From: a virus | Virus record (IMG/VR): IMGVR_UViG_3300045988_119780 | Coordinates: 1-60,388 of that record | DNA: 60,388 nt | Strand: one strand, 5' to 3' | In this document: one piece after another, positions 1 to 60,388 of the stretch | Position numbering within the stretch: the stretch's first letter is position 1 | How the letters are laid out: the number at the start of each line of letters is the position of its first letter | Made by a program: the position numbers and the translations under genes | Notes under the pieces: generated by a model | What the model was told of the DNA's origin: nothing | The model's database searches: none | Seen by the model: the letters and a program-made list of their open reading frames with translations, nothing else

Positions 1-55
1 CCACAAAAACTAGTGATATAGGAGGCTAGACTACCGAATATCTAACAATCAGAAA
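1..55. repeat. Exact 55-bp terminal overlap with 60334..60388; assembly signature of a circular molecule
   Basis: Both ends read ccacaaaaactagtgatataggaggctagactaccgaatatctaacaatcagaaa. Confidence 0.95.
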
Positions 56-63
56 GGAGAAAG

Positions 64-104
64 GCGTGCTCCTCCCTCGATTGAAATCGAAGGTTTCCGC
101 ACGC
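64..104 (-). other. Nested imperfect hairpin 5' of tnpB across the junction; candidate IS200/IS605 left-end hairpin
   Basis: Outer stem GCGTGC (64-69) / GCACGC (99-104) encloses an inner stem around tcgattgaaatcga. Confidence 0.3.
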
Positions 105-266
105 TACATTTTAATGAAAACATACTATCGAAAAAATATAACCCAATGTTTGAAAGTAAAAAAGGAGGTCACAGACAATTTATTAGTTTCACCCATCACG
201 CTGAGACACTGTACTCATATGAGTACTCTTTAATGATATCTTTGACTTAGTGCATGAGTACCGCAT

Positions 267-707
267 TCATACCGCACACTCACCGCATATTTCTACAAGC
301 ACGCCTGCTATGTTTAAACCTCGTCTTGCCTTTACGCCTTCAAAGCATTCAGCAAATTCAACACATGCTTGCTGGCGGTATTTATTAACTGTCCGTTCAC
401 CCAGTCCAAGTTTAATTTCTTCATCAAGGTTATTCTTACGCTTAATATAACAATCAATCAACAGAGTTCTGTGGTAGTGGTAGACATCTCCATCACGCAT
501 AATACCAATCGCTTCAATCAGTGCATCAACTGCTTGCTCATACTCATTGCCCGTTGATTCTTCCTGGTAATGCTTTTGCCATTCTTCGGGCTTGGTCAAG
601 TCGTTGATAGACCGCCCAGCAAAATTCAAAATCCGTGGTACCGTGTCGTTGAAAAAGGTCTGTACGTTTAATGCTGTCTGCTTCACATCAATCTCTGGAA
701 AAATCAT
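267..707 (-). CDS. ArpU-family phage transcriptional regulator (late-gene activator type)
   Basis: About 146 aa from MIFPEIDVKQTALNVQTFF. Size, N-terminus and C-terminal HTH-like ERTVNKYRQQACVEFAE resemble ArpU proteins. The track ORF starts upstream at a GTG (782). Confidence 0.55.
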   Translation of the reverse strand: MIFPEIDVKQTALNVQTFFNDTVPRILNFAGRSINDLTKPEEWQKHYQEESTGNEYEQAVDALIEAIGIMRDGDVYHYHRTLLIDCYIKRKNNLDEEIKLGLGERTVNKYRQQACVEFAECFEGVKARRGLNIAGVLVEICGECAV

Positions 708-837
708 ACGATCATCACCGACCAGTAAGCTGTAAGCATAAAGCCCAGGAAAATAAGCATGGTCAGCGGACTGGGCTTGCACATTAAGAATGCAATAGCT
801 GCAATCAACCCTCCCCAGCTGAGATAAATAAATGCCG

Positions 838-1188
838 TCAGTAACATAAGTCCTCCACTCTCACATCAATTTTATTCTCACTACCATAAACCTTAGCTGC
901 ATCAACCATTGCCACACGCTTGATGTCGTCATAGGCAAGCCCTTCAAGTGACTTGCACACCTGGCTTACGTCAAGGCGCTTGGCAGGCCATTCTAGCCCC
1001 GCTAAACACGCATCAGCATGACTATCCGTATACGATCTGGGAACGGCTGAGACAGCCCGTATGGTCAACTTAACAGGCCTCTCGATAGGCTTGCCTAAGT
1101 ATGCTTGCTTGACGCAATCTTCAACTGCCTTACCGTCAGGTATCGTGACATCAATAGAACTCATACTCATTGCCCTCCAGCTTTTCAT
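838..1188 (-). CDS. RusA-like Holliday junction resolvase (tentative)
   Basis: About 110 aa. The C-terminal half KRLDVSQVCKSLEGLAYDDIKRVAMVDAAKVYG..IDVRVE resembles the RusA core, and the gene sits at the end of the early region. Confidence 0.4.
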   Translation of the reverse strand: MKSWRAMSMSSIDVTIPDGKAVEDCVKQAYLGKPIERPVKLTIRAVSAVPRSYTDSHADACLAGLEWPAKRLDVSQVCKSLEGLAYDDIKRVAMVDAAKVYGSENKIDVRVEDLCY

Positions 1189-1381
1189 TGACTGTCTTAA
1201 CGGCTTGATCTAACAGGTTAGGATTTACGCCATTAGCTAACATTTCCGTAATTAGCTCAGTACCTGCAAACAATAATGACTGCCCGTCAGCCTTATTAGC
1301 AATGCTAGTAATAGCCGTTGATGCCTTCATTCTGATTGTGTCCTTGTAGCTAATCATCGATAATCCACACCCCCCAGCCAA
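1151..1381 (-). CDS. Hypothetical early protein
   Basis: 76-aa ORF co-oriented and tightly packed with its neighbours. Confidence 0.4.
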   Translation of the reverse strand: MAGGCGLSMISYKDTIRMKASTAITSIANKADGQSLLFAGTELITEMLANGVNPNLLDQAVKTVNEKLEGNEYEFY

Positions 1382-1429
1382 TTAAACTTGCGACTACGAT
1401 CAAGCCAAACAGTACGTCAAATACAATCT

Positions 1430-1771
1430 TCATTCCTCGCCCTCCTTTCTCAGCTCGTCCAGGATATCCATTGACCGTTTAGCCTTGAGTTCTTCAATCA
1501 TTTCTAACGCATGCTCAACATCTTTCTGGCAAACTCTAATTTCAATGCCCAAATCATTAACCTGGCTGCATGATTCGCTGTTCTGGTCAATACGCTTAAT
1601 AAGATTAGCAATAAGGTTTTCCTGGACCCTATTGTAATTATCAAGCAATTCAACTTCTTTCTTTAATTCATGTTCTAAGTACGTAACCCGACCTCTAATA
1701 ATCCCAAGATCGAGGCTAAGTATAACCACACATATCAAAGCGCATAAAGCCATTACAAACTCTGTGCTCAT
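1430..1771 (-). CDS. Hypothetical membrane-anchored coiled-coil protein
   Basis: N-terminal hydrophobic helix ALCALICVVILSLDLGII followed by charged heptad-like sequence. Confidence 0.5.
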   Translation of the reverse strand: MSTEFVMALCALICVVILSLDLGIIRGRVTYLEHELKKEVELLDNYNRVQENLIANLIKRIDQNSESCSQVNDLGIEIRVCQKDVEHALEMIEELKAKRSMDILDELRKEGEE

Positions 1772-1891
1772 TTCTTGTCCTCCAATTTACGAACCCGGTC
1801 TTCCAATTCTCTAACTTTACCCCTCGTGTCTGAGAACAAGTCATTAATTAACCAGTTCACCAGCGCGATGGTTACAAGCAAAATCCAATCT

Positions 1892-2173
1892 TTACTGTTC
1901 ACAGTATGGACACCCCCGCTTTAAATTCTTAGGGCTTAGCCATTGGTTCAATCCTACATGCTGCTCTTTACCGCAGTCCAAGCACTTTACATCTGCCCTA
2001 ATTGACAGCTTGTTAATGTCTCCAATCCCTGGATAAAGCAATTCCCAGCGACCTGCCTTCGCCTTAAACCGTCTTCTGATCTCTGCATTGTCCAGCTTGT
2101 TACGAGTACCATTTTGTGGAATGTAATACATTACAATAACTCCCTTGCTATTCTGTGATAACTTCTGCGTCAA
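1892..2173 (-). CDS. Hypothetical protein with C-terminal zinc ribbon
   Basis: CLDCG...CPYC motif pair in the C-terminal 30 aa. Confidence 0.5.
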   Translation of the reverse strand: MTQKLSQNSKGVIVMYYIPQNGTRNKLDNAEIRRRFKAKAGRWELLYPGIGDINKLSIRADVKCLDCGKEQHVGLNQWLSPKNLKRGCPYCEQ

Positions 2174-2366
2174 ACTTATATGAAACCAGCTTCACTGGGC
2201 AATCAGATTTTTCTCTAGCTCGCTCAAGCTGGGTTAATGCACTTGCTAAGTCAATATAAATCTTCGCCTTGCCATTAGCGTTATGCACAACGTACCAATG
2301 GTCATGGTCAAGATTAGCAACCACAGCATACAGTGCAGGATGATCTATCTTACTCCATGTGGTCAT
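2148..2366 (-). CDS. Hypothetical early protein
   Basis: 72-aa ORF overlapping its neighbours in operon style. Confidence 0.45.
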   Translation of the reverse strand: MTTWSKIDHPALYAVVANLDHDHWYVVHNANGKAKIYIDLASALTQLERAREKSDCPVKLVSYKFDAEVITE

Positions 2367-2883
2367 TGTCTTCGCCCATCTTTAACGCTTTATCAACTGG
2401 CACAGTCAGTGCATCGATTGCTTTCTGCATTCTCTGTGGCAGGTCTTCTTTAAGTTCCTCTAGTTCTGACTTAGTATAGGTCGTCAATTCACTTAGATAA
2501 ACGCCACTGTCTTGTTCCAAGCACCCTAAGTTAATTTGAAAGCAATTAAAGACTTGATTCCCCTCGATGTCACGATATGGTTCGCCGTTAAGAATTGCAT
2601 ACTTCTCCTGGTATCGGCTATCAGCTAATTCACCCATCAACTTTAATACACAGCCTGGGATTATGCGCTTTTCAAGGAACTTCCAACTCTTGGTGTAGTT
2701 AGGCAGATAAGCCAACCACAACGGACCAATGCTGCGAAGTGAGGCAGAATTAGTCGCAACTACTGGCTCCCCCGTAGGGGACAAAAAAGCCCATACTCCA
2801 CCCCGTTCATCTTCACTCAGTGCGTTTAACTTCTCAATAAATTCTTCAATTGTCATTGCTGCTCTCCTTTCAATGCTCAGCAC
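2350..2883 (-). CDS. Hypothetical early protein
   Basis: 177-aa ORF with no motif I recognise. Confidence 0.5.
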   Translation of the reverse strand: MLSIERRAAMTIEEFIEKLNALSEDERGGVWAFLSPTGEPVVATNSASLRSIGPLWLAYLPNYTKSWKFLEKRIIPGCVLKLMGELADSRYQEKYAILNGEPYRDIEGNQVFNCFQINLGCLEQDSGVYLSELTTYTKSELEELKEDLPQRMQKAIDALTVPVDKALKMGEDNDHME

Positions 2884-3166
2884 TGCTTGGCCACTTTCCG
2901 CTGATTACAGGCTTGATGAATTTCATTAGGCCATCTGTATTCCTTACACTAACGTCTTCAGTAATTGATACCGCGGTTTGCTCAATTGACAATACAATAT
3001 TTTTATTTAAGTCAATTGACCACTTCCCCATGTCCAATTGCCTGTCGCCCAGGGCCGCTTTGACGTATTTTTCTCTAATTGCATCCACTGGTTCATTGAC
3101 ATGGACTTGAATGAGTTGTCTGTCTGACTTACGGCAGAGCATTACGGTTGTTTCATAGTGTGTCAT
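2870..3166 (-). CDS. Hypothetical early protein
   Basis: 98-aa ORF overlapping the stop/start of its neighbours. Confidence 0.45.
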   Translation of the reverse strand: MTHYETTVMLCRKSDRQLIQVHVNEPVDAIREKYVKAALGDRQLDMGKWSIDLNKNIVLSIEQTAVSITEDVSVRNTDGLMKFIKPVISGKWPSSAEH

Positions 3167-3936
3167 GCAGCATTTTCTCCTAAAAGCTTGTTGATAAAGT
3201 ATTGCTGACCTTTGCCAGTAACCTTGGTAGTCTTAGTGATTCGTACTGAACCATCTGGATTAGGCGTGGTTGATTCCTTAACTTCAAACAAGCCCATATC
3301 CATTGCCTTTTGCGTTGGAGTATTCCAGCTGTCGCCTTTGCGGCTAATCAAGTATCCATTTTCACGCAGCCACTTAAAGAAGTTGTTCTGACCCATTGGC
3401 TTTGGCTTGCCTTCAACGGTCAAGTACTCGACCCCGTTTTGCTTAATGATCTTGGCAAGCACCCCGATCAAGATTGTGGTTTCTGAACTGGCTACTGAAT
3501 CAGCAAACAGTACCTTAGGCTTGGCAATTTCAAGTTGCTTTTGAGTTTCCTTGAGTGCCTTCTGCTCTTCAATCCAGCACTTAGCCCGCTCGATTGGGTC
3601 CGCAATCATGTAGCTATCTTGTTTAGTCGTAAGCTGACGTTCCATAGCGTTGAAAGCTTCAATGTATTGCAGCTTGAAGCCCATTGCCTTTGCTCCGCTA
3701 AAACCCATTGCCAACAGCGTGAACCCATCACGGTTCATATAGAACATTGGCCATTCTTGGCCACGGCTATTGATGTACGTCGATTTGACAAACATCTTTT
3801 TCACTGCGCAATTTTGTGCAGTGAGATTCTTAATGTTTCTAATTACAGTGCGATGTTCTTTTCCGAATACCTCAGCAACTTTCAAGCTAGTGGTAACAGC
3901 TTGCTGACCGTGCATAATAACTAATTCGTTCACCAT
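3163..3936 (-). CDS. Rha-type regulatory protein / antirepressor with KilAC-like C-terminal domain
   Basis: N-terminus HGQQAVTTSLKVAEVFGKEHRTVIRNIKNL..FYMNRDGFTLLAMGF is Rha-like. C-terminus KVLFADSVASSETTILIGVLAKII..FFKWLRENGYL is KilAC-like. Confidence 0.7.
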   Translation of the reverse strand: MVNELVIMHGQQAVTTSLKVAEVFGKEHRTVIRNIKNLTAQNCAVKKMFVKSTYINSRGQEWPMFYMNRDGFTLLAMGFSGAKAMGFKLQYIEAFNAMERQLTTKQDSYMIADPIERAKCWIEEQKALKETQKQLEIAKPKVLFADSVASSETTILIGVLAKIIKQNGVEYLTVEGKPKPMGQNNFFKWLRENGYLISRKGDSWNTPTQKAMDMGLFEVKESTTPNPDGSVRITKTTKVTGKGQQYFINKLLGENAA

Positions 3937-4071
3937 AAGTCCCTCGTTTCACTATAGTAAGCTTCAAAGATAAGGTGTCTTGCCTTACGCAGACTTTCAT
4001 TATAGACGGCCTTGTCCGGCTCGCCTTTATTCCACTCTTTAACTGCCTTGTGGACCAGTTCCTCAGCTTGT

Positions 4072-4365
4072 TTAAGCTTGCTCATCGTATCTTTTTTCAT
4101 TTTCTTTCATCTCTTCTTCGCTATTAAACCCCAGCCGCTCCCAGCGGGGAGGTACTTGCTTGATAATCATTTCTTTAACCTTGTGGTAATCCTTATAACT
4201 GAACCCGCTTGGATCCATTAAACCAACGCTAATCATTGCTAACACGTCTCTCACAGGCTTTCGGTAGACATGTGCGTAATTAACCACAATCTCTTGGCAA
4301 ACCTGCTCACGGCCTTCTAAAGCCGCCTGCAGGTAAGCATTCATCATTCTGATCTGCTCAACCAT
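4072..4365 (-). CDS. Hypothetical early protein
   Basis: ORF taken from the internal ATG (MVEQIRMMNAYL); the track start at 4389 is a TTG. Confidence 0.45.
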   Translation of the reverse strand: MVEQIRMMNAYLQAALEGREQVCQEIVVNYAHVYRKPVRDVLAMISVGLMDPSGFSYKDYHKVKEMIIKQVPPRWERLGFNSEEEMKENEKRYDEQA

Positions 4366-4482
4366 GGTGTATCCTGTACATATAATCAATTAGGCAGTCG
4401 TCACTGCACAAATAAATACCGTTTCCTAAGTCATAGCAGTCGTATTCATTTTCGATTGGCTTGTGACATTGATAACATACTT

Positions 4483-4647
4483 TCAAATTCTGTCATCATC
4501 CCCTACTACTTTTTCGATCAGATCAACTTCGGACATGATGTACTCCGTGGCGCATTCTTCAGAGCAAAAGCCATGGCAATCCCACTCATAGTAGCCATCC
4601 CCAGGTTCAAGAACTAGTCCGCACCACTCACATGTTACTGTTATCAT
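4483..4647 (-). CDS. Small Cys-rich (zinc-ribbon-like) protein, 54 aa
   Basis: My own translation is MITVTCEWCGLVLEPGDGYYEWDCHGFCSEECATEY.... It falls below the track length cut-off. A second 41-aa CxxC...C..C ORF follows at about 4380-4500. Confidence 0.35.
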   Translation of the reverse strand: MITVTCEWCGLVLEPGDGYYEWDCHGFCSEECATEYIMSEVDLIEKVVGDDDRI

Positions 4648-4736
4648 TTTTTTCCTTTGCTTTCTTAATGATGTCTATTAGGTCTTGGTGCATGTTATTC
4701 TTACGGGCCTGCATCAAGATTTCTTTCTGCTTTTTG

Positions 4737-5228
4737 CTAAGAAATTCGTTCATTGTCAATTTCTCCCCGAAGCCCTGGTAAAGTAGCTGCCAGCTTTGCC
4801 ATTAAGATCAATTCGTCGTATCTGAAAACTGAGTCTTCAAAATGCCAAGTGAGAGACTCTGTTCTAAGGCTAGCCATAAAACGCCCGTCGTAGTCTGAGA
4901 TAATAGCTACCCCGATAACCATCCCGTTTTGGGCAGCAGGATAGGCGTGATAGCCGCTATGATTTGCGTTATAAGCCTTAAAAAAATCGTGATAGGTGAG
5001 CGTTTGCCCACCTGAGTCTTCTTCCTGGTCCTTTTCCAAAGCGTTAGCAATCCGCTCCAGTGCGTCCAGAGTGTGTACGGCTACATGCTGTTCGATGTTT
5101 TCAAAATGTAGCTCATTAGCATCATCCATCGCGTGGCCAAATAACCGGTTCATATCATAATAACGGCCTTTGATTTTTGCTCTTATGTCAGTTTCCGTAA
5201 GCTGTTCCATGATAGTTTTCTTAGTCAT
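4737..5228 (-). CDS. Hypothetical early protein
   Basis: Start placed at MTKKTIMEQL, with GGAGGG 9 nt upstream. Confidence 0.5.
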   Translation of the reverse strand: MTKKTIMEQLTETDIRAKIKGRYYDMNRLFGHAMDDANELHFENIEQHVAVHTLDALERIANALEKDQEEDSGGQTLTYHDFFKAYNANHSGYHAYPAAQNGMVIGVAIISDYDGRFMASLRTESLTWHFEDSVFRYDELILMAKLAATLPGLRGEIDNERIS

Positions 5229-5241
5229 TTTCTTTTCCCTC

Positions 5242-5574
5242 CTAAAATCCATAACCTACTAACTCCTCGTCTACAATCTTTAACGCATCCTCTGGGCTTC
5301 GTGCAATGCCGTGGATAACTCCCCAGCGGCTAAGCATTTCATGAAACCTAATCTGGCTGTCTCTAGCCTTACCTGTCTTGTCTTTCATTTCAATATAAAA
5401 CAACTTGACGCCGTCATGCTTAAAGCCGTACAAATCGAAGTGACCGACTGGCAAGCCCTGGATAATTCTCTTACCGTCCATGCTGCGAAATTTGCCTGCG
5501 TTTGTTCTGAACACCGTGCAGTTGTCTTTTGATAAGGCAACCATGGTTAACTTTTGAATATCTGATTCACGCAT
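5242..5574 (-). CDS. VRR-NUC domain nuclease
   Basis: 110 aa with a PD-(D/E)xK-like pattern GHFDLYGF...LFYIEMKDKTGKARDSQIRF. Confidence 0.6.
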   Translation of the reverse strand: MRESDIQKLTMVALSKDNCTVFRTNAGKFRSMDGKRIIQGLPVGHFDLYGFKHDGVKLFYIEMKDKTGKARDSQIRFHEMLSRWGVIHGIARSPEDALKIVDEELVGYGF

Positions 5575-5577
5575 TGG

Positions 5578-5868
5578 TTAGTCCGCACCTTTCGCTCTAA
5601 CTGCGCTTGCATCTTTCATGACACGTTCTATAAAAGTTGCCTGGCCAATGTCCCATTCAGAGCACCGTGTCAGTGCTTGCGTGGCTTTGGCTACTTCTTC
5701 GCAAGTGAGATATCCACTCTCCACCAAATAGGCAATTGCTAGCACTGCTGCATCTTCCATATCCCAGCTGTCATCTTCAGTGATCGCACAGGTATAGCTT
5801 CCCCACCTTTTGCCTTCTTCATCGTCTAGCTTTTCTAACAGGGGATAATGTTTATTATCGCTAAGCAT
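5578..5868 (-). CDS. Hypothetical acidic protein
   Basis: 96-aa ORF rich in D/E. Confidence 0.45.
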   Translation of the reverse strand: MLSDNKHYPLLEKLDDEEGKRWGSYTCAITEDDSWDMEDAAVLAIAYLVESGYLTCEEVAKATQALTRCSEWDIGQATFIERVMKDASAVRAKGAD

Positions 5869-6053
5869 AATTGATTACTCCTTAACCCACAGAATGTTCT
5901 CAGTGTTTACCAGGTACTTGCTTGTTTGTTCTGGCCGTCCTTGTTCATGGACTTCCACAAATTTATGAGTAGCAATCTTGGGAACTAAGTCCTCGTACGA
6001 TTCAGTTACCACCATTGCCTTAGCATCAGCTCTGAATGTGATTAATGCCATTG

Positions 6054-8408
6054 CTATTGTGCCTCCTTGGCAGTATCTCCAATTACAGTTTCAGTTGTTC
6101 TGATTCCCAGGTAAACTGTCCCGATTCTTGTATGCTGCTTCTTACACTTATCTTTCATCTTTTGACTAAACGCCTTGTGGCTAAACACGTACTCGCCATT
6201 TCTTCTAGCCCAGTCTTGGAACTTTGAGTAAAGGACTTTCGATGATACTTGAGCACCCTCGCACGGTACAGTTTCGTCCTCCAGGAAAGCTTGTACTTCG
6301 TCCATCTGACCACGGTAATCTTCAACAGCAGACTTTATGCTTTCTGGTACATCAAGTCCTTCGAGTTGATACTTGATAGCACCTTCGACCGCCCAGTTGA
6401 GGATGCCTACCGCTTCACTCATTAACTTATCGTAGAGCTTATGGTCAACATCTTCCTTGGCAATGATGTGGTCAAACGGCAGGATAATGATTCTCCGCCA
6501 AATACCTTCGTCAGTCCCTCTAATGATCGGTTCATGGTTAGTAGCCATCCAAATTTTGCAGCATGGGTCAAATTCAAATTCCTTACCATAAAGGTGACGG
6601 GCTACCACACGGTCACCACCAGTGATCTGCTTGGTTAACCCTTCATTAAGTCGTGAGCCTTCGTTCAATTCACTAGAAACAACGAATCTAGCACCTTCAA
6701 GCCGTGCAATGTCTGAATTAGCTCCGTTAGTTGAACCCTTAACAATCAAAGTGTCAGCACTCATCGTTTGTGAGTAAGACCCCAGAATGTCAGAGATTAC
6801 TTTCAGCATTAATGATTTACCGTTACGCCCCTTGCCGTAGCAAAAGAACAATACCTGCTCCGATGTAAGACCGGTTAATGAATAGCCAATTGCTTTTTGA
6901 ATATATTCAATTGCTTCATGGTCGCCACCAAACGTTTGATAAAGGAACTTATCCCACATTGGGTGATCGTATTCTGCATTTGGTGAGAACTCAACTGATG
7001 CCTGCCGGGAAAACATTTTTGTCCAGTCCGCATCATGAAGAGTACCGTCTGTAAGATCAACATAGCCATTCTTAACGTTCAGCAGCATTGGGTCCTGGTC
7101 AAATTCACCGTGACTAACTGCCAGCAGGTGCATGATTTCTTTAATCATTGCTTCCTTGGCAGCGCGAGAACGCATGTGCTTTTTGAACTTGGTAAATGCT
7201 TTAGCAGCATCCTCTTCGCTCATACCTTCTGGGACGTAGAGTGGTTCATCTTTTAGCTCGTTAATTACTACGTCACAGGCCTTCTCAACGTTCTTGCGGT
7301 CATCCTTCTTCCACACGTTGTCTTTGTCGTAGTAGTACCATTCCTTGTCAGCTACCAGGTATCTGAACGTGTCCGGCCAGCGGTCCTGGAATCTCTGAGC
7401 CATGCCCATATCGTCATATGAACGATGTGGATGTTCAGCATTCTTAGCTCTTTCAGCTGATTCTGGAGGAACATTGAATTTAAACACGTTGTCAACGAAT
7501 GGACCAGCAACGTCTGATGTTGGGTGATATACGCTAGTAGTCCCGGCAATTGCTTTGTTGATGGTCATTTCACCATAGGTGACAGCACCGTGCTTCTCAT
7601 CCCACTTGTCACGCATTAAGGCTGAGTTTCTGAAGATCGTGTCCATCTTTTCTGGGTCCTTGCCAGTCCAGAATGCCAAATCATTGGCAAAGGCTAAGTC
7701 AGCTTCTGATTGGCTGGCATAAATCTTTTCCCAGCCACCTTGCATGAACAAGCGGTCACGTTGGCCTTTTGAACTGTTTAGCATTTTGCGAATTATGTCG
7801 GGAACTGGTAGATCAATGGCTTGTGTCTCAGCTTGTGGGTGCAGATCAATCACCTTATCTTCTTTGCCGAACAAGCGAGTATATAATGTAGTCATTTGAT
7901 CGCTGCTCAGTTCAGAAATTGTATTGCTAGTAATCATGTTGCCAGTAAGGGCAAAGAAACGGCCGTCCTGGTACATTTCATAGTTGCTCTTACGTCTACG
8001 CTTGCCTGGAATTTTCCCTTTAAAAATGAAGTGCAGGCCTTCACCAGATTGGCTGATTTCACCGTAAGTATGATCGGTCAGATTGATGAACTCATCGACT
8101 TCGTTTTCAGCGTTTCCCAGTTCCTTCAATTCAATATCGTTTGCAATGTGGTCAATGTCCAGGCCAACATATCCATCGCCAAAAAAGAAAGCCAAGCCCG
8201 ACGCTCGGCTGTTCTTTTCCAGACCTTTCTTGGCTGTTTTAAAGTCACACCAAGTTGAAGGGTCGTTGGTCTTGGCATTGTTGCCCGTCATTGCATTGAT
8301 AGGAATTTTTGTATTCTTATTTCGACTTGGGTCGAATTTTAATTCAAACAGTCCCCAGCGCTTGAGTGGTCTCAATTCATCGGGAATATTTTCATAGAAT
8401 GTTTGCAT
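6054..8408 (-). CDS. Bifunctional primase-polymerase / SF3 (D5/P4-type) helicase
   Basis: 784 aa. N-terminal prim-pol-like GLAFFFGDGYVGLDIDH; C-terminal P-loop GKGRNGKS and P4/D5-type primase C-terminal region. Confidence 0.8.
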   Translation of the reverse strand: MQTFYENIPDELRPLKRWGLFELKFDPSRNKNTKIPINAMTGNNAKTNDPSTWCDFKTAKKGLEKNSRASGLAFFFGDGYVGLDIDHIANDIELKELGNAENEVDEFINLTDHTYGEISQSGEGLHFIFKGKIPGKRRRKSNYEMYQDGRFFALTGNMITSNTISELSSDQMTTLYTRLFGKEDKVIDLHPQAETQAIDLPVPDIIRKMLNSSKGQRDRLFMQGGWEKIYASQSEADLAFANDLAFWTGKDPEKMDTIFRNSALMRDKWDEKHGAVTYGEMTINKAIAGTTSVYHPTSDVAGPFVDNVFKFNVPPESAERAKNAEHPHRSYDDMGMAQRFQDRWPDTFRYLVADKEWYYYDKDNVWKKDDRKNVEKACDVVINELKDEPLYVPEGMSEEDAAKAFTKFKKHMRSRAAKEAMIKEIMHLLAVSHGEFDQDPMLLNVKNGYVDLTDGTLHDADWTKMFSRQASVEFSPNAEYDHPMWDKFLYQTFGGDHEAIEYIQKAIGYSLTGLTSEQVLFFCYGKGRNGKSLMLKVISDILGSYSQTMSADTLIVKGSTNGANSDIARLEGARFVVSSELNEGSRLNEGLTKQITGGDRVVARHLYGKEFEFDPCCKIWMATNHEPIIRGTDEGIWRRIIILPFDHIIAKEDVDHKLYDKLMSEAVGILNWAVEGAIKYQLEGLDVPESIKSAVEDYRGQMDEVQAFLEDETVPCEGAQVSSKVLYSKFQDWARRNGEYVFSHKAFSQKMKDKCKKQHTRIGTVYLGIRTTETVIGDTAKEAQ

Positions 8409-8427
8409 GTCGGGCTCTCCTGTTTAA

Positions 8428-8970
8428 TTAAAATGGCAGGTCGTTATCGTTAACTTGCGCTTGCGGTTGTGCAAATGGACTAGGTTGTTGTGGCTGAGGT
8501 TGTGCTTGCATTTGCGCTTGAGTAGGGAATTGAGTTGGTTCAAAATCTGAAGGCCAAACTTGATTGCGCTTGGTGGTCTTGCCTTGGTAAGTGTCCTCAG
8601 AAACGCTAACCTTTACACGAACGTTCTTGCCTTCAAGTTTTTGTGACCAGTCGTTCCAATCTTCAATTGGAGTGCCTGGAGCATAGCCAGCAGCTTGAGT
8701 GATAGAACTCAAATCACCTTCGTCATATTGACCAGTTGCCTTACGTCTCCACACGCTGGCAAAGACTAAGCGGTTGTGGTACTTGCCGTTAGTTTCTGGC
8801 AGAGCTTGATCGAGGTCTTTACGAACACGGAGAGCTACCTTAATATATTCAGTGCCGCCCTTAGTTGCATCTGGGCCAGTTGAATCAATAGTCATTTCAT
8901 AGTAGCCTTCCGGCAATGGTTCGAAGTCGTTGTTCTTCTTGTCAACACGTTGAGTAACAAATAATGCCAT
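8428..8970 (-). CDS. DUF669-like protein with SSB-type acidic C-terminal tail
   Basis: Sits between the helicase and the primase, as in many Lactobacillales phages. Q/P-rich linker ends in DNDLPF. Confidence 0.5.
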   Translation of the reverse strand: MALFVTQRVDKKNNDFEPLPEGYYEMTIDSTGPDATKGGTEYIKVALRVRKDLDQALPETNGKYHNRLVFASVWRRKATGQYDEGDLSSITQAAGYAPGTPIEDWNDWSQKLEGKNVRVKVSVSEDTYQGKTTKRNQVWPSDFEPTQFPTQAQMQAQPQPQQPSPFAQPQAQVNDNDLPF

Positions 8971-8984
8971 GATTTATATCTCCT

Positions 8985-10385
8985 TTAAATTAAATGTCTT
9001 GCTTTGGCTTGGTAATAAACCCAGCCATGCTTATAATTTCTTTGTTTTGCGAATGCTTCCAGATCAGCATATGTTTTGCAGTCTTTCAGCTTAATGACTT
9101 TGCTTGTCTTAAAGTGCCCGCTGTTGACTTCCTGGATTTTTTTGAGTTCCATTCCATCATCAGCACCCAGTTCTTTATCTTTACGTTCATTCTTGATTTC
9201 GAACTGTTCACCACAATACGGGCACTCGATTTTTTTTACTTCGTCAGTTTCGCTAACAATGTTTTCATCCCGTATGAACACACCCATACAATAGCTACAT
9301 TGATAGATGCCGCTGACTTCACTGCCACCTTCTCGTGACTTGCCACGCTTGCGGCTTTTCAGAGTCCAGTCTCTGTCTTGATTGGGCAGTCCAAACTTTC
9401 CCCAGTTGTTTACGTGATCGAGAATGATAGCCCGCTTGTCAGGTTGGTATCTCATGCAGCGCATTGCCTGCTGGAGATACAGCACCAATGACTTAGTTGG
9501 TCTAAGTAAGATCACGCATGAACATTCTGGAACGTTGAACCCTTCTGAAACGAGGTCACAGTTTACAAGGACCTGGTACTTGCTGCTCTTAAAACCCTCC
9601 ATAACCTCATCTCTGATTGCAGTTGGTGTTTTGCCGTCTGCTTCGGCTGCGGAAATTCCAGCTTCTTGAAAGCGCTGGACAACTTCTCTAGCCGTAGCAA
9701 CCGTAGGTGTATAACAGATTGTCTGTCTGCCCCCAGCATGTTTTTTCCAGTTGCCGATCAAGTCACCATAGGCAACAGTTTTCATATATTCATTCATAGA
9801 ACTGCCCGTGTAATCTTGGCCGCCATGTGATGCAAGCTTGCTAAAGTCACCTAATGGAACTGCGTAGTAGTCATAAGGTGCTAAGCGGTTATGGTCAATC
9901 AGCCACTGGACTTGTGGGCCTTCAACCATTGACGAATATTCATCAGTGAATCCTTCGCCGCTCATTCGCCATGGTGTTGCAGTGAAACCCAGCCTTGGAA
10001 CATCCGGCCAATACTCAAGGATTTTTTTATAGGTTTTAGCCTTACTATGGTGGGCTTCATCAATGATAATCAATGACGGCTTTTCTAAAGATTGGATATG
10101 ATTCCAAACTCTTTGAACCGTGTCAATTGTCACCTTACTCATATCCACACCGTTGCTGATGAAGGCTTCCTCGATCTGCCTGGTCAGCTCTCGCCTATGG
10201 ACAAAAAACAAAATTTTATTTTCTTTTAAGGTTGTTAGTCGTGCAATTTCGGCAATGACTACTGACTTACCAGACCCAGGTGGGCTGACAATCATAACCC
10301 CTTTATTCTTCCGGGCTAGTTCCTGCCGTACTTCCGTCACCAGTTTCTTCTGGTAATTGAATAGTGAAAAGCTCACTTGCTTCAC
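8985..10385 (-). CDS. SF2 DEAD/DEAH-box helicase
   Basis: Motif I SPPGSGKS, motif II IIIDEAHH, C-terminal Cys4 cluster CSYC...CPYC. Confidence 0.8.
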   Translation of the reverse strand: MKQVSFSLFNYQKKLVTEVRQELARKNKGVMIVSPPGSGKSVVIAEIARLTTLKENKILFFVHRRELTRQIEEAFISNGVDMSKVTIDTVQRVWNHIQSLEKPSLIIIDEAHHSKAKTYKKILEYWPDVPRLGFTATPWRMSGEGFTDEYSSMVEGPQVQWLIDHNRLAPYDYYAVPLGDFSKLASHGGQDYTGSSMNEYMKTVAYGDLIGNWKKHAGGRQTICYTPTVATAREVVQRFQEAGISAAEADGKTPTAIRDEVMEGFKSSKYQVLVNCDLVSEGFNVPECSCVILLRPTKSLVLYLQQAMRCMRYQPDKRAIILDHVNNWGKFGLPNQDRDWTLKSRKRGKSREGGSEVSGIYQCSYCMGVFIRDENIVSETDEVKKIECPYCGEQFEIKNERKDKELGADDGMELKKIQEVNSGHFKTSKVIKLKDCKTYADLEAFAKQRNYKHGWVYYQAKARHLI

Positions 10386-11019
10386 ATCCCTTCCGATTGT
10401 CTAAGCGGTTTTTAGCATAGGTGCCAATGTCACCTTCTAAAACAAGGCCGTGACCACCAGTCTTAGGGTTAACTACCATACGTCCAACCACATCGCAGTT
10501 GCCCATAAGGTAGTCTCTAGCACTTGCTCTAAGATCTGGAGCATGCTGCTGGAAAGTTTGTCCGTTAGCTTCCGTTACATCGAAGTCACCTTCCCAGCAC
10601 GTAACCAAGATATTAAGGTTATAACTGAACATCTTAGAGATGAAACGGATTACCCAGTTGGTGAACTCTCCATAGTGTTGAAGCTTGTTGTCCAGGTGGT
10701 TGCTAGTCTCGTTAGCTTTTTCAACAAACCAAAGCTTTTGCAGGTTGGACAGGTTGTCAATCACCAGCCAGTCATATTCATCTGGGTTAAACTCAACCGC
10801 AAATTCTTGCAAGTCCTCGATAGGTGCTTTTGGGTCAATTGCCCAAATGTCTTCTGAGCCTTGCCAACGGTTAACTCTTTGAAATGAGTTGTCCAAACTG
10901 AGCATAAACACTCTTCCCGGCAGGTACTCACTCAATGTGGTTTTACCCACGCCTGGCACGCCATAAACAAGGTAACGGTATTTAGGTGCTGGAGCTGCGC
11001 CCCAATTAAATCTTGGCAT
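10303..11019 (-). CDS. AAA/RecA-like ATPase (Sak4-like)
   Basis: Walker A GVPGVGKTT. The TAATG start overlaps the upstream stop. The 3' end overlaps the helicase start by 83 nt. Confidence 0.6.
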   Translation of the reverse strand: MPRFNWGAAPAPKYRYLVYGVPGVGKTTLSEYLPGRVFMLSLDNSFQRVNRWQGSEDIWAIDPKAPIEDLQEFAVEFNPDEYDWLVIDNLSNLQKLWFVEKANETSNHLDNKLQHYGEFTNWVIRFISKMFSYNLNILVTCWEGDFDVTEANGQTFQQHAPDLRASARDYLMGNCDVVGRMVVNPKTGGHGLVLEGDIGTYAKNRLDNRKGCEASELFTIQLPEETGDGSTAGTSPEE

Positions 11020-11273
11020 TAATCCTCCCACCCCCGAGTAAGGGCTTCTTCTCTAATACGCTTGACCACATCGTCAAACTCTTTGTAAGCCAGCGTATAC
11101 TTAATTACTTCGTCACGACTGCCAGAATAAGCATCCGGCAGTGCACTTCTCATCTTATTAAGCCATTTAATTGCTCCTAACGGAGACGTTGAAACAGACT
11201 TAGCTTCTTCGTAAAGAGCTTGTTCAAAGTCATCTGAAAGGTCAATCAACATTTGTAAATGGTTGTCGATCAT
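11019..11273 (-). CDS. Hypothetical early protein
   Basis: 84-aa acidic ORF. Confidence 0.45.
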   Translation of the reverse strand: MIDNHLQMLIDLSDDFEQALYEEAKSVSTSPLGAIKWLNKMRSALPDAYSGSRDEVIKYTLAYKEFDDVVKRIREEALTRGWED

Positions 11274-11485
11274 GCTATAATCTCCTTAGTGTTTAGAGTT
11301 GCTGACTATCTTTTGATAGCCAGCTTTTTTGTTTTCACCGTGAAAGCGTTGCTTGCCTTGACCAGCCGCTTGATAGTTTCCTTAGACACGCCTATCACCT
11401 CCTTTAGTTGAAGTACTTCTTAGGATTGCTAAGGATTGCCCCAGCAAAAATTCCTAAGACAAACCAACATACTGTTTCCCAAATG

Positions 11486-11686
11486 CTAATCATGGTTAGC
11501 CTCCTCTTCCGTTTGCCATTTCAGAAATTCCTCCCACCGCTTTTGATCGTAGCGGTATGTTCTCTTGCCTAACTTAATTACTGCATCAGAGTACGGGCTA
11601 TACTCGCACTCCAGTCTCAGTTCATATAGGAAGTGACGGCTGACTTTCATCTGGTCCATCATTTCCCTGCTTGTTAATAGACGCAT
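11486..11686 (-). CDS. Small HTH protein (excisionase-like, tentative)
   Basis: 66 aa. LTSREMMDQMKVSRHFLYELR resembles MerR/Xis-type HTH proteins. Confidence 0.4.
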   Translation of the reverse strand: MRLLTSREMMDQMKVSRHFLYELRLECEYSPYSDAVIKLGKRTYRYDQKRWEEFLKWQTEEEANHD

Positions 11687-11830
11687 TGTCTGAGATACTC
11701 CAGGATTTCGTAGTCAGTCATTTCTCTGCCGTCAACCACAGGGGGATGATCTGGATTAAGCAACGCCATGATGTAATTCATTGGTGTGTATTCCATTTCT
11801 TCCATCTCTTCGTTTTCCGTTGGGTGCAAT

Positions 11831-12523
11831 TCAATTACGTTCACTGTTATTTCTCCCCCACTTTTCGTTAAAGAAAGCTCTACCCTTAGGTGTAATCAGC
11901 GTTTGAGTGAATCCACTGTTGGTATCCTTGATTTCAAAGTAGCCTTTGGCCACATACTCTGCGTACGGCTTGATTGTTTTCTTTGAGCCAGTGCGGTAGA
12001 TGTAGCCATGATCTTCAAGCACTTGGTTGAATGCTCTTGGCTTCCAGCCCAACATCTTAGCCGTGTCTCTAAAGTTAGTTAGGCCATTCTTATCAATGAC
12101 TTGATCGTAGTAGCCAATCTTAGGTGCTTGTTCTTTGATTACTAGCTTGAGCTGCAGGTTTTCATTCTTCAGTAAGTCATACCCACGCTGGATTATCATT
12201 TGCGGATCGTTCCAAGCCTTTTCTACCTTAATGAAGTACTGCCGGATCTCTTTGCCCTTAGGCGTCTTACTCATCATGCAGAGTTCCTTAGCCATGTCTA
12301 CCGTTACGTAGTAGTCATCAAGGTATTGAACGTTTCCGTTTCCGCCTTTAACGGGTGTAACTCCAGTTACGCCCGTATAATCGGACCCCTCTTCAAAGTC
12401 TCTAAAATTTTGATCTACCCATTTACTAAAGCGGGTAGTTAATTCCAATGCCTTGTGCAGGTCTCTAGCTGACACAAGCTGTTGGTCGTTTTCTGTTTTG
12501 ATCTTGATAAGTTCTTTCTCCAT
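11831..12523 (-). CDS. Antirepressor (AntA-like N-domain plus KilAC-like C-domain)
   Basis: VSARDLHKALELTTRFSKWVDQN at the N-terminus; IGYYDQVIDKNGLTNFRDTAKMLGW in the C-terminal half. Confidence 0.7.
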   Translation of the reverse strand: MEKELIKIKTENDQQLVSARDLHKALELTTRFSKWVDQNFRDFEEGSDYTGVTGVTPVKGGNGNVQYLDDYYVTVDMAKELCMMSKTPKGKEIRQYFIKVEKAWNDPQMIIQRGYDLLKNENLQLKLVIKEQAPKIGYYDQVIDKNGLTNFRDTAKMLGWKPRAFNQVLEDHGYIYRTGSKKTIKPYAEYVAKGYFEIKDTNSGFTQTLITPKGRAFFNEKWGRNNSERN

Positions 12524-12564
12524 ACGAGAAACTCCTTTATAAATTCTACACCTTATGGGAAGAA

Positions 12565-12771
12565 TTACTTTAAAAATTTTTTGTAATCTACGCCCACAAC
12601 GTGGCAGATTCTATACAAATTATTAACATTGATCGGAATACGGTCATGCAAATACTTGCTTAGTGTCTGAGGAGCAACCCCAGCCTTTTCAGCAACAAAC
12701 ACATAGCGTAGACCTTGCTTGTCAATTTCTTCTTTTAGCATATGACCAGCTCCTTTTTTAATTACTGTCAT
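12565..12771 (-). CDS. Cro-like XRE-family HTH regulator
   Basis: 68 aa with HTH LRYVFVAEKAGVAPQTLSKYL. Divergent from the cI-like gene, with a strong AGGAGGAAG SD. Confidence 0.7.
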   Translation of the reverse strand: MTVIKKGAGHMLKEEIDKQGLRYVFVAEKAGVAPQTLSKYLHDRIPINVNNLYRICHVVGVDYKKFLK

Positions 12772-12945
12772 CTAGCTTCCTCCTTTCGTGTTTGACTTAC
12801 ACATATTAGGATACCACCTTCTGAGAAAAGTGCAACCTTTTTTTCTCTTTTTGTTAAGAAACATTGTAAAAGTACTTACTTTGGTCTAAGCTTAGGCTAA
12901 AGAAATAACTCAGAGCGTGTACATTGCTGAATGGAGGTGTGCGTT
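12772..12945. promoter_or_regulatory. Genetic-switch intergenic region (divergent promoters/operators expected)
   Basis: 174 bp between the divergent cro-like and cI-like genes. I could not define the operators by eye. Confidence 0.55.
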
Positions 12946-13308
12946 ATGAGCAAAGCACTTGGCAGTCGTTTAACACAACTGAGAGAATCACTGGGCCTTA
13001 GTAAGGCTGAAGTCGCTAGAAGACTTCACGTAGGAAATACTACCTATTCCAATTGGGAGTATGGACTTAGAGAACCAAACATAGACATGATCGTAACACT
13101 GGCAGACTTCTTCGATGTTTCCACTGACTACCTATTAGGTAGAGACAGTGAGATCTGGGAAGTCAAGGAACCAGCTGCTCATTATGATCTCGGGGAAGAT
13201 GAGCCGCTTTCTTATAGAGGCGTAGAGTTACCCGATGATCTGAAAAGCTATTACAGATCGATGGCAGAAACCTATATAAGGAAGAGAAAAAACTCTGCCC
13301 ATGAATGA
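12946..13308 (+). CDS. CI-like XRE-family repressor
   Basis: LGSRLTQLRESLGLSKAEVARRLHVGNTTYSNWEYG HTH; GGAGGTG SD before the ATG at 12946. Confidence 0.8.
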   Translation: MSKALGSRLTQLRESLGLSKAEVARRLHVGNTTYSNWEYGLREPNIDMIVTLADFFDVSTDYLLGRDSEIWEVKEPAAHYDLGEDEPLSYRGVELPDDLKSYYRSMAETYIRKRKNSAHE

Positions 13309-13696
13309 CTTACTGGAATACTTGATGAATTACGCCTTAGAGGCAGGGATTGGTGTTATCTACGATGCTACTCTACCTTCGAACGCACCATCTGTTTCTT
13401 ATGCTAAGTCTAGAATTATCATCTTAAACGGAAATTGGGCCAGGCGGTTTGAATCGCCTTTCATCTTAGCCCACGAGATAGGACACATCGTGTTACAGCA
13501 CAGATGTAGTTCTTTAGCCGCACCTACAATTAAAATAAAAATGGAACATGAAGCTGATGTGTTCGCCACTAAAATCATCTGGAATTATTCAACCCTAATC
13601 GGTGTGGAATACGACAATGTTTGCAGCTTCATGCAAGCCTTCGAAATACCTAACAGAATGTTTGAGACAGTTAGCAAATTAATGAGGGCATGCTAA
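13301..13696 (+). CDS. ImmA/IrrE-family metallopeptidase
   Basis: HEIGH zinc motif (LAHEIGHIVLQH). Overlaps the cI-like stop. Confidence 0.8.
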   Translation: MNDLLEYLMNYALEAGIGVIYDATLPSNAPSVSYAKSRIIILNGNWARRFESPFILAHEIGHIVLQHRCSSLAAPTIKIKMEHEADVFATKIIWNYSTLIGVEYDNVCSFMQAFEIPNRMFETVSKLMRAC

Positions 13697-13755
13697 AAGA
13701 GCGCCCTTACTTGCAGATAGCAAAGGCGCTTTTATTTTTCCTGGAGGAAACAACA

Positions 13756-14868
13756 ATGAAAACTTACCCAATAGGAAAGCCTAAGAAAATGAAGTCCGGC
13801 AAATACCAATGGTATCAGCGTTACCGTGACCCACTAACGGGCAAAATCAAGCGTGTGACATGTCTTCTCTCTCGTGGTAGTCAACAGGCCAGGAAGGAAG
13901 CTGAACTCATTCTAGCACAGAAATTAGCCGATATAAGCGATACTAGAACAGAAACAAATATAACCATAGGTGAGCTATCGAAACTTTTTCTAGATCACGA
14001 GAGAGAGCGTGGAGTCAAATCAACCACATTGAGCGTACGCAGGACTGGAATGTCTGCAATGCTGAAGTATTTTGGCGAGGACGCAATAGCTAAAAATATT
14101 ACTAAACCAATGGTAACCAAATATCTCCAAAGCTCTTTAAAGAAAAAGACTAATTCAACAGTCCATGTCTACCGTGTAGGTATGAGTACAATGTATGACT
14201 TTGCAATCGATTATGGATACCTGACTGAGAACCCAGCTAAAGGACTGCGCATTCAATGGAAACCGCAAAAGCCTACAAGCATTACCGACAAATACTTTAC
14301 AGATGAAGAGCTTAACAATCTATTTGCCGTTATTGATCGCCCAGATTACTTGCGGCTTTTTAAATTTATGTATCTAACTGGCATGAGATTTGGCGAAGCA
14401 ACAGGCCTGCAATTCAAAAACATTCACGATCAATACGCTGATATAACGGGTACCATGTGGGCCAATGGCATTAAATCTGATTCGCCTAAGACACTGGCTT
14501 CTTTCCGGTCCGTATTTCTGCCTAAGCAAGCCGTAGAAATAATAAAGTGGTTTAAGCAGTATGACCGAAACACTGAGCCAGATGATTTTATTTTCATCAA
14601 TCAACTAAAACATGTTCCATTTAAAATGAATACTGTTGCGCTTTATCTCAAGAATAAAAGTAGAGAAGCTGGAATAGATCGGAAAATTACTACCCACTTT
14701 TTCAGACATACCCACATCTCCAAGTTAGCTGAACAAGGCGTCCCCTTGCACGTTATTCAGAAAAGAGTTGGACACACAAAAGCGGAAACTACAAGAGAAA
14801 TTTATCTTCACGTCACTAAGAAAATGCAGGAAGACATGGAGAAACAGATCAATGATTTTTCCATTTGA
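13756..14868 (+). CDS. int: Tyrosine integrase
   Basis: C-terminal catalytic signature HFFRHTH...GHTKAETTREIYLH. GGAGGA SD before the ATG at 13756. Confidence 0.9.
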   Translation: MKTYPIGKPKKMKSGKYQWYQRYRDPLTGKIKRVTCLLSRGSQQARKEAELILAQKLADISDTRTETNITIGELSKLFLDHERERGVKSTTLSVRRTGMSAMLKYFGEDAIAKNITKPMVTKYLQSSLKKKTNSTVHVYRVGMSTMYDFAIDYGYLTENPAKGLRIQWKPQKPTSITDKYFTDEELNNLFAVIDRPDYLRLFKFMYLTGMRFGEATGLQFKNIHDQYADITGTMWANGIKSDSPKTLASFRSVFLPKQAVEIIKWFKQYDRNTEPDDFIFINQLKHVPFKMNTVALYLKNKSREAGIDRKITTHFFRHTHISKLAEQGVPLHVIQKRVGHTKAETTREIYLHVTKKMQEDMEKQINDFSI

Positions 14869-15114
14869 GCCATATTTGAGCCACCGATAATCAAAGGACT
14901 GGGCAAGCCTTGCTATATCAACCAACTCTTGCCAGACCGCACATACTGGTCCGGTACATAGTATCAATCATCGCTCTCCTAGACAAACCGCACTGCACTA
15001 GGATTTACAGCACTTTTTATAGGCTATCTTTGGCCTTTAAAGTCCATCAAAGTTGCCGGAGTTTGTGCCAAAAATGAGCCACTCAGATTAATTTCCGAGT
15101 GGCTCTCTTGCATT
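14869..15114. other. Probable attP-containing region
   Basis: Non-coding stretch directly 3' of int. Carries ATTTGAGCCA twice in tandem (14863-14883) and TGAGCCAC again at 15075-15082. Confidence 0.4.
15076..15105 (-). terminator. Intrinsic terminator after the SHOCT-domain gene
   Basis: 9-bp stem GAGCCACTC/GAGTGGCTC followed by ATTTTTGG on the minus strand. Confidence 0.6.
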
Positions 15115-15612
15115 TTATTTCCAAATTTTTTCTTTCTCTTGATCGAACTCTTCTTGAGTGATCGCCCCACTGTCCAGCAGCTCTTTGAGCTTGGTCAGCT
15201 TGTCTATAGATTGGCTATCGTGCCCTTGATCTTTATACGAGTAGTCTTTAAATCCATTCTTACCTGGAAGCCCTACGGCCTGGAAAACTAATTGAAAAAA
15301 CACAACCCAGATAAAGAGAGTATTTTCTGGCAAGTCTGCCACATAGCTTGAGTAAGTAAACACCACCAATACACCAGAAATGATTTCTAAAGTTAGTTCT
15401 TGCCACTTAATTGGTCTGCGCTTGCACGTGACAATGTAGATTATTCCTAAGACTATTGCCCAGATTCCAAAGATCAAATACCTTGACATAAATATAGCAG
15501 CCACCAGCTGGCTATTTGCTAAATATTCTACGCAATAGCCAAAGAACAAAAACAGTTCAAACAACGCCAGCACCAATAACAAAATACCGCCTACTAATCT
15601 TCTCTTAATCAT
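15115..15612 (-). CDS. Multi-pass membrane protein with C-terminal SHOCT domain
   Basis: Four or five hydrophobic helices, then LKELLDSGAITQEEFDQEKEKI. Confidence 0.65.
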   Translation of the reverse strand: MIKRRLVGGILLLVLALFELFLFFGYCVEYLANSQLVAAIFMSRYLIFGIWAIVLGIIYIVTCKRRPIKWQELTLEIISGVLVVFTYSSYVADLPENTLFIWVVFFQLVFQAVGLPGKNGFKDYSYKDQGHDSQSIDKLTKLKELLDSGAITQEEFDQEKEKIWK

Positions 15613-16516
15613 TATCCTTTACCTCGTGTATAACAGCTGGCAGTTCTCCGTCAACCTTATCTGCATTAACTAAGATTGGGTCAATCCAAATAAACTCCAA
15701 TGTCCGTTTCCCGTTTCTAGGCCCTCTCCAGTAATGTTGGAAATGTCCTCTTCTATAGTGTGGACGCTTGCCAGTGTGGCTGCCAGCGTGTGTTTTATTG
15801 GTTTGCTTGTATTGCTTGATAGCAGCTCCGTAGCGAAGTCCTACGTCCCATGTGCGTATTTCCCTATAACTATCTTTAAGGTGGCTCGCAGGCCGCTTAA
15901 ATTGATTCTGGCGTGGACTAACTTCTGGATTGCTAGTGCAGAGATAGAGCGTTAGCTGCATTGCCTTCTTGACCATATCGAACAGCCTTGGATTTTCCCG
16001 CCCCAGTGACATCTTATCCACAGCCTCTTTGATCGTGCTTGCCGAATCATAGGCTATGAAGGCAGGCCAAGCTTCGGCAGTGTTGTTGCAAAAAGTAAAT
16101 CGCAATTCAACCGCCTTGTTCTTTACATCATATTCCCGGCTGACGAAGAAACCATTCACGCCCAGTCCAGGCGCTTGTATGTAGATTGCTGGAAACGGCA
16201 GTCTTTCAAATACCACGGTGGGGAGTCTGTCCAGTGGCTGGCTATACAGATCATTGGCTAGCTCGTTATCAAACACATAGATTTCCTTGCTTATCCTCCA
16301 CGGTGCTAGGGCTGACATGAGAACGGCATCCTGGACTTGCTGAAATACATTTGCTTGGCTTGCCATAGTAATTGTTAGGCAGCGGTTGATTGGAACATAA
16401 CACCAGTCAGGCCAATTTCTATTTTTCCTGGCTGATTCAATCTCAGACCAGGCGCTGAGGTATTTGCTGGACGTTAGTTTCAACATCTGCAATGGTAAGC
16501 ATTTTTCTTTCTTCAT
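15605..16516 (-). CDS. Hypothetical 303-aa protein with a basic His/Arg-rich C-terminus
   Basis: Start at MKKEKC, with GGAGGA 8 nt upstream. C-terminus GKRPHYRRGHFQHYWRGPRNGKR. An 8-nt overlap (ATGATTAA) couples it to the SHOCT gene. Confidence 0.55.
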   Translation of the reverse strand: MKKEKCLPLQMLKLTSSKYLSAWSEIESARKNRNWPDWCYVPINRCLTITMASQANVFQQVQDAVLMSALAPWRISKEIYVFDNELANDLYSQPLDRLPTVVFERLPFPAIYIQAPGLGVNGFFVSREYDVKNKAVELRFTFCNNTAEAWPAFIAYDSASTIKEAVDKMSLGRENPRLFDMVKKAMQLTLYLCTSNPEVSPRQNQFKRPASHLKDSYREIRTWDVGLRYGAAIKQYKQTNKTHAGSHTGKRPHYRRGHFQHYWRGPRNGKRTLEFIWIDPILVNADKVDGELPAVIHEVKDND

Positions 16517-16538
16517 TGGCTTTTTCCTCCACACCCAT

Positions 16539-16547
16539 ATTATAGCA
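16539..16547 (-). promoter_or_regulatory. Extended -10 promoter TGCTATAAT for the 16516..15115 operon
   Basis: Minus strand reads TTTTGCTATAATATGG, about 20 nt upstream of the SD. Confidence 0.5.
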
Positions 16548-16550
16548 AAA

Positions 16551-16589
16551 CAAAAAAGCCTTACCAGAATTTCTCCGGTAAGGCTTTTC
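16551..16589 (-). terminator. Intrinsic terminator closing the late/lysis transcript
   Basis: Minus strand AAAAGCCTTACCGGAGAAATTCTGGTAAGGCTTTTTTG. Confidence 0.7.
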
Positions 16590-16820
16590 ATGTGACAGGC
16601 GTGACGGATCTGTCACCCACCCGTCACTCTTACTCCCACAAGGGATTGTGGCACTTTTTGTGACGGAAGTCCCCGATTTTCCCCTATCTCCTATATATAC
16701 TTCTTCTTCTTCTATATAAAGATATAGAGTAGAGTACGTTTGCGTCACAGCAAGTGGCTGAATCCCTTGGGGCTGTAGGGCCGAAGGCCGGTGACACAAT
16801 CTGTCACACCTATCACCCTC
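16590..16820. repeat. GTGAC-palindrome element, copy A (paralogue of 49861..50091)
   Basis: GTGAC-N6-GTCAC at 16601-16616 and GTGAC-N7-GTCAC at 16791-16807. About 9 GTGAC/GTCAC half-sites; central TATATA-(CTT)4-TATATAAAG. Confidence 0.7.
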
Positions 16821-16833
16821 CACACAGTGTGGA

Positions 16834-17184
16834 CTAAATAGACCCCACTAACCGAACAACAGGTCGTGCGCCAGTTGGGAAGATAGTTTCTGTGTCATCA
16901 TCATTCTTCAACCGCACTTCGAATTGATACAGACCAGCAGGCTGTGCTGCAAGCTTAGTCCCTAGAACACTAATCGTGTCATCATCGGTAATCACAATGT
17001 CGCTTGCATCAGTACTAAACAAATACTGGCCTTGCTCATTAGCAACTCTGACTTCAATATCTTCTGGGTCATAGTCATCAGTAAGATACAAGTCCATTTC
17101 GTCATCGTATAGATCAAGAGTGTAAATCTGGGAAGTGTCACCAACCTTAGCAACAGTTTCCGCTACGCCTAAACTTAATGCCAT
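16834..17184 (-). CDS. Hypothetical acidic beta-rich protein after the endolysin
   Basis: 116-aa ORF that starts 1 nt after the endolysin stop. Confidence 0.45.
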   Translation of the reverse strand: MALSLGVAETVAKVGDTSQIYTLDLYDDEMDLYLTDDYDPEDIEVRVANEQGQYLFSTDASDIVITDDDTISVLGTKLAAQPAGLYQFEVRLKNDDDTETIFPTGARPVVRLVGSI

Positions 17185-17185
17185 A

Positions 17186-18379
17186 TTACTTGACCACCTT
17201 TACATACTTAGACAGAATCCATAAATCCTTGCCAATCAAGTAAGCCTTCCCTTTCTTAAAGGTCTTGCTCTTGGTAGTCTTCCAGCTAGAACCCTGGGGA
17301 ACGTAATGGTTAGCATACTTGCCGTTTGAACCAATCAAGTTCACCTTCCAGGTTTCCTTGCCAGCACCTAAGTTGTTTACCTTGACAACGTGCGTGGTAG
17401 CCTTAGGCTTCTTAACAGCTTTCTTAGGCTGCACCTTAATCGTGATCGTGCCAGTCAACTTAATGACATTGCCTGGGTGAATCATGCTCTTGGTTGTCTT
17501 ACCATTCAGCTGAGCAAGCAAGCCTGCATCAAGCCCGTAACGCTTGGCAATCGCATACCAGCTGTCTCCTCGCTTGATCGTGTACTTGTTTGACTTAGGA
17601 ATAGGTTGAACGCCTTGGGCCTTGTTGGTCGTTGCGTCAGCTGGAGTGACTGGAGTCTTCTTTGCCACCTTACCGGTGGATACCAGACCATTAATCAATT
17701 CCACATTGCCATCGATGCCGTACCAGTTGTCTGCATATTGCCACATCCCTACATGATTCATGCTAGGGAAGTAGCCGAAATCTGGTTTGGTTTGCAAGCT
17801 GGTTGTCTTGTAACTAGCCACCCAAAGCACATCACCGTACTGCTTGCCAATTGATTCATAGTCTACGTACTGCTTCAAATAGTACGCACCAGAGTACAGA
17901 ATAGGCTTGTAGCCTGCCTTCTTTACTGCGGCCATGAATACTTTGATAGCAGCCGTGTTTGCACTCTTTGAATAAGTCGCTCCAGCTTCATAGTCCAGAG
18001 CAATTGCTGAGCCAGACTCAAGTCCAAACTTCTTTGCGTCTGAAACGGCCATTTTAGCCATCTGAGCAGCCTTATGTTTGTCTGCGTCAAATTGTCCCCA
18101 GTAGTACCCGCCAACGTTCAGACCAGTCTTTTTTGCGTTTGAAAGCTGTGCGCTGGCCTTAGGGTTTTGATAGTGGTAACCTTCACCGCCACCACTGCCG
18201 CCCAGCTTGACCAGGACAAACTTAGCTCCCTTAGCCTTCATGCTATTAAAGTAAGTGTATGAACTGTCTTGATAGCTGGACACGTCCATGCCTAAGCGCC
18301 GTGTGGAGGCACTGACTGGAGATGCTGACAGGGCTAAAGCAAAAGCCCCAGTCGCTAAACTAAGAGTTAACTTTCTCAC
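17186..18379 (-). CDS. Endolysin: signal peptide, GH25-type muramidase, LysM and a C-terminal binding domain
   Basis: GMDVSSYQ GH25 start motif; LysM YTIKRGDSWYAIAKRYGLD...IHPGNVIKL. In-frame GTG at 18379 preceded by AAAGAGGTG. N-terminus VRKLTLSLATGAFALALSASPVSA. Confidence 0.8.
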   Translation of the reverse strand: MRKLTLSLATGAFALALSASPVSASTRRLGMDVSSYQDSSYTYFNSMKAKGAKFVLVKLGGSGGGEGYHYQNPKASAQLSNAKKTGLNVGGYYWGQFDADKHKAAQMAKMAVSDAKKFGLESGSAIALDYEAGATYSKSANTAAIKVFMAAVKKAGYKPILYSGAYYLKQYVDYESIGKQYGDVLWVASYKTTSLQTKPDFGYFPSMNHVGMWQYADNWYGIDGNVELINGLVSTGKVAKKTPVTPADATTNKAQGVQPIPKSNKYTIKRGDSWYAIAKRYGLDAGLLAQLNGKTTKSMIHPGNVIKLTGTITIKVQPKKAVKKPKATTHVVKVNNLGAGKETWKVNLIGSNGKYANHYVPQGSSWKTTKSKTFKKGKAYLIGKDLWILSKYVKVVK

Positions 18380-18707
18380 TTGGCACCTCTTTCTTGTATT
18401 GGTCCAGCGTCCCCGCCTTGGACAATTCAGCCCACTGTGCTTCAACTGCGTTTTCAATTACAGTCAAGTCAGCGCTGGTGATTCCAGCTTGACTGAGTGC
18501 ATGCTGAACAAAATCAACAGCCTTGGTAAACTTAATATTGCCATCCCCGCCGATCTTTTCAGCGGCAACAACGGCAGCTGGTGCTACGCTATTGATAATC
18601 TGCAAGGCCAATCTTGCCTTGCTGTCTTGCTTTACAATTTGGCACATGATTGTCCCGATTAAAGCAATCACTGCCAGAATAACATCTACAATAATTTCGT
18701 GTGTCAT
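18360..18707 (-). CDS. Holin (LL-H-family-like)
   Basis: 115 aa with one N-terminal TM helix IIVDVILAVIALIGTIMCQIV. Lies immediately upstream of the endolysin and overlaps it. Confidence 0.6.
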   Translation of the reverse strand: MTHEIIVDVILAVIALIGTIMCQIVKQDSKARLALQIINSVAPAAVVAAEKIGGDGNIKFTKAVDFVQHALSQAGITSADLTVIENAVEAQWAELSKAGTLDQYKKEVPSEKVNS

Positions 18708-18710
18708 TTC

Positions 18711-19034
18711 TTATACCTCATCGTCCCCGTAATCGTTTACGTCAGTAAACGTATGCTTTACGCCTAGCTTTTCTTCAAGCTCAATTAAACGTACGGAATA
18801 TTTAGAAACCTGCTTAGTCAAGTTGTCGATCTCTTTTTGATCTTCAACATGCCGTTTCTCTAAATAAGCATTGCGGTCTCTTTGATCTTTTAAATCTTCA
18901 CGCAGTGCCGAACGTTCGTCTTGCCGTTGTTCACGATCACTCTTTTGCTTACTTGCCCAGTAACTGAATAGTGCTACTAAGACAGTGCCAGCCGTGGGAA
19001 TGATTCTCGTTAACCAGTCCATCAAAGAGGCCAT
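18711..19034 (-). CDS. Membrane-anchored coiled-coil protein (lysis-cassette accessory?)
   Basis: N-terminal TM helix, then a highly charged helical segment. Confidence 0.5.
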   Translation of the reverse strand: MASLMDWLTRIIPTAGTVLVALFSYWASKQKSDREQRQDERSALREDLKDQRDRNAYLEKRHVEDQKEIDNLTKQVSKYSVRLIELEEKLGVKHTFTDVNDYGDDEV

Positions 19035-19054
19035 GCGTCAACCATTCCCTTCTA

Positions 19055-19498
19055 TCATTCATCTTCTCTCGTTGGCGATTCCCTTGCCATATACAAAGTT
19101 GCCAGGACCATAACCAAGTCACTAATAGCGCCCCATTCCATGCGTGGAGTAAATGGATGTGCAAAAAGTGAGTGCATCAATTCCGTTAACCCTAGCATTG
19201 TATAAAATGAGGAACTACTAGCAAGCAAAAAACGGTTCATTTTGTATGAACCGTGTTCTTGATATGCCCAGTGAATCATGCCTACCCCGATCAAGATTCC
19301 CGTATAGCCTACAATGTCGTCATTGAGGAAGTCGGTAATAAACCTTGGATGAGGTGGCCAAAAGAAATAGCGTGTGCTAACTGTGAGCACAACGCCATTC
19401 AAGATTAAGGAAAAGCCAACGATGCAGTGCCAGCCATTATTCAGTAGCCTTTTCATCGTTCTTCTTAGCATCTTGTAATTCCTTCTGGAGTTGTTCAA
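19055..19498 (-). CDS. Multi-pass membrane protein (second holin-like candidate)
   Basis: Four predicted hydrophobic helices; sits between the fibre and the holin. Confidence 0.5.
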   Translation of the reverse strand: MNNSRRNYKMLRRTMKRLLNNGWHCIVGFSLILNGVVLTVSTRYFFWPPHPRFITDFLNDDIVGYTGILIGVGMIHWAYQEHGSYKMNRFLLASSSSFYTMLGLTELMHSLFAHPFTPRMEWGAISDLVMVLATLYMARESPTREDE

Positions 19499-19588
19499 CT
19501 TGCACCTGCATCAGCAGCAGGTTGTACTGCAAATCATCAGTCAGCTTGCGATACTTTGCAATAACATCATTTGCGTCAATGTTCATAA

Positions 19589-19828
19589 TTAAGCCTCGCC
19601 TAATGCAGCCTTAACGTAAGCTTCCAGCTTCTTCAAGCCCAAGGTTGTGATCTGCGTCTTGCTCAAGCTATCCAGGGCCGCACCGTCAGTTAAATCTGAT
19701 GCCGTGATTACGAGGGAACCATTGATGTAGTCAGATGCTTCTGTACCACTCAAGTTAATAGTGATTGACTTAGTGCTACCGTCTGAATCTGAGAATTGGT
19801 AGCTAATGCCTCTTGCGTTAATCTTCAT
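19589..19828 (-). CDS. Small hypothetical protein (paralogue of 19842..20060)
   Basis: Shared pattern ...YINGSLVITASDL..G...D.L.K / ...YVNGRITINKSEL..GKTFDDMTPK. Confidence 0.45.
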   Translation of the reverse strand: MKINARGISYQFSDSDGSTKSITINLSGTEASDYINGSLVITASDLTDGAALDSLSKTQITTLGLKKLEAYVKAALGEA

Positions 19829-19841
19829 GATTTATTCTCCT

Positions 19842-20060
19842 TTATGCGAAAGTTAACTTACTCTTGACAAGTGCAATGACATCCTTTGGTGTCATGTCAT
19901 CAAAGGTCTTACCGCTTGCCAGTTCTGACTTGTTGATAGTAATTCGGCCATTGACATAATCGCCGGAACCATCGTTTGCGTAGCCGGATACGGAAATGGT
20001 CTCACCACTGATGATCTCATTGTCATATTTCGGCTCAATATTGTTAATTCTTAAATCCAT
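19842..20060 (-). CDS. Small hypothetical protein (paralogue of 19589..19828)
   Basis: 72 aa, tandem with its paralogue downstream of the fibre gene. Confidence 0.45.
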   Translation of the reverse strand: MDLRINNIEPKYDNEIISGETISVSGYANDGSGDYVNGRITINKSELASGKTFDDMTPKDVIALVKSKLTFA

Positions 20061-20139
20061 ATGTGTTCTCCTTTATAGTTCTCACACACTACAATTATAT
20101 CGTTCCGGAGGGGAACGTTTGTCTCTAATTAATCTCAAT

Positions 20140-23100
20140 TTACTTTGCTTCTAATTTGTCTAATCTCTTGAGAATTTCTTGCAATACCACTTGGTGATAA
20201 CCCAGCAAGTTTGCGTCAATTCTGGCAGTGCGTTCTTTGTTAATCAGCATCGGATCCATGTTGTACTCTGGCTTATCGTGAATGTCATCGATAATCCCGG
20301 AAACATAGTGCTGACCAGTTTCGTCACTGGTATAGCGGTAGTCGTACATGTCAGTGTTTTGAACAGCCATAAGTGCCCGGTCATAGGTCACCTTGGTGAT
20401 TGCCGTCTTAACAGAAAGCCGGGATGATACCGTGTTAGCTCTCTGAGAAATAACTCTATTGCAGTGCACATCGACCTTACCAGCGTCGCTGTAAGACTGG
20501 CCCAATAATGGGCCAACATTACCAATCTGGACATACAGATCACTAGTTGGCGTGTAAATCGTACTCTTGCCAAGACCAATACCAGACCAGACCTGGAAGC
20601 CGACAGCACCAGCATTGTCAAAGTTAGTGCCGTTCCAGTTGGTGACGTAAAGACTGCCGTTAAGACCACGCATTTTACTACCTGTAAGTCTGAAGTCGCC
20701 TGCCCAGACATCATTCGTTTCAATTCTACCAGCATCAATATAGGTTCTAGCTAATTGGTTGGTAAAGCCATTATTGACATCGTTCCATGAAGGATATACG
20801 GTAAACTTCAAATATGTAGGAGCAAGTGTCGTTATAGCGGCAGATGAACCTCCTCTTAGTCCGTAAATTGACGTATTGTCATTACTGTAGCTTTGTGAAA
20901 CAATCGTTGACCGTAGTTGAAGGCCACCACTCCCGGCAAACACGTTTGCATCCCGCCAAGCCCAAGGATTGTGAAATCCCTGGACTCTTTGATCGACATA
21001 TCTTTGGTCAGTAGGTAATAAATTGAGTTGGCCATGAATTGTAGTGTTACCGTTTAGTTCGATGTTCTTACCATCGATGGTCACGCCGTCTGGGCTAAGG
21101 TTGATAGCTGAGACAAGGTTTGAACTGTTAGGAAGCATAACCCAAGGCGTCCAGTGGTCGCCAGTCCACGTGCGCTGATATTGCGTTGGGTCATAGTCCC
21201 GCCAAACGGTAACGACAAACCGAGTACCATCGGCTGACCCACGAGACTGAACGTATACCCATGGCTTTAAGCCGTCTGGCCCATTGTAGAAGTAATTACC
21301 ACTCGTTTCGCCATTTATGAACCAGTTTCCGTAAATTGACTTTGTGTAATCGAAATCCCAAGGGCTTGATGCAGATACAGTGTAAGTGCTGTACTGAACC
21401 TTTTGGTCAACGGCTAAAAGAATATCATCTGCTTTTTGTTGAATCAAAGAGCGGGTAGACGAACCATCGTTTTTTAATTCTTGATAGTAGCTGGTCAGCT
21501 TGCCGTTAGTCTGATTAATCGATCCCCACAAGGAGTTGCCTTGGTCATCTTTACCACCGATTGTGGAGTTAAGCTGGCCCCACGCTGCGGAAAGATATTG
21601 ATTACCTTTATTGTCACCGACTGTATTGTAGACGGTAATCTTGCTTGCGTTGATAACACCATCGTCAATGTGTGTTTGACCATTAAGGTGGATGTTCTTG
21701 CCATCGATCGTTACACCATCTGGATTTGTATTAATCCCAGCAATCAGCTTATTGTTTACATACGTACCAAGGCCAGCTTCATTGCCGTCCAGTTTCAGCA
21801 GGGAACCAACTACGTTGTTGCCTTCGATCTTTGATACACGGGCGTTAATTCCATCAGCAGTTTCCTTAATCGAAGATGCTCTACCATCAACCGCCTTGAT
21901 CTGGGTATCCAGTTCCTTCGCCGTTACTTGCAGGCTGGATACGTTTTTCTCTGTATCCTGCAAGCTAGTTGTGAATTGACTAGCCGTAGTTTGAAGGGAT
22001 GATATATTCCCTTTAGCGTCCTTCATGTCTGCGGTCAGCCCCTGCGCTGTTTGCTGGAGGGAGGAAATATCACCATTGGATGGCTTCCACGGTGTGGCTG
22101 TATCACCATACTCAATTTGGTATTTGCGAACATAAACGGTATCTACATCCGTTGTTGAGAAGTACGTCACCCAGTTATGGCTACCAGCCGTTACCTTGCC
22201 GGAGATATGGTAGCGAACCCAATCGGTAGTAAGTGGAGCATCTTCTAAGAAGTTACCTTCAAGCCCCATGATATTAATCTTAGCCTTACCGTTGTCTGAC
22301 TTAGCATCAAACGAAAGCGTGTATGTTTGGTTCAGTGTGTTATTGCCACTCCACCAAAATCCTTGGTTAGATGCTCCTGCGACCAAAGATATTTTGTAGT
22401 CTTTAAGGCTTTCACCGTCATCAATAATGCTATGTGGGGGATTACCATTCCAACCAACAATGCCCCAAGAGAAATCACTAGTCCCAGAAAGCAAGTTAAC
22501 TCCACCATTACTCAGTGTGCTGGTGATACTGGTTGCCGTATGCTGGAGCGTACTAATGTCATTCTGTGCGTTGGTCATAGAGGTGGTCAAACTATCAGCC
22601 GTAGTCTTTACTCTTGCAATGTCACCTTTTGCATTAGTAAGGTCTGCACTGATTTCACCAGCCGTTACTTTCAAGCTGGATACATCCTTCTGCGTGTTTG
22701 TCATCTGCGTTTGCAGACTGTTTGCGGTTTGCTGGAGCTTAGACACATTCCCCTGCGTGTCGGCTACTTTGCTGGTTAGGCCATCTGCGGTTATCTTTAG
22801 CTGAGCTATATCGCCCGGTGATGGAGACCAAGCAGTGGCCATTGCACCTTCTTCAAGTTTGCAACCGTAGATGTAGTGGGTTACATTTTTGGCATTGATT
22901 CGCATTGGCAGGCAGTTGACCGTTCTGCTGCCAGCAGTAAAGTTTTGAGTGTGAAAGTGGATTTCAAACCGCTGGTAATTTGTCGTGAGTTGGGTTGTGG
23001 TAAAGCCATCACTATAGCCGTTGTCTGGGCAGATGTTATACAGAAAGCTAAAGATTTTAGCAGGCTGATCGGCCTTTGCCCAAAAAGACAACGTGTAGTC

Positions 23101-26100
23101 TGTGTTGGGTTTGATCGTAGTCAAGCCATTCCAAGCTATAGGATCGTAATCTCCATCAAAATTTTTTTTCGCTTTCACTACAGTAAACTGATCGACTTTT
23201 TCAGTGTCGCCGTGCCAGTTGGGTATAGTGTCTGAATCTCTCAGCAGGTTCTGCCCACCGTTTGCCACCGTTACAGTCAACCCATCAGCATCCTGCTGTA
23301 ATTTTGAAAGCTTGCCGGATTGGTCAGTGACGCTGGACTGCAAACCTTTGGCCGTCTGTTGTAATTGTGAGATGTTACCATTTGCATCGGCCATTTGCGC
23401 TGTCAGACTATCAGCCGTAGCCTTGACCGCAGCCACGTCTCCCTTGGTGTTAACCAGATCAGTTTTGACTGCGTTAGCTGTTTGCGTCACCGAGGAAATG
23501 TCACCCTTAGCGCTGGTGACCTGGGCTTGGATTTGGTCAGCTGTTTGCTTGATTTGGGAGATTGAAGCATTCACATCTTCCGGAGCTGGAGACCAATCGG
23601 TTGCCAAGTTGCCCTTTTTTACAAACAAGCCCTTGTACGATAACGTCCCTGCTGGGAAATTATCCGTTCTGATTCGGAAATTGAATTTACTGTTTTTAAG
23701 ATTGTCTGCGGTCAGTGTAAGATATTGAACGAGTGTTGTGGTTGCGCCATCTGGACATACTTTAGAAATATCATATGAAGGAGAACCAATGCTACCGGCA
23801 TTCCAAACCGTGACATTACCTGGGCCTTGTAATTGAAATTTGCCAGATTGAATACCACTGTTTTTTATCGTATAACCGATTGTTACAGTATCACCTACTT
23901 GCAAATCGTCTGGGTAGAAAATGCCCAAGTCTGGTGTACAGTAATTAGTTGCGCCTGTAAATCCAGTTAATGTTTGCCACTTGTTGAAAGTGTTACGTGC
24001 ATAGTTTCTGTCACCAGAATGCAAATTGCTTACCGTGCTAGTCAGCCCATTAGCCGTTTGCTGAAGCTGCGAAATGTTCCCCTCAGCACTACCGACCCGT
24101 GATGTCAGTCCATTTGCCGTTTGTTGTAAACTGCTAATGTCGCCTTTAGCATTAGTTAAGTCAGACTGGAGCTTACTTGCCGTCTGTTGCAATGAGCTTA
24201 CATTACCTTCAGCATTTGATACACGGGTGGTGATGCTGTCCATCGTCTGCTTGATTGAGCTTACGTCTGTTCCAGTCGCTACACGTTCCCATTCAGTCCA
24301 GCCGGACTTATTGTTTGATCGCTCATACGCAACGTTAGCATCATCCTTCTTTACCCGTTGAACCACTCTTAGGCGATCTGCAGTAGCTTCAACGGTTGCC
24401 ATAAACCATGCAGAAATCGGAGCGTTTTTTGCGCTAAAGTCTTTGATTAAGTAAGTCCCTGCTGTGGTCAAATTGTTCATGTCCACATTGCTGGTGAGCA
24501 CCTGTGCACTAGCCTTGTCATTAATCGCTTGTTGCCACTGAGCAGGCATTCGACCAACCGTACTGGTTAAGCTGTCTGCCGTCTGTTTAACCGAGCTGAT
24601 GTTGTTTTTATTATCCGTGATCTGACTCTGCAGACTGTTCGCTGTTGCTTTAACTGAAGCAACATCACCCTTAGTATTGGTCAAGTCCGCACGGATTGCA
24701 TCGGCCGTCTGACTAACCTTAGAAATTGCCTGGTCTGTGTCATCTGGATTCGGTTGCCATTGAGTAGCGGTATTACCCTCTTCAAGCTGACATCCGTAGA
24801 CCCATACCGTTACATTGTCATATACTCTAACAGGCAAACAGTTAACCTTTCTTCCTGCGGGCATGGCATCCGTGTGAAAATGCACGGTAAAGCGCTGATA
24901 GTCTGTTGTTAGCGTGTTAGGCGTTGAGCCGTCAGCGTAAACCGTATCAGTGCCAATGTTATACAAATAGCTGCAGATTCGTGTCTGTTTACTTGCCTTA
25001 GCGTAAAAAGTTAACACGTAATCAGTATTTGGTTTGATATTCGTTAAGCCATTCCATGCAACAATGTCCTGCCAATTGCCAACCGTTTTAGTCATCTTGG
25101 CCACTGTGAACCCGTCAACAGTTTCCGTAGCGCCATTCCATATACCGGATAGCGTTCTCGTGTTTGTTAACAGATTCCGGCCACCGACTCGGATATTGCT
25201 TACGGTGGTGCTAATCTCCTCAGCCGTGTGCTTAACTTCTGCAATAGCGTTGCTATTAAACATAATCATGCTGTTGGCTGTAGACAAGCTACCGCTAAGT
25301 TGCCCAGTCTGTCTCTGCAGTTCTGAGGTTGCCGTAGCCAAGCTATTGCCAGTAGCCGCCAAGCTGGTCTTTGCCACTGATAGATCATTGCTTGCCTGTT
25401 TTACGCCATTTCTCAGATCATTGTCCACTGCAGTCAAACTGTTTCTGGCATTAGTCAGATTATTAGCAACTTCACTAGTAGCCGTCTTCAAGCTATCCCT
25501 TACGGTTGCCAGGTCACTTCTAGTCTGGGTTATTCCGCCTCGCATATCTGAATCGACAGCCACTAAGCTATCTCTCGTGCTTGCCAATTCACTTGCCGTT
25601 TCACTAGTGGCAGTATGAAGGCTATCATCAACCGCCGCAAGGCTATCTCTTGTTGTTGCAATATTTTTGCCCAGTCCACTTGCAACATCTGCCAAAGAAC
25701 CTCTCATAGATTCTGCATCAGCATGTAAACTGGTATCAGCATCATGTAGACTATTTGCTGTACTGTGGAGGTCTGCCAATGACAAACTATTTTGCACACG
25801 TAAGCTTTCAAGATGACTGTCAACTTCACTAGTTGCCGTGATTGCAGAGTTGTACAAACTTTCTTCCACAGTTGACATAGAGTTCCAGCTTGATTCCATG
25901 TCTGATCGCAGGCTTGCTACTGCACTATCGTTTTGGTGCTGACCTTCATAGATTTGACTCTTAACCCAGGCAAGATTAGATTCAAATTCTTTTTGTGCTT
26001 CGTCCAGTGCTGCGATAGTTTCAGAGTTGGCTTCATCCCATGCCATCTTATATTTATTGGCTGACGTTACCGCTTGATTAGCTGTCTGCTGAGCTTGATT

Positions 26101-26151
26101 AGCAGCTAAGCCGTTTGCTGTAACATTGACCGAAACTGGTCTGCTTTTCAT
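20140..26151 (-). CDS. Giant (2003 aa) tail fibre / receptor-binding protein with a C-terminal intramolecular chaperone domain
   Basis: Repeated coiled-coil heptads (SSLQQTA.GLTS..), four sugar-binding-like modules each ending EEG..AT.W.P.P.D, two knob-like domains, and an S74-type C-terminus (SRLSVKTAITKVTYDRAL...YDYRY). Confidence 0.8.
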   Translation of the reverse strand: MKSRPVSVNVTANGLAANQAQQTANQAVTSANKYKMAWDEANSETIAALDEAQKEFESNLAWVKSQIYEGQHQNDSAVASLRSDMESSWNSMSTVEESLYNSAITATSEVDSHLESLRVQNSLSLADLHSTANSLHDADTSLHADAESMRGSLADVASGLGKNIATTRDSLAAVDDSLHTATSETASELASTRDSLVAVDSDMRGGITQTRSDLATVRDSLKTATSEVANNLTNARNSLTAVDNDLRNGVKQASNDLSVAKTSLAATGNSLATATSELQRQTGQLSGSLSTANSMIMFNSNAIAEVKHTAEEISTTVSNIRVGGRNLLTNTRTLSGIWNGATETVDGFTVAKMTKTVGNWQDIVAWNGLTNIKPNTDYVLTFYAKASKQTRICSYLYNIGTDTVYADGSTPNTLTTDYQRFTVHFHTDAMPAGRKVNCLPVRVYDNVTVWVYGCQLEEGNTATQWQPNPDDTDQAISKVSQTADAIRADLTNTKGDVASVKATANSLQSQITDNKNNISSVKQTADSLTSTVGRMPAQWQQAINDKASAQVLTSNVDMNNLTTAGTYLIKDFSAKNAPISAWFMATVEATADRLRVVQRVKKDDANVAYERSNNKSGWTEWERVATGTDVSSIKQTMDSITTRVSNAEGNVSSLQQTASKLQSDLTNAKGDISSLQQTANGLTSRVGSAEGNISQLQQTANGLTSTVSNLHSGDRNYARNTFNKWQTLTGFTGATNYCTPDLGIFYPDDLQVGDTVTIGYTIKNSGIQSGKFQLQGPGNVTVWNAGSIGSPSYDISKVCPDGATTTLVQYLTLTADNLKNSKFNFRIRTDNFPAGTLSYKGLFVKKGNLATDWSPAPEDVNASISQIKQTADQIQAQVTSAKGDISSVTQTANAVKTDLVNTKGDVAAVKATADSLTAQMADANGNISQLQQTAKGLQSSVTDQSGKLSKLQQDADGLTVTVANGGQNLLRDSDTIPNWHGDTEKVDQFTVVKAKKNFDGDYDPIAWNGLTTIKPNTDYTLSFWAKADQPAKIFSFLYNICPDNGYSDGFTTTQLTTNYQRFEIHFHTQNFTAGSRTVNCLPMRINAKNVTHYIYGCKLEEGAMATAWSPSPGDIAQLKITADGLTSKVADTQGNVSKLQQTANSLQTQMTNTQKDVSSLKVTAGEISADLTNAKGDIARVKTTADSLTTSMTNAQNDISTLQHTATSITSTLSNGGVNLLSGTSDFSWGIVGWNGNPPHSIIDDGESLKDYKISLVAGASNQGFWWSGNNTLNQTYTLSFDAKSDNGKAKINIMGLEGNFLEDAPLTTDWVRYHISGKVTAGSHNWVTYFSTTDVDTVYVRKYQIEYGDTATPWKPSNGDISSLQQTAQGLTADMKDAKGNISSLQTTASQFTTSLQDTEKNVSSLQVTAKELDTQIKAVDGRASSIKETADGINARVSKIEGNNVVGSLLKLDGNEAGLGTYVNNKLIAGINTNPDGVTIDGKNIHLNGQTHIDDGVINASKITVYNTVGDNKGNQYLSAAWGQLNSTIGGKDDQGNSLWGSINQTNGKLTSYYQELKNDGSSTRSLIQQKADDILLAVDQKVQYSTYTVSASSPWDFDYTKSIYGNWFINGETSGNYFYNGPDGLKPWVYVQSRGSADGTRFVVTVWRDYDPTQYQRTWTGDHWTPWVMLPNSSNLVSAINLSPDGVTIDGKNIELNGNTTIHGQLNLLPTDQRYVDQRVQGFHNPWAWRDANVFAGSGGLQLRSTIVSQSYSNDNTSIYGLRGGSSAAITTLAPTYLKFTVYPSWNDVNNGFTNQLARTYIDAGRIETNDVWAGDFRLTGSKMRGLNGSLYVTNWNGTNFDNAGAVGFQVWSGIGLGKSTIYTPTSDLYVQIGNVGPLLGQSYSDAGKVDVHCNRVISQRANTVSSRLSVKTAITKVTYDRALMAVQNTDMYDYRYTSDETGQHYVSGIIDDIHDKPEYNMDPMLINKERTARIDANLLGYHQVVLQEILKRLDKLEAK

Positions 26152-26153
26152 CT

Positions 26154-28592
26154 TTATCTCCCCTTCAATGGAATTTCAAAAACAGGTTCGATTCTATTAC
26201 CGCCACTGCCGTTAGTGTTCGCACAATTGAAGGACACTAGCAGCTTGCCATCTCTGTATGACAATGCTTCGGGTTCAACTACGTTGCAGTCAGCTGGAGT
26301 GTGGATATAGTCCAGGAAGTTGTATTCCAGTTCGAAGACTTGTCCTTTATGCTCCATGTTAATTCCATAGAGTACCCGTCTGTCGTGCATATCATAGTCA
26401 CCGCTATGCCAAAATACGTATGGATATTTGATCGCTGGAGACTGCCAAGTTTGAGCTTGTGGATTCCAGCCATAATCAGTAAGCAATGTGTTTTGAGTTG
26501 GCTTAAAGTTGCCTGCCATTAAGTCAGTAAGCTTGACAGTGTAAGCATGCCAATCTTTACTGAATACTACCACACAATAACCGCTGTCATTGTCTAAGCT
26601 TGTATAGAAATAGTCGGGACTTGTATAGCCAATCTTGAAATCATCACGGCTGGTCTTGTTGTCTGAAACCTTAACATTGGTTTGCTTCAACATAAACTTA
26701 ATCTGTGTAAATCTATACTTATTGTTGGAATCGTCATTATTGTACGTGTTCATGTAGACATAGCAGTAATCGCTGTTTACTTCCTGCACGCCAAAGCAAG
26801 AGCCGTGACCACCGCTTGCAATCCTGGCTGAACCTAAGACAGTGCCATTCGTAGAATAGTGAATCAATGCACAGTCATTGTCATACTTATTCAATCCGTC
26901 CTTCATGTTTTCAAGAGAGTATGTAGCTACAAATGAACCGTCACTCAGCCGACAAGCGTTCTGTAAGGCAGCCTGGTGGCCGAATGCTTCGTGCGGTAAT
27001 TGAGCTACGCTTACGCTAGCTGTCTGGTCTGGATATATTTCAGCATCGCTGGTAAGGTAGTCGTTATCGACTTGTGCTCTATAGTTGCCCAGGTCTTTGC
27101 TAGTCAATGTCTGGGAGTAGCCATACAATGTCTTTTCGTATTCGCCAACTGAACTGTCATCGACCACACCATCTAAGCTTATTGTGTCTGACTTGTATTT
27201 CAAAAACTCGAAGCCTTGATTTTGAATATAACCGCTGATATTAGTTCCCATCGACCAAGCTTGAATATAGAATCTCTTAGTTTGGTCACTGCCCTTAAAG
27301 TCAGTACCATCCGGAGTGAGCACAGAAACTGAAATGTTTGCAGCATCATCCTTAGCCGCTTTAAGAGCCTTCTGAATGTTAGTACTATAGTTAGCCAGCC
27401 ATGCAGGCGTAACCCGTCTAACGGTCACAAATTCACCAAATGAGACAGTGTTTTGACTTGGGTCAGCAAATGAGAATGTTTTACTGATTACTCTTTGGTA
27501 GGTAGTGATTTCCGGGTCAGCCAAAAAGTCTTTAGTCCGTACAGTAGCGCCCAGCTTAGGATTAAAGGTGTGGGTGCATTGCAAGGTGTAGCTGATTCTT
27601 GGGTGATTGTACATCTTTAAAAGCTTAGCGCCGTACATCATTAGCCCAGCTGCATCTGTAATACTGTCTGTGGTAATCACACCATCAAGCCAGTGCTTGC
27701 CGTCACTGTATTCAGCGTTTGCATCAGCATCGTAGACATAAGAAAAGCCCTTATCATGTTTGATAGGGCCGGAGGTGTAATTGTCAGCTTTCGCCATTGT
27801 TTCGCCGTTAGGCCCCATGACAGTAAGCCGTGTAATAACGTCACCGTTTGTTTGTTGACTGAGGGCTGTTACGTTCTTGCCTACATATGCTTCGCCATAA
27901 TAGCCAGAGTCAATTTCTGGAGCTACTTGAAAAATCTTTTTGGCTACATAGTTTCCTTTGTACTCTACGTAAAAGTCGCACTCAAGATTGTATTGCTGCA
28001 AGAGCGTTTGAAGCATTGCTGAACTTTTAGTATTTGTGTTGAACTCCACATCACTAGTAACAGAATAATTCTGAATTGCACTAAAGTCTGCATTCCAGTC
28101 CATATCCTGCAAGAGCCAATAGAAAGCTGTCTTTGCTGATGCACTCTTCATTGACTTCTTCTGTGTCATTCTGTAGTGCAAATCCCACAAGCCCAGGTTA
28201 ACCAGCTGGGCAGTGAGCACGTGAGCACCACTAGCATTCAAAGTTCTTTCCACATTCCAAATTTTCATCACATACCAGCGCTCTTGAGGTTCGTCATAGT
28301 ATGCTAAGCAATTGCCAATCTTGATTTTTTCTGAGTCAGTGCCTGGCTTTTCAAGAACTGAAATGCTACCGGAGTGGTCAAAATTCTTTGATTCAGCATT
28401 AAGATTAGGATTGCTTTCATTTGCTGGGGCTTGAGGTGATTCACCGTATGATGATGATGATTGGTCTGCGTCTGCTACCTGGTGCGTAATCGTATCGCCG
28501 TAAAATTCAGTCTTGCCGCCAATCTTCAAAACGCCAATCGCCATCAAGTCTTCGTTCAAAATCCGGTATTGTCCGTATTCGCTTACTGCCAT
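26154..28592 (-). CDS. Tail-associated lysin / baseplate hub (Tal-like)
   Basis: 812 aa; called by its position between Dit and the fibre, and by size. Confidence 0.55.
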   Translation of the reverse strand: MAVSEYGQYRILNEDLMAIGVLKIGGKTEFYGDTITHQVADADQSSSSYGESPQAPANESNPNLNAESKNFDHSGSISVLEKPGTDSEKIKIGNCLAYYDEPQERWYVMKIWNVERTLNASGAHVLTAQLVNLGLWDLHYRMTQKKSMKSASAKTAFYWLLQDMDWNADFSAIQNYSVTSDVEFNTNTKSSAMLQTLLQQYNLECDFYVEYKGNYVAKKIFQVAPEIDSGYYGEAYVGKNVTALSQQTNGDVITRLTVMGPNGETMAKADNYTSGPIKHDKGFSYVYDADANAEYSDGKHWLDGVITTDSITDAAGLMMYGAKLLKMYNHPRISYTLQCTHTFNPKLGATVRTKDFLADPEITTYQRVISKTFSFADPSQNTVSFGEFVTVRRVTPAWLANYSTNIQKALKAAKDDAANISVSVLTPDGTDFKGSDQTKRFYIQAWSMGTNISGYIQNQGFEFLKYKSDTISLDGVVDDSSVGEYEKTLYGYSQTLTSKDLGNYRAQVDNDYLTSDAEIYPDQTASVSVAQLPHEAFGHQAALQNACRLSDGSFVATYSLENMKDGLNKYDNDCALIHYSTNGTVLGSARIASGGHGSCFGVQEVNSDYCYVYMNTYNNDDSNNKYRFTQIKFMLKQTNVKVSDNKTSRDDFKIGYTSPDYFYTSLDNDSGYCVVVFSKDWHAYTVKLTDLMAGNFKPTQNTLLTDYGWNPQAQTWQSPAIKYPYVFWHSGDYDMHDRRVLYGINMEHKGQVFELEYNFLDYIHTPADCNVVEPEALSYRDGKLLVSFNCANTNGSGGNRIEPVFEIPLKGR

Positions 28593-28606
28593 TTAATCAC
28601 GCTCCT

Positions 28607-30814
28607 TTAAAGCATTCTTGGTGCCCATTCAATCTTGTATGTTGCTCCAGTCAAGTCTCCATCACTCTTAAAATGCAGAGTGTTAATTTTCTGTGGAGTA
28701 AGTGTAGGATAGTTAGTCCCCCAAGAAGGCTGGGCTGCTACGTCGTTCTTTTCAACCTTAGTTTCAATCGAACTAAAGGTTACATGGTCGCCACTTGAGA
28801 TAGTTACGTTGGGATAGGTCTTAATATCCCTCGGTGCATACCTGCTGTAGTACTCTTGGTTCATTGCCCAGATTGAACAATGTGTCATACTCAATGAACA
28901 AGACCTATAGATTTCAAATGGAGTAACCGTATCTTCCATAATTGAGTGCTTAAAGAATCCACAAGCTACACGATTTAATGAAACGTCTCCAGTTGGAACG
29001 TTCGGCACTGGCGTACTCTTATACTTTGTGAATGACCAACCACCCTTCATGTGATTTCCATTGCTGTCCAGCTTGTAAGCTTCGATGTAGAACTTACCAA
29101 ACTCCCGGCTGAGAGTAACTTCAATCCACCCGTTAGTAAATGCGTTTTCCTCGTTCTTAGTCTTTTCAGTGTAATAACTGTATTGGTATGATGTTTTCTT
29201 TTCCGGCCTAGTAGTCGTGCTTGTGCTTGAACTAGAGTGAGAAGTAATTGCCCTGCTCTTGCCCCTTCTCTTTGTCTTAGAGGTTCGTGTGGTTGATGAG
29301 GTAGACCTTCTTGAAGTCTTGCTTACAACCTTCCGGACAATTGTTGTGATTGATTTGGTCTTGTATGGAACTCTAACGATCTGGTCGTTTCTCTTGGTCT
29401 GACCTCTAAGAGCAGCCTTGGAATCACTTACCAGAGTAAGCACATTTGCTTTGTCACTCCATGCACTACCAGGTTTACAAAATTGCATAATCAGAGTTGG
29501 GGCTTCACCAGTTGATGAATCTTTAATCCCAGCTCTAAAGAATGCGTTGTTGCTTGCATCCAGCAGCAGAAACTCAATATCGCCCATGGCTCTAGCATTA
29601 TGTGGGTGTCCATTGCCATACTTTGTATGGTGGATTCTAAAAGTGATCTTGAAATTATTCATGGTCGTGCTCGTATCAGCTGGAATAATCCCAGTGCTTA
29701 CGATTACAGGACCATACCACGGAGTACCATTAGGCACACCATTTTTGGTTGTTCTCATCACCTCGTCAGTCCCATAATTTTGGACGCTATAGCTCTTGCC
29801 GTCAGTCGCTTTTAATTCCTTGTTTTTAGGATATTCACTAGGTTTATAACCCTTTACCTTACGAGTGCCTACGGTAATCTTCGTACCCTCGGTCGTAACT
29901 GACCCGCCAATTGTTTGACCTACTGAATCGTGTCCCCATTGAAGGTTTGCAAAGTTCTGTGAGATAGTAGTTTGGTCAGTTACCCAGTTTGCCAATGTCC
30001 CCGATACTGAGTTAGCAATATCAACAAGATTAGTTGGATCCCACTTTGTTGGAATCAGATTGTTTGTTTCTGACGTACCACTTGAGCTAGACCAGCCACC
30101 TACTTCAGAGCTGTCATCGCCAATTGCCATGACACCACCACTGTCAGTAATAAAGCCTACATGATGAGCCGCCTTGTTGCTGGCGTATAAGACTTGGGCT
30201 TCAAACTCAGCTGGGGCTGTACCATCATTGTAATTAATCTTTACCTCTGCATTATCGTTTGAAGTAAACACGCCTTGTACTGTATGCATAGGTAGATAAG
30301 CCCGTGGGTCGGAACACTCAAACGTAATGTCACAGGTGAAGTCTCTGGTCTCATCATCATGCAGATATTGCGGAGCGCCAATACTAGTAACGTGACCAAT
30401 ATAGCGCTTGTGTGCATGATAGCCGAAGCCAGATACACTTTCATTACCAAATACTAATTCGTATTCTAGCGTTGGATTGCTAGGATTAAACTTGATAAAG
30501 GCCTGGGCAATATTTTCTCTGATTTCTTGCTCTAACCGTTCATCAGTCCCACACTTTGCAAAGATCTGAAAGTTGATTTCCCTGCTTTCATAATTCATGC
30601 CTTCATAGAAATTCCCGTACTTGCCTGGAATACTTTCATTGATGGCACTCATGGTTGGCCCAATAGAGATCGAACTTTTGACTGGCCGAACCTTAATATC
30701 CTTGATAAAAGACAGCCCGTTAATCCAAGCATCATCATTACTAATGGTGTCTGGATCAATAGGTGTGTGATGTTCCATATCAATCATGAGTTCACCCCTA
30801 AATTTAATACCCAC
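28607..30814 (-). CDS. Distal tail protein (evolved Dit with large insertions)
   Basis: 735 aa, directly after the tape measure gene. Contains a basic Ser/Thr tract SKTSRRSTSSTTRTSKTKRRGKSRAITSHSSSSTSTTTRP. Confidence 0.6.
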   Translation of the reverse strand: MGIKFRGELMIDMEHHTPIDPDTISNDDAWINGLSFIKDIKVRPVKSSISIGPTMSAINESIPGKYGNFYEGMNYESREINFQIFAKCGTDERLEQEIRENIAQAFIKFNPSNPTLEYELVFGNESVSGFGYHAHKRYIGHVTSIGAPQYLHDDETRDFTCDITFECSDPRAYLPMHTVQGVFTSNDNAEVKINYNDGTAPAEFEAQVLYASNKAAHHVGFITDSGGVMAIGDDSSEVGGWSSSSGTSETNNLIPTKWDPTNLVDIANSVSGTLANWVTDQTTISQNFANLQWGHDSVGQTIGGSVTTEGTKITVGTRKVKGYKPSEYPKNKELKATDGKSYSVQNYGTDEVMRTTKNGVPNGTPWYGPVIVSTGIIPADTSTTMNNFKITFRIHHTKYGNGHPHNARAMGDIEFLLLDASNNAFFRAGIKDSSTGEAPTLIMQFCKPGSAWSDKANVLTLVSDSKAALRGQTKRNDQIVRVPYKTKSITTIVRKVVSKTSRRSTSSTTRTSKTKRRGKSRAITSHSSSSTSTTTRPEKKTSYQYSYYTEKTKNEENAFTNGWIEVTLSREFGKFYIEAYKLDSNGNHMKGGWSFTKYKSTPVPNVPTGDVSLNRVACGFFKHSIMEDTVTPFEIYRSCSLSMTHCSIWAMNQEYYSRYAPRDIKTYPNVTISSGDHVTFSSIETKVEKNDVAAQPSWGTNYPTLTPQKINTLHFKSDGDLTGATYKIEWAPRML

Positions 30815-30854
30815 CCTATCCCGTGGCTATAATGCCACACTCGCTTATTAATTG

Positions 30855-33800
30855 TTAGTAGAGCATCTTAGTTTTTAGCTCTTGATTTTTCTTGTATTTA
30901 TTTAATGCTGAGTAAGCTTGAGCAGTGCCCATGATTGCAGGAACTGGATTATCTTGATTACTGATTACTTGCTTGAGCTGACCCAGCACTGTGGTAAATT
31001 GGTTAATCAAAATATCAAGCTTATCTTCAACATTCGTGTTCACGTGCTGAACGCCTCGACTAGATTCAGCATTGAACTTATTAACCACTTGCTGAGCCAA
31101 TTGCATAGCACGTGGGCGCTTGAGTGGCGAGAGTGGAATAATCATTTCTGGGTTATTTCCTTCTGCCACATGAGCAATTTGGTCTCTAGTTACCAAGCCG
31201 CCGTTTGCATAACCACTAGATGCTACACGAGCAAATGCGGCATCAGACGTCCCATATCTATGCTTGATATAGTTGATTGCAGCAAGCAGGTTGTCAAAAC
31301 CATTATAAATATCATTGTGGCCTTTTAATTTGTAAGCATTAAAAGTTGGCCCAATAGTTTGCATCAAACCTTTAGATGGAATGCCAGCTTTAGCGTTGCT
31401 ATCCCAAAGGTTAATTGCTCTAGGATTACCACCAGATTCACGTTGAATAGTGGCAAGAATTTTACTTATTCTGTAGCTTGTTGCATCGATGCCGTTAGCC
31501 TTTAAGGCTTTAGCTACATATGACTTCCAGCGCATAACGCCAGCCCCACCTGGGTTTGCCACACTCTCTACAGCATCATCTAACGCCTTATAAGCCTTCT
31601 TGAAAATGCCCTTGATGAAGTTAATGGTGTTCTTCTTGAACATACCCTTCAGCTTGACCATTTCATTGATCTTTGCAAATGGATAAGCCGTCTTAGGTGC
31701 ATCCCACTTAGTGCTGAATAGTTTGTTAACCCATTCCACCGGAGACTTCAACATGTTCTTGATTGCCTTAGGAATCTTCTTGAGTACCTTGTCACTAGCT
31801 TTCTTGATGTTGTCTAACCAACTACTCAATACCGAAGTCCCCTTAGCATATCCTGGCAAGACACCAGAGTAGCTACCGCTCATCAAACGCTTAGTGTCTC
31901 TAGCGTTTAAGACTTGTTCACCAGCTCTAAGGTGTGTAAACTCAGCACCACCTACACCGACAACTCTTACGTTGTCAGCATATGGAGTGTAGACCAGTTC
32001 TGGGCCTGCTTCACCCACAAGGGCTAAGCCGTTGCGAGCCACCCCACCAGTTGCGTAACTGTTAGCTGAGATATGTGGCGATTTCTTAGGTGTAGTCTTG
32101 GCAATTGGTATTGGCTTTTGACCAAAGAATTTAAGGACTGCGTTCCAAGCATCCAGGATTGATTTCGTTACACCAGTTGCGTTTACAGCTTGTGCATTGT
32201 AAGAATCAATGCTGTTGTTACCTTGACTGACAATGTGCTTGCTTACTCCCTTGCTCTGGCTTTCAGCATATTCAACTGTCTTGTCGTGTTGCTGTTTAGC
32301 TTGCTTTACCACGCCTCTCCTGGCTGCATCAGCCGCATCAATCTTAGCTGTCTTTTCATCTAAAGCTTTACGCTTGAGTGACTTGTACTGAGATTCACTG
32401 ATTGTCTTACTATCATCACGAAGGTGTTTAAGAGCACTAACTCTGCCCTTATATTCATCCTTTGCTGACTGGACCGTCTTATCGTGTTGCTTGTTAGCAT
32501 TCTTGATGGTATTATTGGCAGTCTTAGCGCTGTCCTTAATTAGCTGGCCTGCTTCCTTTTCAGAAAGCTTGCCTTTTTGTCTGACAATACTCTTCATCTT
32601 GGACAGCTGCTTATTGTTGCTAGTGTTCCAAGTTTTTTCAAGAGCTTTAGTTAAGGCTTTCTCGTTTCTCTTTCTACTTGCCGCATACTTAGAATCGATT
32701 TCACGTAATTTGTTTTTAAGATTGTTTTCAGCAAACTCTTGGCTAACGCCTTTTTTCTTTACTTCCTTGTAGTATTGGTCGTAAGCTTTAGCCCGTTCCC
32801 TAGTTTCAGCTTTGGTATCCTTAACTAATTTATCTGTAACTTTTTTATTATTCTTTTGGCGATTAGTGTCAGCCTTTTCAATATCTTGAATTGCCTTGCC
32901 ATATTGCTTCTTATTGATAAGGCCACTCTTTAACGCAAAGTCAAGGGCTTTCTTTTCACTCTTCATGCGAGCAGTTGAAGCCCTGTCAGCAGACTTCTGC
33001 ATACTCCTGTACATGTTGTCAAGAGCAGCACCAGTTTTCTTAATAGAATTGCTATTTACGCCAACCTTCAATTCAATGTTTTTTGTTCTCAGCTTTTTAA
33101 TGGTATTTGCCAGCCCCTCGGCAGCCTTAGTTTGGCTAGTATCAAGCACACTGCGCTTTCTCTTTGCCTCGGTTTGCTTAGTTGGAATAATTTCACCAAC
33201 GGTGTTCCCCAACATTGCACCCAAACTTGCACCATACGGGCCTAATGCTAACCCGGCAATTGTGCCGATGCCCATGCCTACCGTACGGTTGCGCTTAGTT
33301 TGCGCTGATTGCTTTTGATTAGAATTAGGAACAATTTTGCTAAGGCCCATACCCGCAAGTGAGCCAAGCATTGCACCTTCTACAGGATGGCCTACCAGCA
33401 TACCGATAGAGCCACCAGCTAACATGCCGGCTACATTCCATGCGCTGCTTTGGCGTACTTTTTTAGATGATGACGTAAGCATCTCGATGATACTCTTAGA
33501 CATGTCGAATGCTAAAAAAGCATAGTTCAAACCACCAAGTATTTTTCCGCCTATTGCAAGACCCTTAGCCCACAGGCTACGGGATTTTACTACGCCTTCG
33601 GCTGCGCCTTCAACGCCTTTAGCTAAGCCACCGGATTTCTCTACAGCTTCGCCCATTCCTTGGGCAAGTTTTGATCCAGCTTGCTTTACTGCTCCAGATT
33701 CTGCCGCACCTGCGCTAACCTCTTCAGCAATTGCCTTACCCTCTTCTCTGGCGTAAGGAATAACCGACGTTCCCTTGCCTGCATTTTCAGCACCATAAGC

Positions 33801-36428
33801 AACCTTCTCTGCAGCCTTACCACCTTTATCATAATTAATGATAGGCAGGTCAGAGTTAGCACCTTCTACGCCGGCTGGGGATTTCTGCCCAAGCGGTCCG
33901 TGCTCTGATTTGTAAGCCGTAGCATCAGCCACCTGTTGAGCGTAATTCAATACGTCAATCTGCTTTTGCTGAATCTGACTAAGCAAGTCATTTGTGGTTT
34001 TCAGTTCAGAGTTAACACCCATGAGCTGAGTTTGTTCGGTAGTCAGCTTCGAGCCAAACAAACCTTCCTTAGCCATCGCTCTAAAGTCTCTAAACCCAGC
34101 AATCGTCCAGCCAAATACTGCGTTAAATAATTTGGCAGCACCTGCACCGGCAATAAACCAGCCTGCTATTCTGCCCATCCATTTAGCGCCGTCTCCCTTG
34201 TTGCCGGACAGCATATCAAAGAGCTTAATTACTGGACCAAAGACTACTTTGGTTACCTTACCAATATCCTTAACCCCAGCGACAGCACCTTCCAGGAATT
34301 TGAGGATTGAGCCAGACCGTTTTGTAATCCCAGTAAGCAAGCCACTGACCATGCCAGTTACATCTTGAATGGTTTGCTTGCCTTCCTTGCTTACAGTCCA
34401 CTTGCCCAAAGCCCTTGCCACCTTGTTCACGGTCGGCAGCAGTTCTTTACCGATCATGATTCCAGTAGCCCACAAGGTTTCTTTCAATACAGCCATCTGG
34501 TTCTTGGTTGACTGCATGTTCTTCTTAGCCAAGCGGGTAATGTAGTCCCCAGATTCATCTCCCTTGATGTGCTTAATCAAGGTCGAGATGTTCTGGTCGT
34601 TGTGGGCTACTTCCCCAGCAGTCTTAGCCAAGTCTTGTGCAGCTTCCATACCAGTTGCACCGAAGACTGTCTTGTAGAACTTGGCCTTTTCTGTACCACT
34701 TTTGCCGCTAAGATGTGAATTGATCTTTTTAAAGATTTCACTGATTGAGAGCAGGTTGCCCTTTTGGTCGGTAAAGTCTTTCGTTGACAGCCCGATGCTC
34801 TTGAATGCACTTGCTGCATATTTGGTTGGGCCAGTCAATGAAGTAAGAACTTTACGCAGACCTGTACCTGCCCGGGTTCCATCTAAACCTCTGTTCGCCA
34901 ATTCACCCAAGGCTGCCGCTGTTTCTTCAACTGAGTATCCCACATTGTGAGCAGTACCGGAAACATAAGCAAGACCAGTACCCAAGTCTTTAAAACTCGT
35001 ACTCGTTCTGTCAGCGGCTGATGCAATTGCATTGTTAACTCGCTTGGAGTTTGCAGCCATCTTGGCAGCATTTTCAGCACGTAAGCCGAATGAGTCCAAG
35101 ACAGTTGAGGATACTCTAACGACATCTGAGAACTCGTCCCCAGATGCCTTTGCTGCTTTCAACATGGCATTCATGGAACCCAATGCAGCAGTCCCAGAAT
35201 AACCACGCTTGATTAATTCTTCGTACTGAGCGCCAATATCTTTTTGGCTTACCCCGTACTTGGTTGATAACGCCACGGCTTGTGACATCATCTTGTTCAT
35301 GTTTCTTATGGATTTGGCTGAGCCTTCGCCCGCCGTTTCCATAAGGTTTCGTACTTCAATGAATTTGTTCTGAACGTCAGATGCCTTCTTGACTAAGACA
35401 CCAGCCCCAGCACCCACACTCGCCAAAGCGCCGCCTACTGCCACGGCTGTAGACTTAGCTGAACTTGCCCAGTTCCGCAGGTGTTCGCTATTCTCTTTAA
35501 CAACATCCATCTTGGAACCAGCAGCACTGAAGAAACTGCCAATCTTAGTTGATGAGAAAGAGCCAGCGGCTTTTTTAGCATCTCTTAATGCTTGCGTAGT
35601 TTTCCGCAGCTGTTCTGACTGTTCGCCAATAGCCTTGCTTGATGCCCCCATTCGTTCGGTGAGACCTTGCATCTTTCCTTGGGCTTCGGTCAGTTCAGCA
35701 TTTTCAGCTTTAGTCAGCTTACCGTTCTTTGCTTTCTTTGCAGTTAATCTATCAACCGTAGCAGATTGCTTTTTAAACTGTTCAGTAAGCTCAGCATGGT
35801 GTGCTCTGTTCTGGTCCAGCACCATTGATTCTGCCTTGACTTGTTTACTCAAGCCCTTGACAGTTTGCTGTAAGCTCTCAACATGAGTACGATTGGCCCG
35901 ATAGAAATTACCGGACTTACGCAGTGATTCTTCAAGAGAAGTATAAGACTTTTGCAAGCCTTCATTGTGTGCTCTTAAAGCATCAACCCCAGTGGACAAT
36001 CTGAGAATCTGTTGGCGTGATTCCTCCATGTCCTTGTTGATTGCTTCAATTCTGATTAAGACGTTGGCAATTCTACGCTGGGTACTGGCGATCTGACTGT
36101 CTAGTTTATCGGAGCCTTTTCTGAACTGGTCCTGTGATTTTGCGCCATTGTCGAACTCTTTTCGCAGACGTGCTTGTTCAGCCCGTTGGTTAGCAAGCTT
36201 ATCTCTAAGCTTGTCAACCGCCAACATAGCTTCTTCTTCCTGTCTGCCTAAATCATGGATTCGTTGTCCATAGGCGCTCAGTGAACCTATTGAACGAGAC
36301 AGTTCGCTAAAGTTGGCTTCCATAACACGTTTCATAACCTTCACACGGTTATTGAAAGTGTTGATAGAGTTTATCGCTTGACGTGCATCAAGGTTGATAA
36401 CAAATTCATAACCAGAAATTCGTGTCAT
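30855..36428 (-). CDS. Tape measure protein with C-terminal lytic transglycosylase domain
   Basis: 1857 aa with coiled-coil and Gly-rich hydrophobic segments. SLT-like ATIQRESGGNPRAINLWDSNAKAGIPSKGLMQT. Confidence 0.9.
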   Translation of the reverse strand: MTRISGYEFVINLDARQAINSINTFNNRVKVMKRVMEANFSELSRSIGSLSAYGQRIHDLGRQEEEAMLAVDKLRDKLANQRAEQARLRKEFDNGAKSQDQFRKGSDKLDSQIASTQRRIANVLIRIEAINKDMEESRQQILRLSTGVDALRAHNEGLQKSYTSLEESLRKSGNFYRANRTHVESLQQTVKGLSKQVKAESMVLDQNRAHHAELTEQFKKQSATVDRLTAKKAKNGKLTKAENAELTEAQGKMQGLTERMGASSKAIGEQSEQLRKTTQALRDAKKAAGSFSSTKIGSFFSAAGSKMDVVKENSEHLRNWASSAKSTAVAVGGALASVGAGAGVLVKKASDVQNKFIEVRNLMETAGEGSAKSIRNMNKMMSQAVALSTKYGVSQKDIGAQYEELIKRGYSGTAALGSMNAMLKAAKASGDEFSDVVRVSSTVLDSFGLRAENAAKMAANSKRVNNAIASAADRTSTSFKDLGTGLAYVSGTAHNVGYSVEETAAALGELANRGLDGTRAGTGLRKVLTSLTGPTKYAASAFKSIGLSTKDFTDQKGNLLSISEIFKKINSHLSGKSGTEKAKFYKTVFGATGMEAAQDLAKTAGEVAHNDQNISTLIKHIKGDESGDYITRLAKKNMQSTKNQMAVLKETLWATGIMIGKELLPTVNKVARALGKWTVSKEGKQTIQDVTGMVSGLLTGITKRSGSILKFLEGAVAGVKDIGKVTKVVFGPVIKLFDMLSGNKGDGAKWMGRIAGWFIAGAGAAKLFNAVFGWTIAGFRDFRAMAKEGLFGSKLTTEQTQLMGVNSELKTTNDLLSQIQQKQIDVLNYAQQVADATAYKSEHGPLGQKSPAGVEGANSDLPIINYDKGGKAAEKVAYGAENAGKGTSVIPYAREEGKAIAEEVSAGAAESGAVKQAGSKLAQGMGEAVEKSGGLAKGVEGAAEGVVKSRSLWAKGLAIGGKILGGLNYAFLAFDMSKSIIEMLTSSSKKVRQSSAWNVAGMLAGGSIGMLVGHPVEGAMLGSLAGMGLSKIVPNSNQKQSAQTKRNRTVGMGIGTIAGLALGPYGASLGAMLGNTVGEIIPTKQTEAKRKRSVLDTSQTKAAEGLANTIKKLRTKNIELKVGVNSNSIKKTGAALDNMYRSMQKSADRASTARMKSEKKALDFALKSGLINKKQYGKAIQDIEKADTNRQKNNKKVTDKLVKDTKAETRERAKAYDQYYKEVKKKGVSQEFAENNLKNKLREIDSKYAASRKRNEKALTKALEKTWNTSNNKQLSKMKSIVRQKGKLSEKEAGQLIKDSAKTANNTIKNANKQHDKTVQSAKDEYKGRVSALKHLRDDSKTISESQYKSLKRKALDEKTAKIDAADAARRGVVKQAKQQHDKTVEYAESQSKGVSKHIVSQGNNSIDSYNAQAVNATGVTKSILDAWNAVLKFFGQKPIPIAKTTPKKSPHISANSYATGGVARNGLALVGEAGPELVYTPYADNVRVVGVGGAEFTHLRAGEQVLNARDTKRLMSGSYSGVLPGYAKGTSVLSSWLDNIKKASDKVLKKIPKAIKNMLKSPVEWVNKLFSTKWDAPKTAYPFAKINEMVKLKGMFKKNTINFIKGIFKKAYKALDDAVESVANPGGAGVMRWKSYVAKALKANGIDATSYRISKILATIQRESGGNPRAINLWDSNAKAGIPSKGLMQTIGPTFNAYKLKGHNDIYNGFDNLLAAINYIKHRYGTSDAAFARVASSGYANGGLVTRDQIAHVAEGNNPEMIIPLSPLKRPRAMQLAQQVVNKFNAESSRGVQHVNTNVEDKLDILINQFTTVLGQLKQVISNQDNPVPAIMGTAQAYSALNKYKKNQELKTKMLY

Positions 36429-36441
36429 AGCCTAGTCCTTT

Positions 36442-36648
36442 CTAGAGTGATTCAATAAAGTCACTTACTCGCCCAGGCCGCTTCTCTCGTGACTGTGCGT
36501 TCTGTGCTTCGATGTAGTCAGAGAAAGAACTGTTATAAAAATCAGTCGGCAAGATGTGGTAGTTAACCATCATCTGCTGTGCAAGATAATCAACGTCTTG
36601 TTCCAACTGATACAAGTCCCAGATTACTTGCCTTCTTCTTGTTTTGGG
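36442..36648 (-). CDS. gpT-like -1 frame extension of the tail chaperone (G-T fusion)
   Basis: The -1 frame is open from the heptamer to TAG at 36442-36444 (68 sense codons, ..IWDLYQLEQDVDYLAQQMMVNYH..) and has no start codon of its own. Confidence 0.6.
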   Translation of the reverse strand, partial: PKTRRRQVIWDLYQLEQDVDYLAQQMMVNYHILPTDFYNSSFSDYIEAQNAQSREKRPGRVSDFIESL

Positions 36649-37055
36649 TCAGAATCACCTTCATCAAAGCTTACGCCGTCTTCGGCAAGTTGAGACTTCA
36701 ACATAGCTTCGTTGACATCACGCAGGTAGTCACCAGTTGCTAAAGGCATGTTAAGGAACTTGTCGCAAACTTCGGAGTAGAACTTTTGAATGTCACTGAA
36801 TGACATTTCATCTAATTCCTTTGCGTCTGCCTTGGACAAACCAAGCAATGAGATTACGCCTTCCATGATTAAAGGATTGCTGACATCTTCATAGTCAAGA
36901 ATAGTTGGTGACTTCTGTTCTGCATCGAACTTGTCTTCCAGTTCGTTGTATGCTTCCAAAATCTTTCTCAAGCCTTGGCTAGCCAACTTCATATTCTTAT
37001 TTGAATCTAAGATGTGGTATTCCTTGTCACCCATCTTGAATGAAACTTGTTTCAT
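36624..37055 (-). CDS. Tail assembly chaperone (gpG-like, 0 frame)
   Basis: 143-aa acidic protein between the major tail and tape measure genes. Confidence 0.7.
   Translation of the reverse strand: MKQVSFKMGDKEYHILDSNKNMKLASQGLRKILEAYNELEDKFDAEQKSPTILDYEDVSNPLIMEGVISLLGLSKADAKELDEMSFSDIQKFYSEVCDKFLNMPLATGDYLRDVNEAMLKSQLAEDGVSFDEGDSDPKQEEGK
36642..36648 (-). promoter_or_regulatory. -1 programmed frameshift heptamer C CCA AAA
   Basis: X XXY YYZ in the correct phase (GAC CCA AAA), 6 codons before the gpG stop. Confidence 0.65.
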
Positions 37056-37176
37056 AACTTTTTCTCGCTTTCTTTCAATGACTGATTAATGTTTTGTTTT
37101 TAGTGCCCACCCATTCCCGGCAAATAAAAAAAGCGAGCAAGACTTTGCCACACGCTTGCGTCTTGCCCGCTATAAA

Positions 37177-37809
37177 TTAATGACCCAGGCCTGTGCTAGA
37201 AGTAAATAAAGTTTGGCCAGGCATTACTGCACTGAAGAATTTGTTCTTGTCAAAGTCACTGTCTGATGCATAAGCCCGTACATACGGCTTGCCATCGAAA
37301 CCATCGAATGACAATGCTTCAAAAGTAATCTGGTCATCTGATCTAGTTTCAGCAGTGTCCGTGTTGGTCTGTACGTCCATTGCTGATTCCGTACAAATAC
37401 CACGGCCAAAGCCCATGTACAGTTCCTTACGATCTACTGGGTCACGGGTTACTACAATGCACGCAACTTCAACGTTTTCGTCAGTTGGTACCCAATAACC
37501 GTCAACCTTCTTATGACCAAGAATCTTTTCCTTCACTTCGTGGTTGATTGCGTTTGCGTCAATAGCAATTGAAGGTGCTGCTTGCCCCTTGGACACATCT
37601 ACCACACGGTCATTACCGTTGATCTTAGTATTTGACCCAGAAAGATTGGTAATGTTGGCTTGCTTAGTACCCAAGTTGCCCTTGGACTTGTCCGTATCAA
37701 TTGCGAACACGCCAGTATCACTCAAGCCATCAGAAGTGCCAACCTTGATCTTGCCAGTTTTAATATCCCGCAATGCGAGATAAACCATTTGTAAACCAAG
37801 AGATGCCAT
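37177..37809 (-). CDS. Major tail protein
   Basis: 210 aa; called by its position upstream of the chaperone pair. Confidence 0.65.
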   Translation of the reverse strand: MASLGLQMVYLALRDIKTGKIKVGTSDGLSDTGVFAIDTDKSKGNLGTKQANITNLSGSNTKINGNDRVVDVSKGQAAPSIAIDANAINHEVKEKILGHKKVDGYWVPTDENVEVACIVVTRDPVDRKELYMGFGRGICTESAMDVQTNTDTAETRSDDQITFEALSFDGFDGKPYVRAYASDSDFDKNKFFSAVMPGQTLFTSSTGLGH

Positions 37810-37823
37810 CTAATTATTTCTCC

Positions 37824-38222
37824 TTAATCTAATAAGTCTTTAATGTAATTGAATTTGTAAGTATTGGTAATGTTTTGACTATCTGGTGTCATTGCCCAGC
37901 CTGCATCTGAATACAATGCGTAACCTTTGGATAACAAAAAGGTCTCAACACTTCGTGCAAGACCTTCAATGTCACCTTCATACGTAGGTGGGCAATAATA
38001 TGTAATCTGGATTCTGCCCAGTTCAGTAAGTGGAGTATTGTTGGCGTAAGACCTGGACTTCATAGGGACTTCATTAATAACCAAGATAGGAACATCTGTG
38101 CTGGTATCATCTTGCGGAATCATGAAAGCATGAATATGATTAGCACTCAGTCCTTCAAACTTATCAACGTTGTCCTGTAAAAGCATAGCCAGTTCTGCGG
38201 CTTTAGTCGCCATCGCCATCAC
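37824..38222 (-). CDS. Tail completion / terminator-like protein
   Basis: 132 aa; called by position in the head-tail joining cluster. Confidence 0.45.
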   Translation of the reverse strand: MMAMATKAAELAMLLQDNVDKFEGLSANHIHAFMIPQDDTSTDVPILVINEVPMKSRSYANNTPLTELGRIQITYYCPPTYEGDIEGLARSVETFLLSKGYALYSDAGWAMTPDSQNITNTYKFNYIKDLLD

Positions 38223-38802
38223 CTTCGCTATCGAACGGAACTAAGTCCCCAGTGTCGTCTAATACCACACCGCCACGAGTGTTGATTTCGCCCAGGATTC
38301 TGTTGAGCTTATCAGCCATCGCCTTTTTGACAGCCTCTTGGCTTTCTACTTCGGACTTTTCAAAGTAGAACTCACCGTTGACGTGTGGATATGGACCACC
38401 GTATTTGTTGCGAGGGTCCCAGCCGTCATTAATGAAACGACCAACAAAGCCAAGCTTCCCTTCTGTAGAGAAACCCACCCCAACTGCCGTCTGCCCACGC
38501 TCGTGAGCAACAATCAGCGTGTCAGCCATTTTATCCCGGTCGTGCTGGCTGTCATAAGGAATGCCCTTAGAATCCTTGTGATAAGTAATAGGGCCACCTG
38601 GGACGTCAGCTCTTTCATGTGCTAAGAAATTCTTTTTAAGCACAGCCTTGTAAACTTCAGCACCTGCCGTGTTAATGCGGATAGTTTCCCGCCCAGTTAA
38701 CGATGAGCGAAGGGATGCCAACACTCTATCGATATTGCCTGGGTCGTTGACCTTCATCCGCATGCCAGTGCCAGGCTGGTTCCAATATTCAACTTTACCC
38801 AT
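38203..38802 (-). CDS. HK97 gp10-like head-tail joining protein
   Basis: Start placed at MGKVEYWNQPG; called by position and size. Confidence 0.5.
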   Translation of the reverse strand: MGKVEYWNQPGTGMRMKVNDPGNIDRVLASLRSSLTGRETIRINTAGAEVYKAVLKKNFLAHERADVPGGPITYHKDSKGIPYDSQHDRDKMADTLIVAHERGQTAVGVGFSTEGKLGFVGRFINDGWDPRNKYGGPYPHVNGEFYFEKSEVESQEAVKKAMADKLNRILGEINTRGGVVLDDTGDLVPFDSEGDGDGD

Positions 38803-39148
38803 GCTTATCAACCTTTCTGCACGTAAGAATGTCAAAATCCTTAGGTGAGCCAGTGTCATCATAAGCAATGCTGTAAATGTCGTAGACCGTATCCTTGCAC
38901 TTCAGCTTTTGATCTGTCGTGACCTTAGGGTTATGCCTAATGGCAAATTCTACTGCATCAGTGATTCCGTTGCCCGCCAATGACAATTGCCTTGACTGGC
39001 TGATTGTCCACTTTGCACCCCATACAGTTAGGTCTGGTTTGAACTCTTCAATATATTTCCCAGTGTTAGGATTGCGTTTAGTGCCGGACGTGTATTTACC
39101 AAACTGCAATCTCAGTTGCATTCGGGAGGGCTTTACATTATGCGCCAT
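38795..39148 (-). CDS. Head closure / head-tail adaptor protein
   Basis: 117 aa; called by position and an SPP1 gp16-like size. Confidence 0.5.
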   Translation of the reverse strand: MAHNVKPSRMQLRLQFGKYTSGTKRNPNTGKYIEEFKPDLTVWGAKWTISQSRQLSLAGNGITDAVEFAIRHNPKVTTDQKLKCKDTVYDIYSIAYDDTGSPKDFDILTCRKVDKHG

Positions 39149-39497
39149 CGTTGGTGTCCTCCTTTAATTGTTGTTGTTCGAGTGCGTAACGATAGTCATC
39201 TTTCAAGCCGTTAATATCATCACGTTCAATTCTGTTGTAAGACAGAAAAGCCGTAGACGCTGTCGTACGGTTATTGAAGTGATCGAATACTTCAATCCAA
39301 ACTGCTTGCTGGAATACCGGGTTGTCATCATAGAAATCATCGATCTGTTCACCGACCGAACCCATGACTTTTCTCCGTGCGGCTAGCAGCCAAACTTTCA
39401 GCAGATCATCTTCCACACCTTCATCAAGCTTGCAGAAATTACGAACGCTGGCAAGTTCTTCGTCAGTAACAGTTGTCTTTAGGGAACTGATTGACAT
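39138..39497 (-). CDS. gp6-like head-tail connector protein
   Basis: 119 aa; called by position after the capsid gene. AAGGAGGTG SD. Confidence 0.55.
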   Translation of the reverse strand: MSISSLKTTVTDEELASVRNFCKLDEGVEDDLLKVWLLAARRKVMGSVGEQIDDFYDDNPVFQQAVWIEVFDHFNNRTTASTAFLSYNRIERDDINGLKDDYRYALEQQQLKEDTNDGA

Positions 39498-39511
39498 AGG
39501 CTGTCACCTCC

Positions 39512-39730
39512 TTACTTGACTAAAGCCAAAAGTTGATCCTTGGTCAAGTTGGAAGCATAGCTGATGTTGTGAGCATCAAGGTAAGCCTTGATGTCTGCAA
39601 CAGTGTTTGCGCTAGTCGGCTTAGTATCACTGCCAGCTGAACTAATAGAACCGACAGAAGCGGTTGATTCACTAGTTAAGCTAGCTGACGTAGTGCCGGT
39701 TGAACCGCCATCAACCGGAGCTATTTTCCC
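39512..39730 (-). CDS. -1 frame C-terminal extension of the major capsid protein (72 codons, no start codon)
   Basis: Reads GKIAPVDGGSTGTTSASLTSESTASVGSISSAGSDTKPTSANTVADIKAYLDAHNISYASNLTKDQLLALVK: a Ser/Thr/Ala-rich linker followed by an HeH/SAP-like motif. Confidence 0.5.
   Translation of the reverse strand, partial: GKIAPVDGGSTGTTSASLTSESTASVGSISSAGSDTKPTSANTVADIKAYLDAHNISYASNLTKDQLLALVK
39696..39730 (-). promoter_or_regulatory. -1 frameshift signal: G GGA AAA heptamer, 5-nt spacer and 8-bp hairpin
   Basis: Heptamer at 39724-39730 in phase (GCG GGA AAA TAG). Hairpin CCGGTTGA / TCAACCGG at 39696-39718. Confidence 0.55.
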
Positions 39731-40899
39731 GCCGGTGCGCTCACGCTAGCAAGACGGAATGCGCTAGCCAACTTAATTCTGTGGTCAAGCCATGCAGTCA
39801 ATTGGAAGTAGTTGAAGCCAGTTTGGTAGTCCTTGTACTGTTCAAATACTGGAGTAGCAATGTCGTAGTTCAAACGGGCTTGCTTGAAGTCACCCACAAT
39901 TGGAGTGGTGGCCTTTGAAGTAAAGTGAACTGGAACACCAAAGATTTGTTCTGGTTGCTTTTCGTATAGAGTAGTTGAGCTGTTTGACAACTTGTCCAGC
40001 ATGTCGAAGTAGTCTGCACGAGTCATCAAAACTTGTGCGTTGTCTTGGTAAGCATCGTCCAGGTCTGCCAGGGCCTTGTTGATAGCCTTAAACATGTCAG
40101 CACCACTAATAGTCTTAATGCCGTTAACAGCGTTGTAGAATGACATGTGTTCTTCACCAGTTGCTGGGGAAGCTGACAGTGCGGCACTCAATTCACGTGC
40201 TTGCAATGCTGAGGACAATGCGTTGTTTACGTAGCCAACCAAGTTAGTGTCAGTACCATTCAAAATGGTTTCTGAGATACCTGCACGAACCTTAGTCTTG
40301 AAGCGGCCAAATTCAATTTCGCCACCCTTAACAGTTGCGTCCTTAGCTGCGGTCCCATCCTTAACTGCGTCAGTTACAACTTCGAAAGCAATAGTAGGCA
40401 ATACCAAGTTGGTTACAGTTGAAACTTCTTCCATTTCACGAAGTGGGTTAGTAGCCAGTGGTTCGTAAACAAGGTCGCTTGCAACGTTGATTGGCAGAAT
40501 GTCAGCACCATTAGTAGTGTCCTTGTCATCCTTCAATTCGTCCTTGACTGAGTGCCACTTTTCCAGGACCGCTGCATCTTCTGGCTTCATGGTCTTCCGA
40601 ATCCATGCTGCAACGATGGTTTCCTTCTTTTGTTCTGGGGTCATAATGACTTCTGCCTTAGGCTTGTTCACTGGAGTAGCCGCCTTAATTTCTTCGGCTG
40701 CGGCCTTTTCGTAGGCTTCGTTGATAGCTTCAAACTTAGCCTTCAAATCATCACGGTGCTTCTTAGCAGCATCGATTTGGTCCTTGTCAGCATTTGGGTC
40801 AACTGACAGATCAATAATGCGTTGTTCAGCATCTGCCAGGGTTTCCTTGAGGTTCAAACGCTGAGCGTTCAATTCATAAGAGTTCATCTTGTGAGCCAT
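39721..40899 (-). CDS. Major capsid protein (HK97-fold family), 0-frame product
   Basis: 392 aa following a ClpP-type prohead protease and a portal gene. Confidence 0.8.
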   Translation of the reverse strand: MAHKMNSYELNAQRLNLKETLADAEQRIIDLSVDPNADKDQIDAAKKHRDDLKAKFEAINEAYEKAAAEEIKAATPVNKPKAEVIMTPEQKKETIVAAWIRKTMKPEDAAVLEKWHSVKDELKDDKDTTNGADILPINVASDLVYEPLATNPLREMEEVSTVTNLVLPTIAFEVVTDAVKDGTAAKDATVKGGEIEFGRFKTKVRAGISETILNGTDTNLVGYVNNALSSALQARELSAALSASPATGEEHMSFYNAVNGIKTISGADMFKAINKALADLDDAYQDNAQVLMTRADYFDMLDKLSNSSTTLYEKQPEQIFGVPVHFTSKATTPIVGDFKQARLNYDIATPVFEQYKDYQTGFNYFQLTAWLDHRIKLASAFRLASVSAPAGK

Positions 40900-40911
40900 A
40901 AATTCTTCTCC

Positions 40912-41661
40912 TTAAAATAAAAAGCTGTCGTTCAAATAGTTCAATGACTCTTGAGCTGACAGCCGCAGTTTTCTGCGCCATTCTTCTTCTTCTTGTTGTT
41001 TTAATTCCGCTTTTTGTTCATTAACTGGGTGAGCAGTAACCAATGACTTTGGAGTATGCTTGAAGCTCTTGGCTTGTTCTTCAGTCAAGCATGCTGCCAT
41101 CTTTACAGGTTCAAGTACTTCATCAGCCAAACCATACTCGGCTGCTTCCTTAGCCGTCAGCCAGGTCTCTTCGTCCATGAGTTGGGTCAAGGTGTCTACA
41201 TCCAGCTTGTCGTTAGACTTAGACAAATATGAAGTCTTGATAGATTCACTCATCTTGTCCATGTCATCAGCAACCTTTCGCAATTCCTTAGAGTTGCCTT
41301 GGGCAATAGTCCACGGGTTGTGAATCATGAGCATTGAGTTTTCTGGCATGATAATCGTGTCGCCTGCCATCGCAATAACGCTGGCAATGGATGCTGCTAG
41401 GCCGTCAATGTAAACGTGAATGTCAGCCTTGCTTTGCTTGAGCATGTTGTAGATAGACACGCCTTCAAACACGTCACCACCTGGACTGTTGATATGCAGG
41501 TTAATAGTCTTTACATCGCCGACTTGCTTTAACAAGTCTCTGAATTGACTTGCTGACGTATCACTGTCATCCCAAATCTGGGAAGTGATTTCGCCTTCAA
41601 TATCAATCTCAGCTTCCTTCTTGCTCAGTGCTTTGTAATTCATCTTCATTTGTGTTTTCAC
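40912..41661 (-). CDS. ClpP-family prohead maturation protease
   Basis: INSPGGDVFEG and DGLAASIASVIAMAG serine-protease motifs. Confidence 0.85.
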   Translation of the reverse strand: MKTQMKMNYKALSKKEAEIDIEGEITSQIWDDSDTSASQFRDLLKQVGDVKTINLHINSPGGDVFEGVSIYNMLKQSKADIHVYIDGLAASIASVIAMAGDTIIMPENSMLMIHNPWTIAQGNSKELRKVADDMDKMSESIKTSYLSKSNDKLDVDTLTQLMDEETWLTAKEAAEYGLADEVLEPVKMAACLTEEQAKSFKHTPKSLVTAHPVNEQKAELKQQEEEEWRRKLRLSAQESLNYLNDSFLF

Positions 41662-42919
41662 CTCCCTCCTGCTTAGGTGCAGCTACGTTGGCATCCGTTT
41701 GAATCTTGTTATCAAGGATTGCATCGTAGTACTTATCAAGTGGATAAAGGTCTTTAGAGATATACAAGTGATCTGCTGCTTCATCTGGGATAGGTGCTTG
41801 CCCCTCAAGCTCTCTGATTTCATTTGGCTTGAAGATACCGTTCCGAGTAAGCGTCTGGTAGTATTGCGTCCTAGCAGCCGTATCACCACGGAGCAGACCG
41901 TTGACATTGAAACTAAAGTAAAAGCCCTTTACCCGCTTTCCTGGAGTAAAGAGCTTCATGTTGAATTGAGATTCGTATTGTCTGATAATCGGCATCAAGG
42001 TCATGGTTACGAACTGTGAGTTAACATGCTCAACATTGGTAGTAGACTTGGCCTGGTCATCATTCAAGAATGAGATAGGCACGTTAAAGGCCGTAGCAAT
42101 TCTGATACGGCTGATCTGCTCAACACTACTCAAGTCAGCAGGCTCAAACTTAGATTCATACCGATCTACCTTCCAGCCTGCTTCCTGGACTACAGCACCG
42201 CCGTTTTCCTTGACCATTCGGAGGAAGTCGTTCACCATCGCTTGCCGTTTCTCTGGAGAGATTGAACGGTCATATTGAAGAACAAACTTGTCCTTCTTCT
42301 CCATTTCATTCTGTGAAAAGTTCTCAACGCTTCTCTGGAATTTCAGAGATGATGAAAGCACATCGATAGGCGAAACACCATACCAGCTGTTACTTGGTAC
42401 GACATGTTTAACGTGAATCACGTCATTGATAGGGATAGTGAAATTGTAAATATCGCTAGTCACTCTGTACCAGTAACTGTTATTATCTGTGTTTCTTAGA
42501 ATGGATACCGTATTTGGGTCAAGCGGCCACAAAGCAATAGGCTCGCCTGTGCTCAAACTTCTTTGAATCCACGCATAGCCATTACCGCTTACGTTGCGGT
42601 CGGTTTCCAAACGAGCAATGAACTCAAAAGCCGTCATGTTAGGATTTGGTGAAGTTTTCAGCAAATCAGCTAAAGGCTCGTTATCCATTTGCTTGTAATT
42701 TTGATACTCATGCAGAGGCAAGCTGGCTAGTACGTTTGATAGTCTAGTGACAATACTGAAAATGTACTCGTTGCTTTCAAGAATACGTTCTCTTGAAAAC
42801 GTAGCCTGTTCTAATTTTACGCCTGCCATGTCTAAAGGCTGTGGCATCGGATTCTGAACAATCTGATTTGCTTGGTCGTAAACGCCAAAGAATTGGCGAA
42901 CTTTACTCATAAATGACAT
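41609..42919 (-). CDS. Portal protein (HK97-family type)
   Basis: 436 aa between terL and the protease. Confidence 0.8.
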   Translation of the reverse strand: MSFMSKVRQFFGVYDQANQIVQNPMPQPLDMAGVKLEQATFSRERILESNEYIFSIVTRLSNVLASLPLHEYQNYKQMDNEPLADLLKTSPNPNMTAFEFIARLETDRNVSGNGYAWIQRSLSTGEPIALWPLDPNTVSILRNTDNNSYWYRVTSDIYNFTIPINDVIHVKHVVPSNSWYGVSPIDVLSSSLKFQRSVENFSQNEMEKKDKFVLQYDRSISPEKRQAMVNDFLRMVKENGGAVVQEAGWKVDRYESKFEPADLSSVEQISRIRIATAFNVPISFLNDDQAKSTTNVEHVNSQFVTMTLMPIIRQYESQFNMKLFTPGKRVKGFYFSFNVNGLLRGDTAARTQYYQTLTRNGIFKPNEIRELEGQAPIPDEAADHLYISKDLYPLDKYYDAILDNKIQTDANVAAPKQEGGENTNEDELQSTEQEGS

Positions 42920-42941
42920 CTGGTTTAATCACCTCCTCCGT

Positions 42942-44279
42942 TTAGCGGAATGAGATAAACATGCTCGTGTCGGATTCTTCGTCCTTCTCCATAAGCATAT
43001 TGATTACTGTTGTGTGTGCGTCAAGAGCTGCGGCAAAACCGTCAATCTTTCTTGACATGCTAGTCTTGCTTGGCAACCAGTTATCGTTGCGGTCTTTTAC
43101 AAGCCGAACGTTATTGACGTACCACTTAAACATTGATTGGTTATTAAAGACAACCTTGCCGTCCAAAAACATTTCGTTCAGATTCTGCATTGGCCCGGAC
43201 AAAGTAATAGCCCCCTGTCTGGTAATGTTGGTGACAAACCCCTCCAGCTCCAAAGCTTTGTTTAATCTAAGGGCCTTGGCTGGGTCGTAGTTGATCTGCA
43301 AGATGTCGTATTTCTCAGACATCTCTTTGAACCAATCCAGTACGTACTCATAGTCCACAAAATCTTTAGGGATTATGGTTAGGTCTCCGGCTTCTTCCCA
43401 AGCTCTCATGCGTTCTTGATTATTGTCTCGTTCATAGCGAGGTTGCGGAACCCAAGAGTGCTCAAGGAAAAATACCGAACCGTCATCAAGTGGAAATTCC
43501 AAACAAGCGGCTGTAAAGTCTTCTGTTTCTGATAAGTCGAACCCGCCCACACATTGACGGCCTTCTAGTATGTCCAGGTCAATGCTGCGAGTGTTTTTCT
43601 TTAGCGTTTCTGGGGAGATAAAGCTAAGCTCATCTGTTTCTGCAAACAGATTGAATTGCTTGGTCATCCAGTCCGCTTTTTCCTTAGGGCTGCGTCTATC
43701 TTTCTTATAGTCACCGAGCATACCAGCTAAGTCCATCAGCCCAATATTTGGATTAGCCTTAACCCACATTCTAGGGTCGTCCATTTCCTTCTTATCATCA
43801 AGGCTGCAAAGGAAATAGAATGTACGCTCATCAACGTCATCTTCGTAATTGTTGAGACAGTCTTCACCTTGATCTATCATGTCAGCCAATGGCCCATCTA
43901 ATACATAGCCCGCAGTCGTGATGTACACGATCAAGGGTTGAGTGCGTGTCCCACGGGAACGTTTCATAACGTTAATCAAGGAATAGTCTCTATACTCGTG
44001 AATTTCATCGAACACGCCGAAATGTAAGTTTTCCCCGTCCTTGTCTTTCTTTTCTGCAGACATGGCAACGATTGAACCGTTGGTTGCTGGGAAACGAATT
44101 TCTGAACGTGTCGTTCTGAATCTGTCTGACAGCCATGGCGAGCTGTCAATCATGTTCTTAGCTTCTTGAAAAAGGATTGATGATTGTTTTTGTGAGTTCG
44201 CAAGGAAATATACGTTTGCTCCGTTTTCTCCGTCAAAGCCGACCATGTAGTCAGCCAGACCGGACTCAAGCGTAGTTTT
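42942..44279 (-). CDS. terL: Terminase large subunit, exon 2
   Basis: Begins KTTLESGLADYMV..., completing the Walker A motif. DEIHE Walker B-like motif and a nuclease half follow. Confidence 0.85.
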   Translation of the reverse strand, partial: KTTLESGLADYMVGFDGENGANVYFLANSQKQSSILFQEAKNMIDSSPWLSDRFRTTRSEIRFPATNGSIVAMSAEKKDKDGENLHFGVFDEIHEYRDYSLINVMKRSRGTRTQPLIVYITTAGYVLDGPLADMIDQGEDCLNNYEDDVDERTFYFLCSLDDKKEMDDPRMWVKANPNIGLMDLAGMLGDYKKDRRSPKEKADWMTKQFNLFAETDELSFISPETLKKNTRSIDLDILEGRQCVGGFDLSETEDFTAACLEFPLDDGSVFFLEHSWVPQPRYERDNNQERMRAWEEAGDLTIIPKDFVDYEYVLDWFKEMSEKYDILQINYDPAKALRLNKALELEGFVTNITRQGAITLSGPMQNLNEMFLDGKVVFNNQSMFKWYVNNVRLVKDRNDNWLPSKTSMSRKIDGFAAALDAHTTVINMLMEKDEESDTSMFISFR

Positions 44280-44505
44280 CATTTGTGTTATCGCACGGGC
44301 TTTTTATCCCGGCTTCTAGTAGTCGCCTACTAGTTCGGCATATATTTTCTGGGTTAGCCCAGGTGCGGTCTCGTGGAGGTATTATATTTGTTCAACCTCT
44401 ATGCTCTACAATGCTAACCAGCCTTTCGCAATCTGATTAGTTATCTCGGTGTCTTCTCAATGAGGTTTTCACCGATTTACCGCACTTTTACAACGGCAAA
44501 ACTCT
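44280..44505 (-). ncRNA. Group I intron (226 nt, no ORF) in terL
   Basis: Exon 1 ends in U (..AACGGU). An internal guide GCCGUU (44492-44497) pairs with AACGGU, with U.G at the splice site. The intron ends in G (44280). Splicing restores GRKNG|KTTL. Confidence 0.8.
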
Positions 44506-44973
44506 ACCGTTCTTACGTCCCATGAAGATCAGCGCTTCTCTGAATCTTCTTAGGCCAGTTTCCTTGTGAACCCAGCCAAACAGATTGCCAACTACAAAGT
44601 GCTGCCAGGGTTGGAGAACTAATCTTCGAATAGTCCCCTTACTTGGTGTTACTTTCTGTTCAATGAATCTGATTGGCCGCCATGCTTTTGCCTCATCAAA
44701 CCTCCACATGAAATTGGGGTCAGTTCTGCTGCGCTCTAGATCACGCAAAAATCGCATACAAGCCCGTTTAACTTCCTTGCAGGCTATTTGTACTCCATTG
44801 ACTACATCTCGTGCATACGCCTCTGTAGCAAGCGCAGGGAGTGGGGTAGAAATAACGTGGTATGCTTTACGCTCACGCTCCTTGTAATTCTTAACCCACT
44901 CTTCAATTCCCCTTGTGTTCATGTTCAGTGGATTATCTGGTGATTCAGCGTAATTCAACCTATCACCTTCCAA
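44506..44973 (-). CDS. terL: Terminase large subunit, exon 1
   Basis: PWQHFVVGNLFGWVHKETGLRRFREALIFMGRKNG is a typical terminase N-terminus. Unspliced, the ORF runs into a stop 6 codons later. Confidence 0.85.
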
Positions 44974-45849
44974 TCATTTAATAACTCTCAGAAGTAGTTC
45001 ATCATGCCGTTTGGCAGTTGCCGTGAATACTGTTTTCCGGCCTCCAAGATTTGCTACCACTTCTGTGCCGGGCAATACGCTATATTCGCTGATATAGATG
45101 TTCTTAGCGGGACAGCTCATATACCACTCGGTAAATGCTTCGCTGTTCCAATCTTGGACGTCAGCGTATTGCTTGGTATCACGGTAAGGTGGATCACAAT
45201 AAACAATATCGTCTGGATTGATGTCTAGATGTCTATAGTCCTGCTGAAGGCTTTCAACCTGCTGAAGGCTTTCAACCTGCTTTAAGCGCTCAATATTTTG
45301 CAGTCTATCTATTGGACTAGTCTTGATCTGTTTCTTGTAAGCCCGATACTTTTCACGTAGCGTTTTAAGGCCTTTAGTTGACTCGTAAAGAGAATCAAAT
45401 TGGGTATCAGTATCTCCACACAGCAGTGCCCTGGTAAGCAATAACTTTATCGGCTCAAGCTTCTTGCTATATAAGTAATCTTTCATGTTGTAACCGAAGC
45501 TGAAGCACATCAATACCACAGTGTCCGCTAGGCTCATGTCTTCTGGCTTTTTATCACGGACACTGAAAAATTGCTCCCTGGTTGTCATAGTCAGCTTTTC
45601 TGGATCAACCTTGTGACGCTTAACAATAATCTCGTCAAACAGTCTGTAAGCATTTGGACTCAAGTCATTGAATAGGACTTGATCGTATTTACCAGAGTCG
45701 GCAGCATGAAGTGTGACACCCCCGCCACCACCGAAAGCATCTATTAATCTATTGCCAGCTGGCAACGCATTAATAATCTTGCCGGCCTTTGCACCCTTGC
45801 GCCCCATTCTGGGAAAGCCATTTAGCCATTCTCTGCTTATTGCTCTCAT
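44974..45849 (-). CDS. Orphan N6-adenine DNA methyltransferase (Dam/D12-class-like)
   Basis: Motif I IDAFGGGGG and motif IV YCDPPY. No restriction partner in the window. Confidence 0.8.
   Translation of the reverse strand: MRAISREWLNGFPRMGRKGAKAGKIINALPAGNRLIDAFGGGGGVTLHAADSGKYDQVLFNDLSPNAYRLFDEIIVKRHKVDPEKLTMTTREQFFSVRDKKPEDMSLADTVVLMCFSFGYNMKDYLYSKKLEPIKLLLTRALLCGDTDTQFDSLYESTKGLKTLREKYRAYKKQIKTSPIDRLQNIERLKQVESLQQVESLQQDYRHLDINPDDIVYCDPPYRDTKQYADVQDWNSEAFTEWYMSCPAKNIYISEYSVLPGTEVVANLGGRKTVFTATAKRHDELLLRVIK
45241..45276. repeat. 18-bp perfect tandem duplication inside the methyltransferase gene
   Basis: ctgctgaaggctttcaac x2 with a degenerate third copy; encodes QVESLQQVESLQ. Confidence 0.9.
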
Positions 45850-45852
45850 CTC

Positions 45853-46251
45853 CTACCACACTTCTTTATTTGGCTTAAATACTTCTGTCTTCTTGTCTGG
45901 CTTGATGTAGCGAATTTTCTTTTGAAGCTTCATACCCTTTTCACGGTGTAAGCGGTTATGACACTGCCGGCACACTGTGATTAGGTTGTCCATACTGAAA
46001 GCCTTGTATGAGTCATCTCCAGTTTTTCTGAGTGGTTCAATGTGGTGTACAGTATCGCCTAACGTATAGCGGCCCTCGGCCTTGCAAATCTGACATAGGT
46101 GCATGTCTCTTTGAAGTACCTGCTGTCTAATTGATCGCCAGGATGCTGAACGGTAGAACTCATTGTTGTTAGTCCCAAACCGTTCGCTCTTCTTTTCTTC
46201 CTTAGCGACCTGTTTGCCATTCCATACTTTAGGCTTCTTGTCCGAACTCAT
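45853..46251 (-). CDS. HNH endonuclease
   Basis: CQICKAEG...HHIEPL...CRQCHNRLH. The start is uncertain (the track ORF extends to 46305) and the gene overlaps the terS 3' end. Confidence 0.85.
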   Translation of the reverse strand: MSSDKKPKVWNGKQVAKEEKKSERFGTNNNEFYRSASWRSIRQQVLQRDMHLCQICKAEGRYTLGDTVHHIEPLRKTGDDSYKAFSMDNLITVCRQCHNRLHREKGMKLQKKIRYIKPDKKTEVFKPNKEVW

Positions 46252-46735
46252 CGAAATCATCGCCTTCCGCCAGTGCTTCCCTTTTAGCCTTGGATTGAAG
46301 GTCATCTTTTAAGTTCAAGGCCAGGCTGGTTCTTGACGTAGGCATAAGGCCTAGCTTATCTGCCAATTTGTCAAGCTCCGTGTTTAGTTTGATCTTTAGA
46401 GAAAGGAAACCAGAAGGATCGCCCTTCTCATTTGATCGGCCAGACTTTTTTAGTTCGTCATTACACTTCTTTAGCTCACTCATCATGTCAGCATAGCGGG
46501 CAATGGTGGTTACGTCAGCATTGTTGTATAGCGTAGTAGACTTGAATGTGTCCACAGTTTCTTTGAAAACTTTTTTGCCATAGGCATCTAACCATGTAGG
46601 AACTTTAGACAGCTTGTCATCATCAACAGCTAGCAGCCGTTCATTCTTGATGTTCTGTTTCAATTCCTTCTTGGTCTTGCGGTTTGGATTACCGTTTACC
46701 AAAGCTACTAGGCTTGACTGGATTCTCTGTGCCAT
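46229..46735 (-). CDS. terS: Terminase small subunit (P27-family-like)
   Basis: 168 aa. VPTWLDAYGKKVFKE...LGLMPTSRTSL pattern, upstream of terL. Confidence 0.6.
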   Translation of the reverse strand: MAQRIQSSLVALVNGNPNRKTKKELKQNIKNERLLAVDDDKLSKVPTWLDAYGKKVFKETVDTFKSTTLYNNADVTTIARYADMMSELKKCNDELKKSGRSNEKGDPSGFLSLKIKLNTELDKLADKLGLMPTSRTSLALNLKDDLQSKAKREALAEGDDFDEFGQEA

Positions 46736-46761
46736 TCCTTTTCCCTCCCTTCAAGCAAACT

Positions 46762-46787
46762 AAAAAGGACAGCCGCTATAGCTGTCC
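46762..46787 (-). terminator. Intrinsic terminator after gtfB
   Basis: Minus strand GGACAGCTATAGCGGCTGTCCTTTTT. Confidence 0.7.
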
Positions 46788-46837
46788 TGTTAATTTTCTA
46801 TACTACAAATATACCATCTTTGTCTGCCCTGTTTGTC

Positions 46838-48187
46838 TCAATTTTGTCTCATGAGAACGTTTGATAAAACTTCCTGGAAATGCTCAGCTGTTTCTGACCC
46901 AGCATGGTCTTCTTGCAAGCTAAGCAGGCGAGCATATTCTTTATGATCCGATAATTCTTTGATTGCGGTAATCATTCCTGCTGCATCCCCGGCCGCAAAA
47001 ATGTTTTCCGTTGCTACATACTCCGGTGAATGCAAAGCATCCTTGAAAGCCAAAATCAAAAGGCGATTTTCAAAGGCCTGCCGTCCGGCCTGCAAAATTT
47101 CATTAGCATAGTTGATATCCAAATAGAGGTCATCTTCTTCTAGCAAGCGGGCAACATCCTTTTTCCTGGCGACCGGATAGAGGGCCACGTTTTCATAATG
47201 CCCAAAGCTCATCAGCCGACTGGACATTTCCGTCACGGCAGCAATATCAAAGTGCCAGTCTGGCAAGCCTTCGACCAGCTGCTTGAGGCATTCAATATTG
47301 TCAGAATTGGTTAAGATTAAGGCTCGCTTTCTGGCTTGGCTTTCCCGCTTAAACGGGTAAACAATCCCCAGGTATTTGACCTTCTTAGCCATCTGACCGT
47401 TCAGTTGCCCAGTAATCTTCTTATATTCGCCCCTGTCTTGGACAATCACCCTGCTGCCTGGCAGATTATCTTGTAGAAGATACAGCATATTTTCCGGCAC
47501 GCTTCCTTGATTGTTTTCTTGCCAGAAAAGAATATTGTGGGACGGTTTCCTTTTTAACTGAATCAAGGTGAAAAGACAGTTACCCAGAGAATTAAAGATA
47601 ACTTCATCCAAGTTAAAGTCCGCTTCTTCCAGATAATAGGCCGTCAGCTGATTAATGTTCTTGAAGTTATAAATTTTCCCATTCGGCATATTGTAAGTAT
47701 AATCCCCAGTCAAATGGTTATGAATCAAAACTTCCTGGCCGTTGGAAGCAAAATAGCTAGTCATAGCCTGCCGACCGTTTTTGTCGCAGCTGGTTACTGC
47801 ATACTTCCATCCCCACTGGTTGTAGTGGTCAATCACCCGAACCTGTCCGGACTTATCTAGCCATTCAACCTGGCTAACCTGCCGAAGGTTGTTGCTTTTC
47901 CAGTAGCGGATATCGGCCCGCTTTTGCCCATGATCCAGGACTTCCCCGCCTTGCGAGTCTGCCTTGATTTCCCAAAACTTTGGCAGGTCAATTTCGTTAA
48001 AATAACGGGGACGACCTGCAAATTCAGACCCAGCTAAACGCAGGAAATACCTAAGGGGTGATTCGACACCATCTGGCAAAAAACCATTGTCTTGAATCAC
48101 CACACTGGGGTGCTGGTAGCCAGCCTGCTTCAGCGATCTCTCAAGGTCCTGGCTTTTTTGATTGTAATTGAAGAAAAGATTAATCAC
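46838..48187 (-). CDS. gtfB: GtfB-like partner/chaperone subunit of the GtfA-GtfB protein O-GlcNAc transferase
   Basis: 449 aa. N-terminus (M)INLFFNYNQKSQDLERSLKQAGY matches my memory of GtfB N-termini. GTG start overlaps the gtfA stop by 8 nt. Confidence 0.65.
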   Translation of the reverse strand: MINLFFNYNQKSQDLERSLKQAGYQHPSVVIQDNGFLPDGVESPLRYFLRLAGSEFAGRPRYFNEIDLPKFWEIKADSQGGEVLDHGQKRADIRYWKSNNLRQVSQVEWLDKSGQVRVIDHYNQWGWKYAVTSCDKNGRQAMTSYFASNGQEVLIHNHLTGDYTYNMPNGKIYNFKNINQLTAYYLEEADFNLDEVIFNSLGNCLFTLIQLKRKPSHNILFWQENNQGSVPENMLYLLQDNLPGSRVIVQDRGEYKKITGQLNGQMAKKVKYLGIVYPFKRESQARKRALILTNSDNIECLKQLVEGLPDWHFDIAAVTEMSSRLMSFGHYENVALYPVARKKDVARLLEEDDLYLDINYANEILQAGRQAFENRLLILAFKDALHSPEYVATENIFAAGDAAGMITAIKELSDHKEYARLLSLQEDHAGSETAEHFQEVLSNVLMRQN

Positions 48188-49685
48188 AGTGCAACTCGCT
48201 TTCTATAACCTCTTTCCATAGCTGGGCAACCTGCTTGGCATTATACTTGTCAGCTATTGCATAAGATTTCTCTGACATAACGGCTAAGTCTGATGAGAAA
48301 AGCTTGACAATCGCCTTGGACATTTCATCGATGTACTCTGACACGGTTGCTAATCGATCATATGGCAACAGCAAACCATTCCCCTTGTCAGCAATAAAGG
48401 TTTGGTTTCCATAGCGGACATCAAACCCGACCATAGCCAAGCCTGACCCCACTGCTTCCATCAAGGTAAGACCGAATCCTTCGCTGGTTGAACAAGTCAA
48501 ATAGGCTTGGTAGTGCTGGTAGATATTGTCCATCTGCTGGTGACCCTTTAAGCGAACATAGTCCACAGCTCCAACTTCCTTAATCAAGTCTTCCAGCATG
48601 GCCCGTTCTGAACCTGCTCCATAAATGTCCAAGCTAAGTTTCGGCAATGATTTCTTAGCTTTAGCCACAGCACGAATTGCCCAGTCCAAATGCTTCTCGC
48701 TAGCTAAGCGTGAGGCCGTCACCAGACTGAAAGGCTTGCGTGAGACGAAATCTGGCTTCTTCAATTCTTTTAAGCTGCCCACTGGAATTACATAAATCTG
48801 GGGCTTCTTACCCTTATACTTTAAGAACTGTTCTTCCATCAACTTTTTCTGCAAGTCAGTGGCCGTTACATAAAAGTCAATCTGGTCATCATGCTCGAAC
48901 GTATATTCATAGTAATTGTTCCAAAGGATGGTAGTGTCATTGGTCTCGGCTTCACTGAAGTGCTCAGCGTGAATAACCGTACCCACTTGTGCCTTACCAC
49001 GGTTTTCTAGAATTTCCTGGCCCTGGCCTCCAGCCCGGTCAATCAAGATAATGTCTTCTTTGGAAAAATTAAGTTCCTGCAGCATCTTGATTAAAAGCTC
49101 ATGCTTGGAGTACAGAATTTCATCTTTGAACTTGAAGACTTCTTGGTCACCATCGATGATTTCATCATAAGCGGCCGTTCCATCTTCATTGTAAAAGCGG
49201 CGCTGGTAAAGCTTGGCCCGATTGTTTTCTGGAGCGTAAAATTCGCTGCAGTAGCGACCATAACTATAGTAGTCTTTTCTGACCAAGTTAGCACCGGACA
49301 CGTATTCAACCCGATCAACGATGTCTGATTTCAAATCCTTCAAATAAGCCGTAGCCCAAAAGTCATTAGCAAAGATATAGCGAACCGCCTTGCCTAAGTG
49401 CTTACACTTTATAATTGGTGGTAGAACCTTTTCCAAGTCGCCCAAAGTAAAGCAGCCTGGCCGGATTTCAAAGTCAGTGAAAAAGGTATACAGCCAAATG
49501 ATCTCCTTGTCTTCGAAGCCCAGATTCCTGGTCAAGTGGGCAATGTTTTCATAGCCAATCCAATCAGTAAAAATGAACTTGGCCTTTACTCCCAATTTAC
49601 GAAAAATATGGCCCCGATATGCCTGTGCATATTCAACCCCACTAGAGGCCCAGCCGATTCCCTTGTTGATGCTGTAAACTGTCAT
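48180..49685 (-). CDS. gtfA: GtfA-like GT-B (GT4) glycosyltransferase of the accessory-Sec / protein O-glycosylation type
   Basis: N-terminus MTVYSINKGIGWASSGVEYAQAYR is characteristic of GtfA. GT4 motif CSTSEGFGLTLMEAVGSG. AGGTGA SD before the ATG at 49685. Confidence 0.75.
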   Translation of the reverse strand: MTVYSINKGIGWASSGVEYAQAYRGHIFRKLGVKAKFIFTDWIGYENIAHLTRNLGFEDKEIIWLYTFFTDFEIRPGCFTLGDLEKVLPPIIKCKHLGKAVRYIFANDFWATAYLKDLKSDIVDRVEYVSGANLVRKDYYSYGRYCSEFYAPENNRAKLYQRRFYNEDGTAAYDEIIDGDQEVFKFKDEILYSKHELLIKMLQELNFSKEDIILIDRAGGQGQEILENRGKAQVGTVIHAEHFSEAETNDTTILWNNYYEYTFEHDDQIDFYVTATDLQKKLMEEQFLKYKGKKPQIYVIPVGSLKELKKPDFVSRKPFSLVTASRLASEKHLDWAIRAVAKAKKSLPKLSLDIYGAGSERAMLEDLIKEVGAVDYVRLKGHQQMDNIYQHYQAYLTCSTSEGFGLTLMEAVGSGLAMVGFDVRYGNQTFIADKGNGLLLPYDRLATVSEYIDEMSKAIVKLFSSDLAVMSEKSYAIADKYNAKQVAQLWKEVIESELHCD

Positions 49686-49860
49686 GCTAATCACCTAGAT
49701 CGTTTTTAAAAGAGAAAACAAATTCGTCATTTGATTTACTTTTTATATTAACACCTTTGAGTGGCCCACTCGTTTCATTTTTTTCTCAATGGCCGGCCCT
49801 CCGAAGTCCACACTTTGATTAGGGTTTGGTATAGACCAATAGTCATTGAAAACTATGAAA

Positions 49861-50091
49861 ATGTGACTGAAAGAAAGGCTGTGTGACAGATGCGTCACAC
49901 TTACAGCCATAAGGGTTGTAAGCCATTTCATGTGACACTTGCAGGCCAAATTCCATATATAATATAGAATTCTTCTTCTTCTATATAGAGAAGTATAGAG
50001 AAAAACAGAGAATGCGTCACACTAAAGTGGCTTGAGCCTTACTCTCCAAAGGGCTGAGGGGCATGTGACACATCTGTCACGCCTGTCACGG
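49861..50091. repeat. GTGAC-palindrome element, copy B (paralogue of 16590..16820)
   Basis: GTGAC-N6-GTCAC at 49883-49898 and 50065-50080. Central TATATA..(CTT)3-TATATAGAG. Collinear conserved blocks with copy A, roughly 60 percent identity by eye. Confidence 0.7.
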
Positions 50092-50273
50092 GATGCAGCT
50101 GAGGCCAGGTGATTTTTCAAAAACGAAAATTAAGGTATCTCTGAGTCATTCACGTCATCGTGTGGATGATTGTCTTAAAATAAATCCAAAAAGCCTGTAC
50201 GGGGCTTAAAATCGATTCTAGGGCTATCTGAGCAATCACCTTCCCCACCCCGTGTGGAGATCCCTGCGGGATG

Positions 50274-50302
50274 TTGATTTTTGGTCAGTCATATGCTATA
50301 CT
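50274..50302 (+). promoter_or_regulatory. Sigma-70-type promoter (TTGATT, 17 nt spacer, TATACT with TG extension)
   Basis: Read directly from atgTTGATTtttggtcagtcatatgcTATACT. Confidence 0.55.
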
Positions 50303-50308
50303 ATGTGT

Positions 50309-50722
50309 AATATAAAGATTTAAAAATTAACACCGCAAGAATCAGCAGCCTGGGAAAAGTTTTCCTGGGCTGTCTTGCGTTTTGCCTGGATTGTGCTAGT
50401 ATGGAGATGAACGCAATAAGTTCGCTGAGGTAAGCGCACCCTGTATAGAAAACGGGGTGTATAGCAGACTTACCAAAAACGAATTTATTGCGTGTTCCCC
50501 CCTGGCGCCCGCTCCCCAGCACGGTAAAGGTAATTTTTACCTATAGGGGGGTACTTTACATATCTTTTATTATGTAAAGTTCACGGGTGCTTAACATATT
50601 CTTTATTATGTAAAGTAAATATTAATAGTATGCTATCGAATACTATATAACAGTAATAAGATAATAAACGTTATTTAATATAATACCATAAACAAAAAGC
50701 ACGCTTTTGAACGTGCTTTTTT
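50309..50722 (+). ncRNA. Candidate structured non-coding RNA of about 410 nt (unit R0)
   Basis: Runs promoter to terminator with no credible ORF. Long hairpin CGCAAGA..CAGCC/GGCTG..TCTTGCG, a possible C6/G6 long-range pair, and twin 10-bp hairpins at 50553-50616. Confidence 0.45.
50694..50722 (+). terminator. Intrinsic terminator (A-tract on the 5' side, so possibly bidirectional)
   Basis: aaaaagcacgcttttgaacgtgctttttt. Confidence 0.65.
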
Positions 50723-50780
50723 AGTTGCCTAAATTTTAGTGCTCAAACTTTAGCAGCCTAAACTTCACCGGGCAATAGAC

Positions 50781-50814
50781 AACAGCAGCAACAGCAGTAG
50801 CAACAGCAACAGCA
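50781..50814. repeat. CAG/CAA trinucleotide repeat tract
   Basis: aacagcagcaacagcagtagcaacagcaacagca in non-coding DNA. Confidence 0.85.
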
Positions 50815-50828
50815 CGCAAGGCGGCTTG

Positions 50829-51056
50829 CCTACCAGGTAGCGGCCGGGCAAGCTACCAGGCGCGGCCCGTGTGGTAGATATAGCGGCAAACATGGTAGAT
50901 AGCAGACTCTGCTACTTGCCTACTATAGCTAGACCATGCAAGCGGCCTTGTTCTCTATCGTGTCTAGCGTGCTATATAAGCGGTCTTGTGTGGTCTATGG
51001 TAAACGCTATAGAGTAGTAAGCTAACCGGGCTTATAGTGGCCTTTATAGCGTGCTA
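50829..51056. repeat. Cluster of short direct repeats (iteron-like)
   Basis: CTACCAGG x2 (50830, 50853), TGGTAGATA x2 (50872, 50893), TAGCGTGCTA x2 (50965, 51047) and many TATAG motifs. No ORF. Confidence 0.6.
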
Positions 51057-51104
51057 GCATGCAAGGCAGACCAGGTCAAGAAGTGAAGTACAAATAACCG
51101 CAAT

Positions 51105-51136
51105 AAAAAAGCCCTGACCTGGTAAAGGTCAAGGCT
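51105..51136 (-). terminator. Intrinsic terminator ending the 53349..51143 operon
   Basis: Minus strand GCCTTGACCTTTACCAGGTCAGGGCTTTTTT. Confidence 0.65.
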
Positions 51137-51142
51137 TGCGAT

Positions 51143-51550
51143 TCAGTCTAAGCAGTCATAGCCGGCGCGGTCTAGCATCTTTTTCGCTTGCTTGGTCGTA
51201 AGTGGTAAATCAAAGGCCGGCGAAGTCGGTTCGCTGCTAAATTCTTCGGTCGATACATACCGGCCTTTGACACCGTCAATATATAGCGCGCCGCCGTCAT
51301 TTAACCAGAAACTAAAACGGCTATAGCCGGCTGCCAAAGTGTCAAGGATAGCGGCCGCCCGCCGCCGGCGGCTAATATACCATACTAGCCCGCCGCCAAT
51401 GACGCCGCCTAAAAGAGCCGGCAAAAGCAGGGCCGCTTGGGCTTCAATTGGTCTTACATTACCAAGCAGCCAAAAGGTTCCCGGCCGCTTGGTAGCAATC
51501 CAAAACAAATTATTAAAGAAGTTAACAATATCTAACACAATATCCAACAT
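51143..51550 (-). CDS. Hypothetical single-pass membrane protein
   Basis: 135 aa with TM helix ALLLPALLGGVIGGGLVWYI followed by RRRR; GC-rich codons. Confidence 0.5.
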   Translation of the reverse strand: MLDIVLDIVNFFNNLFWIATKRPGTFWLLGNVRPIEAQAALLLPALLGGVIGGGLVWYISRRRRAAAILDTLAAGYSRFSFWLNDGGALYIDGVKGRYVSTEEFSSEPTSPAFDLPLTTKQAKKMLDRAGYDCLD

Positions 51551-51564
51551 AATTTTTTCCCCCT

Positions 51565-51645
51565 TTATTTATATAAGTAACCAGGATAGCGGCCGGCAAT
51601 AAAGCCAATTACTGAGAATAGAATAATGATAATTGCAATATCCAT
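51565..51645 (-). CDS. 26-aa hydrophobic peptide (MDIAIIIILFSVIGFIAGRYPGYLYK)
   Basis: My own translation. AGGGGG SD 7 nt upstream; tightly packed between flanking genes. Confidence 0.4.
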   Translation of the reverse strand: MDIAIIIILFSVIGFIAGRYPGYLYK

Positions 51646-51654
51646 AATAGCCCC

Positions 51655-52251
51655 CTATAAACTCAGGCCCCGGCATAGCGCTTTTTCTGCTTGCGTGGTA
51701 GCGCCGTAGGGCAAAACGGTAAAGTCTACCGGGTCTGTAGCTACATAGCAGACTGCCAAAGCTTCCGGGTCCTCCCCGTCAAGCAGAGCGGCTGCTTCTT
51801 GTATAGCTCCTTTTTCTTCCGGGTCTGTAGCTTTTGCCGCTTCTTCTTGATAGCACGCTAACCAGGCGGCAACGGTCATAGTATGACACTCATTTAAGCG
51901 GTCGAAGCGATCTACAATCGTTTGCGCTTCTTCTTCCCAATTTTCAACTAAGTTTGCTGCTACGGTATCACCAACGACAAACGCCAACCAAGCGAACATT
52001 TTTCCATAGTCTTCGCAATCCGTCGCGGCCGCGATCAGGTCCCGAACCGTTGCATCGTTTGATGTCCATTCGCCAAAGTTGTTGCTGTGTGATAGTACGC
52101 CGTTTTTTTGGTTGTCGGTCAAGTCGACACCTACCAGGTGCGCCCCGTCTAAGATGTCAAACATATTCACGCCAACGCCGGCCGGGTCGCAAAAGCCATC
52201 CCAAATGAATTCGCCAATTTCTCTTGCTACATAGCTTTCAAATTTAACCAT
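51655..52251 (-). CDS. Hypothetical highly acidic protein
   Basis: 198 aa. Shares the motif W..VVGDTVAANL with 55304..55807 (W..VGGDDTAANL). Confidence 0.5.
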   Translation of the reverse strand: MVKFESYVAREIGEFIWDGFCDPAGVGVNMFDILDGAHLVGVDLTDNQKNGVLSHSNNFGEWTSNDATVRDLIAAATDCEDYGKMFAWLAFVVGDTVAANLVENWEEEAQTIVDRFDRLNECHTMTVAAWLACYQEEAAKATDPEEKGAIQEAAALLDGEDPEALAVCYVATDPVDFTVLPYGATTQAEKALCRGLSL

Positions 52252-52266
52252 TTTTCTAATCCTCCT

Positions 52267-52581
52267 CTAAAAAACATATTCAAGAATGATATTATTAATA
52301 AAGTCATTCGCTTCTGCTGTTAGTTCGCGGCTTGTAGTCGGGAACCCGTTCCATGACGCCATAACCGCGCCATCTACTGTATCAACCCATACAGTGGGCC
52401 CGCCAGTCATGACTAGAATTTCCGCGCCGATAAAGTCGCCTTCTGAGTCTGTTTTAATTTCGACTTCTAAAGAGTCATGCAAGTAGTCAAGCAGGCCGCC
52501 CCGGTCGCAATTTTGGGCGAATTTTTCTAAGTCGTTTACAACTTCTTGTAAGTTTCTTTCAAAAGTTTCTTTTGCTTCCAT
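52267..52581 (-). CDS. Hypothetical acidic protein
   Basis: 104-aa ORF. Confidence 0.5.
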   Translation of the reverse strand: MEAKETFERNLQEVVNDLEKFAQNCDRGGLLDYLHDSLEVEIKTDSEGDFIGAEILVMTGGPTVWVDTVDGAVMASWNGFPTTSRELTAEANDFINNIILEYVF

Positions 52582-52596
52582 GATTATTTTTTCCTC

Positions 52597-53349
52597 CTAT
52601 GCTTCTTTTACTTTTTCGGTCTGGTTTACGCTGAAGAGTGTAACCAAGCGCAAGCCGTCAATTGCTTTCGTTCCATCTTCTTTTACTACCATACGCGGGG
52701 CAAGGATTTTTAAACCGTGCTGCCCCTTGGTTACCTGCCGGCCTTGCTTTAGCCAGCCCCGATAAGTAGACACTTGACCAAGGGCCGGGCCGCCTTGCAA
52801 GTATAAAAGCAGCTTGTTATCTTCGCTATACTTTTCAAACCGGGCCGCAAATTCGGCAGGTACGGCCCGACTTGCAAAAGCTTTGCCAGCATGAAGCAAG
52901 CTAGCAATTGTAATCTTGCCTTCTTTATCACTCACCAAGCCCGGCCCAAACTGAAGGCCGTTCGGCTGTACTGGCTTGTTTGCTTGCTTAGCTGGCTTCT
53001 TAGTAGTCTTTTTAGCAGCTGCCGGCTTTTTGGCGGTTTCCTTTACAGCAGCCGGCGCTGCTGTTTCTTCTTCTTCAATCAGCCCGGCGGCTTTTGTAAC
53101 GGCGGCGGCGCTTACGCTTTTGAAGTTTTCAGCGCCTAGCATGTCGTCGGTTAAGGTGATAGTTTTGTTAGCCGTATCGATCACGATATAAGCCCGGCCC
53201 GCTGCTCTACTTGACTTAAAAAAGCCTTTAGTCTTTTGCGGGTCAACTTTAGCGACGTAAAGTGATTCGCTTAATTCGAACCATTTTTCCGAAAGTTCGA
53301 TTGCCTTTTCTGCTTGATTGTAATCAACTTGCTTTGGTTTAGTAGTCAT
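52597..53349 (-). CDS. Hypothetical protein: N-domain, Lys/Ala/Pro-rich linker, C-domain faintly ArdC-N/ssDNA-binding-like
   Basis: Linker AKKPAAAKKTTKKPAKQANKP. C-terminal STYRGWLKQGRQVTKGQHGLKILAP recalls the ArdC N-terminal domain, from memory only. Confidence 0.5.
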   Translation of the reverse strand: MTTKPKQVDYNQAEKAIELSEKWFELSESLYVAKVDPQKTKGFFKSSRAAGRAYIVIDTANKTITLTDDMLGAENFKSVSAAAVTKAAGLIEEEETAAPAAVKETAKKPAAAKKTTKKPAKQANKPVQPNGLQFGPGLVSDKEGKITIASLLHAGKAFASRAVPAEFAARFEKYSEDNKLLLYLQGGPALGQVSTYRGWLKQGRQVTKGQHGLKILAPRMVVKEDGTKAIDGLRLVTLFSVNQTEKVKEA

Positions 53350-53373
53350 TTTAAAAAGCCCCTTTCTAGGCTT

Positions 53374-53422
53374 GACCTAAAAGGAGCTTTACTGTACTAT
53401 AGTAGTACAGTCCTTTTAGGTC
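53374..53422 (-). promoter_or_regulatory. 49-nt near-perfect nested hairpin in the 5' leader of 53349..52597
   Basis: Outer stem GACCTAAAAGGA/TCCTTTTAGGTC (12 bp) and inner stem CTGTACTA/TAGTACAG (8 bp). Confidence 0.6.
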
Positions 53423-53497
53423 TGTAATAAATTCTGTAGCTCACGGGGCCAGGTTCCAAATTGCCCCCGTGGGCTTTTTCTATTGTTTACACTCTTA

Positions 53498-53525
53498 ATT
53501 ATACTCATTACCGCCGGTAACGCAA
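53498..53525 (-). promoter_or_regulatory. Candidate promoter TTGCGT, 16 nt spacer, TATAAT
   Basis: Minus strand TTGCGTTACCGGCGGTAATGAGTATAAT. Confidence 0.4.
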
Positions 53526-53528
53526 ACC

Positions 53529-53753
53529 TTAATTAAAAGTTTTTTTATTTTTTTCTAGCAGTTGTTTATGTCTTTCAGCCGCCAGTTGGCGAATTTCGCC
53601 AAGCTCTTTAATGCTTGCATGTAGTCTTATATAGCTTTTTACTGAACTGTATTTTCTACTATGTAGCTCTTTAGCTGCCTTTTTGGGATCGGCTTTTAAG
53701 CGCGCCCGATACTCTCTCATATAAGCGGCCCTTTTGGCTTTTTTGTCGGTCAA
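53529..53753 (-). CDS. Small basic helical protein (74 aa); paralogue of 55871..56047
   Basis: TTG start 6 nt after AAGGAGGTG. Sequence (M)TDKKAKRAAYMREYRARLKADPKKAAKELHSRKYSSVKSYI.. Confidence 0.5.
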   Translation of the reverse strand: MTDKKAKRAAYMREYRARLKADPKKAAKELHSRKYSSVKSYIRLHASIKELGEIRQLAAERHKQLLEKNKKTFN

Positions 53754-54307
53754 GGCCTTCACCTCCTTTTTTATAGGATACTTAATACTAACATCTAACC
53801 ATTGGTAACGCAACCCCCTGGCAAGACTTTTTTTAAAAAAGTTTTTGGCGCTACATCAAGCCCCGGCCCGCCTGGCTTGCTGGTGATCAAAAAAGGCGTG
53901 GTAAAAAGGAAGTAGGGCCAAAAGTAGCAGGATCCAAAAAGGACCACTAAAAAAGCCTCCCGCCCCCGGCCAAAAGCCCCCTTCTTTTCGCGCGCTTGAT
54001 CAAAAGGCCGGCCGGCTTTGGCTGCTTCCTGCTAGCAAATAAAAAAGGCGGGCAAAAACATATATAAGGAAGAAACACGATTTTTTTTATTTTTTCTTCC
54101 TTATATAGCCCCGGCTGCCGGGGCGTCAAAAAGCGAAACTATATTTTTTTAGATTTCGTATAGTGAAAGCACTTACATTAAAATTACATTAAAACATCCT
54201 TAGAATAAAATTAATGAATGCTAAAAATATAATTATAGCTCTAAGTCTGACCGATTTTTACCTTTTTTCTTTTCGCCTTAGGAAGATTTGCTGTACAACT
54301 GGGGTGA

Positions 54308-54323
54308 TTTTTTTTTTTTTTTT
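54308..54323. repeat. T16 homopolymer tract
   Basis: ggggtga followed by 16 T, then attccg. Confidence 0.9.
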
Positions 54324-54368
54324 ATTCCGCAGTCGGCCGGTCAGTCAGCTGATTGGTTGGTCGGCTGA

Positions 54369-54398
54369 TTGATCGTTTAGTTTAGATTGTGGTATACT
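54369..54398 (+). promoter_or_regulatory. Promoter TTGATC, 18 nt spacer, TATACT (TG-extended)
   Basis: gaTTGATCgtttagtttagattgtggTATACT. Confidence 0.5.
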
Positions 54399-54404
54399 AG
54401 ATAT

Positions 54405-54697
54405 ACAAGCCGTTCACGCTTTGTGTGATTGTATGGCACGCCAATTGATTTGATAGGATTAATCTGTTGCCTGGTAAGCCCATGCCTTCATGCAGCGGAC
54501 CCCGAACGGTATTTTATATAAAGAGCACTGGAACCTATCAGCCAGGTGCTCTTACTACGTGCCGTTTAGCGGCTTGCAGACTACCCAGCTGGTTCACGGG
54601 CAGAGATTCCTATGGAGCTTTGGTGTTACATAGGCCGGGCCAGTGTCGGGACTGTCTGCTTTAGTACTCGTTGACACCAAACAGCGAGTACTTTTTT
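54405..54697 (+). ncRNA. Candidate structured ncRNA of about 290 nt (unit R1)
   Basis: Promoter to terminator. Hairpins AGAGCACTGG..CCAGGTGCTCT and CCTATG..CATAGG, and a GGCACG/CGTGCC long-range pair. The only ORF has a TTG start and no SD. Confidence 0.5.
54663..54697 (+). terminator. Intrinsic terminator of R1
   Basis: AGTACTCG..CGAGTACT stem followed by TTTTT. Confidence 0.7.
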
Positions 54698-54699
54698 AT

Positions 54700-54728
54700 T
54701 TGCCAATCAAGACCAGGTGTGGTAGAGT
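54700..54728 (+). promoter_or_regulatory. Promoter TTGCCA, 17 nt spacer, TAGAGT (TG-extended)
   Basis: tTTGCCAatcaagaccaggtgtggTAGAGT. It shares TGTGGTA.A.TAGAT with the R1 promoter. Confidence 0.5.
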
Positions 54729-54734
54729 AGATGT

Positions 54735-54873
54735 CGGAAGTCGTAAGCTAGCACGGCTTCCCATCCAGTATTTGGTGAATTGCTCTCCCCAAGTGCACTA
54801 AAGAGAGAGCAAACATTCATACAGTGCAAAAAGACAGTCAGCATTCTTTCCTCAACCGCTGACTGTCTTTTTT
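54735..54873 (+). ncRNA. Candidate small RNA of about 140 nt (unit R2)
   Basis: Three hairpins: GGAAGTCG/CGGCTTCC, TTGCTCTC/GAGAGCAA, and the terminator. Confidence 0.5.
54832..54873 (+). terminator. Intrinsic terminator of R2
   Basis: AGACAGTCAGC..GCTGACTGTCT (11 bp) followed by TTTTT. Confidence 0.75.
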
Positions 54874-55054
54874 GTGTTATGTATTTCCGTGTGGATATAG
54901 CCGCTCAGCACGCCACAGAATCAATTTTAAGCCGTTTCAGTATAGACCATAGGTAAACCCCTACCACAGGCTTACTTAAAACGCCTCACATGCCGTATTA
55001 TGGCTGTCTGACGGGCAATCACTGTGTTTCGGCTGCATGGATAGATCGTGTGTC

Positions 55055-55300
55055 ACCTTCCCCAGTATATTAATTATCACACTCCCCAGTCTAACTTCAC
55101 TACCATTAATCACCCCCAGTCAACAATCGGCTGCCAAAAAACGCCCCCAGTCAAAATTCAGTCCTAAAAAAAACACCCCCCAGTCAATTTTTAGCCCCAG
55201 AAAAATCACCCCCCAGGCTTTTTTTGAACTCAGAAAAAACACCCCCTAAGCTTTTTTAAAGCATAAAAAAATAGCCCCCCAAGCTTTTTTGGGGAGCTAT
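55055..55300. repeat. Array of about 8 direct repeats with 31-33 bp period (A-tract, CACCCCCCAG, T-tract)
   Basis: C-tract starts at 55060, 55084, 55113, 55144, 55176, 55209, 55242 and 55275. The last five units are well conserved. Confidence 0.8.
55264..55300 (-). terminator. Intrinsic terminator of 55807..55304 (formed by the last repeat unit)
   Basis: Minus strand ATAGCTCCCCAAAAAAGCTTGGGGGGCTATTTTTTT. Confidence 0.65.
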
Positions 55301-55303
55301 CGA

Positions 55304-55807
55304 TTATTTACTTAACAAGTTAGCAGCAGTATCGTCACCGCCTACCCAGTCTGTCCAGCGAACCAGCTTATCGTAGTCCACACTTTCAATAGCACGTACA
55401 ACTTGGTCCATAATTTCATCATACAGTCCAGTGTGGCTATCTGCGCCTTCATTGTATTGGCGAACATATTCCTTGATTTGATCGTCAGTAATCTTCAGCC
55501 CGGCAAATTCACGAGCACCAGTCAGCACGGCTGCCAGATCGGCACCTACTTGTTCCGGATAATCCAAAGCGTTGTCCAGGTAATCTTCTAGTGGTTCACG
55601 GTCCGGAACTTCTTCCAGATCGTAGTCATCGATAAAGCCCTGGTCCTGGGCTGCTTTCAACAAGGAAGGCACTGAGCTGTCGTCAATGTCTTCCCAGTCA
55701 GCAAGATCACCAGTCACCAGATCAGCCTCGCTAATTGCCTGCCAAAGCTTTTCAGCTGATTCAAATTCACCTAAATCGTCGTGATTTACCTTTACGTTGT
55801 ATAACAT
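55304..55807 (-). CDS. Hypothetical highly acidic protein
   Basis: 167 aa, D/E-rich (DLADWEDIDDSS, DDYDLEEVPDREPLEDYLD). C-terminal motif shared with 51655..52251. Confidence 0.55.
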   Translation of the reverse strand: MLYNVKVNHDDLGEFESAEKLWQAISEADLVTGDLADWEDIDDSSVPSLLKAAQDQGFIDDYDLEEVPDREPLEDYLDNALDYPEQVGADLAAVLTGAREFAGLKITDDQIKEYVRQYNEGADSHTGLYDEIMDQVVRAIESVDYDKLVRWTDWVGGDDTAANLLSK

Positions 55808-55870
55808 TTTAGTTTTCCTCCTTTACGCTCTCTATTATGCACCTTGACAAGTACATTGCAAGGAAAAGTT

Positions 55871-56047
55871 CTACTTTTTTTCTTGCTTTTCCTTGATACG
55901 TTTTACCAGGTCTCTGAGGTCGTCATCATTGGCTAGATCGCTAATGAACTTTCTAGCCTTTGATCGATATTGCAGGTAACGCATTTCTTCTTTATGAGCT
56001 TCATTCCATTTTTGGTTAGCCCTTTTTCTTGCTTCGGTAATTGCCAT
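55871..56047 (-). CDS. Small basic helical protein (58 aa); paralogue of 53529..53753
   Basis: My own translation is MAITEARKRANQKWNEAHKEEMRYLQYRSKARKFISDLANDDDLRDLVKRIKEKQEKK. AAGGAGGG SD. Confidence 0.45.
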   Translation of the reverse strand: MAITEARKRANQKWNEAHKEEMRYLQYRSKARKFISDLANDDDLRDLVKRIKEKQEKK

Positions 56048-56179
56048 GTGTTGCCCTCCTTTTTTACACTATAGTACACTTGGCAAAGCAAAAGGTCAAC
56101 GCCCCAGTGTGGCAATTAAAAGGCCCTCAGCATTAATTATGCCGAAGGCGGTTATAATAAGTTAACACTAACTCTAAAA

Positions 56180-56359
56180 TCAGCCAAGCCATCTGACCAG
56201 CACTCCAATAATCACCAGTGGCCAACCAACAAATTCGCCTAAAATCAGTGTGGCTGTAGCAATTTCAACGCCATGTCTTGGCAAGATAGCCACTTCAGCT
56301 AAAGACAAAGCAGGACTAAACAGCCCAGCTAATAGCCCTACCCAAAAAATAATTGGCAT
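56180..56359 (-). CDS. Small two-helix membrane protein (59 aa)
   Basis: My own translation is MPIIFWVGLLAGLFSPALSLAEVAILPRHGVEIATATLILGEFVGWPLVIIGVLVRWLG. GGGAGA SD. Confidence 0.4.
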   Translation of the reverse strand: MPIIFWVGLLAGLFSPALSLAEVAILPRHGVEIATATLILGEFVGWPLVIIGVLVRWLG

Positions 56360-56376
56360 AAATTTATCTCCCTAAC

Positions 56377-56446
56377 AAAAAAGCCGGCTATACCCGGCTA
56401 TAGTGACCCGCTCAAACCTTACGGTTGTCATCGCTTGAGTATAGCA
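56377..56446 (-). ncRNA. Possible very short transcript (about 55 nt) between an extended -10 and a terminator
   Basis: TGCTATACT at 56438-56446. Terminator AGCCGG..CCGGCT followed by TTTTTT at 56377-56399. Confidence 0.3.
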
Positions 56447-56563
56447 TCCCTACTCCGCAGTAGAGCGCTATGCAAGGGTCTAAGACTGTAGTGCAGTTCC
56501 ACCCGCACTATAGCCGAAGTCATGTAGTGACCCACAATGACTCGTCAAATGACACTTTAATTA

Positions 56564-57007
56564 CTAGATTGGCAAATGTAGCTCTTTAGCTACATCAAAA
56601 ATAAAATCATTCCATTTCCTGTAGCCGTCTGCACGGCTTACAAGGACTTTTCCTTGCATTACTAAATCAGAAATGGTGTGTGCATTTCTCAGTCTTGACG
56701 GTTTGAAATACAGTTCTTTGCAGATTGTCTGTACTTCGTCTGGTGCCTCTTCAAAACAAGTCCGGATTGCCATGTGCTCTTGTCTTAATGCGTTCAGCCG
56801 CTTGTCTTCATCAAGCGTTACAATCCATCGTTCTTGATAAGGTGTGTTGCTGCTAGATCGACCCCCACCCACATTGTCGTCCGGCTCTACATATGGGTGC
56901 TGGAGTTCAAATCTCCGTTGCTCTACGTATTCGTCATAGTGTGGATAGTCTTCAAGCAAAGATTCAATATAGCGCTTAGCGTTTCGTTCGCGTTTTCTAA
57001 TGGACAC
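56564..57007 (-). CDS. RinA-family-like phage transcriptional activator
   Basis: 147 aa. YIESLLEDYPHYDEYVEQRRFELQHPYVEPDDNVGGGRSS is typical of RinA-type late activators, from memory. Confidence 0.45.
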   Translation of the reverse strand: MSIRKRERNAKRYIESLLEDYPHYDEYVEQRRFELQHPYVEPDDNVGGGRSSSNTPYQERWIVTLDEDKRLNALRQEHMAIRTCFEEAPDEVQTICKELYFKPSRLRNAHTISDLVMQGKVLVSRADGYRKWNDFIFDVAKELHLPI

Positions 57008-57041
57008 CCGTTCACCTCCTAAGGAATAACCTATACGTCTA

Positions 57042-57272
57042 TTATATACCTTTCATTGCCAATTTGCAAACATTTTTAAGAATTTCTTTGCAATCATTCG
57101 GTATATCGTCAGTTGGAAACGGAATTAATTCAGTGTCTGTTCGTATAATCCTGGCCCACTCTTTGCCATCAGCTCCGTAAAGCATAATCTCGTTGTCACT
57201 GATCGTGGTCTGCGTTCCATCTGGAAAGCTGCGTAAACTAAAATTGTTAGTTTTCATAGCTGTCATCTCCAT
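57042..57272 (-). CDS. Hypothetical protein
   Basis: 76-aa ORF. Confidence 0.4.
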   Translation of the reverse strand: MEMTAMKTNNFSLRSFPDGTQTTISDNEIMLYGADGKEWARIIRTDTELIPFPTDDIPNDCKEILKNVCKLAMKGI

Positions 57273-57786
57273 GCTTCAAGAACAAGCCATGTGGCGTAAT
57301 GTAGTAATCTCCGTTAGCTATGTCAGCCCAGATCGATTGTCTGTATTTGACAGTATAACCATCGTTTACAAGTTGCCGCTCAATCCAATCAGGATTGCCG
57401 CCTACGGTTCCACCAAGCAAGTACTTGCGGGCTTGGCCTTTTGATGTAGCATAGTATACATTGCCCACAGCGTCAGTCAGAACCCAGCGGAAGTTACCCT
57501 TTACGGTCAAGTTGTATTTGGCTATAACCCTCTTCACCGTGGAGTATCCAGCTCCTAGTTCACCGGCTATTGCATTGGCTGAATATCCTTCATCGACCAT
57601 TTGGATTACCATTTGTTCAAACTTCTCTCGATTGCTATCTGTCCACTTGATCGGGATGTCTGGATGTTCTTCATGATTCAGTTCGGCTTGCAGCTGTCGC
57701 AGTTCATGTTCTGGAGTATTCATAATCGACCCATAACGTTTTTCACAGTCATGGATGATCTGGTAGTGCTTAGCGTTTATCCTCAT
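57247..57786 (-). CDS. Hypothetical HTH-containing protein
   Basis: GYSANAIAGELGAGYSTVKRVIAKY resembles a sigma-70 region 4 / resolvase-type HTH. Confidence 0.45.
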   Translation of the reverse strand: MRINAKHYQIIHDCEKRYGSIMNTPEHELRQLQAELNHEEHPDIPIKWTDSNREKFEQMVIQMVDEGYSANAIAGELGAGYSTVKRVIAKYNLTVKGNFRWVLTDAVGNVYYATSKGQARKYLLGGTVGGNPDWIERQLVNDGYTVKYRQSIWADIANGDYYITPHGLFLKHGDDSYEN

Positions 57787-58042
57787 TGTTCAGCTCTGCC
57801 ATAGTCAAGATACAATACCCCGCCAGATCAAGCAGGGTGTCCTGGACTGATTCGCCCAGGTTATCTATGCCGTTACTATCAAGCATTAAAGTATTCAGTC
57901 GATTCCACTTGTCTGACATTCTCACCAGTGCCGCAATGTAGCCGTACTTTTCAATGCTCTTGCCAAATGCGTCACCGTAGGCTGCGTTCTTTTTAGCTAA
58001 GGTATCCGCCAGCTTGTCAGTGTAACCTTTATATGTTTCCAT
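57770..58042 (-). CDS. DUF1599-like all-alpha protein (tentative)
   Basis: KKNAAYGDAF...RMSDKWNRLNTL...DTLLDLAGYCIL pattern. Confidence 0.4.
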   Translation of the reverse strand: METYKGYTDKLADTLAKKNAAYGDAFGKSIEKYGYIAALVRMSDKWNRLNTLMLDSNGIDNLGESVQDTLLDLAGYCILTMAELNNEDKR

Positions 58043-58056
58043 AGGTTATCTGCTTT

Positions 58057-58284
58057 CTATCTATATTTCTCTAGTTGATTAATCCACTGCCAATTGAGTT
58101 TAAACTTTCGATAGCCGTCACCGATCAGTGTTAAATAATCGATGCCTTTATCAAACTTAAAGCATGTTTTCCACTCTGCAGCTTTTCTCAAGTCCAGGTA
58201 TGCCTTTTCTGGACACAGTGGACTAAAGTGCATGACGTAGAGTGGATAGCCTTTATCGCCTAGCAAAGTTAGTTTACGTTTCAT
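58057..58284 (-). CDS. Hypothetical protein
   Basis: 75-aa ORF with an AAGGAGC SD. Confidence 0.45.
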   Translation of the reverse strand: MKRKLTLLGDKGYPLYVMHFSPLCPEKAYLDLRKAAEWKTCFKFDKGIDYLTLIGDGYRKFKLNWQWINQLEKYR

Positions 58285-58305
58285 GACTGCTCCTTAAACG
58301 AAAAT

Positions 58306-58353
58306 AACCATTGTCTGGAATCGAACCAGACTTAAAGTCCTAACTTAATGGTT
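58306..58353 (-). ncRNA. tRNA-like minihelix 1 (7-bp acceptor-like stem plus canonical T-arm; no D or anticodon arms)
   Basis: Minus strand AACCATT-AAGTTAGGACTTTAAG-TCTGG-TTCGATT-CCAGA-C-AATGGTT. Confidence 0.5.
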
Positions 58354-58521
58354 TGTAGAAATGCAGGCTGATTTGTGTTACGAAAAACGTGGTTAAAATA
58401 ACGCCCCTTAGCTGCAGACGTAATTAATAAATCAACCTCTTAGCTATACCACACTCAGTCGGCAGAATGTGATACGGCTGTGCCCCGCTAAGCGTTAGCT
58501 ATCACGGCAGGGCTAAGGCAA

Positions 58522-58542
58522 GCTGGGGAGTCGAACCCCAGC
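58522..58542 (-). ncRNA. Isolated tRNA T-arm-like hairpin
   Basis: Minus strand GCTGGGG-TTCGACT-CCCCAGC. I found no matching acceptor strand. Confidence 0.4.
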
Positions 58543-58631
58543 TCACTGTGCGAAAGAGAATAGTAAAATAAAAATGCTGTTATCTATAGCTTTAGGTGAG
58601 GTAGAATGCCCAGCTGGAGGAAGCTGGGCTA

Positions 58632-58675
58632 AGTTGTGCGCTGGAATCGAACCAGCTTTCAACCGAAACACAACT
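58632..58675 (-). ncRNA. tRNA-like minihelix 3 (acceptor-like stem plus T-arm)
   Basis: Minus strand AGTTGTG-TTTCGGTTGAAA-GCTGG-TTCGATT-CCAGC-G-CACAACT, followed by hairpin GCCCAGCT..AGCTGGGC (58608-58629). Confidence 0.5.
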
Positions 58676-58734
58676 GCAATAAAAAATAATGAGATCTAGT
58701 ACTAAATTTAAATTACAGTTTACAATTTGCTGCC

Positions 58735-59022
58735 CACGGCTTTCCATACCGATCACAGCAATGCACGACCTGGGGCTTGCACCCAGCGGCTCTCTATGGT
58801 GTCGTGTCACCGATTTAGAAAGGATTTTCACTACAATCAACTACCCCCGACCGAGGTCGGAGGTTTGCAACTAGCTAGCGTGGTCCAAGCAAACTCCCCG
58901 AGGGGAGTTCTCCCATAGCCAAGCCCGAAGGCTTACGCTGTCGCTTCTCAAGCATCCTTGGCGAACCTCAGATGCTCCCGCAGGCTGACTACTACGGCAG
59001 AACAGCACGTTTACGCACTGCT
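58735..59022 (-). ncRNA. Candidate TnpB omega-RNA (reRNA) scaffold / IS right end
   Basis: At least 6 GC-rich hairpins directly 3' of the tnpB stop: GCATC..GATGC, AAGCC-TTCG-GGCTT, AACTCCCC-TCGG-GGGAGTT, CCGACC-TCG-GTCGG, and CACGAC..CTGGG..CCCAG..GTCGTG. AT-rich DNA and a T-run follow. The 5' limit probably lies inside the ORF. Confidence 0.6.
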
Positions 59023-60303
59023 CTAATTTGTTTGTTTCTTTGTTTTCTTGCCTTTGGCTTTCTTAGCATCTGTTGTATCATGCTGACTCTGATACGACGG
59101 ATTAGGCACGCCGCTGACGTACATCGTTCCCAGCATTTGAATGTTCATTGCGGCTATGCGGTCGTCATTAGAGCGGTAGCCGCATCTGTTACAGATATAC
59201 ATGTGCAGCTCATGGTCACGATTTTCTTTCAAAATCTGCCCACACTTAGGACAGCGCTGACTGGTATAGTGAGCGTCTACCTCGACAACCTCGCTGCCAT
59301 TCTGATGTGCCTTGTACTTGAGCTTTTGTTCCAGGTCATAGAAAGACCAGGAATGGTGCTCATATCTATTTTCCTTCTTACGGCTATAGACCGTATCAAA
59401 AGTTACGTCAGTAAGATCCTCAAGCACAAAGAGAGTATCAGCTCCGTAGTGGTTGACGAGTGTCTTAGACAAGCAGTGATTGTAGTCGCTCATCCAGCGG
59501 TTCTCTCGTTGACCAATCTTGCGAATGCGTCTCTTTGAGTTTCTGGTATTTGTCATCTGCAGATGACGTCTCAGCTCTTTATAGTGCTGACGCTTTCTGG
59601 CAATCGTCTTCCCGTTGTGGAAGAAAGTTTTGCCTTTTTCGTCATAGCAGGTAACGATCTGGCGAAGTCCTCTGTCAACCCCAACTACATGACGAGTCTG
59701 CTCAATCTCGTAATCTGGAAAAGACTTGGTTGCGCTGATATGCATAAACCAGTGCTTGCCAGATCTAAGGATTTTGGCAGTGCCAAAAGTCCATTCGTCA
59801 TCCAGATATTTTTCAAAGCCTGGCATGGCAATTTCGCATTCAATCCGCCCGTTAAGGGTATTGACAGACACGATCTTGCCATTCTGCTTGAAGGAATAAT
59901 CCCGATCTCTTACTTCATCCAATTGCGGACGCTTGAAAAAAATCGGCTCCCAAAGCCAGTCAAGATCACGTTGGACAGTGTAGTAGCCCTTGTCTTTCGG
60001 TGCATTGATGTCGTGAAATTTATAAGGCTTCTGACCAAGCTGCGTTTTAACAGACTTGTATCTGGCGATAACGGTCTTCAAGACAGACTGAGCCATTTGT
60101 GATCTGAGGTTGAATTTTTGTCGTAAGTCAGAGTAGACAGCTTTGTTCAGCTTTGCTTGGCCGAGTTCAAAGTCATGCTCAAAAATGTATTCAGATGCAA
60201 AATTACAACCTTGTCTATAAGCTTCCATGCTGTCTATCAGTGATTTAGCATTTTCGGAACTGGCAACTTTGATGTGAGCTTTAATAGTCAAAGAAATATC
60301 CAT
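59023..60303 (-). CDS. tnpB: TnpB RNA-guided endonuclease (IS200/IS605 family)
   Basis: RuvC triad contexts VGVDRG, FVLEDL and SNDDRIAAMNI. Zinc finger CPKCG...CNRCG. Start at MDISLTIK with a GAAGGGAGG SD. Confidence 0.9.
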   Translation of the reverse strand: MDISLTIKAHIKVASSENAKSLIDSMEAYRQGCNFASEYIFEHDFELGQAKLNKAVYSDLRQKFNLRSQMAQSVLKTVIARYKSVKTQLGQKPYKFHDINAPKDKGYYTVQRDLDWLWEPIFFKRPQLDEVRDRDYSFKQNGKIVSVNTLNGRIECEIAMPGFEKYLDDEWTFGTAKILRSGKHWFMHISATKSFPDYEIEQTRHVVGVDRGLRQIVTCYDEKGKTFFHNGKTIARKRQHYKELRRHLQMTNTRNSKRRIRKIGQRENRWMSDYNHCLSKTLVNHYGADTLFVLEDLTDVTFDTVYSRKKENRYEHHSWSFYDLEQKLKYKAHQNGSEVVEVDAHYTSQRCPKCGQILKENRDHELHMYICNRCGYRSNDDRIAAMNIQMLGTMYVSGVPNPSYQSQHDTTDAKKAKGKKTKKQTN

Positions 60304-60327
60304 GATTTGCCTCCCTTCACTAAAAAT

Positions 60328-60336
60328 AGCATACCA
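60328..60336 (-). promoter_or_regulatory. Extended -10 TGGTATGCT upstream of tnpB
   Basis: Minus strand TTTTTGTGGTATGCTATTTTTAGTGAAGGGAGG. Confidence 0.4.
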
Positions 60337-60388
60337 CAAAAACTAGTGATATAGGAGGCTAGACTACCGAATATCTAACAATCAGAAA

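Follow-up and report, generated by a model that had tools for sequence, protein, structure and literature searches.

The gtfA-gtfB pair of the viral genome analysed here, a stretch of 60,388 nucleotides (IMG/VR virus record IMGVR_UViG_3300045988_119780; hereafter the window), is best explained as a working, phage-domesticated GtfA-GtfB enzyme, captured once and most plausibly O-GlcNAcylating the linker of a capsid extension, a reading to which we assign a probability of about 0.45. Under this explanation, gtfA and gtfB alone were taken from an accessory-Sec (aSec) locus, and then spread and diversified in temperate phages resembling JCL1032 of Lactobacillus delbrueckii.

The gtfA-gtfB pair and its phage surroundings

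The carrier of the pair is a temperate L. delbrueckii phage. Its phage-borne location, proposed in an earlier note made from the sequence alone, is borne out by the circular assembly of the window (60.3 kb, with a 55-nt terminal overlap), by its attP configuration, in which the lysis genes for holin and endolysin abut attP and the integrase and a repressor is present, and by its collinearity with JCL1032, at 74–97% nucleotide identity per aligned block and ~90–95% over most of the genome.

The two overlapping frames from which the earlier note had recognised the pair are present as it described them. The 501-aa ORF has the N-terminus MTVYSINKGIGWASSGVEYAQAYR and contains STSEGFGLTLMEAVGSG; it starts with the ATG at 49685, which has GGTGA 6 nt upstream, an alternative GTG at 49694 giving a product 3 residues longer. 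The co-oriented and adjacent gtfB starts with the GTG at 48187, its product opening with (V/M)INLFFNYNQKSQDL, so that gtfB begins within gtfA, with an overlap of 8 nt at the gtfA stop. The assignment of these ORFs to GtfA and GtfB is confirmed by profile searches, with wide margins over the equivalog cut-offs. Against the curated NCBIfam equivalog models that the earlier note had in mind, GtfA scores 708.5 bits with TIGR02918 (GtfA accessory Sec glycosyltransferase; cut-off 574.6; residues 1–495 on profile positions 1–498 of 500) and GtfB scores 488.8 bits with TIGR02919 (GtfB accessory Sec glycosylation chaperone; cut-off 338.3; residues 1–441 on profile positions 1–438 of 438). Consistently, GtfA matches PF22145 GtfA_EBD at 124 bits, corresponding to the inserted extended beta-sheet domain (DUF1975/GtfA_EBD), and PF00534 Glycos_transf_1 at 79 bits. 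It aligns over its full length with the Streptococcus gordonii Gtf1 structure 5e9t_A (E=1.8e-163), while GtfB aligns over residues 1–445 with Gtf2, 5e9t_B (E=2.7e-97). Conserved in the former alignment are the equivalents of R328 and K333, the UDP-phosphate-binding Arg and Lys, and of E404 and E412, of the EX7E motif of GtfA. A placement in polysaccharide or teichoic-acid families, which the earlier note had envisaged as the contrary outcome, did not occur: TarM, SdgA/B and other GT4 models remain far under their cut-offs, the SdgA and SdgB models giving 122 and 110 bits with GtfA (cut-offs 800).

Table 1. Coordinates of the features of the window considered in this study
Feature	Position	Strand	Remarks
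gtfA	48180..49685	(-)	501 aa; predicted catalytic GT4/GT-B O-GlcNAc transferase subunit; extended beta-sheet domain and EX7E motif
gtfB	46838..48187	(-)	449 aa; predicted non-catalytic partner for acceptor binding and GtfA stabilisation
Captured segment	46860..49711	(-)	Homologous to chromosomal aSec loci; gtfA-gtfB and the 26 bp ahead of it, with the ribosome-binding site
terS (small terminase)	46229..46735	(-)	First packaging gene; PF05119 Terminase_4; directly downstream of the cassette
Intrinsic-terminator-like hairpin and T-run	46788..46766	(-)	Between gtfB and terS; from scan and sequence; phage backbone
JCL1032 cos-equivalent position	50502..50511	(-)	JCL1032 bases 1–797 align to window 50511–49717
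GTGAC element B	49870..50130 (about)	(-)	Upstream of gtfA; promoter-like core flanked by GTGAC..GTCAC palindromes
GTGAC element A	16590..16810		Second copy; ahead of 328-aa and 165-aa ORFs between endolysin and attP
Major capsid protein	39721..40899	(-)	392 aa, frame 0; PF05065 Phage_capsid; 93.6% nt identity to JCL1032 major head protein region
Programmed -1 frameshift signal	39696..39730	(-)	Slippery heptamer G_GGA_AAA (39730..39724), TAG stop, 5-nt spacer, hairpin
Capsid C-terminal extension	39512..39730	(-)	-1 frame, 72 codons; Ser/Thr-rich linker, then HeH domain; candidate GtfAB acceptor
Basic Ser/Thr-rich tract of distal tail protein (Dit-like)	29153..29368	(-)	In a 735-aa protein; second, weaker candidate acceptor

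The genes flanking the pair are phage genes, and the cassette lies between terS and the position equivalent to the cos site annotated at bases 1–10 of JCL1032. The earlier note had described a discrete cassette with its own terminator, preceded by GTGAC element B and directly upstream of terS. Element B (core GTGACG-N17-TATACT at 50020..49992, then TATATAGAAGAAGAAGAA) and the position next to terS, which begins just beyond the terminator, are as it had them. The terminator is also present, but it is not the cassette's own: the same site is annotated in JCL1032, which lacks gtfAB, and the hairpin is thus a part of the phage backbone. From the hairpin to the terS start there are just ~30 nt, leaving no space for a separate terS promoter. 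In agreement with the absence of secretion genes and adhesin that had been claimed, tblastn of the window with SecY2, Asp1, Asp2, Asp3 and SecA2 queries from the nearest chromosomal locus found none of them, GtfA being the sole match, and the Ser/Thr scan found no long serine-rich repeat (SRR) protein in any frame. The pair thus stands apart from the accessory-Sec linkage, having in the window neither the export genes nor a cognate SRR adhesin.

Origin of the pair and its maintenance among phages

In evolutionary terms, how did the phage obtain the two genes? Every GtfA relative examined at ≤88% identity lies in a canonical chromosomal aSec locus; loci of the donor type have the order secY2-asp1-asp2-asp3-secA2-small ORF-gtfA-gtfB-SRRP, the adjoining serine-rich repeat protein (SRRP) being of 2177 aa. 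The phage copies are monophyletic (100/100 bootstrap) and sister to the aSec clade of the L. delbrueckii lineage. Since they all form this one clade, the comparison shows a single ancestral capture from the aSec locus of an L. delbrueckii-lineage chromosome. Alignment of the window by blastn with the chromosomal loci L006–L008 and L014–L017 gives one block, 49711..46860, at 83–86% identity, beyond which the 3'-terminal ~22 nt of gtfB are specific to the phages, with ~7 C-terminal residues of GtfB replaced. In protein sequence the phage and chromosomal enzymes diverge by only ~12%. Some of the chromosomal loci have decayed: gtfB is split in L006 and L007, and in L017 gtfA is split, secY2 to secA2 are deleted, and nothing is left of the adhesin and export genes.

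Among the phage copies, compared over a dS range of 0.12–0.64, dN/dS is 0.07–0.10 for gtfA and 0.085–0.15 for gtfB, and neither gene is disrupted in any of the 12 phage or prophage contigs with gene tables. These low ratios indicate that both genes are maintained, and on their evidence the pair is under purifying selection. Its place beside terS in a phage is confirmed, yet the arrangement is not special to the window, being instead the usual one of the phage group. A TerS protein identical to that of the window occurs in 287 blocks of the collection, and each contig read with this exact TerS (23 of 23) has gtfA-gtfB just upstream. The cluster of phage-type GtfA includes isolates of L. delbrueckii subsp. 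lactis, and the prophages occur widely across L. delbrueckii genomes. Carriage of gtfA-gtfB is the norm of the JCL1032-like group, from which JCL1032 itself departs by loss of the cassette, to judge from the ~100 bp of the gtfB 3' end that it retains. JCL1032 forms plaques and is viable without gtfAB, so the genes are accessory, not essential for assembly and infection. A second cassette position is found in a related phage (L056/L057), between the tail-fibre genes and other late genes; at both positions the phage glycosyltransferase genes stand in or next to the structural or late region.

None of the genuine phages among 50,697 deposited records has the pair, a search of IMG/VR gave no match to it, and our literature search found no paper on phage-borne GtfAB. 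These results agree with the earlier remark that no GtfAB-type system had been described as acting on a virion of Lactobacillales.

Candidate acceptors in the virion and competing explanations

A scan of the window for Ser/Thr-rich tracts in real phage proteins returned only the capsid extension and the tract of the Dit-like protein, of ~36–70 residues. For the former, the evidence supports a conserved -1 frameshift that would append a Ser/Thr-rich linker and a HeH domain to a fraction of the capsid subunits. The heptamer and the stop are kept in 12 of the 12 relatives examined, and the 8-bp hairpin (CCGGUUGA/UCAACCGG, 39718..39696) is predicted in the MFE fold of a 96-nt stretch that folds not significantly better than its shuffles (z = -1.58). 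The linker, at about 39602..39709, reads GGSTGTTSASLTSESTASVGSISSAGSDTKPTSANT. It is followed by the HeH domain (PF12949, 29.9 bits against a cut-off of 28.9), where variable sites in the -1 frame are distributed over the codon positions as 1/1/14, a third-position bias; the extension frame has no canonical start codon before codon 62. At the same -1 site, where they use CCCAAAA, distant capsid relatives append a beta-rich sequence that looks Ig-like by eye, which suggests that the extension may be a surface-display module. Its exposure outside the capsid can be argued by analogy only, and the HeH domain could instead bind DNA inside the capsid.

The core of the linker, STSESTASVGS[T/I]SSAG, is invariant in the gtfAB-positive phages save for one position of the window, which has LTSES in place of STSES; this core is similar to the SESTSV/ASES repeats found in the adhesin adjoining donor-type gtfAB. 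In the gtfAB-less JCL1032, the linker carries three substitutions that remove hydroxyls and has 8 Ser versus 11–12. The correlation between loss of Ser and loss of gtfAB involves one gtfAB-negative genome (n=1), that of JCL1032, which retains the extension; the Dit tract does not discriminate because it is equally present there. We infer from the sequences that the capsid extension linker is the best candidate acceptor of GtfAB. By analogy with the characterised enzymes, the pair would then act in the cytoplasm of the infected or induced cell, GtfB holding the disordered Ser/Thr-rich acceptor segment and GtfA moving GlcNAc from UDP-GlcNAc to the Ser/Thr hydroxyls. Since no second glycosyltransferase is present among the window ORFs that were screened, the pair would add O-GlcNAc as single residues. 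The target would be the linker on that fraction of major capsid subunits to which the frameshift adds it together with HeH, with the basic tract of the Dit-like protein as a possible second one. The effect would be to decorate an exposed, flexible linker of the virion and probably to make it protease-proof, as O-GlcNAc does for the autolysin Acm2 of Lactobacillus plantarum in its Ala/Ser/Thr-rich domain. That JCL1032-like phages O-GlcNAcylate their own virions, on the frameshift capsid linker and perhaps on the Dit tract, is a proposition we advance tentatively, at rather less than even odds.

Several features count against a virion target. The tract is of ~36 residues, versus hundreds to thousands in natural SRR substrates, and JCL1032 infects without gtfAB while retaining both the capsid extension and the Dit tract. 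Moreover, with a promoter-like element upstream of it and a terminator after it, the cassette resembles an autonomous moron, and the other copy of the GTGAC element heads the accessory genes between endolysin and attP, the classical site of lysogenic conversion and the usual one for morons. These same features, with the dispensability of gtfAB for lytic growth in JCL1032 and the abundance of prophages carrying the pair in L. delbrueckii genomes, would suit a lysogenic conversion in which the prophage enzyme O-GlcNAcylates Ala/Ser/Thr-rich host proteins before export, such as autolysins and surface or mucus-binding proteins, thereby altering autolysis, protease resistance, adhesion or the accessibility of phage receptors. 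The pair of L. plantarum, which has no aSec link, does glycosylate many cellular proteins, and does so in the cytoplasm (PMC5796085). Yet both phage positions of the cassette lie in late virion-gene territory and in late orientation, neither being at the lysin-int junction where the phage stores further cargo genes. The data point to no particular host target, and PADLOC defence-system models gave no match to GtfA or GtfB at E<=0.01, so that no defence or exclusion model fits; Pfam GT4-conflict reaches 23.2 bits with GtfA, under its cut-off of 26. We consider lysogenic conversion unlikely, if still a serious contender. Of the two functions that the earlier note had offered, remodelling of the host surface and glycosylation of the phage's own virion parts, the second is moderately favoured by the frameshifted capsid extension, by the siting of the cassette in late regions and by the differences of the JCL1032 tract.

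A host role could also consist in supporting the aSec adhesin of the host, the phage pair priming its SRRP, complementing decayed gtfA or gtfB or boosting glycosylation. The L. delbrueckii-like donor lineage with its long SRRP beside gtfAB, the broken chromosomal copies and the small divergence of the phage enzymes speak in favour of this role, which we nevertheless regard as improbable. In L017 there is no longer any adhesin to support; among 15 of the 202 members of the aSec SecA2 cluster, those listed, none comes from a contig above 250 kb, whereas phage-type GtfA is found on a 2.18-Mb L. delbrueckii record. With so few of the members listed, this suggests only weakly that aSec is missing from typical lysogens. 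A review on SRRPs (PMC6973325) does not mention L. delbrueckii. Much less probable still is that the enzyme masks the phage receptor by glycosylating teichoic acid or polysaccharide. The label 'poly(glycerol-phosphate) alpha-glucosyltransferase' does occur among the source names, and LTA glucose is a receptor determinant of L. delbrueckii phages (PMC3870949). Nonetheless, the matches of TarM-type structures are confined to the C-terminal GT domain (~185–493) and score 55–60 bits versus 548 for Gtf1, and GtfA passes its equivalog cut-off. The nearest relatives adjoin SRRP genes in aSec loci, and the GtfB partner is present, translationally coupled and under selection. With a match confined to the C-terminus and this partner at its side, GtfA does not belong with the TarM/TagE-type teichoic-acid enzymes, even though TarP, a WTA glycosyltransferase of staphylococcal prophages, offers a precedent for such phage cargo. 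Finally, the deletion of almost all the cassette in JCL1032 might be taken as the fate of inert passenger DNA that illegitimate recombination had brought in and that was in the course of being lost. This we hold to be extremely improbable, given that no examined phage contig with gtfAB has either ORF broken, that dN/dS stays at 0.07–0.15, and that the pair was kept after relocation.

Relation to known systems and significance

The arrangement at the capsid gene has a parallel in Lactobacillus casei phage A2, whose capsid variants gp5A and gp5B arise by -1 frameshifting at the slippery sequence C CCA AAA. In both phages a heptamer of the X XXY YYZ type at the 3' end of the major head gene would yield a C-terminally extended capsid subunit; the difference is that here the extension consists of a Ser/Thr-rich linker and HeH, in a genome that also encodes a protein O-glycosyltransferase. 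Temperate phages are further known to carry glycosyltransferases as cargo in the case of TarP of Staphylococcus aureus and the enterobacterial gtrABC genes, prophage envelope glycosyltransferases of lysogenic conversion whose substrates are teichoic acid or O-antigen and not proteins. By its family assignment, the phage GtfA-GtfB is set apart from such teichoic-acid and O-antigen enzymes. The closest functional precedent for a virion target lies in actinobacteriophages, where capsid and tail-tube subunits reportedly bear the glycans on their C-terminal extensions. To our knowledge, those systems involve other enzyme families and hosts and more complex glycans, and we know of no GtfB-like acceptor-binding partner described in them. 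There, phage glycosyltransferases modify the structural proteins of their own virions (Freeman et al. 2023, Cell Host Microbe 31:1216, cited in PMC12582341 and PMC13313380). Glycans are thus found on the actinobacteriophage virion itself, whereas for the window glycosylation of the virion is a hypothesis built on a candidate acceptor tract.

With the aSec GtfA-GtfB enzymes acting on GspB of S. gordonii, PsrP of Streptococcus pneumoniae and SraP of S. aureus (PDB 5E9T, 4PQG), the phage pair shares the two-protein architecture, the extended beta-sheet domain, the EX7E motif and overlapping reading frames. In S. aureus, GtfA and GtfB are the only glycosyltransferases of the cluster (PMC6973325), and similarly no further one accompanies the phage pair among the ORFs screened. 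Unlike these systems, the phage pair lies between cos and terS, has no secA2, secY2, asp1-3 or serine-rich adhesin, and has the last ~7 residues of its GtfB replaced. A pair outside any aSec locus is known in L. plantarum WCFS1, where Gtf1/Gtf2 (originally GtfA/GtfB) are cytoplasmic and add single HexNAc residues to short, low-complexity Ala/Ser/Thr regions, for instance in Acm2, conferring protection from proteases (PMC5796085). More generally, the substrates of GtfAB, modified in the cytoplasm, are Ser/Thr regions of low complexity, which O-GlcNAc shields from trypsin (PMC5796085, PMC6973325). The likeness with L. plantarum, drawn by description only, is that of a GtfA/GtfB-type pair without aSec linkage; the difference is that its pair is chromosomal and targets host proteins, while the phage pair belongs to the aSec equivalog clade.

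Until now GtfA-GtfB has been viewed as part of the adhesin loci of the accessory-Sec type. The phages considered here, a common temperate group of a major dairy species, carry the pair detached from such a locus and have kept it by selection; as it has been selected and relocated while some chromosomal copies decay, it is evidently of use to the phage or lysogen even where adhesin and export machinery are missing. Should the virion be the target, these phages would provide, as far as our searches show, the first example of a protein-glycosylated virion from Firmicutes phages, and also the first of an aSec priming enzyme turned on an SRR-mimicking structural protein of a virus. Phage virion glycosylation would then extend from actinobacteriophages to Lactobacillales, in connection with programmed frameshifting, and might affect particle stability in milk, cheese and gut, adsorption and immune recognition. 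If the target is instead in the host, protein O-GlcNAcylation would constitute a new kind of lysogenic conversion in starter cultures. For either reading JCL1032, a near-isogenic deletion variant, is a natural control.

Family assignment and setting of the pair

The two ORFs in which the earlier note had recognised a phage-borne gtfA-gtfB pair are present as it described them, with 501 and 449 aa, the quoted N-termini and the EGFGLTLMEAVGSG motif. The model searches it had proposed leave little ambiguity: in NCBIfam, GtfA aligns end to end with TIGR02918, 'accessory Sec system glycosyltransferase GtfA', at 708.5 bits (curated cut-off 574.6), and GtfB aligns end to end with TIGR02919, 'accessory Sec system glycosylation chaperone GtfB', at 488.8 bits (cut-off 338.3). 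Both proteins also align over their full length with the crystal structure of S. gordonii Gtf1-Gtf2 (GtfA with 5e9t_A, E=1.8e-163; GtfB with 5e9t_B, E=2.7e-97), and GtfA, in which Pfam recognises the extended beta-sheet domain (124 bits) plus Glycos_transf_1, keeps the Arg/Lys pair and both EX7E glutamates when aligned to Gtf1. Membership in polysaccharide or teichoic-acid families, which the note had named as contrary evidence, did not emerge, for the matches of GtfA to the glycosyltransferases TarM (teichoic-acid) and SdgA/B (SD-repeat) are weak and far under the cut-offs. PADLOC defence-system models match neither protein. On these comparisons the window proteins are assigned to the GtfA and GtfB families, encoded by genes that are intact and translationally coupled (see table).

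Coordinates of the gtfAB cassette and of the candidate acceptor regions
Feature	Position	Strand	Description
gtfA	48180..49685	-	501 aa (six-frame ORF list); 504 aa if begun at a GTG three codons upstream
gtfB	46838..48187	-	449 aa; 8-nt overlap with gtfA (six-frame ORF list)
Terminator-like hairpin	46788..46766	-	Between gtfB and terS
Putative -1 frameshift signal	39696..39730	-	G_GGA_AAA heptamer, TAG, 5-nt spacer and 8-bp hairpin at the end of the major capsid gene
Capsid -1 extension	39512..39730	-	72 open codons: GGSTGTTSASLTSESTASVGSISSAGSDTKPTSANT Ser/Thr-rich linker, then HeH domain
Dit tract	29153..29368	-	Basic, Ser/Thr-rich; second candidate acceptor

The first 55 nt of the window (1..55) recur as a direct repeat at 60334..60388; this is an assembly overlap, the assembly is circular and the true genome measures ~60,333 bp. 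The sequence comes from a metagenome scaffold (ENA ERZ28577934, scaffold_338), is circularly permuted relative to cos (about 50511) and is collinear with Lactobacillus delbrueckii subsp. lactis phage JCL1032, mostly at about 90-95% nt identity (74-97% in single blocks). It has the attP (excised) layout, with holin, endolysin, two accessory ORFs, the attP region, integrase, ImmA-like protease, repressor and anti-repressor. On the minus strand the early genes (end 51143) are followed by ~1.4 kb of non-coding DNA, gtfA, gtfB, the hairpin, terS and further packaging and head genes, namely HNH endonuclease, D12-class methyltransferase, split terL, portal, protease and capsid. The non-coding stretch holds the cos-equivalent position of JCL1032 (about 50511) and a GTGAC-rich element; searches of it with Rfam (gathering score) and for tRNAs returned no family and no tRNA. 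In agreement with the earlier note, tblastn finds no SecY2, Asp1-3 or SecA2 in the window, and a Ser/Thr scan of all frames and of ORFs of at least 60 aa finds no serine-rich repeat protein (SRRP) encoded there. The locus is not an accessory Sec (aSec) system, since a test for linked secA2, secY2, asp and SRRP genes came out negative.

Several other features of this genome may be recorded. An element of ~230 bp (GTGACG-N17-TATAyy followed by TATATAGAAGAAGAAGAA, with GTGAC..GTCAC palindromes on the flanks) occurs twice, at 16590..16810 and 49870..50130 (minus strand); the copy at 49870..50130 lies upstream of gtfA, and that at 16590..16810 lies in the endolysin-attP interval, upstream of ORFs of 328 aa (phrog_6160) and 165 aa (SHOCT domain). 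It looks like a co-regulated promoter/operator. A TnpB-type ORF of 438 aa (59023..60339, minus strand), with OrfB_IS605 and Cas12f1-like TNB domains, sits in a ~1.6-kb segment that JCL1032 lacks and that therefore looks like an insertion of the IS200/IS605 family into the early region of the phage. The D12-class N6-adenine DNA methyltransferase (44974..45849, minus strand), between the HNH endonuclease and terL, occupies an 875-bp insertion that neither JCL1032 nor prophages L002-L004 have. The terL gene itself is broken by an intron-like insert of ~225 bp (44280..44504, minus strand; no Rfam family match) between ORFs 44488..44973 and 42942..44282; JCL1032 has the same split, annotated as a joined CDS, and prophage L003 lacks the insert and encodes TerL as a single 584-aa ORF. 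A coiled-coil, Gp58-like tail protein of 2003 aa (20140..26151, minus strand) stands in place of the ORF20-ORF23 adsorption/host-specificity region of JCL1032, with which it shares only partial similarity of ~80%; the exchange suggests a host-range module swap.

Origin, relocation and retention of the cassette

The GtfA proteins nearest to that of the window (89-95% identity) all lie in phage or prophage contexts, and every homologue inspected at 88% identity or less belongs to a canonical chromosomal aSec locus with the order secY2-asp1-asp2-asp3-secA2-small ORF-gtfA-gtfB-SRRP. The loci inspected include those of L. delbrueckii-named isolates or MAGs (L006-L008, L014-L016), L. nasalidis (L009) and other Lactobacillus (L011-L013, L053, L054). 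Between the window and these loci there is one block of nucleotide homology (49711..46860, 83-86% identity), which spans both genes with 26 bp of upstream DNA and ends about 22 nt short of the phage gtfB stop. In a neighbour-joining tree of gtfA+gtfB, all phage copies group in one clade (100/100 bootstraps), to which the aSec clade of the L. delbrueckii lineage is sister. Because the homology is confined to a single block and the phage copies are monophyletic, the data point to the pair having been captured once, from an adhesin locus of the host lineage, with subsequent diversification within phages. The L. delbrueckii-lineage chromosomal loci have lysA/aminotransferase on one side and yitT on the other, and in some genomes they show decay: gtfB is split in L006 and L007 (11499..12842 in both), and L017 (10001..12842) has lost the secY2..secA2 segment and the adhesin and carries a split gtfA.

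Within phages the cassette is common. In the assembly collection, 287 blocks list the exact TerS sequence of the window, and in all of the contigs read (23/23) gtfA-gtfB lies directly upstream of the window-identical terS; the phage-type GtfA cluster also includes named proteins of L. delbrueckii subsp. lactis, one on a 2.18-Mb record. JCL1032, which has no gtfAB, aligns to the window up to 49717 and again from 46938, a point within gtfB ~100 bp from its 3' end, with 129 unrelated bp between the two matches, and its small 'ORF2' region retains ...RLLSSQEDHAGSETA..., the GtfB C-terminus. Given this gtfB remnant, JCL1032 is a deletion derivative and does not represent the ancestral state. A second phage site of the pair is found in two ENA metagenome contigs (L056 3190..6031, and L057), whose GtfA has 89% protein identity to that of the window. 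There the pair comes after a tail protein and a trio of small ORFs that match window 22119..19368 at 91% identity, gtfB keeps a chromosomal-type 3' end (447 aa), and further late-region ORFs lie downstream, including phrog_14733 and phrog_16410. These copies belong to the same clade. The cassette has thus been retained through relocation, and both known sites are in late-gene territory.

Among phage copies dN/dS amounts to 0.07-0.10 for gtfA and 0.085-0.15 for gtfB (dS up to 0.12-0.64), values about equal to those between phage and chromosomal copies. Both genes are intact in every phage contig examined, whereas some chromosomal copies have decayed. By these measures gtfA and gtfB are evidently under purifying selection, which contradicts the view that they are inert passenger DNA.

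The capsid extension as candidate acceptor

Ser/Thr-rich tracts occur in just two genuine phage proteins (all frames, all ORFs of at least 60 aa): the -1 frame extension of the major capsid protein and the distal tail protein (Dit). For the former, 12/12 relatives keep the heptamer, the stop and an open -1 frame. Its HeH part (29.9 bits, cut-off 28.9) varies at 1/1/14 sites by -1 frame codon position, which is a third-position bias, and the linker varies freely (10/6/8) with its composition kept. No canonical start codon precedes codon 62, a result on which independent translation was rejected; together with the conserved signal, the codon bias and the kept composition, it supports a -1 frameshift. 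The extended subunit would exceed the frame-0 product by about 7 kDa. The 8-bp hairpin is present in the minimum-free-energy fold, but the whole 96-nt stretch shows no significantly better fold than shuffles (z = -1.58). The annotated ORF9 of JCL1032 is not this extension, since it is read in frame 0, whereas the conserved frame is -1. Capsid relatives at 39-49% identity in IMG/VR (L033, L034, L035) also have -1 frame C-terminal extensions, with the slippery site CCCAAAA in L033 and L034; what they append at the same site is beta-rich and, by eye only, Ig-like. By analogy only, this argues for a surface-display role of the capsid extension.

Genomes with gtfAB share an invariant tract core, STSESTASVGS[T/I]SSAG, save for one position in the window (LTSES), and this core resembles repeats of the ASESESTSV type in the adhesin beside donor-type gtfAB. 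In JCL1032, the sole gtfAB-less genome (n = 1), three substitutions in the tract all remove hydroxyls, leaving 8 Ser vs 11-12. A link of this loss to the absence of gtfAB is suggestive, the negative side of the comparison being JCL1032 alone: a capsid-protein scan of IMG/VR for gtfAB-negative relatives returned only JCL1032 itself and distant capsids, and one of the metagenome collection yielded a single new short contig. The Dit tract was discarded as a discriminator, being equally present in JCL1032, and the endolysin as an Acm2-like target, having no Ala/Ser/Thr-rich tract.

Possible function of phage-borne GtfAB

In the characterised family, GtfB binds a disordered Ser/Thr-rich acceptor and GtfA moves GlcNAc to it from UDP-GlcNAc in the cytoplasm (PMC6973325, PMC5796085). 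The phage proteins would be expected to do the same, and the product would be a single O-GlcNAc, since Pfam and PHROG scans of ~35 window ORFs found no second glycosyltransferase to extend it. As to timing, terS starts ~30 nt past the terminator-like hairpin, and therefore its transcription must pass through gtfAB or start within it. The spacing fits late co-transcription or antitermination, and would also fit a constitutive short transcript stopping at the terminator.

Which proteins are modified? We favour, with a probability of about 0.4-0.45, glycosylation of the phage's own virion, chiefly on the capsid extension, where O-GlcNAc would likely protect the exposed linker from proteases, by analogy with Acm2. 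Lysogenic conversion, in which GtfAB acts on host proteins, is the serious alternative, if a less likely one: a promoter-like element and a terminator bracket the cassette, the second GTGAC element copy precedes accessory ORFs at a classical moron site, gtfAB is dispensable for lytic growth judging from JCL1032, and L. plantarum offers a precedent, its GtfA/GtfB-type pair being able to serve many cellular proteins (PMC5796085). Service to a host SRRP is possible in lineages retaining the aSec locus; among the 15/202 SecA2 cluster members listed there is no large L. delbrueckii record, a hint that typical lysogens lack that locus. Modification of teichoic acid, to which some database labels and the LTA receptor biology of L. 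delbrueckii phages might lead, is contradicted by the family assignment and by the GtfB partner.

The off-locus pair of L. plantarum is one of the two functionally closest systems; the other, if the virion is the target, is that of mycobacteriophages, in which Freeman et al. 2023 are said to have described phage-encoded virion glycosylation. In public databases these prophage proteins already carry an automatic GtfA label, and our literature search turned up no paper in which a phage-borne GtfAB is mentioned or studied. A GtfA scan of IMG/VR gave nothing useful. Among 50,697 deposited phage records, tblastn found GtfA/GtfB only in those named 'Staphylococcus phage SA ... Kay', which we rejected as mislabelled S. 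aureus chromosomal contigs, leaving no genuine phage record with gtfAB. 'Staphylococcus phage SA 1306 Kay' (OR844989.1 65877..97379; UNVERIFIED_ORG, 282 kb), for instance, carries the full secY2-asp1-3-secA2-gtfA-gtfB locus and is for that reason host chromosomal DNA filed as phage. Phage-borne gtfAB is a real and well-supported feature, and JCL1032 provides a natural deletion control that makes it easy to test.

Follow-up and report, generated by a model that had tools for sequence, protein, structure and literature searches.

The 6,869-nt stretch at positions 49695-56563 of a viral DNA window (the whole stretch of DNA analysed, 60,388 nt) comprises the conserved surroundings of the DNA-packaging (cos) site in a JCL1032-related phage of Lactobacillus delbrueckii. 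JCL1032 is the sole phage match of the window (53% coverage, 88% identity), and positions 1-10 of its record, annotated as 'cos site', map to window positions 50502-50511, which places the 10-nt cohesive-end sequence (plus-strand letters CTGGCGCCCG) there by annotation and alignment. Position 1 of the JCL1032 record corresponds to 50511 and its last base to 50512; its left end (1-797) aligns with 49717-50511 at 92.7%, and its right end with 50514-56563 at 74-94%. As read from these alignments, the stretch unites, across cos, what in a JCL1032-type phage are the two physical ends of the genome, which makes it a conserved feature of the lineage and not a foreign insert.

Synteny, composition and gene cassettes

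The contig is a circle: the source record and the window are rotations of one another, alignments of relatives run through the junction, and the source record's two ends join at 56234|56235, inside the gene of a 59-aa peptide, where the relatives align uninterrupted. The gene-poor layout was seen again, from RinA-family late activator to terminase, in about 12 related L. delbrueckii phages and prophages. Loci L124-L143 begin with a DUF722/RinA regulator, small ORFs (with or without a C5 methylase), a 58-aa basic protein and an acidic protein, continue with 1.4-2.0 kb without a called gene, a 74-aa basic protein, ArdcN and small ORFs, and end with a further 1.4-1.8 kb without a called gene before Terminase_4/HNH/TerL. 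That the stretch straddles cos, the fact that organises it, was absent from an earlier note made on the letters of this DNA.

Eight credible ORFs, all on the minus strand, cover 3219 of the 6869 nt (47%), compared with approximately 94% elsewhere in the window; a greedy fill with all ORFs of at least 50 aa gave coding fractions of 0.69 in the stretch and 0.94 in the rest. The true coding density would be below 47%, because the probable start of the '94-aa' ORF is a TTG near 53750, downstream of AAGGAGGTGA, and the gene is called at 74-75 aa in relatives. The low coding density pointed out in the earlier note was thus borne out, and no conserved small protein emerged from the large ORF-free blocks, where, across 10 related loci, none of the ORFs of at least 25 aa remained open from end to end in the majority. 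Its description of a GC-richer island did not hold: GC is 0.446 in the stretch and 0.442 in the rest (61st percentile among equal-sized windows), and exceeds the genome level only at 51.1-53.3 kb (0.476). The compositional oddity itself stood in another form, as the 49.5-55.5 kb part alone has a deviant tetranucleotide profile (z up to 4.0) and the density per kb of GGCCGG, CCGGCC, GCCGGC and CGGCCG is about 10-30 times that of the rest of the window, likewise in relatives. This hexamer enrichment has no explanation in the reading proposed below. Furthermore, 22 terminator-like hairpins were found in the stretch (8.1 +/- 2.7 in shuffles), and three of the four plus-strand occurrences of TRTGnTAnAnT in the whole 60-kb window lie at 50292, 54388 and 54718, each with an intrinsic terminator downstream; the ORF-free, plus-strand promoter-to-terminator units noticed earlier were thereby recovered.

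Seven of the eight ORFs form two minus-strand cassettes. Cassette A (55270-56099) has a promoter-like TTGACC-17-TACTAT (56099-56071) and a terminator at 55301-55270, and encodes a basic 58-aa protein (55871-56047) and an acidic two-domain protein of 167 aa (55304-55807). Cassette B (51109-53835) has a duplicated promoter-like element (TTGCGTTACC...TAGTAT / TATAAT, at about 53813 and 53525) and a terminator at 51137-51109; it encodes a basic protein of 74 or 94 aa (53529-53813), an ArdC-N-domain protein of 250 aa (52597-53349), acidic proteins of 104 aa (52267-52581) and 198 aa (51655-52251), and a 135-aa protein with one TM segment (51143-51550). The eighth ORF encodes the hydrophobic 59-aa peptide (56180-56359, minus strand; GRAVY 1.46).

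Most of the protein features listed in the earlier note were recovered, including a hydrophobic peptide, that of 59 aa, and very acidic proteins, of which there are three (pI 4.05; net charges -25, -15 and -30). The two large acidic proteins have a common domain (30% identity, E 3e-8). The AF2 model of the acidic cassette A protein reached a pLDDT of 88 and found no fold relative in PDB or BFVD and no Ocr/ArdA-like match; clustering the family of this protein at 90% leaves 43 members, and at 50% about 35 clusters. The two small basic proteins (pI 9.9 and 10.3), described as paralogous, both match phrog_2277, although BLASTP gave no alignment between them. The ArdC-N-like assignment was upheld by Pfam ArdcN (31.8 bits, cut-off 22.6); the structure model of this protein is poor, and it has no counterpart of ArdC's protease domain. 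A C5 DNA methylase gene occupies the same locus in relatives. As the note had stated for rep, par, cas and toxin genes, the Rep, Par, Cas, toxin and defence models of Pfam, PHROGs, PADLOC and NCBIfam had no match in the stretch.

Candidate RNAs and cis elements

The best reading of the comparative sequence data is that the ORF-free parts carry several structured small RNAs without a match among Rfam families, which would be new phage RNAs. Among these R1 is the best supported, with weaker support for R2, R3 and the structured cos-flanking block; promoters and terminators are conserved, and the alignments establish the predicted structure and strand of R1 and R2. The predicted unit R1 (54369-54698, plus strand) would give an RNA of approximately 295 nt (54403-54698) from an extended -10, TGTGGTATAMT (54388-54398), ending at a terminator (54663-54692). 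Covariation was scored on 7-11 sequences from one phage lineage, in which relatedness may outscore shuffles even without structure; so read, the 11 R1 sequences keep 58 pairs 96.7% paired (slid controls, 31-49%), with 11 compensatory pairs versus 6.8+/-1.4 in shuffles (0/500). Folding scores favour the plus strand (z -4.20; minus strand, -1.33), indels among relatives measure 25-30, 9 and 5 nt with no conserved ORF, and two invariant loops, UUUGGUGU (in 54609-54632) and ACACCAAA (the terminator loop), are mutually complementary. The 5' half of R1 and its promoter are gone in prophage L131.

The adjoining unit R2 (54700-54880, plus strand) is predicted to yield an RNA of about 145 nt (54733-54878; terminator 54828-54872). 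Its promoter, TTGCCA-17-TGgTAGAGT (54700-54728), has a -35 and an extended -10 unchanged in 9 loci, with a spacer of variable letters and constant length. We counted 25 pairs, 3 of them compensatory; terminator substitutions are kept as G-U on the plus strand only, and the fold z-scores are -6.05 (plus strand) and -4.74 (minus strand). Convergent with R2, the candidate non-coding RNA or leader R3 (54826-55057, minus strand) ends at the terminator common to both. It has 29 pairs, 95.7% paired, and 6 compensatory pairs versus 2.1 in shuffles (3/500), with no conserved ORF among related loci. G-U pairs favour the minus strand for R3; fold z values of -2.85 and -2.78 do not separate the strands, and because it folds alike on both, inverted repeats at the DNA level account for the data no less well than RNA. 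Within the phage, no target complementarity above chance was found for R0-R3.

Upstream on the minus strand, R3 is preceded by a 33-nt direct-repeat array of 6-7 units with a weak promoter (55064-55290; array itself 55084-55290). Each minus-strand unit comprises an A-run, GCTTA or TTGACT, G5-6 TG(A/T) and a T-run. The array's first unit coincides with the 3' half of the cassette A terminator, and the last units overlap the promoter TAGACT-18-TATACT (55093-55064), whose sequence is poorly conserved in relatives. Every relative has 3-7 units; units are 75-81% alike, and their flanks vary around a short conserved G-tract/T-run core. On the other side of R1, a spacer (53814-54368) contains an AT-rich stretch with a T16 tract (54308-54323) and a GC-rich palindrome cluster (53850-54130), in which each palindrome is followed by a T- or A-run; GGCCGG-type hexamers are numerous in the spacer, which is partly deleted in JCL1032.

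The cos block (50404-50724, plus strand), which is also the candidate RNA R0b, comprises a stem domain, cos, AT-rich repeats and a terminator. An extended -10 at about 50386-50397 (TGTGCTAGTAT in the window, TGTGCTAGAAT in relatives) precedes a nested 13-bp stem domain (50411-50493); cos is located within the stem CCCCCUG / UAGGGGG, followed by two AT-rich palindromic repeats of 36 nt (50549-50616) and then by a bidirectional terminator that covaries (50694-50721). The block is 74-83% conserved in relatives with unrelated flanks, and in L141 and L140 unrelated hairpins stand in place of the hairpin adjoining cos. It has 37 pairs, 95% paired, with 7 compensatory versus 3.0 (2/500). Since it folds equally on both strands (z -6.1 and -6.0), DNA-level palindromes are as good a reading as RNA, and the block may or may not be transcribed. 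Just ahead of it, the predicted plus-strand unit R0a (50274-50385) has a promoter with a TG extension, TTGATT-17-TATACT (50274-50302), then a conserved hairpin and UUUU (50328-50378); its fold z-scores are -5.14 (plus strand) and -3.12 (minus strand), and the U-G and G-U pairs of its stem are valid on the plus strand only.

Near cos, CAACAGCAG is repeated 4.3 times at 50780-50819 and a 14-nt unit three times at 50719-50762, so that with the 33-nt and 36-nt repeats and T16 the several repeat arrays and T tract reported earlier are all accounted for. A conserved non-coding block at 50880-51108 holds GTGCTATATAA, a plus-strand extended -10-like site near 50966; an unfavourable covariation term leaves the block unsupported as a structured RNA. 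On the packaging side, TGTGAC-N6-GTCACA palindromes (at 49883 and 50065) and half-sites occupy 49881-50090 and flank a minus-strand promoter-like site, GTGACG-17-TATACT (50020-49992). The window has 6 matches to the palindrome versus 1.1 expected, a count reached in 0 of 100 shuffles, and L124 and L133 have GTGTGGTCA/TGACCACAC motifs at this position instead. Lying between cos and the genes for packaging, these palindromes are candidates for operators or for packaging-recognition sites.

At the opposite end, three GTCAYT direct repeats (56526-56553, minus strand; AGTGAC, AATGAC and AATGAC on the plus strand, spacing 10 and 12 nt) begin 11 nt past the stop codon of the gene for the RinA-family late activator (56564-57007; TIGR01636, 70.6 bits versus a cut-off of 31.9; also phrog_36 and phrog_2198). 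They are candidate activator-binding sites; Ltr/RinA/ArpU proteins bind short direct repeats, and Ltr/RinA sites lie just distal to their own gene (PMC3753634). A candidate late promoter with a leader terminator follows (56382-56446, minus strand), with the extended -10 TGCTATACT (56446-56438) and, about 40 nt past it, a hairpin and T-run (56399-56382) upstream of the 59-aa peptide gene. Among relatives, conservation of this intergenic block is high.

Proposed reading and alternatives

We consider the stretch to be, more likely than not, a cos-proximal accessory and regulatory arm with phage small RNAs, set between the RinA-family activator and the packaging genes. The phage would be a temperate siphophage of L. 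delbrueckii with cos packaging and a circularly assembled genome of 60.4 kb; in its virion the stretch would be cut at 50502-50511, leaving one part at the right genome end and the other at the left. The low coding density would then be due to the cos surroundings, the two-cassette gene layout and a non-coding hub. Around cos, approximately 450 nt of conserved and highly self-complementary sequence would serve packaging recognition, and after it would come a spacer with palindromic motifs for protein binding. Accessory genes would sit in two short cassettes with their own promoter and terminator, each with a small basic protein first and acidic proteins after, and with an ArdC-N ssDNA-binding protein in cassette B; together with the C5 DNA methylase of relatives, these proteins suggest counter-restriction or host-takeover cargo. 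In the hub of about 1.5 kb between the cassettes, the G-tract/T-tract array would lead into the weak minus-strand promoter and leader R3, convergent with the stand-alone plus-strand units R2 and R1 (TRTG-extended -10 promoters), R2 and R3 sharing the bidirectional terminator. The counter-oriented RNAs and stacked terminators may insulate and time transcription from the early/late-activator side toward cos and the packaging genes, and R1 may be a folded RNA that acts in trans or binds protein.

It is rather unlikely that the stretch is chiefly an anti-defence island, in which acidic DNA mimics, ArdC-N shielding of incoming ssDNA or DNA ends and, in relatives, a protective C5 methylase would be joined by RNAs or an array acting as decoys, for example a pseudo-antitoxin against a type III ToxIN/AbiQ-like system. 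For the proteins such a role is plausible from sequence, given the ArdcN domain, net charges of -15 to -30, the methylase at the equivalent locus and cargo that differs among relatives, as arms-race genes would. In lambda, the genome end packaged last is injected first, and by analogy the last-packaged end would enter the cell first here. However, PADLOC, PHROG and Pfam give no anti-defence family besides ArdcN, and the confident acidic-protein model matches neither an Ocr/ArdA-like nor any other fold. Repeat units of ToxI and antiQ are 35-36 nt long, near the 33-nt period of the array, but the array has no evident promoter, and its divergence around a short core is unlike antitoxin repeats; decoy RNAs are unsupported, and the cos block, R1 and R2 would be left unexplained. 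The compositionally foreign island of the earlier note, taken as a recently acquired mobile one, is very improbable and largely refuted by synteny. The tetranucleotide deviation confined to this region, the GGCCGG-type hexamers (about 10-fold even in cargo genes non-homologous between relatives) and the differing gene content would favour it, but GC is that of the genome, the stretch is syntenic in all relatives and JCL1032, essential cis elements (cos and the late-promoter region) lie inside, integrase, transposase and flanking repeats are lacking within it, and non-coding sequence alone shifts k-mer profiles. BLAST against plasmids and phages, which might have revealed a unit that moves, gave no PLSDB match and none outside the phage's own lineage.

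The proposal of a phage-plasmid copy-control module is likewise unsupported: PLSDB has no matching plasmid, Rep/Par genes are missing, the genome encodes an integrase and a D5-type primase-helicase outside the stretch, and there are integrated prophages among the relatives. That the ORF-free units belong to GOLLD, ROOL or some other large RNA already described has a negligible chance: the setting fits, this being a Lactobacillales phage with sizeable ORF-free units, but the units measure 145-300 nt, not 600-800 nt, and cmscan of the whole window against all 4227 families of Rfam 15 gave no match at gathering score (at 49.0-60.4 kb and E<=10, sub-threshold noise of at most 21 bits), which refutes membership at Infernal sensitivity. 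What survives of that suggestion is a pair of conserved, strand-specific, covarying units, R1 and R2. A replication origin in the hub (53.8-55.3 kb), with iteron units, a T16/AT-rich unwinding element and R1, alone or joined by R2 and R3, as priming or activating transcript, is unlikely, though it is the tenable part of the replication-module suggestion in the earlier note. Same-orientation repeats with a conserved core in each relative, an adjoining AT-rich tract, and structured non-coding transcripts under strong predicted promoters would suit it, as would a replication module (D5/NrS-1-type primase-helicase, 6054-8408, elsewhere in the genome) without a sizeable non-coding gap. In lactococcal c2-type phages, promoter-flanked ORF-free regions are origins that replicate plasmids without phage proteins (PMC7150918), and the hub RNAs can be likened to their non-coding PE1-T transcript, proposed to prime or activate initiation. 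Nevertheless, no initiator gene adjoins the hub, no plasmid resembles it, cumulative GC skew has no inflection there, unit flanks are variable, L131 lacks the R1 promoter and 5' half, and an array running from a gene terminator onto a promoter-like site better fits a transcriptional element.

For the regulatory arm that we favour, a parallel to the array would be the late promoters of Alt and Ltr, and the array may be a platform bound by a phage regulator. What Alt recognises is a run of repeats between -76 and -32 (PMC3152322); here direct repeats lie next to a promoter-like site.

Genome ends and the layout of the gene-poor arm

The 6.9-kb stretch (49695-56563) matched a single INPHARED phage, JCL1032 of Lactobacillus delbrueckii subsp. 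lactis (NC_019456; 53% coverage, 88% identity), and megablast against the 72,556 plasmids of PLSDB returned no match to it. Genes in the window include an integrase, a D5/NrS-1-type primase-helicase, Terminase_4, HNH, a split TerL and a TnpB-type ORF. The source record is ENA ERZ28577934 scaffold_338 (60,388 bp), of which the window is a copy rotated by 4,154 nt. The record ends meet at 56234/56235, within the stretch and inside a 59-aa hydrophobic ORF. JCL1032 has no alignment over 56116-56313, and five other relatives align across the join, which indicates that the contig is a complete phage genome in genuine circular assembly.

In the JCL1032 record, the annotation 'cos site' covers positions 1-10, which correspond to window 50511-50502, and the ends of that record abut at 50511/50512. 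Window 49717-50511 is 92.7% identical to JCL1032 1-797, while window 50514 onward matches the final bases of the JCL1032 record. The annotation and the end alignments together place the cohesive-end sequence at 50502-50511. As aligned, the stretch is a JCL1032-type right end (50512-56563) joined to the left end (49695-50511). It is bordered by a RinA-family late activator gene (56564-57007) and by the packaging genes, and cos lies upstream of the small and large terminase genes with their HNH endonuclease (Terminase_4, 46229-46735; HNH, 45853-46305; TerL, 44488-44973 and 42942-44282), an arrangement repeated in relatives. We regard the position of cos and the synteny as close to certain.

The packaging module (42942-46735) comprises terS, HNH, a Dam-like D12 N6-adenine methylase (44974-45849) and the split TerL, with 205 nt between its two pieces. 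The JCL1032 record gives terL as a join of two pieces, pointing to an intron; Rfam yielded no group I intron match. A glycosyltransferase pair at 46838-49694, between the cos region and terS, moves the packaging genes 3 kb farther from the stretch and is missing in JCL1032. It consists of a GtfA-like protein of 504 aa (GtfA_EBD and Glycos_transf_1) and a GtfB-like protein of 449 aa (GtfB_M); JCL1032 and the prophage L131 have only two tiny ORFs at this position. To our knowledge, an O-GlcNAc transferase pair of the accessory-Sec type is unusual phage cargo. On the other side of the activator gene, a TnpB-type ORF (59023-60339, minus strand, 438 aa; Cas12f1-like_TNB and OrfB_IS605) is also missing in JCL1032, as are another 235 nt (58357-58590). 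The alignment with JCL1032 picks up again at 58840, which makes 58841-59022 the likely omega-RNA or right end of the TnpB element; the region 58285-60339 had no Rfam match.

A 167-aa acidic protein encoded in the stretch has 43 relatives (64-100% identity), and the contigs that encode them, including two L. delbrueckii genome assemblies, were fetched. All loci have a common gene order, in which the regulator is followed by small ORFs, a 58-aa basic protein and the acidic protein, then by 1.4-2.0 kb without a called gene, a 74-aa basic protein, the ArdcN protein and variable small ORFs, and finally by 1.4-1.8 kb without a called gene before terS, HNH and TerL. In many relatives, a C5 DNA methylase gene (PF00145) follows the late activator, ahead of the gene for the 58-aa basic protein. 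L142 has an intact copy (4740-5789, 349 aa); L128, L133, L136, L138, L141, L143 and L124 also carry the gene, in several cases split or truncated, and it is missing from the window and JCL1032. Searches of IMG/VR and of GTDB species representatives with the acidic protein returned JCL1032 itself or nothing, and we found nothing in the literature on this region of JCL1032.

An earlier note on this DNA had described the stretch as a GC-richer, foreign island that is only about half coding. Its low coding density was borne out, with eight credible minus-strand ORFs covering 3,219 nt (47%) and a generous greedy ORF fill reaching 0.69 in the stretch vs 0.94 elsewhere. The repeats and the T16 tract lay where described, and terminator-like hairpins numbered 22 vs 8.1 ± 2.7 in shuffles. 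GC content, however, is ordinary (0.446 vs 0.442 in the rest; 61st percentile among equal-sized windows), and what survives of the compositional oddity is a tetranucleotide profile that deviates only here (z up to 4), together with the abundance of GGCCGG, CCGGCC, GCCGGC and CGGCCG, which per kb are 10-30 times denser in the stretch than elsewhere. In the equivalent regions of JCL1032, L124, L131 and L133, the same hexamers occur at 2.5-4.9 per kb vs 0-0.57 in the flanks. The arm of every lineage member examined is enriched about tenfold at normal GC, even in non-homologous cargo genes. The idea of horizontal acquisition had to be given up: the region is syntenic in JCL1032 and all fetched relatives and has no mobility gene. 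Since the layout is conserved across relatives, the region is not a foreign insert but, judged from the compared sequences, a conserved gene-poor arm with variable cargo.

Candidate RNAs, repeats and the cos block

Nucleotide conservation among relatives falls in discrete blocks. Comparison of the relatives showed at least two conserved, strand-specific predicted structured RNAs, oriented against all neighbouring genes. R1 (54403-54698, plus strand) is a conserved structured unit with a promoter and a terminator. Its extended -10 element, TGTGGTATAMT, is invariant and its -35 region is not; the 24-mer CTATGGAGCTTTGGTGTTACATAG is invariant in every copy. For 11 distinct sequences, RNAalifold predicted 58 pairs with 96.7% of cells paired (31-49% in slid controls), and 11 pairs had compensatory double changes vs 6.8 ± 1.4 in shuffles (0/500). 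Approximately 17% of the paired cells are G-U pairs that become A-C mismatches if read on the opposite strand, and the fold z score is -4.20 for the plus strand vs -1.33 for the minus strand. Indels of 25-30, 9 and 5 nt among relatives in the 5' half rule out coding. Two invariant loops, UUUGGUGU and, in the terminator, ACACCAAA, are exact complements of each other, which suggests a tertiary contact, one beyond the reach of covariation because neither loop varies. Exact 20- and 24-mers of R1 matched only JCL1032 and one metagenome contig. In L131, a prophage of L. delbrueckii (GCA_021135475.1), a deletion at L131 9247-9293 has taken the R1 promoter and 5' half, the spacer, the 74-aa basic gene and most of the ArdC-N gene; either the lost elements are dispensable for prophage maintenance or this prophage is decaying.

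R2 (54733-54878, plus strand) combines invariant promoter elements with covarying pairs. Its -35 (TTGCCA) and -10 (TGgTAGAGT) elements are invariant, and the spacer is constant in length and variable in sequence, a classic promoter signature. The fold contains 25 pairs, 3 of them compensatory, with a z score of -6.05 on the plus strand vs -4.74 on the minus strand, and two G-U pairs of the terminator, present in most relatives, would not pair on the minus strand. R1 and R2 are, in our assessment, probably real RNAs; as structured non-coding RNA families, they are without an Rfam entry and confined to this phage lineage.

R3 (approximately 55057-54826, minus strand) converges on the R2 terminator. 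It has 29 pairs, including 6 compensatory ones vs 2.1 in shuffles (3/500); its G-U pairs favour the minus strand, and its two strands are inseparable by fold energy. From the ATG at the head of its conserved core, frames extend for 6 to 22 codons, and these frames are unconserved among relatives. We see even chances that R3 is a real RNA. Together with the cos-block RNA discussed below, it would probably likewise represent new non-Rfam RNA families of this lineage.

R3 would be driven by a weak promoter (TAGACT-18-TATACT) that is overlapped by the last units of a 33-nt direct-repeat array (55064-55290; 3-7 units per relative). The first unit of the array is the 3' half of the terminator of the upstream gene, and the conserved core, G5-6 TG(A/T) T5-8, spans only about 15 nt. 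In pseudo-ToxI arrays, tandem RNA repeats of 34-40 nt are almost identical to one another and come with a promoter or a partner of the ToxN/AbiQ type. A type III toxin-antitoxin reading of the array was rejected, given that its units are 75-81% alike, PADLOC gave no match and no array promoter was found. The motif GGGGGTGAT, which we take to be common to the array units and the host CRISPR repeat, had raised the idea of mimicry, which was dropped. A loose repeat pattern gave only chance hits in IMG/VR.

The large ornate RNAs GOLLD and ROOL, which the earlier note had considered as possible occupants of the ORF-free parts, were not recovered: no Rfam 15 family matched at gathering score across the whole window, and a search of 49.0-60.4 kb at E<=10 yielded noise of 21 bits or less. 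The ORF-free parts also do not appear to hide conserved small proteins, as no ORF of >=25 aa in the blocks is open over its full length in most of ten loci. When phage-internal targets of R0-R3 were sought through shared or complementary 11-mers, matches stayed at chance level. JCL1032 ORF69, ORF70 and ORF71 (2888-3435 of the JCL1032 locus L001) are annotated over the R1/R2/array region; no reading frame is conserved among relatives there, so these ORFs are probably mis-annotations of non-coding RNA genes.

Around cos, window 50297-50751 is conserved at 74-83% in relatives, with unrelated sequence on either side. The candidate plus-strand unit R0a starts from a promoter at 50274-50302 (TG-extended TATACT), followed by a conserved hairpin and a U-run; its z score is -5.1 on the plus strand vs -3.1 on the minus strand, and the U-G pairs of its stem are valid on the plus strand only. 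Next come a second extended -10 element (TGTGCTAGAAT in relatives) and a nested domain; the 13-bp stem that closes this domain shows compensatory changes from GC to AU. The cos sequence sits within the stem CCCCCUG/UAGGGGG, the hairpin adjacent to it is swapped for unrelated hairpins in L141 and L140, and the block ends in AT-rich palindromic repeats and a covarying bidirectional terminator. For the block, 37 pairs were predicted (95% paired), with 7 compensatory vs 3.0 in shuffles (2/500). Both strands fold equally well (z of -6.1 and -6.0), so most of the block is explained by DNA-level inverted repeats for terminase recognition, and only G-U pairs and conserved promoter-like elements speak for a transcript. 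We rate a transcript across cos at somewhat short of even chances.

A more specific version appears quite improbable to us, namely that transcription of the block from the conserved extended -10 element at approximately 50386-50397 yields a plus-strand RNA, about 310 nt long, which crosses the nick site and serves as a circularisation reporter or regulator. Such an RNA would be directed opposite to packaging and end at the 50694-50721 terminator. Since the virion DNA has the promoter at one end and the terminator at the other, the complete transcript would arise only after the cohesive ends are joined; its templates would be circular, concatemeric or prophage DNA, and it would report or regulate genome circularisation or terminase access to cos. 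The neighbouring block at 50880-51108 was also considered as a structured RNA and was rejected for its unfavourable covariation term.

Between the cos block and the packaging genes, TGTGAC-N6-GTCACA palindromes surround a promoter-like site in the window, JCL1032 and L131 (6 in the window vs 1.1 expected). At the same place, L124 and L133 have GTGTGGTCA/TGACCACAC motifs instead. As readers of the GTGTGACA / GTGTGGTCA motifs, TerS and the RinA-like protein were considered; with 89-98% identity between the two motif groups, neither protein explains the swap. A perfect GTGAC-N6-GTCAC palindrome with an overlapping one-mismatch copy, of the same type as those by cos, lies at 16601-16627, towards the tail/lysis end of the late genes, in a gap of 242 nt without ORFs; this hints at one regulator acting at both places.

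Cargo proteins and possible function of the arm

The proteins of the stretch agreed with their earlier description, comprising three with a pI of 4.05, two basic ones, one hydrophobic 59-mer and one with an ArdcN domain above the Pfam cut-off. The two large acidic proteins share one domain (30% identity, E 3e-8), and both basic proteins match phrog_2277. The stretch includes two gene cassettes, each with its own predicted promoter and terminator. The 167-aa acidic protein was modelled confidently (pLDDT 88), and a fold search of this model in PDB and BFVD returned the JCL1032 orthologue only. A profile search of 1.84 billion representatives found its two domains separately in only about 35 clusters of unannotated small proteins. 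DNA mimicry by this protein gained no support from these searches, which do not speak against it either. The ArdC-N protein matches PF08401 at residues 166-236 (E 1.8e-7; 31.8 bits vs a cut-off of 22.6) and ends at residue 250, with no metalloprotease domain and no other Pfam domain; it had no match in PDB by sequence or fold, and its ArdcN part was modelled poorly. Its 51 relatives all belong to L. delbrueckii (pro)phages; 49 of them carry PF08401, and some are named 'ArdC family' by NCBI. A PADLOC and NCBIfam scan of the island ORFs gave nothing but RinA for the flanking regulator (TIGR01636 phage_rinA, 70.6 bits vs a cut-off of 31.9), which also matches phrog_36 and phrog_2198 and whose counterparts in relatives match PF05263. 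Three features hint at a counter-restriction role of the cargo: the ArdcN domain, the C5 methylase of relatives and, in the packaging module, the Dam-like methylase.

On balance, we think that the region is a cos-proximal arm with regulatory RNAs. Transcription heading from the early/late-activator side to cos and the packaging genes would be insulated and timed by the stacked terminators together with R1 and the convergent pair R2/R3. From its size, compact fold and invariant loops, R1 is proposed to have a trans-acting or protein-binding role. Distal to the activator gene, three GTCAYT units (56526-56553) and an extended -10 element (56446-56438) were picked by eye; these would mark an activator-dependent late promoter according to the Ltr paradigm, in which short direct repeats lie immediately distal to the activator gene (PMC3753634). 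The 33-nt array would serve as a binding platform for a phage regulator and feed the R3 promoter, by analogy with Alt repeats, which span -76 to -32 (PMC3152322); we put this forward tentatively and consider a role as activator platform rather doubtful.

The main rival reading takes the hub, i.e., the non-coding 53.8-55.3 kb with R1, R2, R3 and the array, as an iteron-bearing origin that depends on a transcript, in the manner of c2-type phages (PMC7150918). Tandem repeats of the same orientation (array 55084-55290) near an AT-rich/T16 stretch (54130-54330) would fit such an origin, and this was the part of the previously proposed plasmid-like replicon that could be retained. Its other part fell away: as the earlier note had itself remarked, rep and par genes are lacking, with no Rep/Par match for any island ORF in Pfam, PHROGs or NCBIfam, and there is no similarity to any of the 72,556 PLSDB plasmids. 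We therefore consider the origin unlikely. Convergence of two short transcripts also recalls type I toxin-antitoxin loci of the par/Fst type, a candidate that was rejected because a conserved ORF for a small hydrophobic peptide is missing from both R2 and R3.

Cos-flanking accessory arms are ordinary, and the region is already in GenBank as hypothetical ORFs of JCL1032. What is new is the RNA content, and the RNA/repeat hub between a RinA-type activator and cos. 'Hypothetical' or non-coding phage sequence by cos is usually ignored; here no other part of the genome would be as heavily regulated. At least two predicted small RNAs outside Rfam are conserved in a L. delbrueckii phage lineage that is important for dairy starter cultures. 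If these RNAs control late transcription, packaging or replication, they would offer handles to understand, and perhaps block, phage in cheese and yoghurt starters. If the cos-block RNA is real as well, it would form with R1 and convergent R2/R3 an RNA-based control layer at the early-to-late/packaging boundary of dairy phages, and if the hub is a transcript-dependent origin, the c2 paradigm would extend to temperate Lactobacillus phages. More generally, when a circularly assembled phage genome shows a repeat-rich 'island' with few genes, the packaging site is the first thing to look for.

Comparison with known systems

The genome ends of JCL1032 are the direct homologue of the arm, with equal gene order, 74-94% nucleotide identity and an identical 10-nt cos, and R1, R2, R3 and the 33-nt array are nearly identical in the two phages. 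JCL1032 annotates the region as 13 hypothetical proteins only, with ORF69-71 over R1/R2/array. The window differs in having GtfA/GtfB between cos and terS and other cargo at 51.1-52.6 kb.

Ltr/RinA/ArpU and Alt systems likewise have a RinA-family regulator gene upstream of the packaging genes, and the array abutting a promoter-like site recalls Alt sites at -76 to -32 (PMC3152322). However, the activator gene adjoins terS in the studied Ltr/Alt phages (PMC3753634, PMC3152322), whereas 6-10 kb of cargo, candidate RNAs and cos lie between them here. The array, a candidate binding site of about 230 bp, is far longer than known Ltr or Alt sites. The c2-type (Ceduovirus) origin lies between divergent early and late clusters and has the non-coding transcript PE1-T (PMC7150918). 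It resembles the hub as an ORF-free, promoter-bounded region of a dairy phage with a non-coding, presumably structured transcript, predicted in our case, but there is no sequence similarity, and the array and the convergent RNA pair of the window have no c2 counterpart.

Like the lambda-type cosQ-cosN-cosB, the nick site here has conserved recognition sequence on both sides and lies upstream of the small terminase gene, and, like the lambda PR'-tR' 6S leader, a predicted promoter is followed by a near terminator at the start of the late region. Unlike in lambda, the recognition block is much larger and made of nested inverted repeats with compensatory changes, plus-strand promoter-like elements read across cos against the packaging direction, and the activator is of the RinA type rather than an antiterminator Q. 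The ArdC-N protein resembles ArdC in its C-terminal 70-85 residues, which match the N-terminal ssDNA-binding domain of ArdC (PF08401). It differs from ArdC of conjugative plasmids in being phage-encoded, in its lack of a metalloprotease domain, and in an unrelated, confidently modelled N-terminal domain with a Lys/Ala-rich linker. Finally, the par(pAD1)/Fst-type loci are matched in one respect, namely that the predicted convergent short transcripts R2 and R3 end at one bidirectional terminator.

Follow-up and report, generated by a model that had tools for sequence, protein, structure and literature searches.

The locus and its tRNA-like units

Within the window, by which we mean the whole 60,388-nt stretch of the viral record IMGVR_UViG_3300045988_119780 analysed here, an IS605-type insertion with a TnpB gene and its omega-RNA is followed by a non-coding array and then by a 75-aa ORF (Table 1). 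All of this lies inside a same-strand gene array, and the strand on which the array is read, the minus strand, is that of the neighbouring genes. The initial annotation had called 58295-58700 an ORF-free stretch. For practical purposes it is free of ORFs: mechanical ones of 41-82 aa are present, and no ORF of at least 40 aa is conserved across the variants described below, two of which (L207 and L208) have no such ORF at all. Its upper limit had to be moved from 58700 to 58837, because homology with phage JCL1032, which is free of TnpB, starts there, 58837 being the first base common to both; the other limit, 58285, is the base preceding the ATG of the 75-aa ORF. Judged by its sequence, the stretch is a locus for a structured non-coding RNA that phages of Lactobacillus delbrueckii conserve.

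Table 1. Features of the array and of the adjoining insertion, in window coordinates.
Feature	Coordinates	Strand	Composition and basis
TnpB gene and omega-RNA	58838..60339	-	IS605-type insertion abutting the array, not part of the element; Pfam OrfB_IS605, Cas12f1-like_TNB
Whole phage non-coding array	58285..58837	-	JCL1032 alignment, nine variants; MFE z = -3.4 on this strand
M0, fourth unit of the same build	58763..58807	-	upstream, beyond the range first annotated; loop TGCAAGC
Hairpin TTGCTG...CAGCAA	58727..58761	-	one base after M0; sequence reading
U1, linker type	58632..58675	-	AGTTGTG(T)-TTC GGTT GAA-A-GCTGG TTCGATT CCAGC-(G)CACAACT; fold z = -2.9
H1 hairpin	58608..58629	-	GCCCAGCT-UCCUCC-AGCUGGGC; starts at position 76 after U1; fold z = -4.8
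234-nt module	58357..58590	-	AU-rich spacer, U2, cargo; absent from JCL1032 (alignment A1)
U2, continuous type	58517..58547	-	12-position helix AGTGAGCTGGGG/CCCCAGCTTGCC capped by TTCGACT; fold z = -3.8
Proposed cargo domain between U2 and U3	58355..58515	-	RNAalifold and pair counts, alignment A2
U3, linker type	58305..58354	-	AACCATT-A-AGT TAGG ACT-TTAAG-TCTGG TTCGATT CCAGA-C-AATGGTT; fold z = -2.8

Three canonical T-arms can be read directly from the minus strand, as the initial annotation had noticed. Each has the features of a tRNA T-arm (5-bp stem, G53-C61, T54-T55-C56-R57-A58), with GG-TTCGAYT-CC in U1, U2 and U3, and in all three a 7-bp acceptor abuts the T stem to give 5 + 7 = 12 positions, with one mismatch each in U2 and U3. 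Two of the T-arms had been reported as closed by acceptor-like stems, and these stems measure 7-8 bp. U1 combines the acceptor GTTGTGT/GCACAAC and an A(-1):U73 pair with a D-loop-like mini-hairpin (TTC-GGTT-GAA) and the T-arm GCTGG-TTCGATT-CCAGC; the corresponding parts of U3 are ACCATTA/CAATGGT with an A:U pair, AGT-TAGG-ACT and TCTGG-TTCGATT-CCAGA. U2, which had been caught by its T-arm alone, is a continuous helix of 11 bp with a terminal A.C. The fourth unit, M0, has a 6-7 bp acceptor-like stem (ACACGAC/GTCGTGC), a 14-nt linker with CATAGAG and a 5-bp stem (CTGGG/CCCAG); its loop, TGCAAGC instead of the tRNA consensus, is non-canonical and its fold (z = -0.1) is no better than that of shuffles.

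After each unit come a discriminator-like base, U-A and then, directly, a G+C-rich hairpin. The hairpins GCCCAGCT-TCCTCC-AGCTGGGC (58629-58608) and GCTAA-CGC-TTAGC (58499-58487) and the duplicated AGCTAAGRGG boxes are all as first described. The cargo domain is made of H2a (58513-58482), H2b (58479-58442, loop CUGCCG) and the long-range helix H2c, in which 58438-58432 pairs with 58371-58365, and its conserved tail reads CAUUUCUACA; U3 is followed by a U-rich tract and the ribosome-binding site of the 75-aa ORF. In general form, a unit consists of a 12-bp helix, made up of a 5-bp T stem and a 7-bp acceptor, with the cap GGTTCRAYTCC, and is followed by N-UAG and then a GCCC...GGGC hairpin. A short linker that contains GG and resembles a D-loop may be present or not, and neither an anticodon arm nor an encoded CCA is found; the base at position 1 is mostly A, in many cases mismatched as A.C with position 72.

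This arrangement exceeds what chance would give. The pattern GGTTCGATTCCAG-N9-T matches twice where 0.02 matches are expected, and GGTTCRAYTCC-N10-WTAGSSC, also with two matches, has an expectation of 0.00. A T-arm scan of the 60-kb window placed four minus-strand units within 500 nt and returned no comparable cluster elsewhere, and U1, U2 and U3, folded as single units, give the predicted shapes.

ARAGORN finds 0 tRNA in the window, in line with the earlier remark that no full cloverleaf could be built around the T-arms, and its tmRNA search of the window was negative; with 0-16 nt between acceptor and T stem, the units have the layout of neither a tRNA cloverleaf nor a tmRNA. Rfam gave no match at gathering score in the window and only junk at E <= 10 in 58000-59200, where even at this threshold the tRNA model stayed unmatched. 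ROOL (RF03087) and GOLLD were likewise absent at gathering score from the window and at E <= 10 from 58000-59200, the same search finding ROOL in loci L172 and L214 as a positive control. No Pfam match to Ro60/TROVE was obtained among the five downstream ORFs scanned and TnpB. Aminoacylation identity was also considered and dropped, there being no conserved G3:U70 or other acceptor identity and stems that change freely.

Conservation and modularity among related phages

The same intergenic array is found in about nine metagenomic variants as well as in phage JCL1032. In every case it lies immediately downstream of a gene for a transcriptional activator, and TnpB is absent. Relatives of the 75-aa ORF fall into only 4 protein clusters, and the variants were taken from the encoding contigs; IMG/VR gave only JCL1032, and a metagenome scan with a U3 22-mer yielded only 2 loci. 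In phage LL-H, a gap of 1 kb ahead of terS, so far without annotation, contains at least 6 units. L. delbrueckii phages of groups a and c have the array at the same position, and a T-arm scan of the group-b phage c5 returned no unit.

These relatives bear on two earlier suggestions, namely that the units punctuate the TnpB omega-RNA, which the array directly abuts, or that they are att-site scars, copies of host tRNA 3′ ends, given that a tRNA-targeting integrase duplicates exactly the T-arm and the 3′ acceptor. Yet JCL1032, L207, L208, L011, L003 and LL-H have the array with no adjoining TnpB. In JCL1032 it is intact from 58837 onwards, and likewise in L011, L207 and L208, which separates it from both the omega-RNA and the IS605 right end; the IS element was therefore inserted into a pre-existing locus, at 58837/58838. 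A scar would not bring its own 5′ strand, whereas the units have both strands and those of U2 covary. Moreover, the acceptors begin with A and are rich in A/U, the integrase gene (13690-14868) is 44 kb away, and the array is also present in LL-H, which we take to be a virulent phage. That either suggestion holds is extremely unlikely.

The initial annotation had looked to related phages for conservation with covariation, and this is borne out once the array is aligned in the variants and compensatory changes are counted. In alignment A2, 14 of the 54 predicted pairs are changed on both sides and 96.5% of cells are paired; none of 500 shuffles reaches the observed pair values, and slid controls never exceed 2 pairs with both sides changed. 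Across variants, both sides are changed in seven of the 11 pairs of U2, in five pairs of H2b and in one of H2c, and H2a keeps its pairing through G-U. For the U1 and U3 minihelices covariation is weak in this phage group, since the U3 acceptor is invariant in all variants, and so speaks neither for nor against, and the U1 acceptor changes only from U.G to U-A (in L011 and L015), with a linker that keeps YGGU. M0 of LL-H differs in both its acceptor (GCATGGC/GCCATGC) and its stem (CGGAG/CTCCG) yet still pairs, keeping the linker CATAGAG and the loop TGCAAG, and H1 has counterparts in L011 (GCCCGGTT/AGCCGGGC) and in the LL-H-like L143 (GCCCAGG/CCTGGGC). The 12-position helix recurs in units of the window, L003, L011, L015, LL-H and phiJB, and the T-loop GGTTCRAYTCC stays invariant on stems of completely changed sequence.

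G-U pairs in the array are strand-specific. Together with the tRNA-type loop consensus, this indicates RNA rather than a DNA-level element (a binding-site cluster, late promoter region, pac/ori or recombination hotspot) with incidental hairpins, and stems so free to change would not be allowed in a protein-binding DNA site. We consider such an element very unlikely, even though the location between the late-activator gene and the next operon, the conserved upstream palindrome GTACTCATATGAGTAC and deletions mediated by repeated CTTAGCC motifs would suit it.

Whole parts of the array vary in their presence. The 234-nt module is found in L003, L011, L207 and L208; L003 is without M0, U1 and H1, L011 and L015 carry an extra unit, and L007 has a deletion between GCTTAGCC repeats. 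In L003, L011 and LL-H an intrinsic terminator stands after the last unit and before the next gene. The comparisons show the units and intervening hairpins to be conserved RNA structures, phage-specific and exchanged as modules.

Modules that come and go between close relatives are hard to fit to one globular fold, as would be required if the array were one large ornate RNA of ~550 nt, a functional cousin of ROOL and GOLLD whose T-loops serve as tertiary-contact modules and not as cleavage signals. The whole region does fold better than shuffles (z = -3.4), it includes the long-range helix H2c, and it shares its niche with ROOL and GOLLD, which are found close to tRNAs in non-coding islands of phages and prophages (PMC5737381, PMC12286853). 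However, ROOL and GOLLD are each one conserved fold, whereas the array of the window is modular and variable, with no covariance-model match and hence no Rfam match to either, and its loops keep the full tRNA consensus (G53, T54, T55, C56, A58, C61), beyond the looser structural T-loop motif. A single ornate RNA is in our view distinctly unlikely.

Two other readings of the region were dropped: a CUUAGC/GCUAAG long-range pairing, neither half of which is present in L011, and 'ACCUCC' tracts as reverse-strand ribosome-binding sites, which no start codon follows.

The unit in other phages and in cellular genomes

In IMG/VR, 33 non-tRNA units carry the trailer N-TAGCCC versus 1 with the control hexamer CACTGC, and the hairpin is closed by GGGY within 32 nt in 60% of matches versus 12.8% of random windows. 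In L. delbrueckii phage loci the density of orphan T-arms is 28 per 100 kb, compared with 1.1 per 100 kb in unrelated viral contigs (1.07 Mb; loci L018-L136 as the random-contig control). The 596 Gb of cellular genomes scanned yielded only 44 matches, about half of them true tRNAs or tmRNAs; most of the rest are without a proper T stem, and well-formed non-tRNA units occur mainly in Lactobacillaceae. Exact-pattern scans with AGCCCTGCCGTGAT and AACCATTAAGTTAGGAC gave chance or coding matches only, except for JCL1032, and blastn of other phages' arrays against the annotated phage collection was uninformative. In the literature we found no description of such phage units.

None of the 88 orphan units and none of the 47 ARAGORN tRNAs of these phages encodes CCA, and position 74 is U in 82% of the former and 74% of the latter. 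Units flank real tRNAs in L141, L149 and L152; in other phages they lie inside tRNA clusters and grade into aberrant tRNAs. In two Lactobacillus loci (L172 and L214), ROOL (RF03087) is located about 200-400 nt downstream of units of the same build, so that the link to ROOL and GOLLD raised by the initial annotation is real in relatives, while the window itself holds neither RNA.

Occupancy of tRNA clusters, with 3′ trailers like those of real phage tRNAs, makes degenerate phage tRNA genes, another of the earlier proposals, a plausible origin of the units. That they are now functionless relics, tRNA genes minus their D and anticodon arms, has only a slim chance of being correct, since compensatory substitutions keep the helices, T-loops are invariant across diverged phages, the array holds its position in both L. 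delbrueckii phage groups, and the UAGCCC hairpin association stands at 33 to 1 over control. The units are maintained by selection and not simply decaying.

A candidate processing signal and its known counterparts

Among the explanations first offered, processing punctuation for a larger RNA fits the unit anatomy best. We tentatively propose that the array is a modular non-coding RNA of tRNA top-half mimics, acting as t-element-like punctuation for host tRNA-processing enzymes, which we regard as a serious possibility falling a little short of probable. As in t-elements, a non-decoding tRNA-like fold with a GGTTCRANYCC arm is embedded in a longer predicted transcript. Host RNase P would cut the 5′ side of the units and RNase Z the 3′ side of the discriminator; the freed minihelix may go on to receive CCA, and the hairpin two bases from the new 5′-monophosphate end would shield the downstream product against 5′-exonuclease. 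The expected products are stable structured RNAs, among them the ~160-nt U2-U3 domain and the hairpin with the UCCUCC loop that follows U1; the mRNA of the downstream ORF may be a further one.

A geometry suited to tRNA enzymes but free of amino-acid identity favours this processing role, and so does a 3′ context (no CCA, U74) that is the same as in genuine tRNAs of these phages. The conserved helices on this strand, the phage-borne unit with its specific trailer, the modular gain and loss, and the tRNAs and ROOL that units flank elsewhere also speak for it. Several points count against it. Bacterial RNase P favours a G+1/U-1 context, unlike the A usually found at position 1 of the units, and the elbow that it senses would be incomplete in continuous-type units, because these have no D-loop partner in cis. 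The loop and the fold of M0 are a further difficulty, as is the weak covariation of the U1 and U3 minihelices. RNase Z acts on precursors lacking CCA, which it cleaves 3′ of the discriminator, and CCA blocks the enzyme (PMC1874595, PMC8549757), but taken alone it would leave the UAG-CCC trailer specificity unexplained. Separating the downstream mRNA cannot be a general purpose, since a terminator ends the array in L003, L011 and LL-H.

The same minihelices, released or embedded, could instead work as a decoy or sponge, titrating a tRNA-binding factor (a host toxin attacking tRNA acceptor ends, RNase P, RNase Z, the CCA-adding enzyme or EF-Tu) and so protecting or re-programming the tRNA pool during infection. 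Such decoys were first suggested for tRNA-targeting nucleases, of which anticodon nucleases are excluded because the units have no anticodon loop. The phage-specific distribution, the several copies per phage (at least 6 in LL-H) and the restriction of conserved features to the T-loop and 12-bp helix, those read by sequence-independent tRNA binders, are consistent with a decoy. We nevertheless find it unlikely, as the array has no linked defence or toxin gene, and as titration leaves unexplained both the conserved cargo domain and a hairpin conserved exactly 3 nt past the helix.

For the proposed processing signal, plant mitochondrial t-elements offer a comparison: they carry the GGTTCRANYCC motif, serve as substrates of RNase P and RNase Z and receive non-encoded C/CCA (Forner et al. 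2007, PMC1920247). Both they and the phage units are non-decoding and tRNA-like, with a conserved GGTTCRANYCC T-arm and an acceptor-like stem, in longer transcripts (predicted ones in the phage). T-elements, however, stand singly beside mRNA ends in an organelle, whereas the units form tandem arrays in a bacteriophage; many units are a plain 12-bp hairpin, each is coupled to an N-UAG-GCCC hairpin, and their cleavage is presumed. The MHV68 TMERs have a tRNA-like structure beside hairpins, with RNase Z or RNase P cleavage setting the cargo end, and they depend on Pol III promoters. MALAT1/mascRNA is similar in that a tRNA-like structure adjoins a structured RNA and cleavage defines the cargo end. 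Both differ from the phage units in being eukaryotic, with full or near-full cloverleaves and no sequence relationship. The C4 antisense RNA of phages P1/P7 is freed by host RNase P at a tRNA-like acceptor/T structure, but it is a single element of enterobacterial phage, with no array, canonical T-loop repeats or trailing GCCC hairpin.

In M. smegmatis, RNase P cleaves the tRNA-like domain of YrlA, whose acceptor is 7 bp long, and the domain bears CCA in vivo; YrlA-like RNAs are known from phages as well (Chen et al. 2014, PMC4201824). This domain resembles the units in its acceptor, T-arm, D-loop mimic and lack of a functional anticodon. YrlA is nonetheless a single RNA with a Ro60/Rsr-binding stem, encoded beside rsr; in the phage array neither such a stem nor an Rfam match was found, and the units are arrayed and have a trailing hairpin each.

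A broader proposal, which we consider possible but doubtful, is that phages of Lactobacillaceae and other hosts own a dedicated RNA device, not described before, in which arrayed tRNA top-half mimics with a UAG-GCCC clamp hairpin would recruit RNase P, RNase Z and the CCA-adding enzyme and carve exonuclease-resistant RNAs. Its cargo would comprise new domains such as U2-U3 and perhaps ROOL-class RNAs, and the freed CCA-tailed minihelices might also be decoys for acceptor-end-targeting factors. Such a device would be the natural counterpart of engineered tRNA-gRNA arrays and, because the unit is short and sequence-tolerant, lactic acid bacteria could be equipped with it as a processing cassette.

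Should RNase P and RNase Z prove to cut the units, tRNA mimicry in phages would act as a general RNA-maturation signal and not in decoding, a role so far documented mainly in organelles and eukaryotic viruses. This would provide a testable handle on the maturation of phage non-coding islands (tRNAs, ROOL, GOLLD) and add new stable phage RNAs, such as the U2-U3 domain of ~160 nt and the hairpin with the UCCUCC loop. It would also account for some 0.5-1 kb of DNA left unannotated in LL-H and JCL1032, two classic dairy phages, and the ORFs annotated within that DNA are probably spurious.

Array layout and the TnpB insertion

All genes at the array end of the window lie on the minus strand, with the non-coding stretch (58837-58285) between the TnpB omega-RNA and a 75-aa ORF (table). 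The minus-strand T-arms that the initial annotation had described here were borne out as units U1, U2 and U3, its listed hairpins and boxes are present as described, and a fourth unit, M0, shares their build but has the loop TGCAAGC. Folded singly, U1 and U3 give a three-way junction of acceptor, T-arm and a mini-hairpin of 3 bp whose tetraloop contains GG, and U2 a plain 11-bp hairpin with a terminal A.C. Unit motif counts in the window are well over chance expectation. ARAGORN called no tRNA or tmRNA there and no Rfam family reached its gathering score, with just noise at E <= 10. On the opposite strand, a T-arm-like CTGGAG-TTCAAAT-CTCCG at 56906 (+), inside a 147-aa gene (56564-57007), is likely a chance match, kept in relatives presumably because it is coding.

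Lactobacillus phage JCL1032 aligns with the window on either side of the array region, lacks TnpB at the array site and shows homology from window position 58837; therefore the IS element went into a pre-existing non-coding locus. This IS605-type TnpB element with its omega-RNA (58838-60339, minus strand) sits in the 5′ part of the locus in the same orientation, with its junction at 58837/58838, uninterrupted in the JCL1032 counterpart; its first flanking bases are ATTGTAGTGAAAATCC (58837-58822), the position where a guide would be read. Processing signals for the omega-RNA, one option initially offered for the minihelices, are contradicted by array-bearing relatives without TnpB, and attachment-site scars, another, by the position of the units and by their own 5′ strands.

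In all, the intergenic region was recovered in about nine different versions, using metagenomic contigs found through relatives of the 75-aa ORF and two more from a 22-mer scan. JCL1032 is without 234 nt (58590-58357) carrying U2 and the domain that follows. Wherever the upstream gene is visible (JCL1032, L003-L008, L207, L208), the array lies directly 3′ of a gene homologous to JCL1032 ORF57, which carries a transcriptional-activator annotation. No ORF of at least 40 aa is conserved across array versions; ORF58 and ORF59 of JCL1032 are likewise not conserved among variants and for that reason are probably spurious annotations rather than genes. A perfect palindrome, GTACTCATATGAGTAC, lies about 130 nt upstream of M0 in JCL1032 (L001 3516-3501) and is kept in L011, L207 and L208; its window equivalent would fall past the TnpB insertion, off the window end. 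A possible role is that of operator or activator site for the array transcript.

Features of the array locus in the window and in relatives (L001, phage JCL1032; L209, phage LL-H; other L numbers, metagenomic or viral contigs)
Feature	Record	Position	Strand	Remark
TnpB gene	window	60303-59023	-	order: TnpB, omega-RNA, non-coding stretch, 75-aa ORF
M0	window	58807-58763	-	fourth unit, loop TGCAAGC
U1	window	58675-58632	-	confirmed on reading the sequence
U2	window	58547-58517	-	confirmed on reading the sequence
U3	window	58354-58305	-	confirmed on reading the sequence
75-aa ORF	window	58284-58057	-	3′ of non-coding stretch
ORF59, ORF58	L001	3203-3382, 3404-3523	+ (in locus, opposite the RNA)	annotated hypothetical proteins
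U-rich-(A/C)CUCCAAA motif	L003	~3706-3735
U-rich-(A/C)CUCCAAA motif	L209	~1037-1060
U-rich-(A/C)CUCCAAA motif	L214	~1962-1990
U-rich-(A/C)CUCCAAA motif	L207, L208, L015, L011	between M0 and U1
ROOL RNA (RF03087)	L172	675-1247	-	160 bits
ROOL RNA (RF03087)	L214	2419-3032	+	154 bits

Covariation and the RNA strand

Seven versions of the U2-to-U3 segment were aligned by sequence only. RNAalifold predicted 54 pairs, with 96.5% of cells paired, and 14 of these pairs are changed on both sides, against 6.6 ± 1.7 in shuffled alignments (14 or more in 0 of 500 shuffles) and at most two when the structures are slid by 1-3 columns. Around a constant TTCRACT loop, the U2 stem varies from GTGAGCTGGGG (window) to AGCAAGTTAGGG (L011) and CTGTGTGTCGG (L003). 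Between U2 and U3, helix H2b has five pairs changed on both sides; support extends to its loop, CUGCCG, and to H2c, a long-range helix. Judged by this substitution pattern, the segment is a structured RNA, and the many G-U pairs place the RNA on the window's minus strand. Conservation with covariation in related phages, on which the initial annotation had made its reading depend, thus holds for U2, H2b and H2c. In this phage group no change occurs in the U3 acceptor and just a U.G to U-A change in that of U1, so that acceptor pairing in these two is neither supported nor contradicted. A site acting at the DNA level is disfavoured by the G-U pairing and by stem sequences that vary freely.

Unit anatomy and distribution

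The unit consensus is GGTTCRAYTCC, ten bases finishing a 12-position helix, one base and UAG, the G of which is the first base of a GCCC...GGGC hairpin. Two types of unit occur: one is a continuous hairpin, and in the other a linker of 8-17 nt, in most cases containing YGGU, separates acceptor and T stem. The type switches between positional homologues (for example LL-H versus L143). Modules come and go: M0, U1 and hairpin H1 after U1 are missing from L003, L011 and L015 have one additional unit, and L007 and L008 have lost 19 nt between GCTTAGCC repeats. Such gain and loss disfavours a single ornate RNA. Deletions and insertions of entire modules break within the repeated CTTAGCC trailer (L007 and L008 versus L003 ~3770-3790; window versus L011, U1-H1), and therefore the conserved trailer doubles as a recombination substrate. 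Upstream of units recurs the motif U-rich-(A/C)CUCCAAA-N5-8-UUUAGC; in L207, L208 and L011 it lies in a hairpin loop on wholly different stems, GTAGTAGTGTT/AACACTACTAC versus GCGGGAA/TTCCCGC.

IMG/VR scans with the unit signature gave 70 matches in 67 loci. Among 48 distinct signature contexts, 33 hold well-formed T-arms not called as tRNA by ARAGORN and seven real tRNAs or tmRNAs, whereas a composition-matched control hexamer (18 contexts) found eight tRNAs and only one orphan T-arm. A GGGY that closes the hairpin follows 60% of signature matches versus 12.8% of random windows. This 33:1 trailer association, together with the covariation of the helices, disfavours inert tRNA relics.

One group of matches represents the L. 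delbrueckii phages LL-H and phiJB. In LL-H (L209, record 205-1228), an unannotated gap of about 1 kb from activator gene to terS contains at least six T-loop units, and in one of these some 80 nt separate the two acceptor strands (AGCTGGT...ACCAGCT). The last element of the gap is a terminator just 5′ of the terS ribosome-binding site; phage c5 has no units. Orphan T-arms number 28 per 100 kb in L. delbrueckii phage loci versus 1.1 in unrelated viral contigs (1.07 Mb). Cellular genomes (596 Gb) hold just 44 signature occurrences, about half of them true tRNAs or tmRNAs and the remainder mostly without a proper T stem; well-formed non-tRNA units are mostly from Lactobacillaceae.

A proposed role in RNA processing

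The features conserved in the units, an acceptor/T stack of 12 bp plus a complete tRNA T-loop, are precisely those recognised by sequence-independent tRNA enzymes; the stems show no conserved identity elements. In the phage loci not one of the 88 units or 47 real tRNAs encodes CCA, with U at position 74 in 82% and 74%, respectively. In Firmicutes, precursors lacking CCA are cut 3′ of the discriminator by RNase Z, an enzyme that CCA blocks, and RNase P is able to act on CCA-less precursors (PMC1874595, PMC8549757). Plant mitochondrial t-elements, found via the motif GGTTCRANYCC that they have in common with the phage units, are cleaved by RNase P and RNase Z and receive non-encoded C/CCA (PMC1920247). 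A Y-RNA tRNA-like domain, that of M. smegmatis YrlA, has a 7-bp acceptor, is cleaved by RNase P and has CCA added (PMC4201824).

From these features, enzyme properties and precedents we infer that the units would serve as punctuation in RNA processing. RNase P or RNase Z cleavage would create new 5′-monophosphate ends, and the GCCC hairpin, two bases from such an end, could shield the downstream product from 5′-exonuclease, as 5′-stabilisers do in Bacillus. Against punctuation, position 1 is usually A and often mispaired, continuous units have no D-loop partner, M0 is atypical, terminators lie downstream of the array in several phages, and RNase Z alone leaves the UAGCCC specificity unexplained. 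The conserved features would also fit a possible decoy or sponge for factors binding tRNA acceptor ends. Read as punctuation, the array would belong to a known kind, the tRNA-like processing elements. No description of such phage units was found in the literature searched; their occurrence in phages, their arrangement in arrays and the clamp hairpin coupled to them are new.

In other phages, units are interspersed with genuine tRNAs. CCA-less tRNAs on unrelated contigs (L142, L161, L187, L248, L153) carry near-identical trailers, such as N-UAG-CCCGUAUGGGUGAA; the UAG-CCC hairpin is therefore common to real phage tRNAs and mimics. L172 and L214 have two units (minihelix or tRNA-like), then ROOL a few hundred nt downstream, then tRNAs; in L214 a tRNA (3023-3094) overlaps the ROOL end, as if ROOL ends were set by tRNA processing. 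A Twister-P5 ribozyme (RF02684, 53 bits) lies at L161 3939-3992 (minus strand), on a phage contig that also has UAGCCC-trailer tRNAs.
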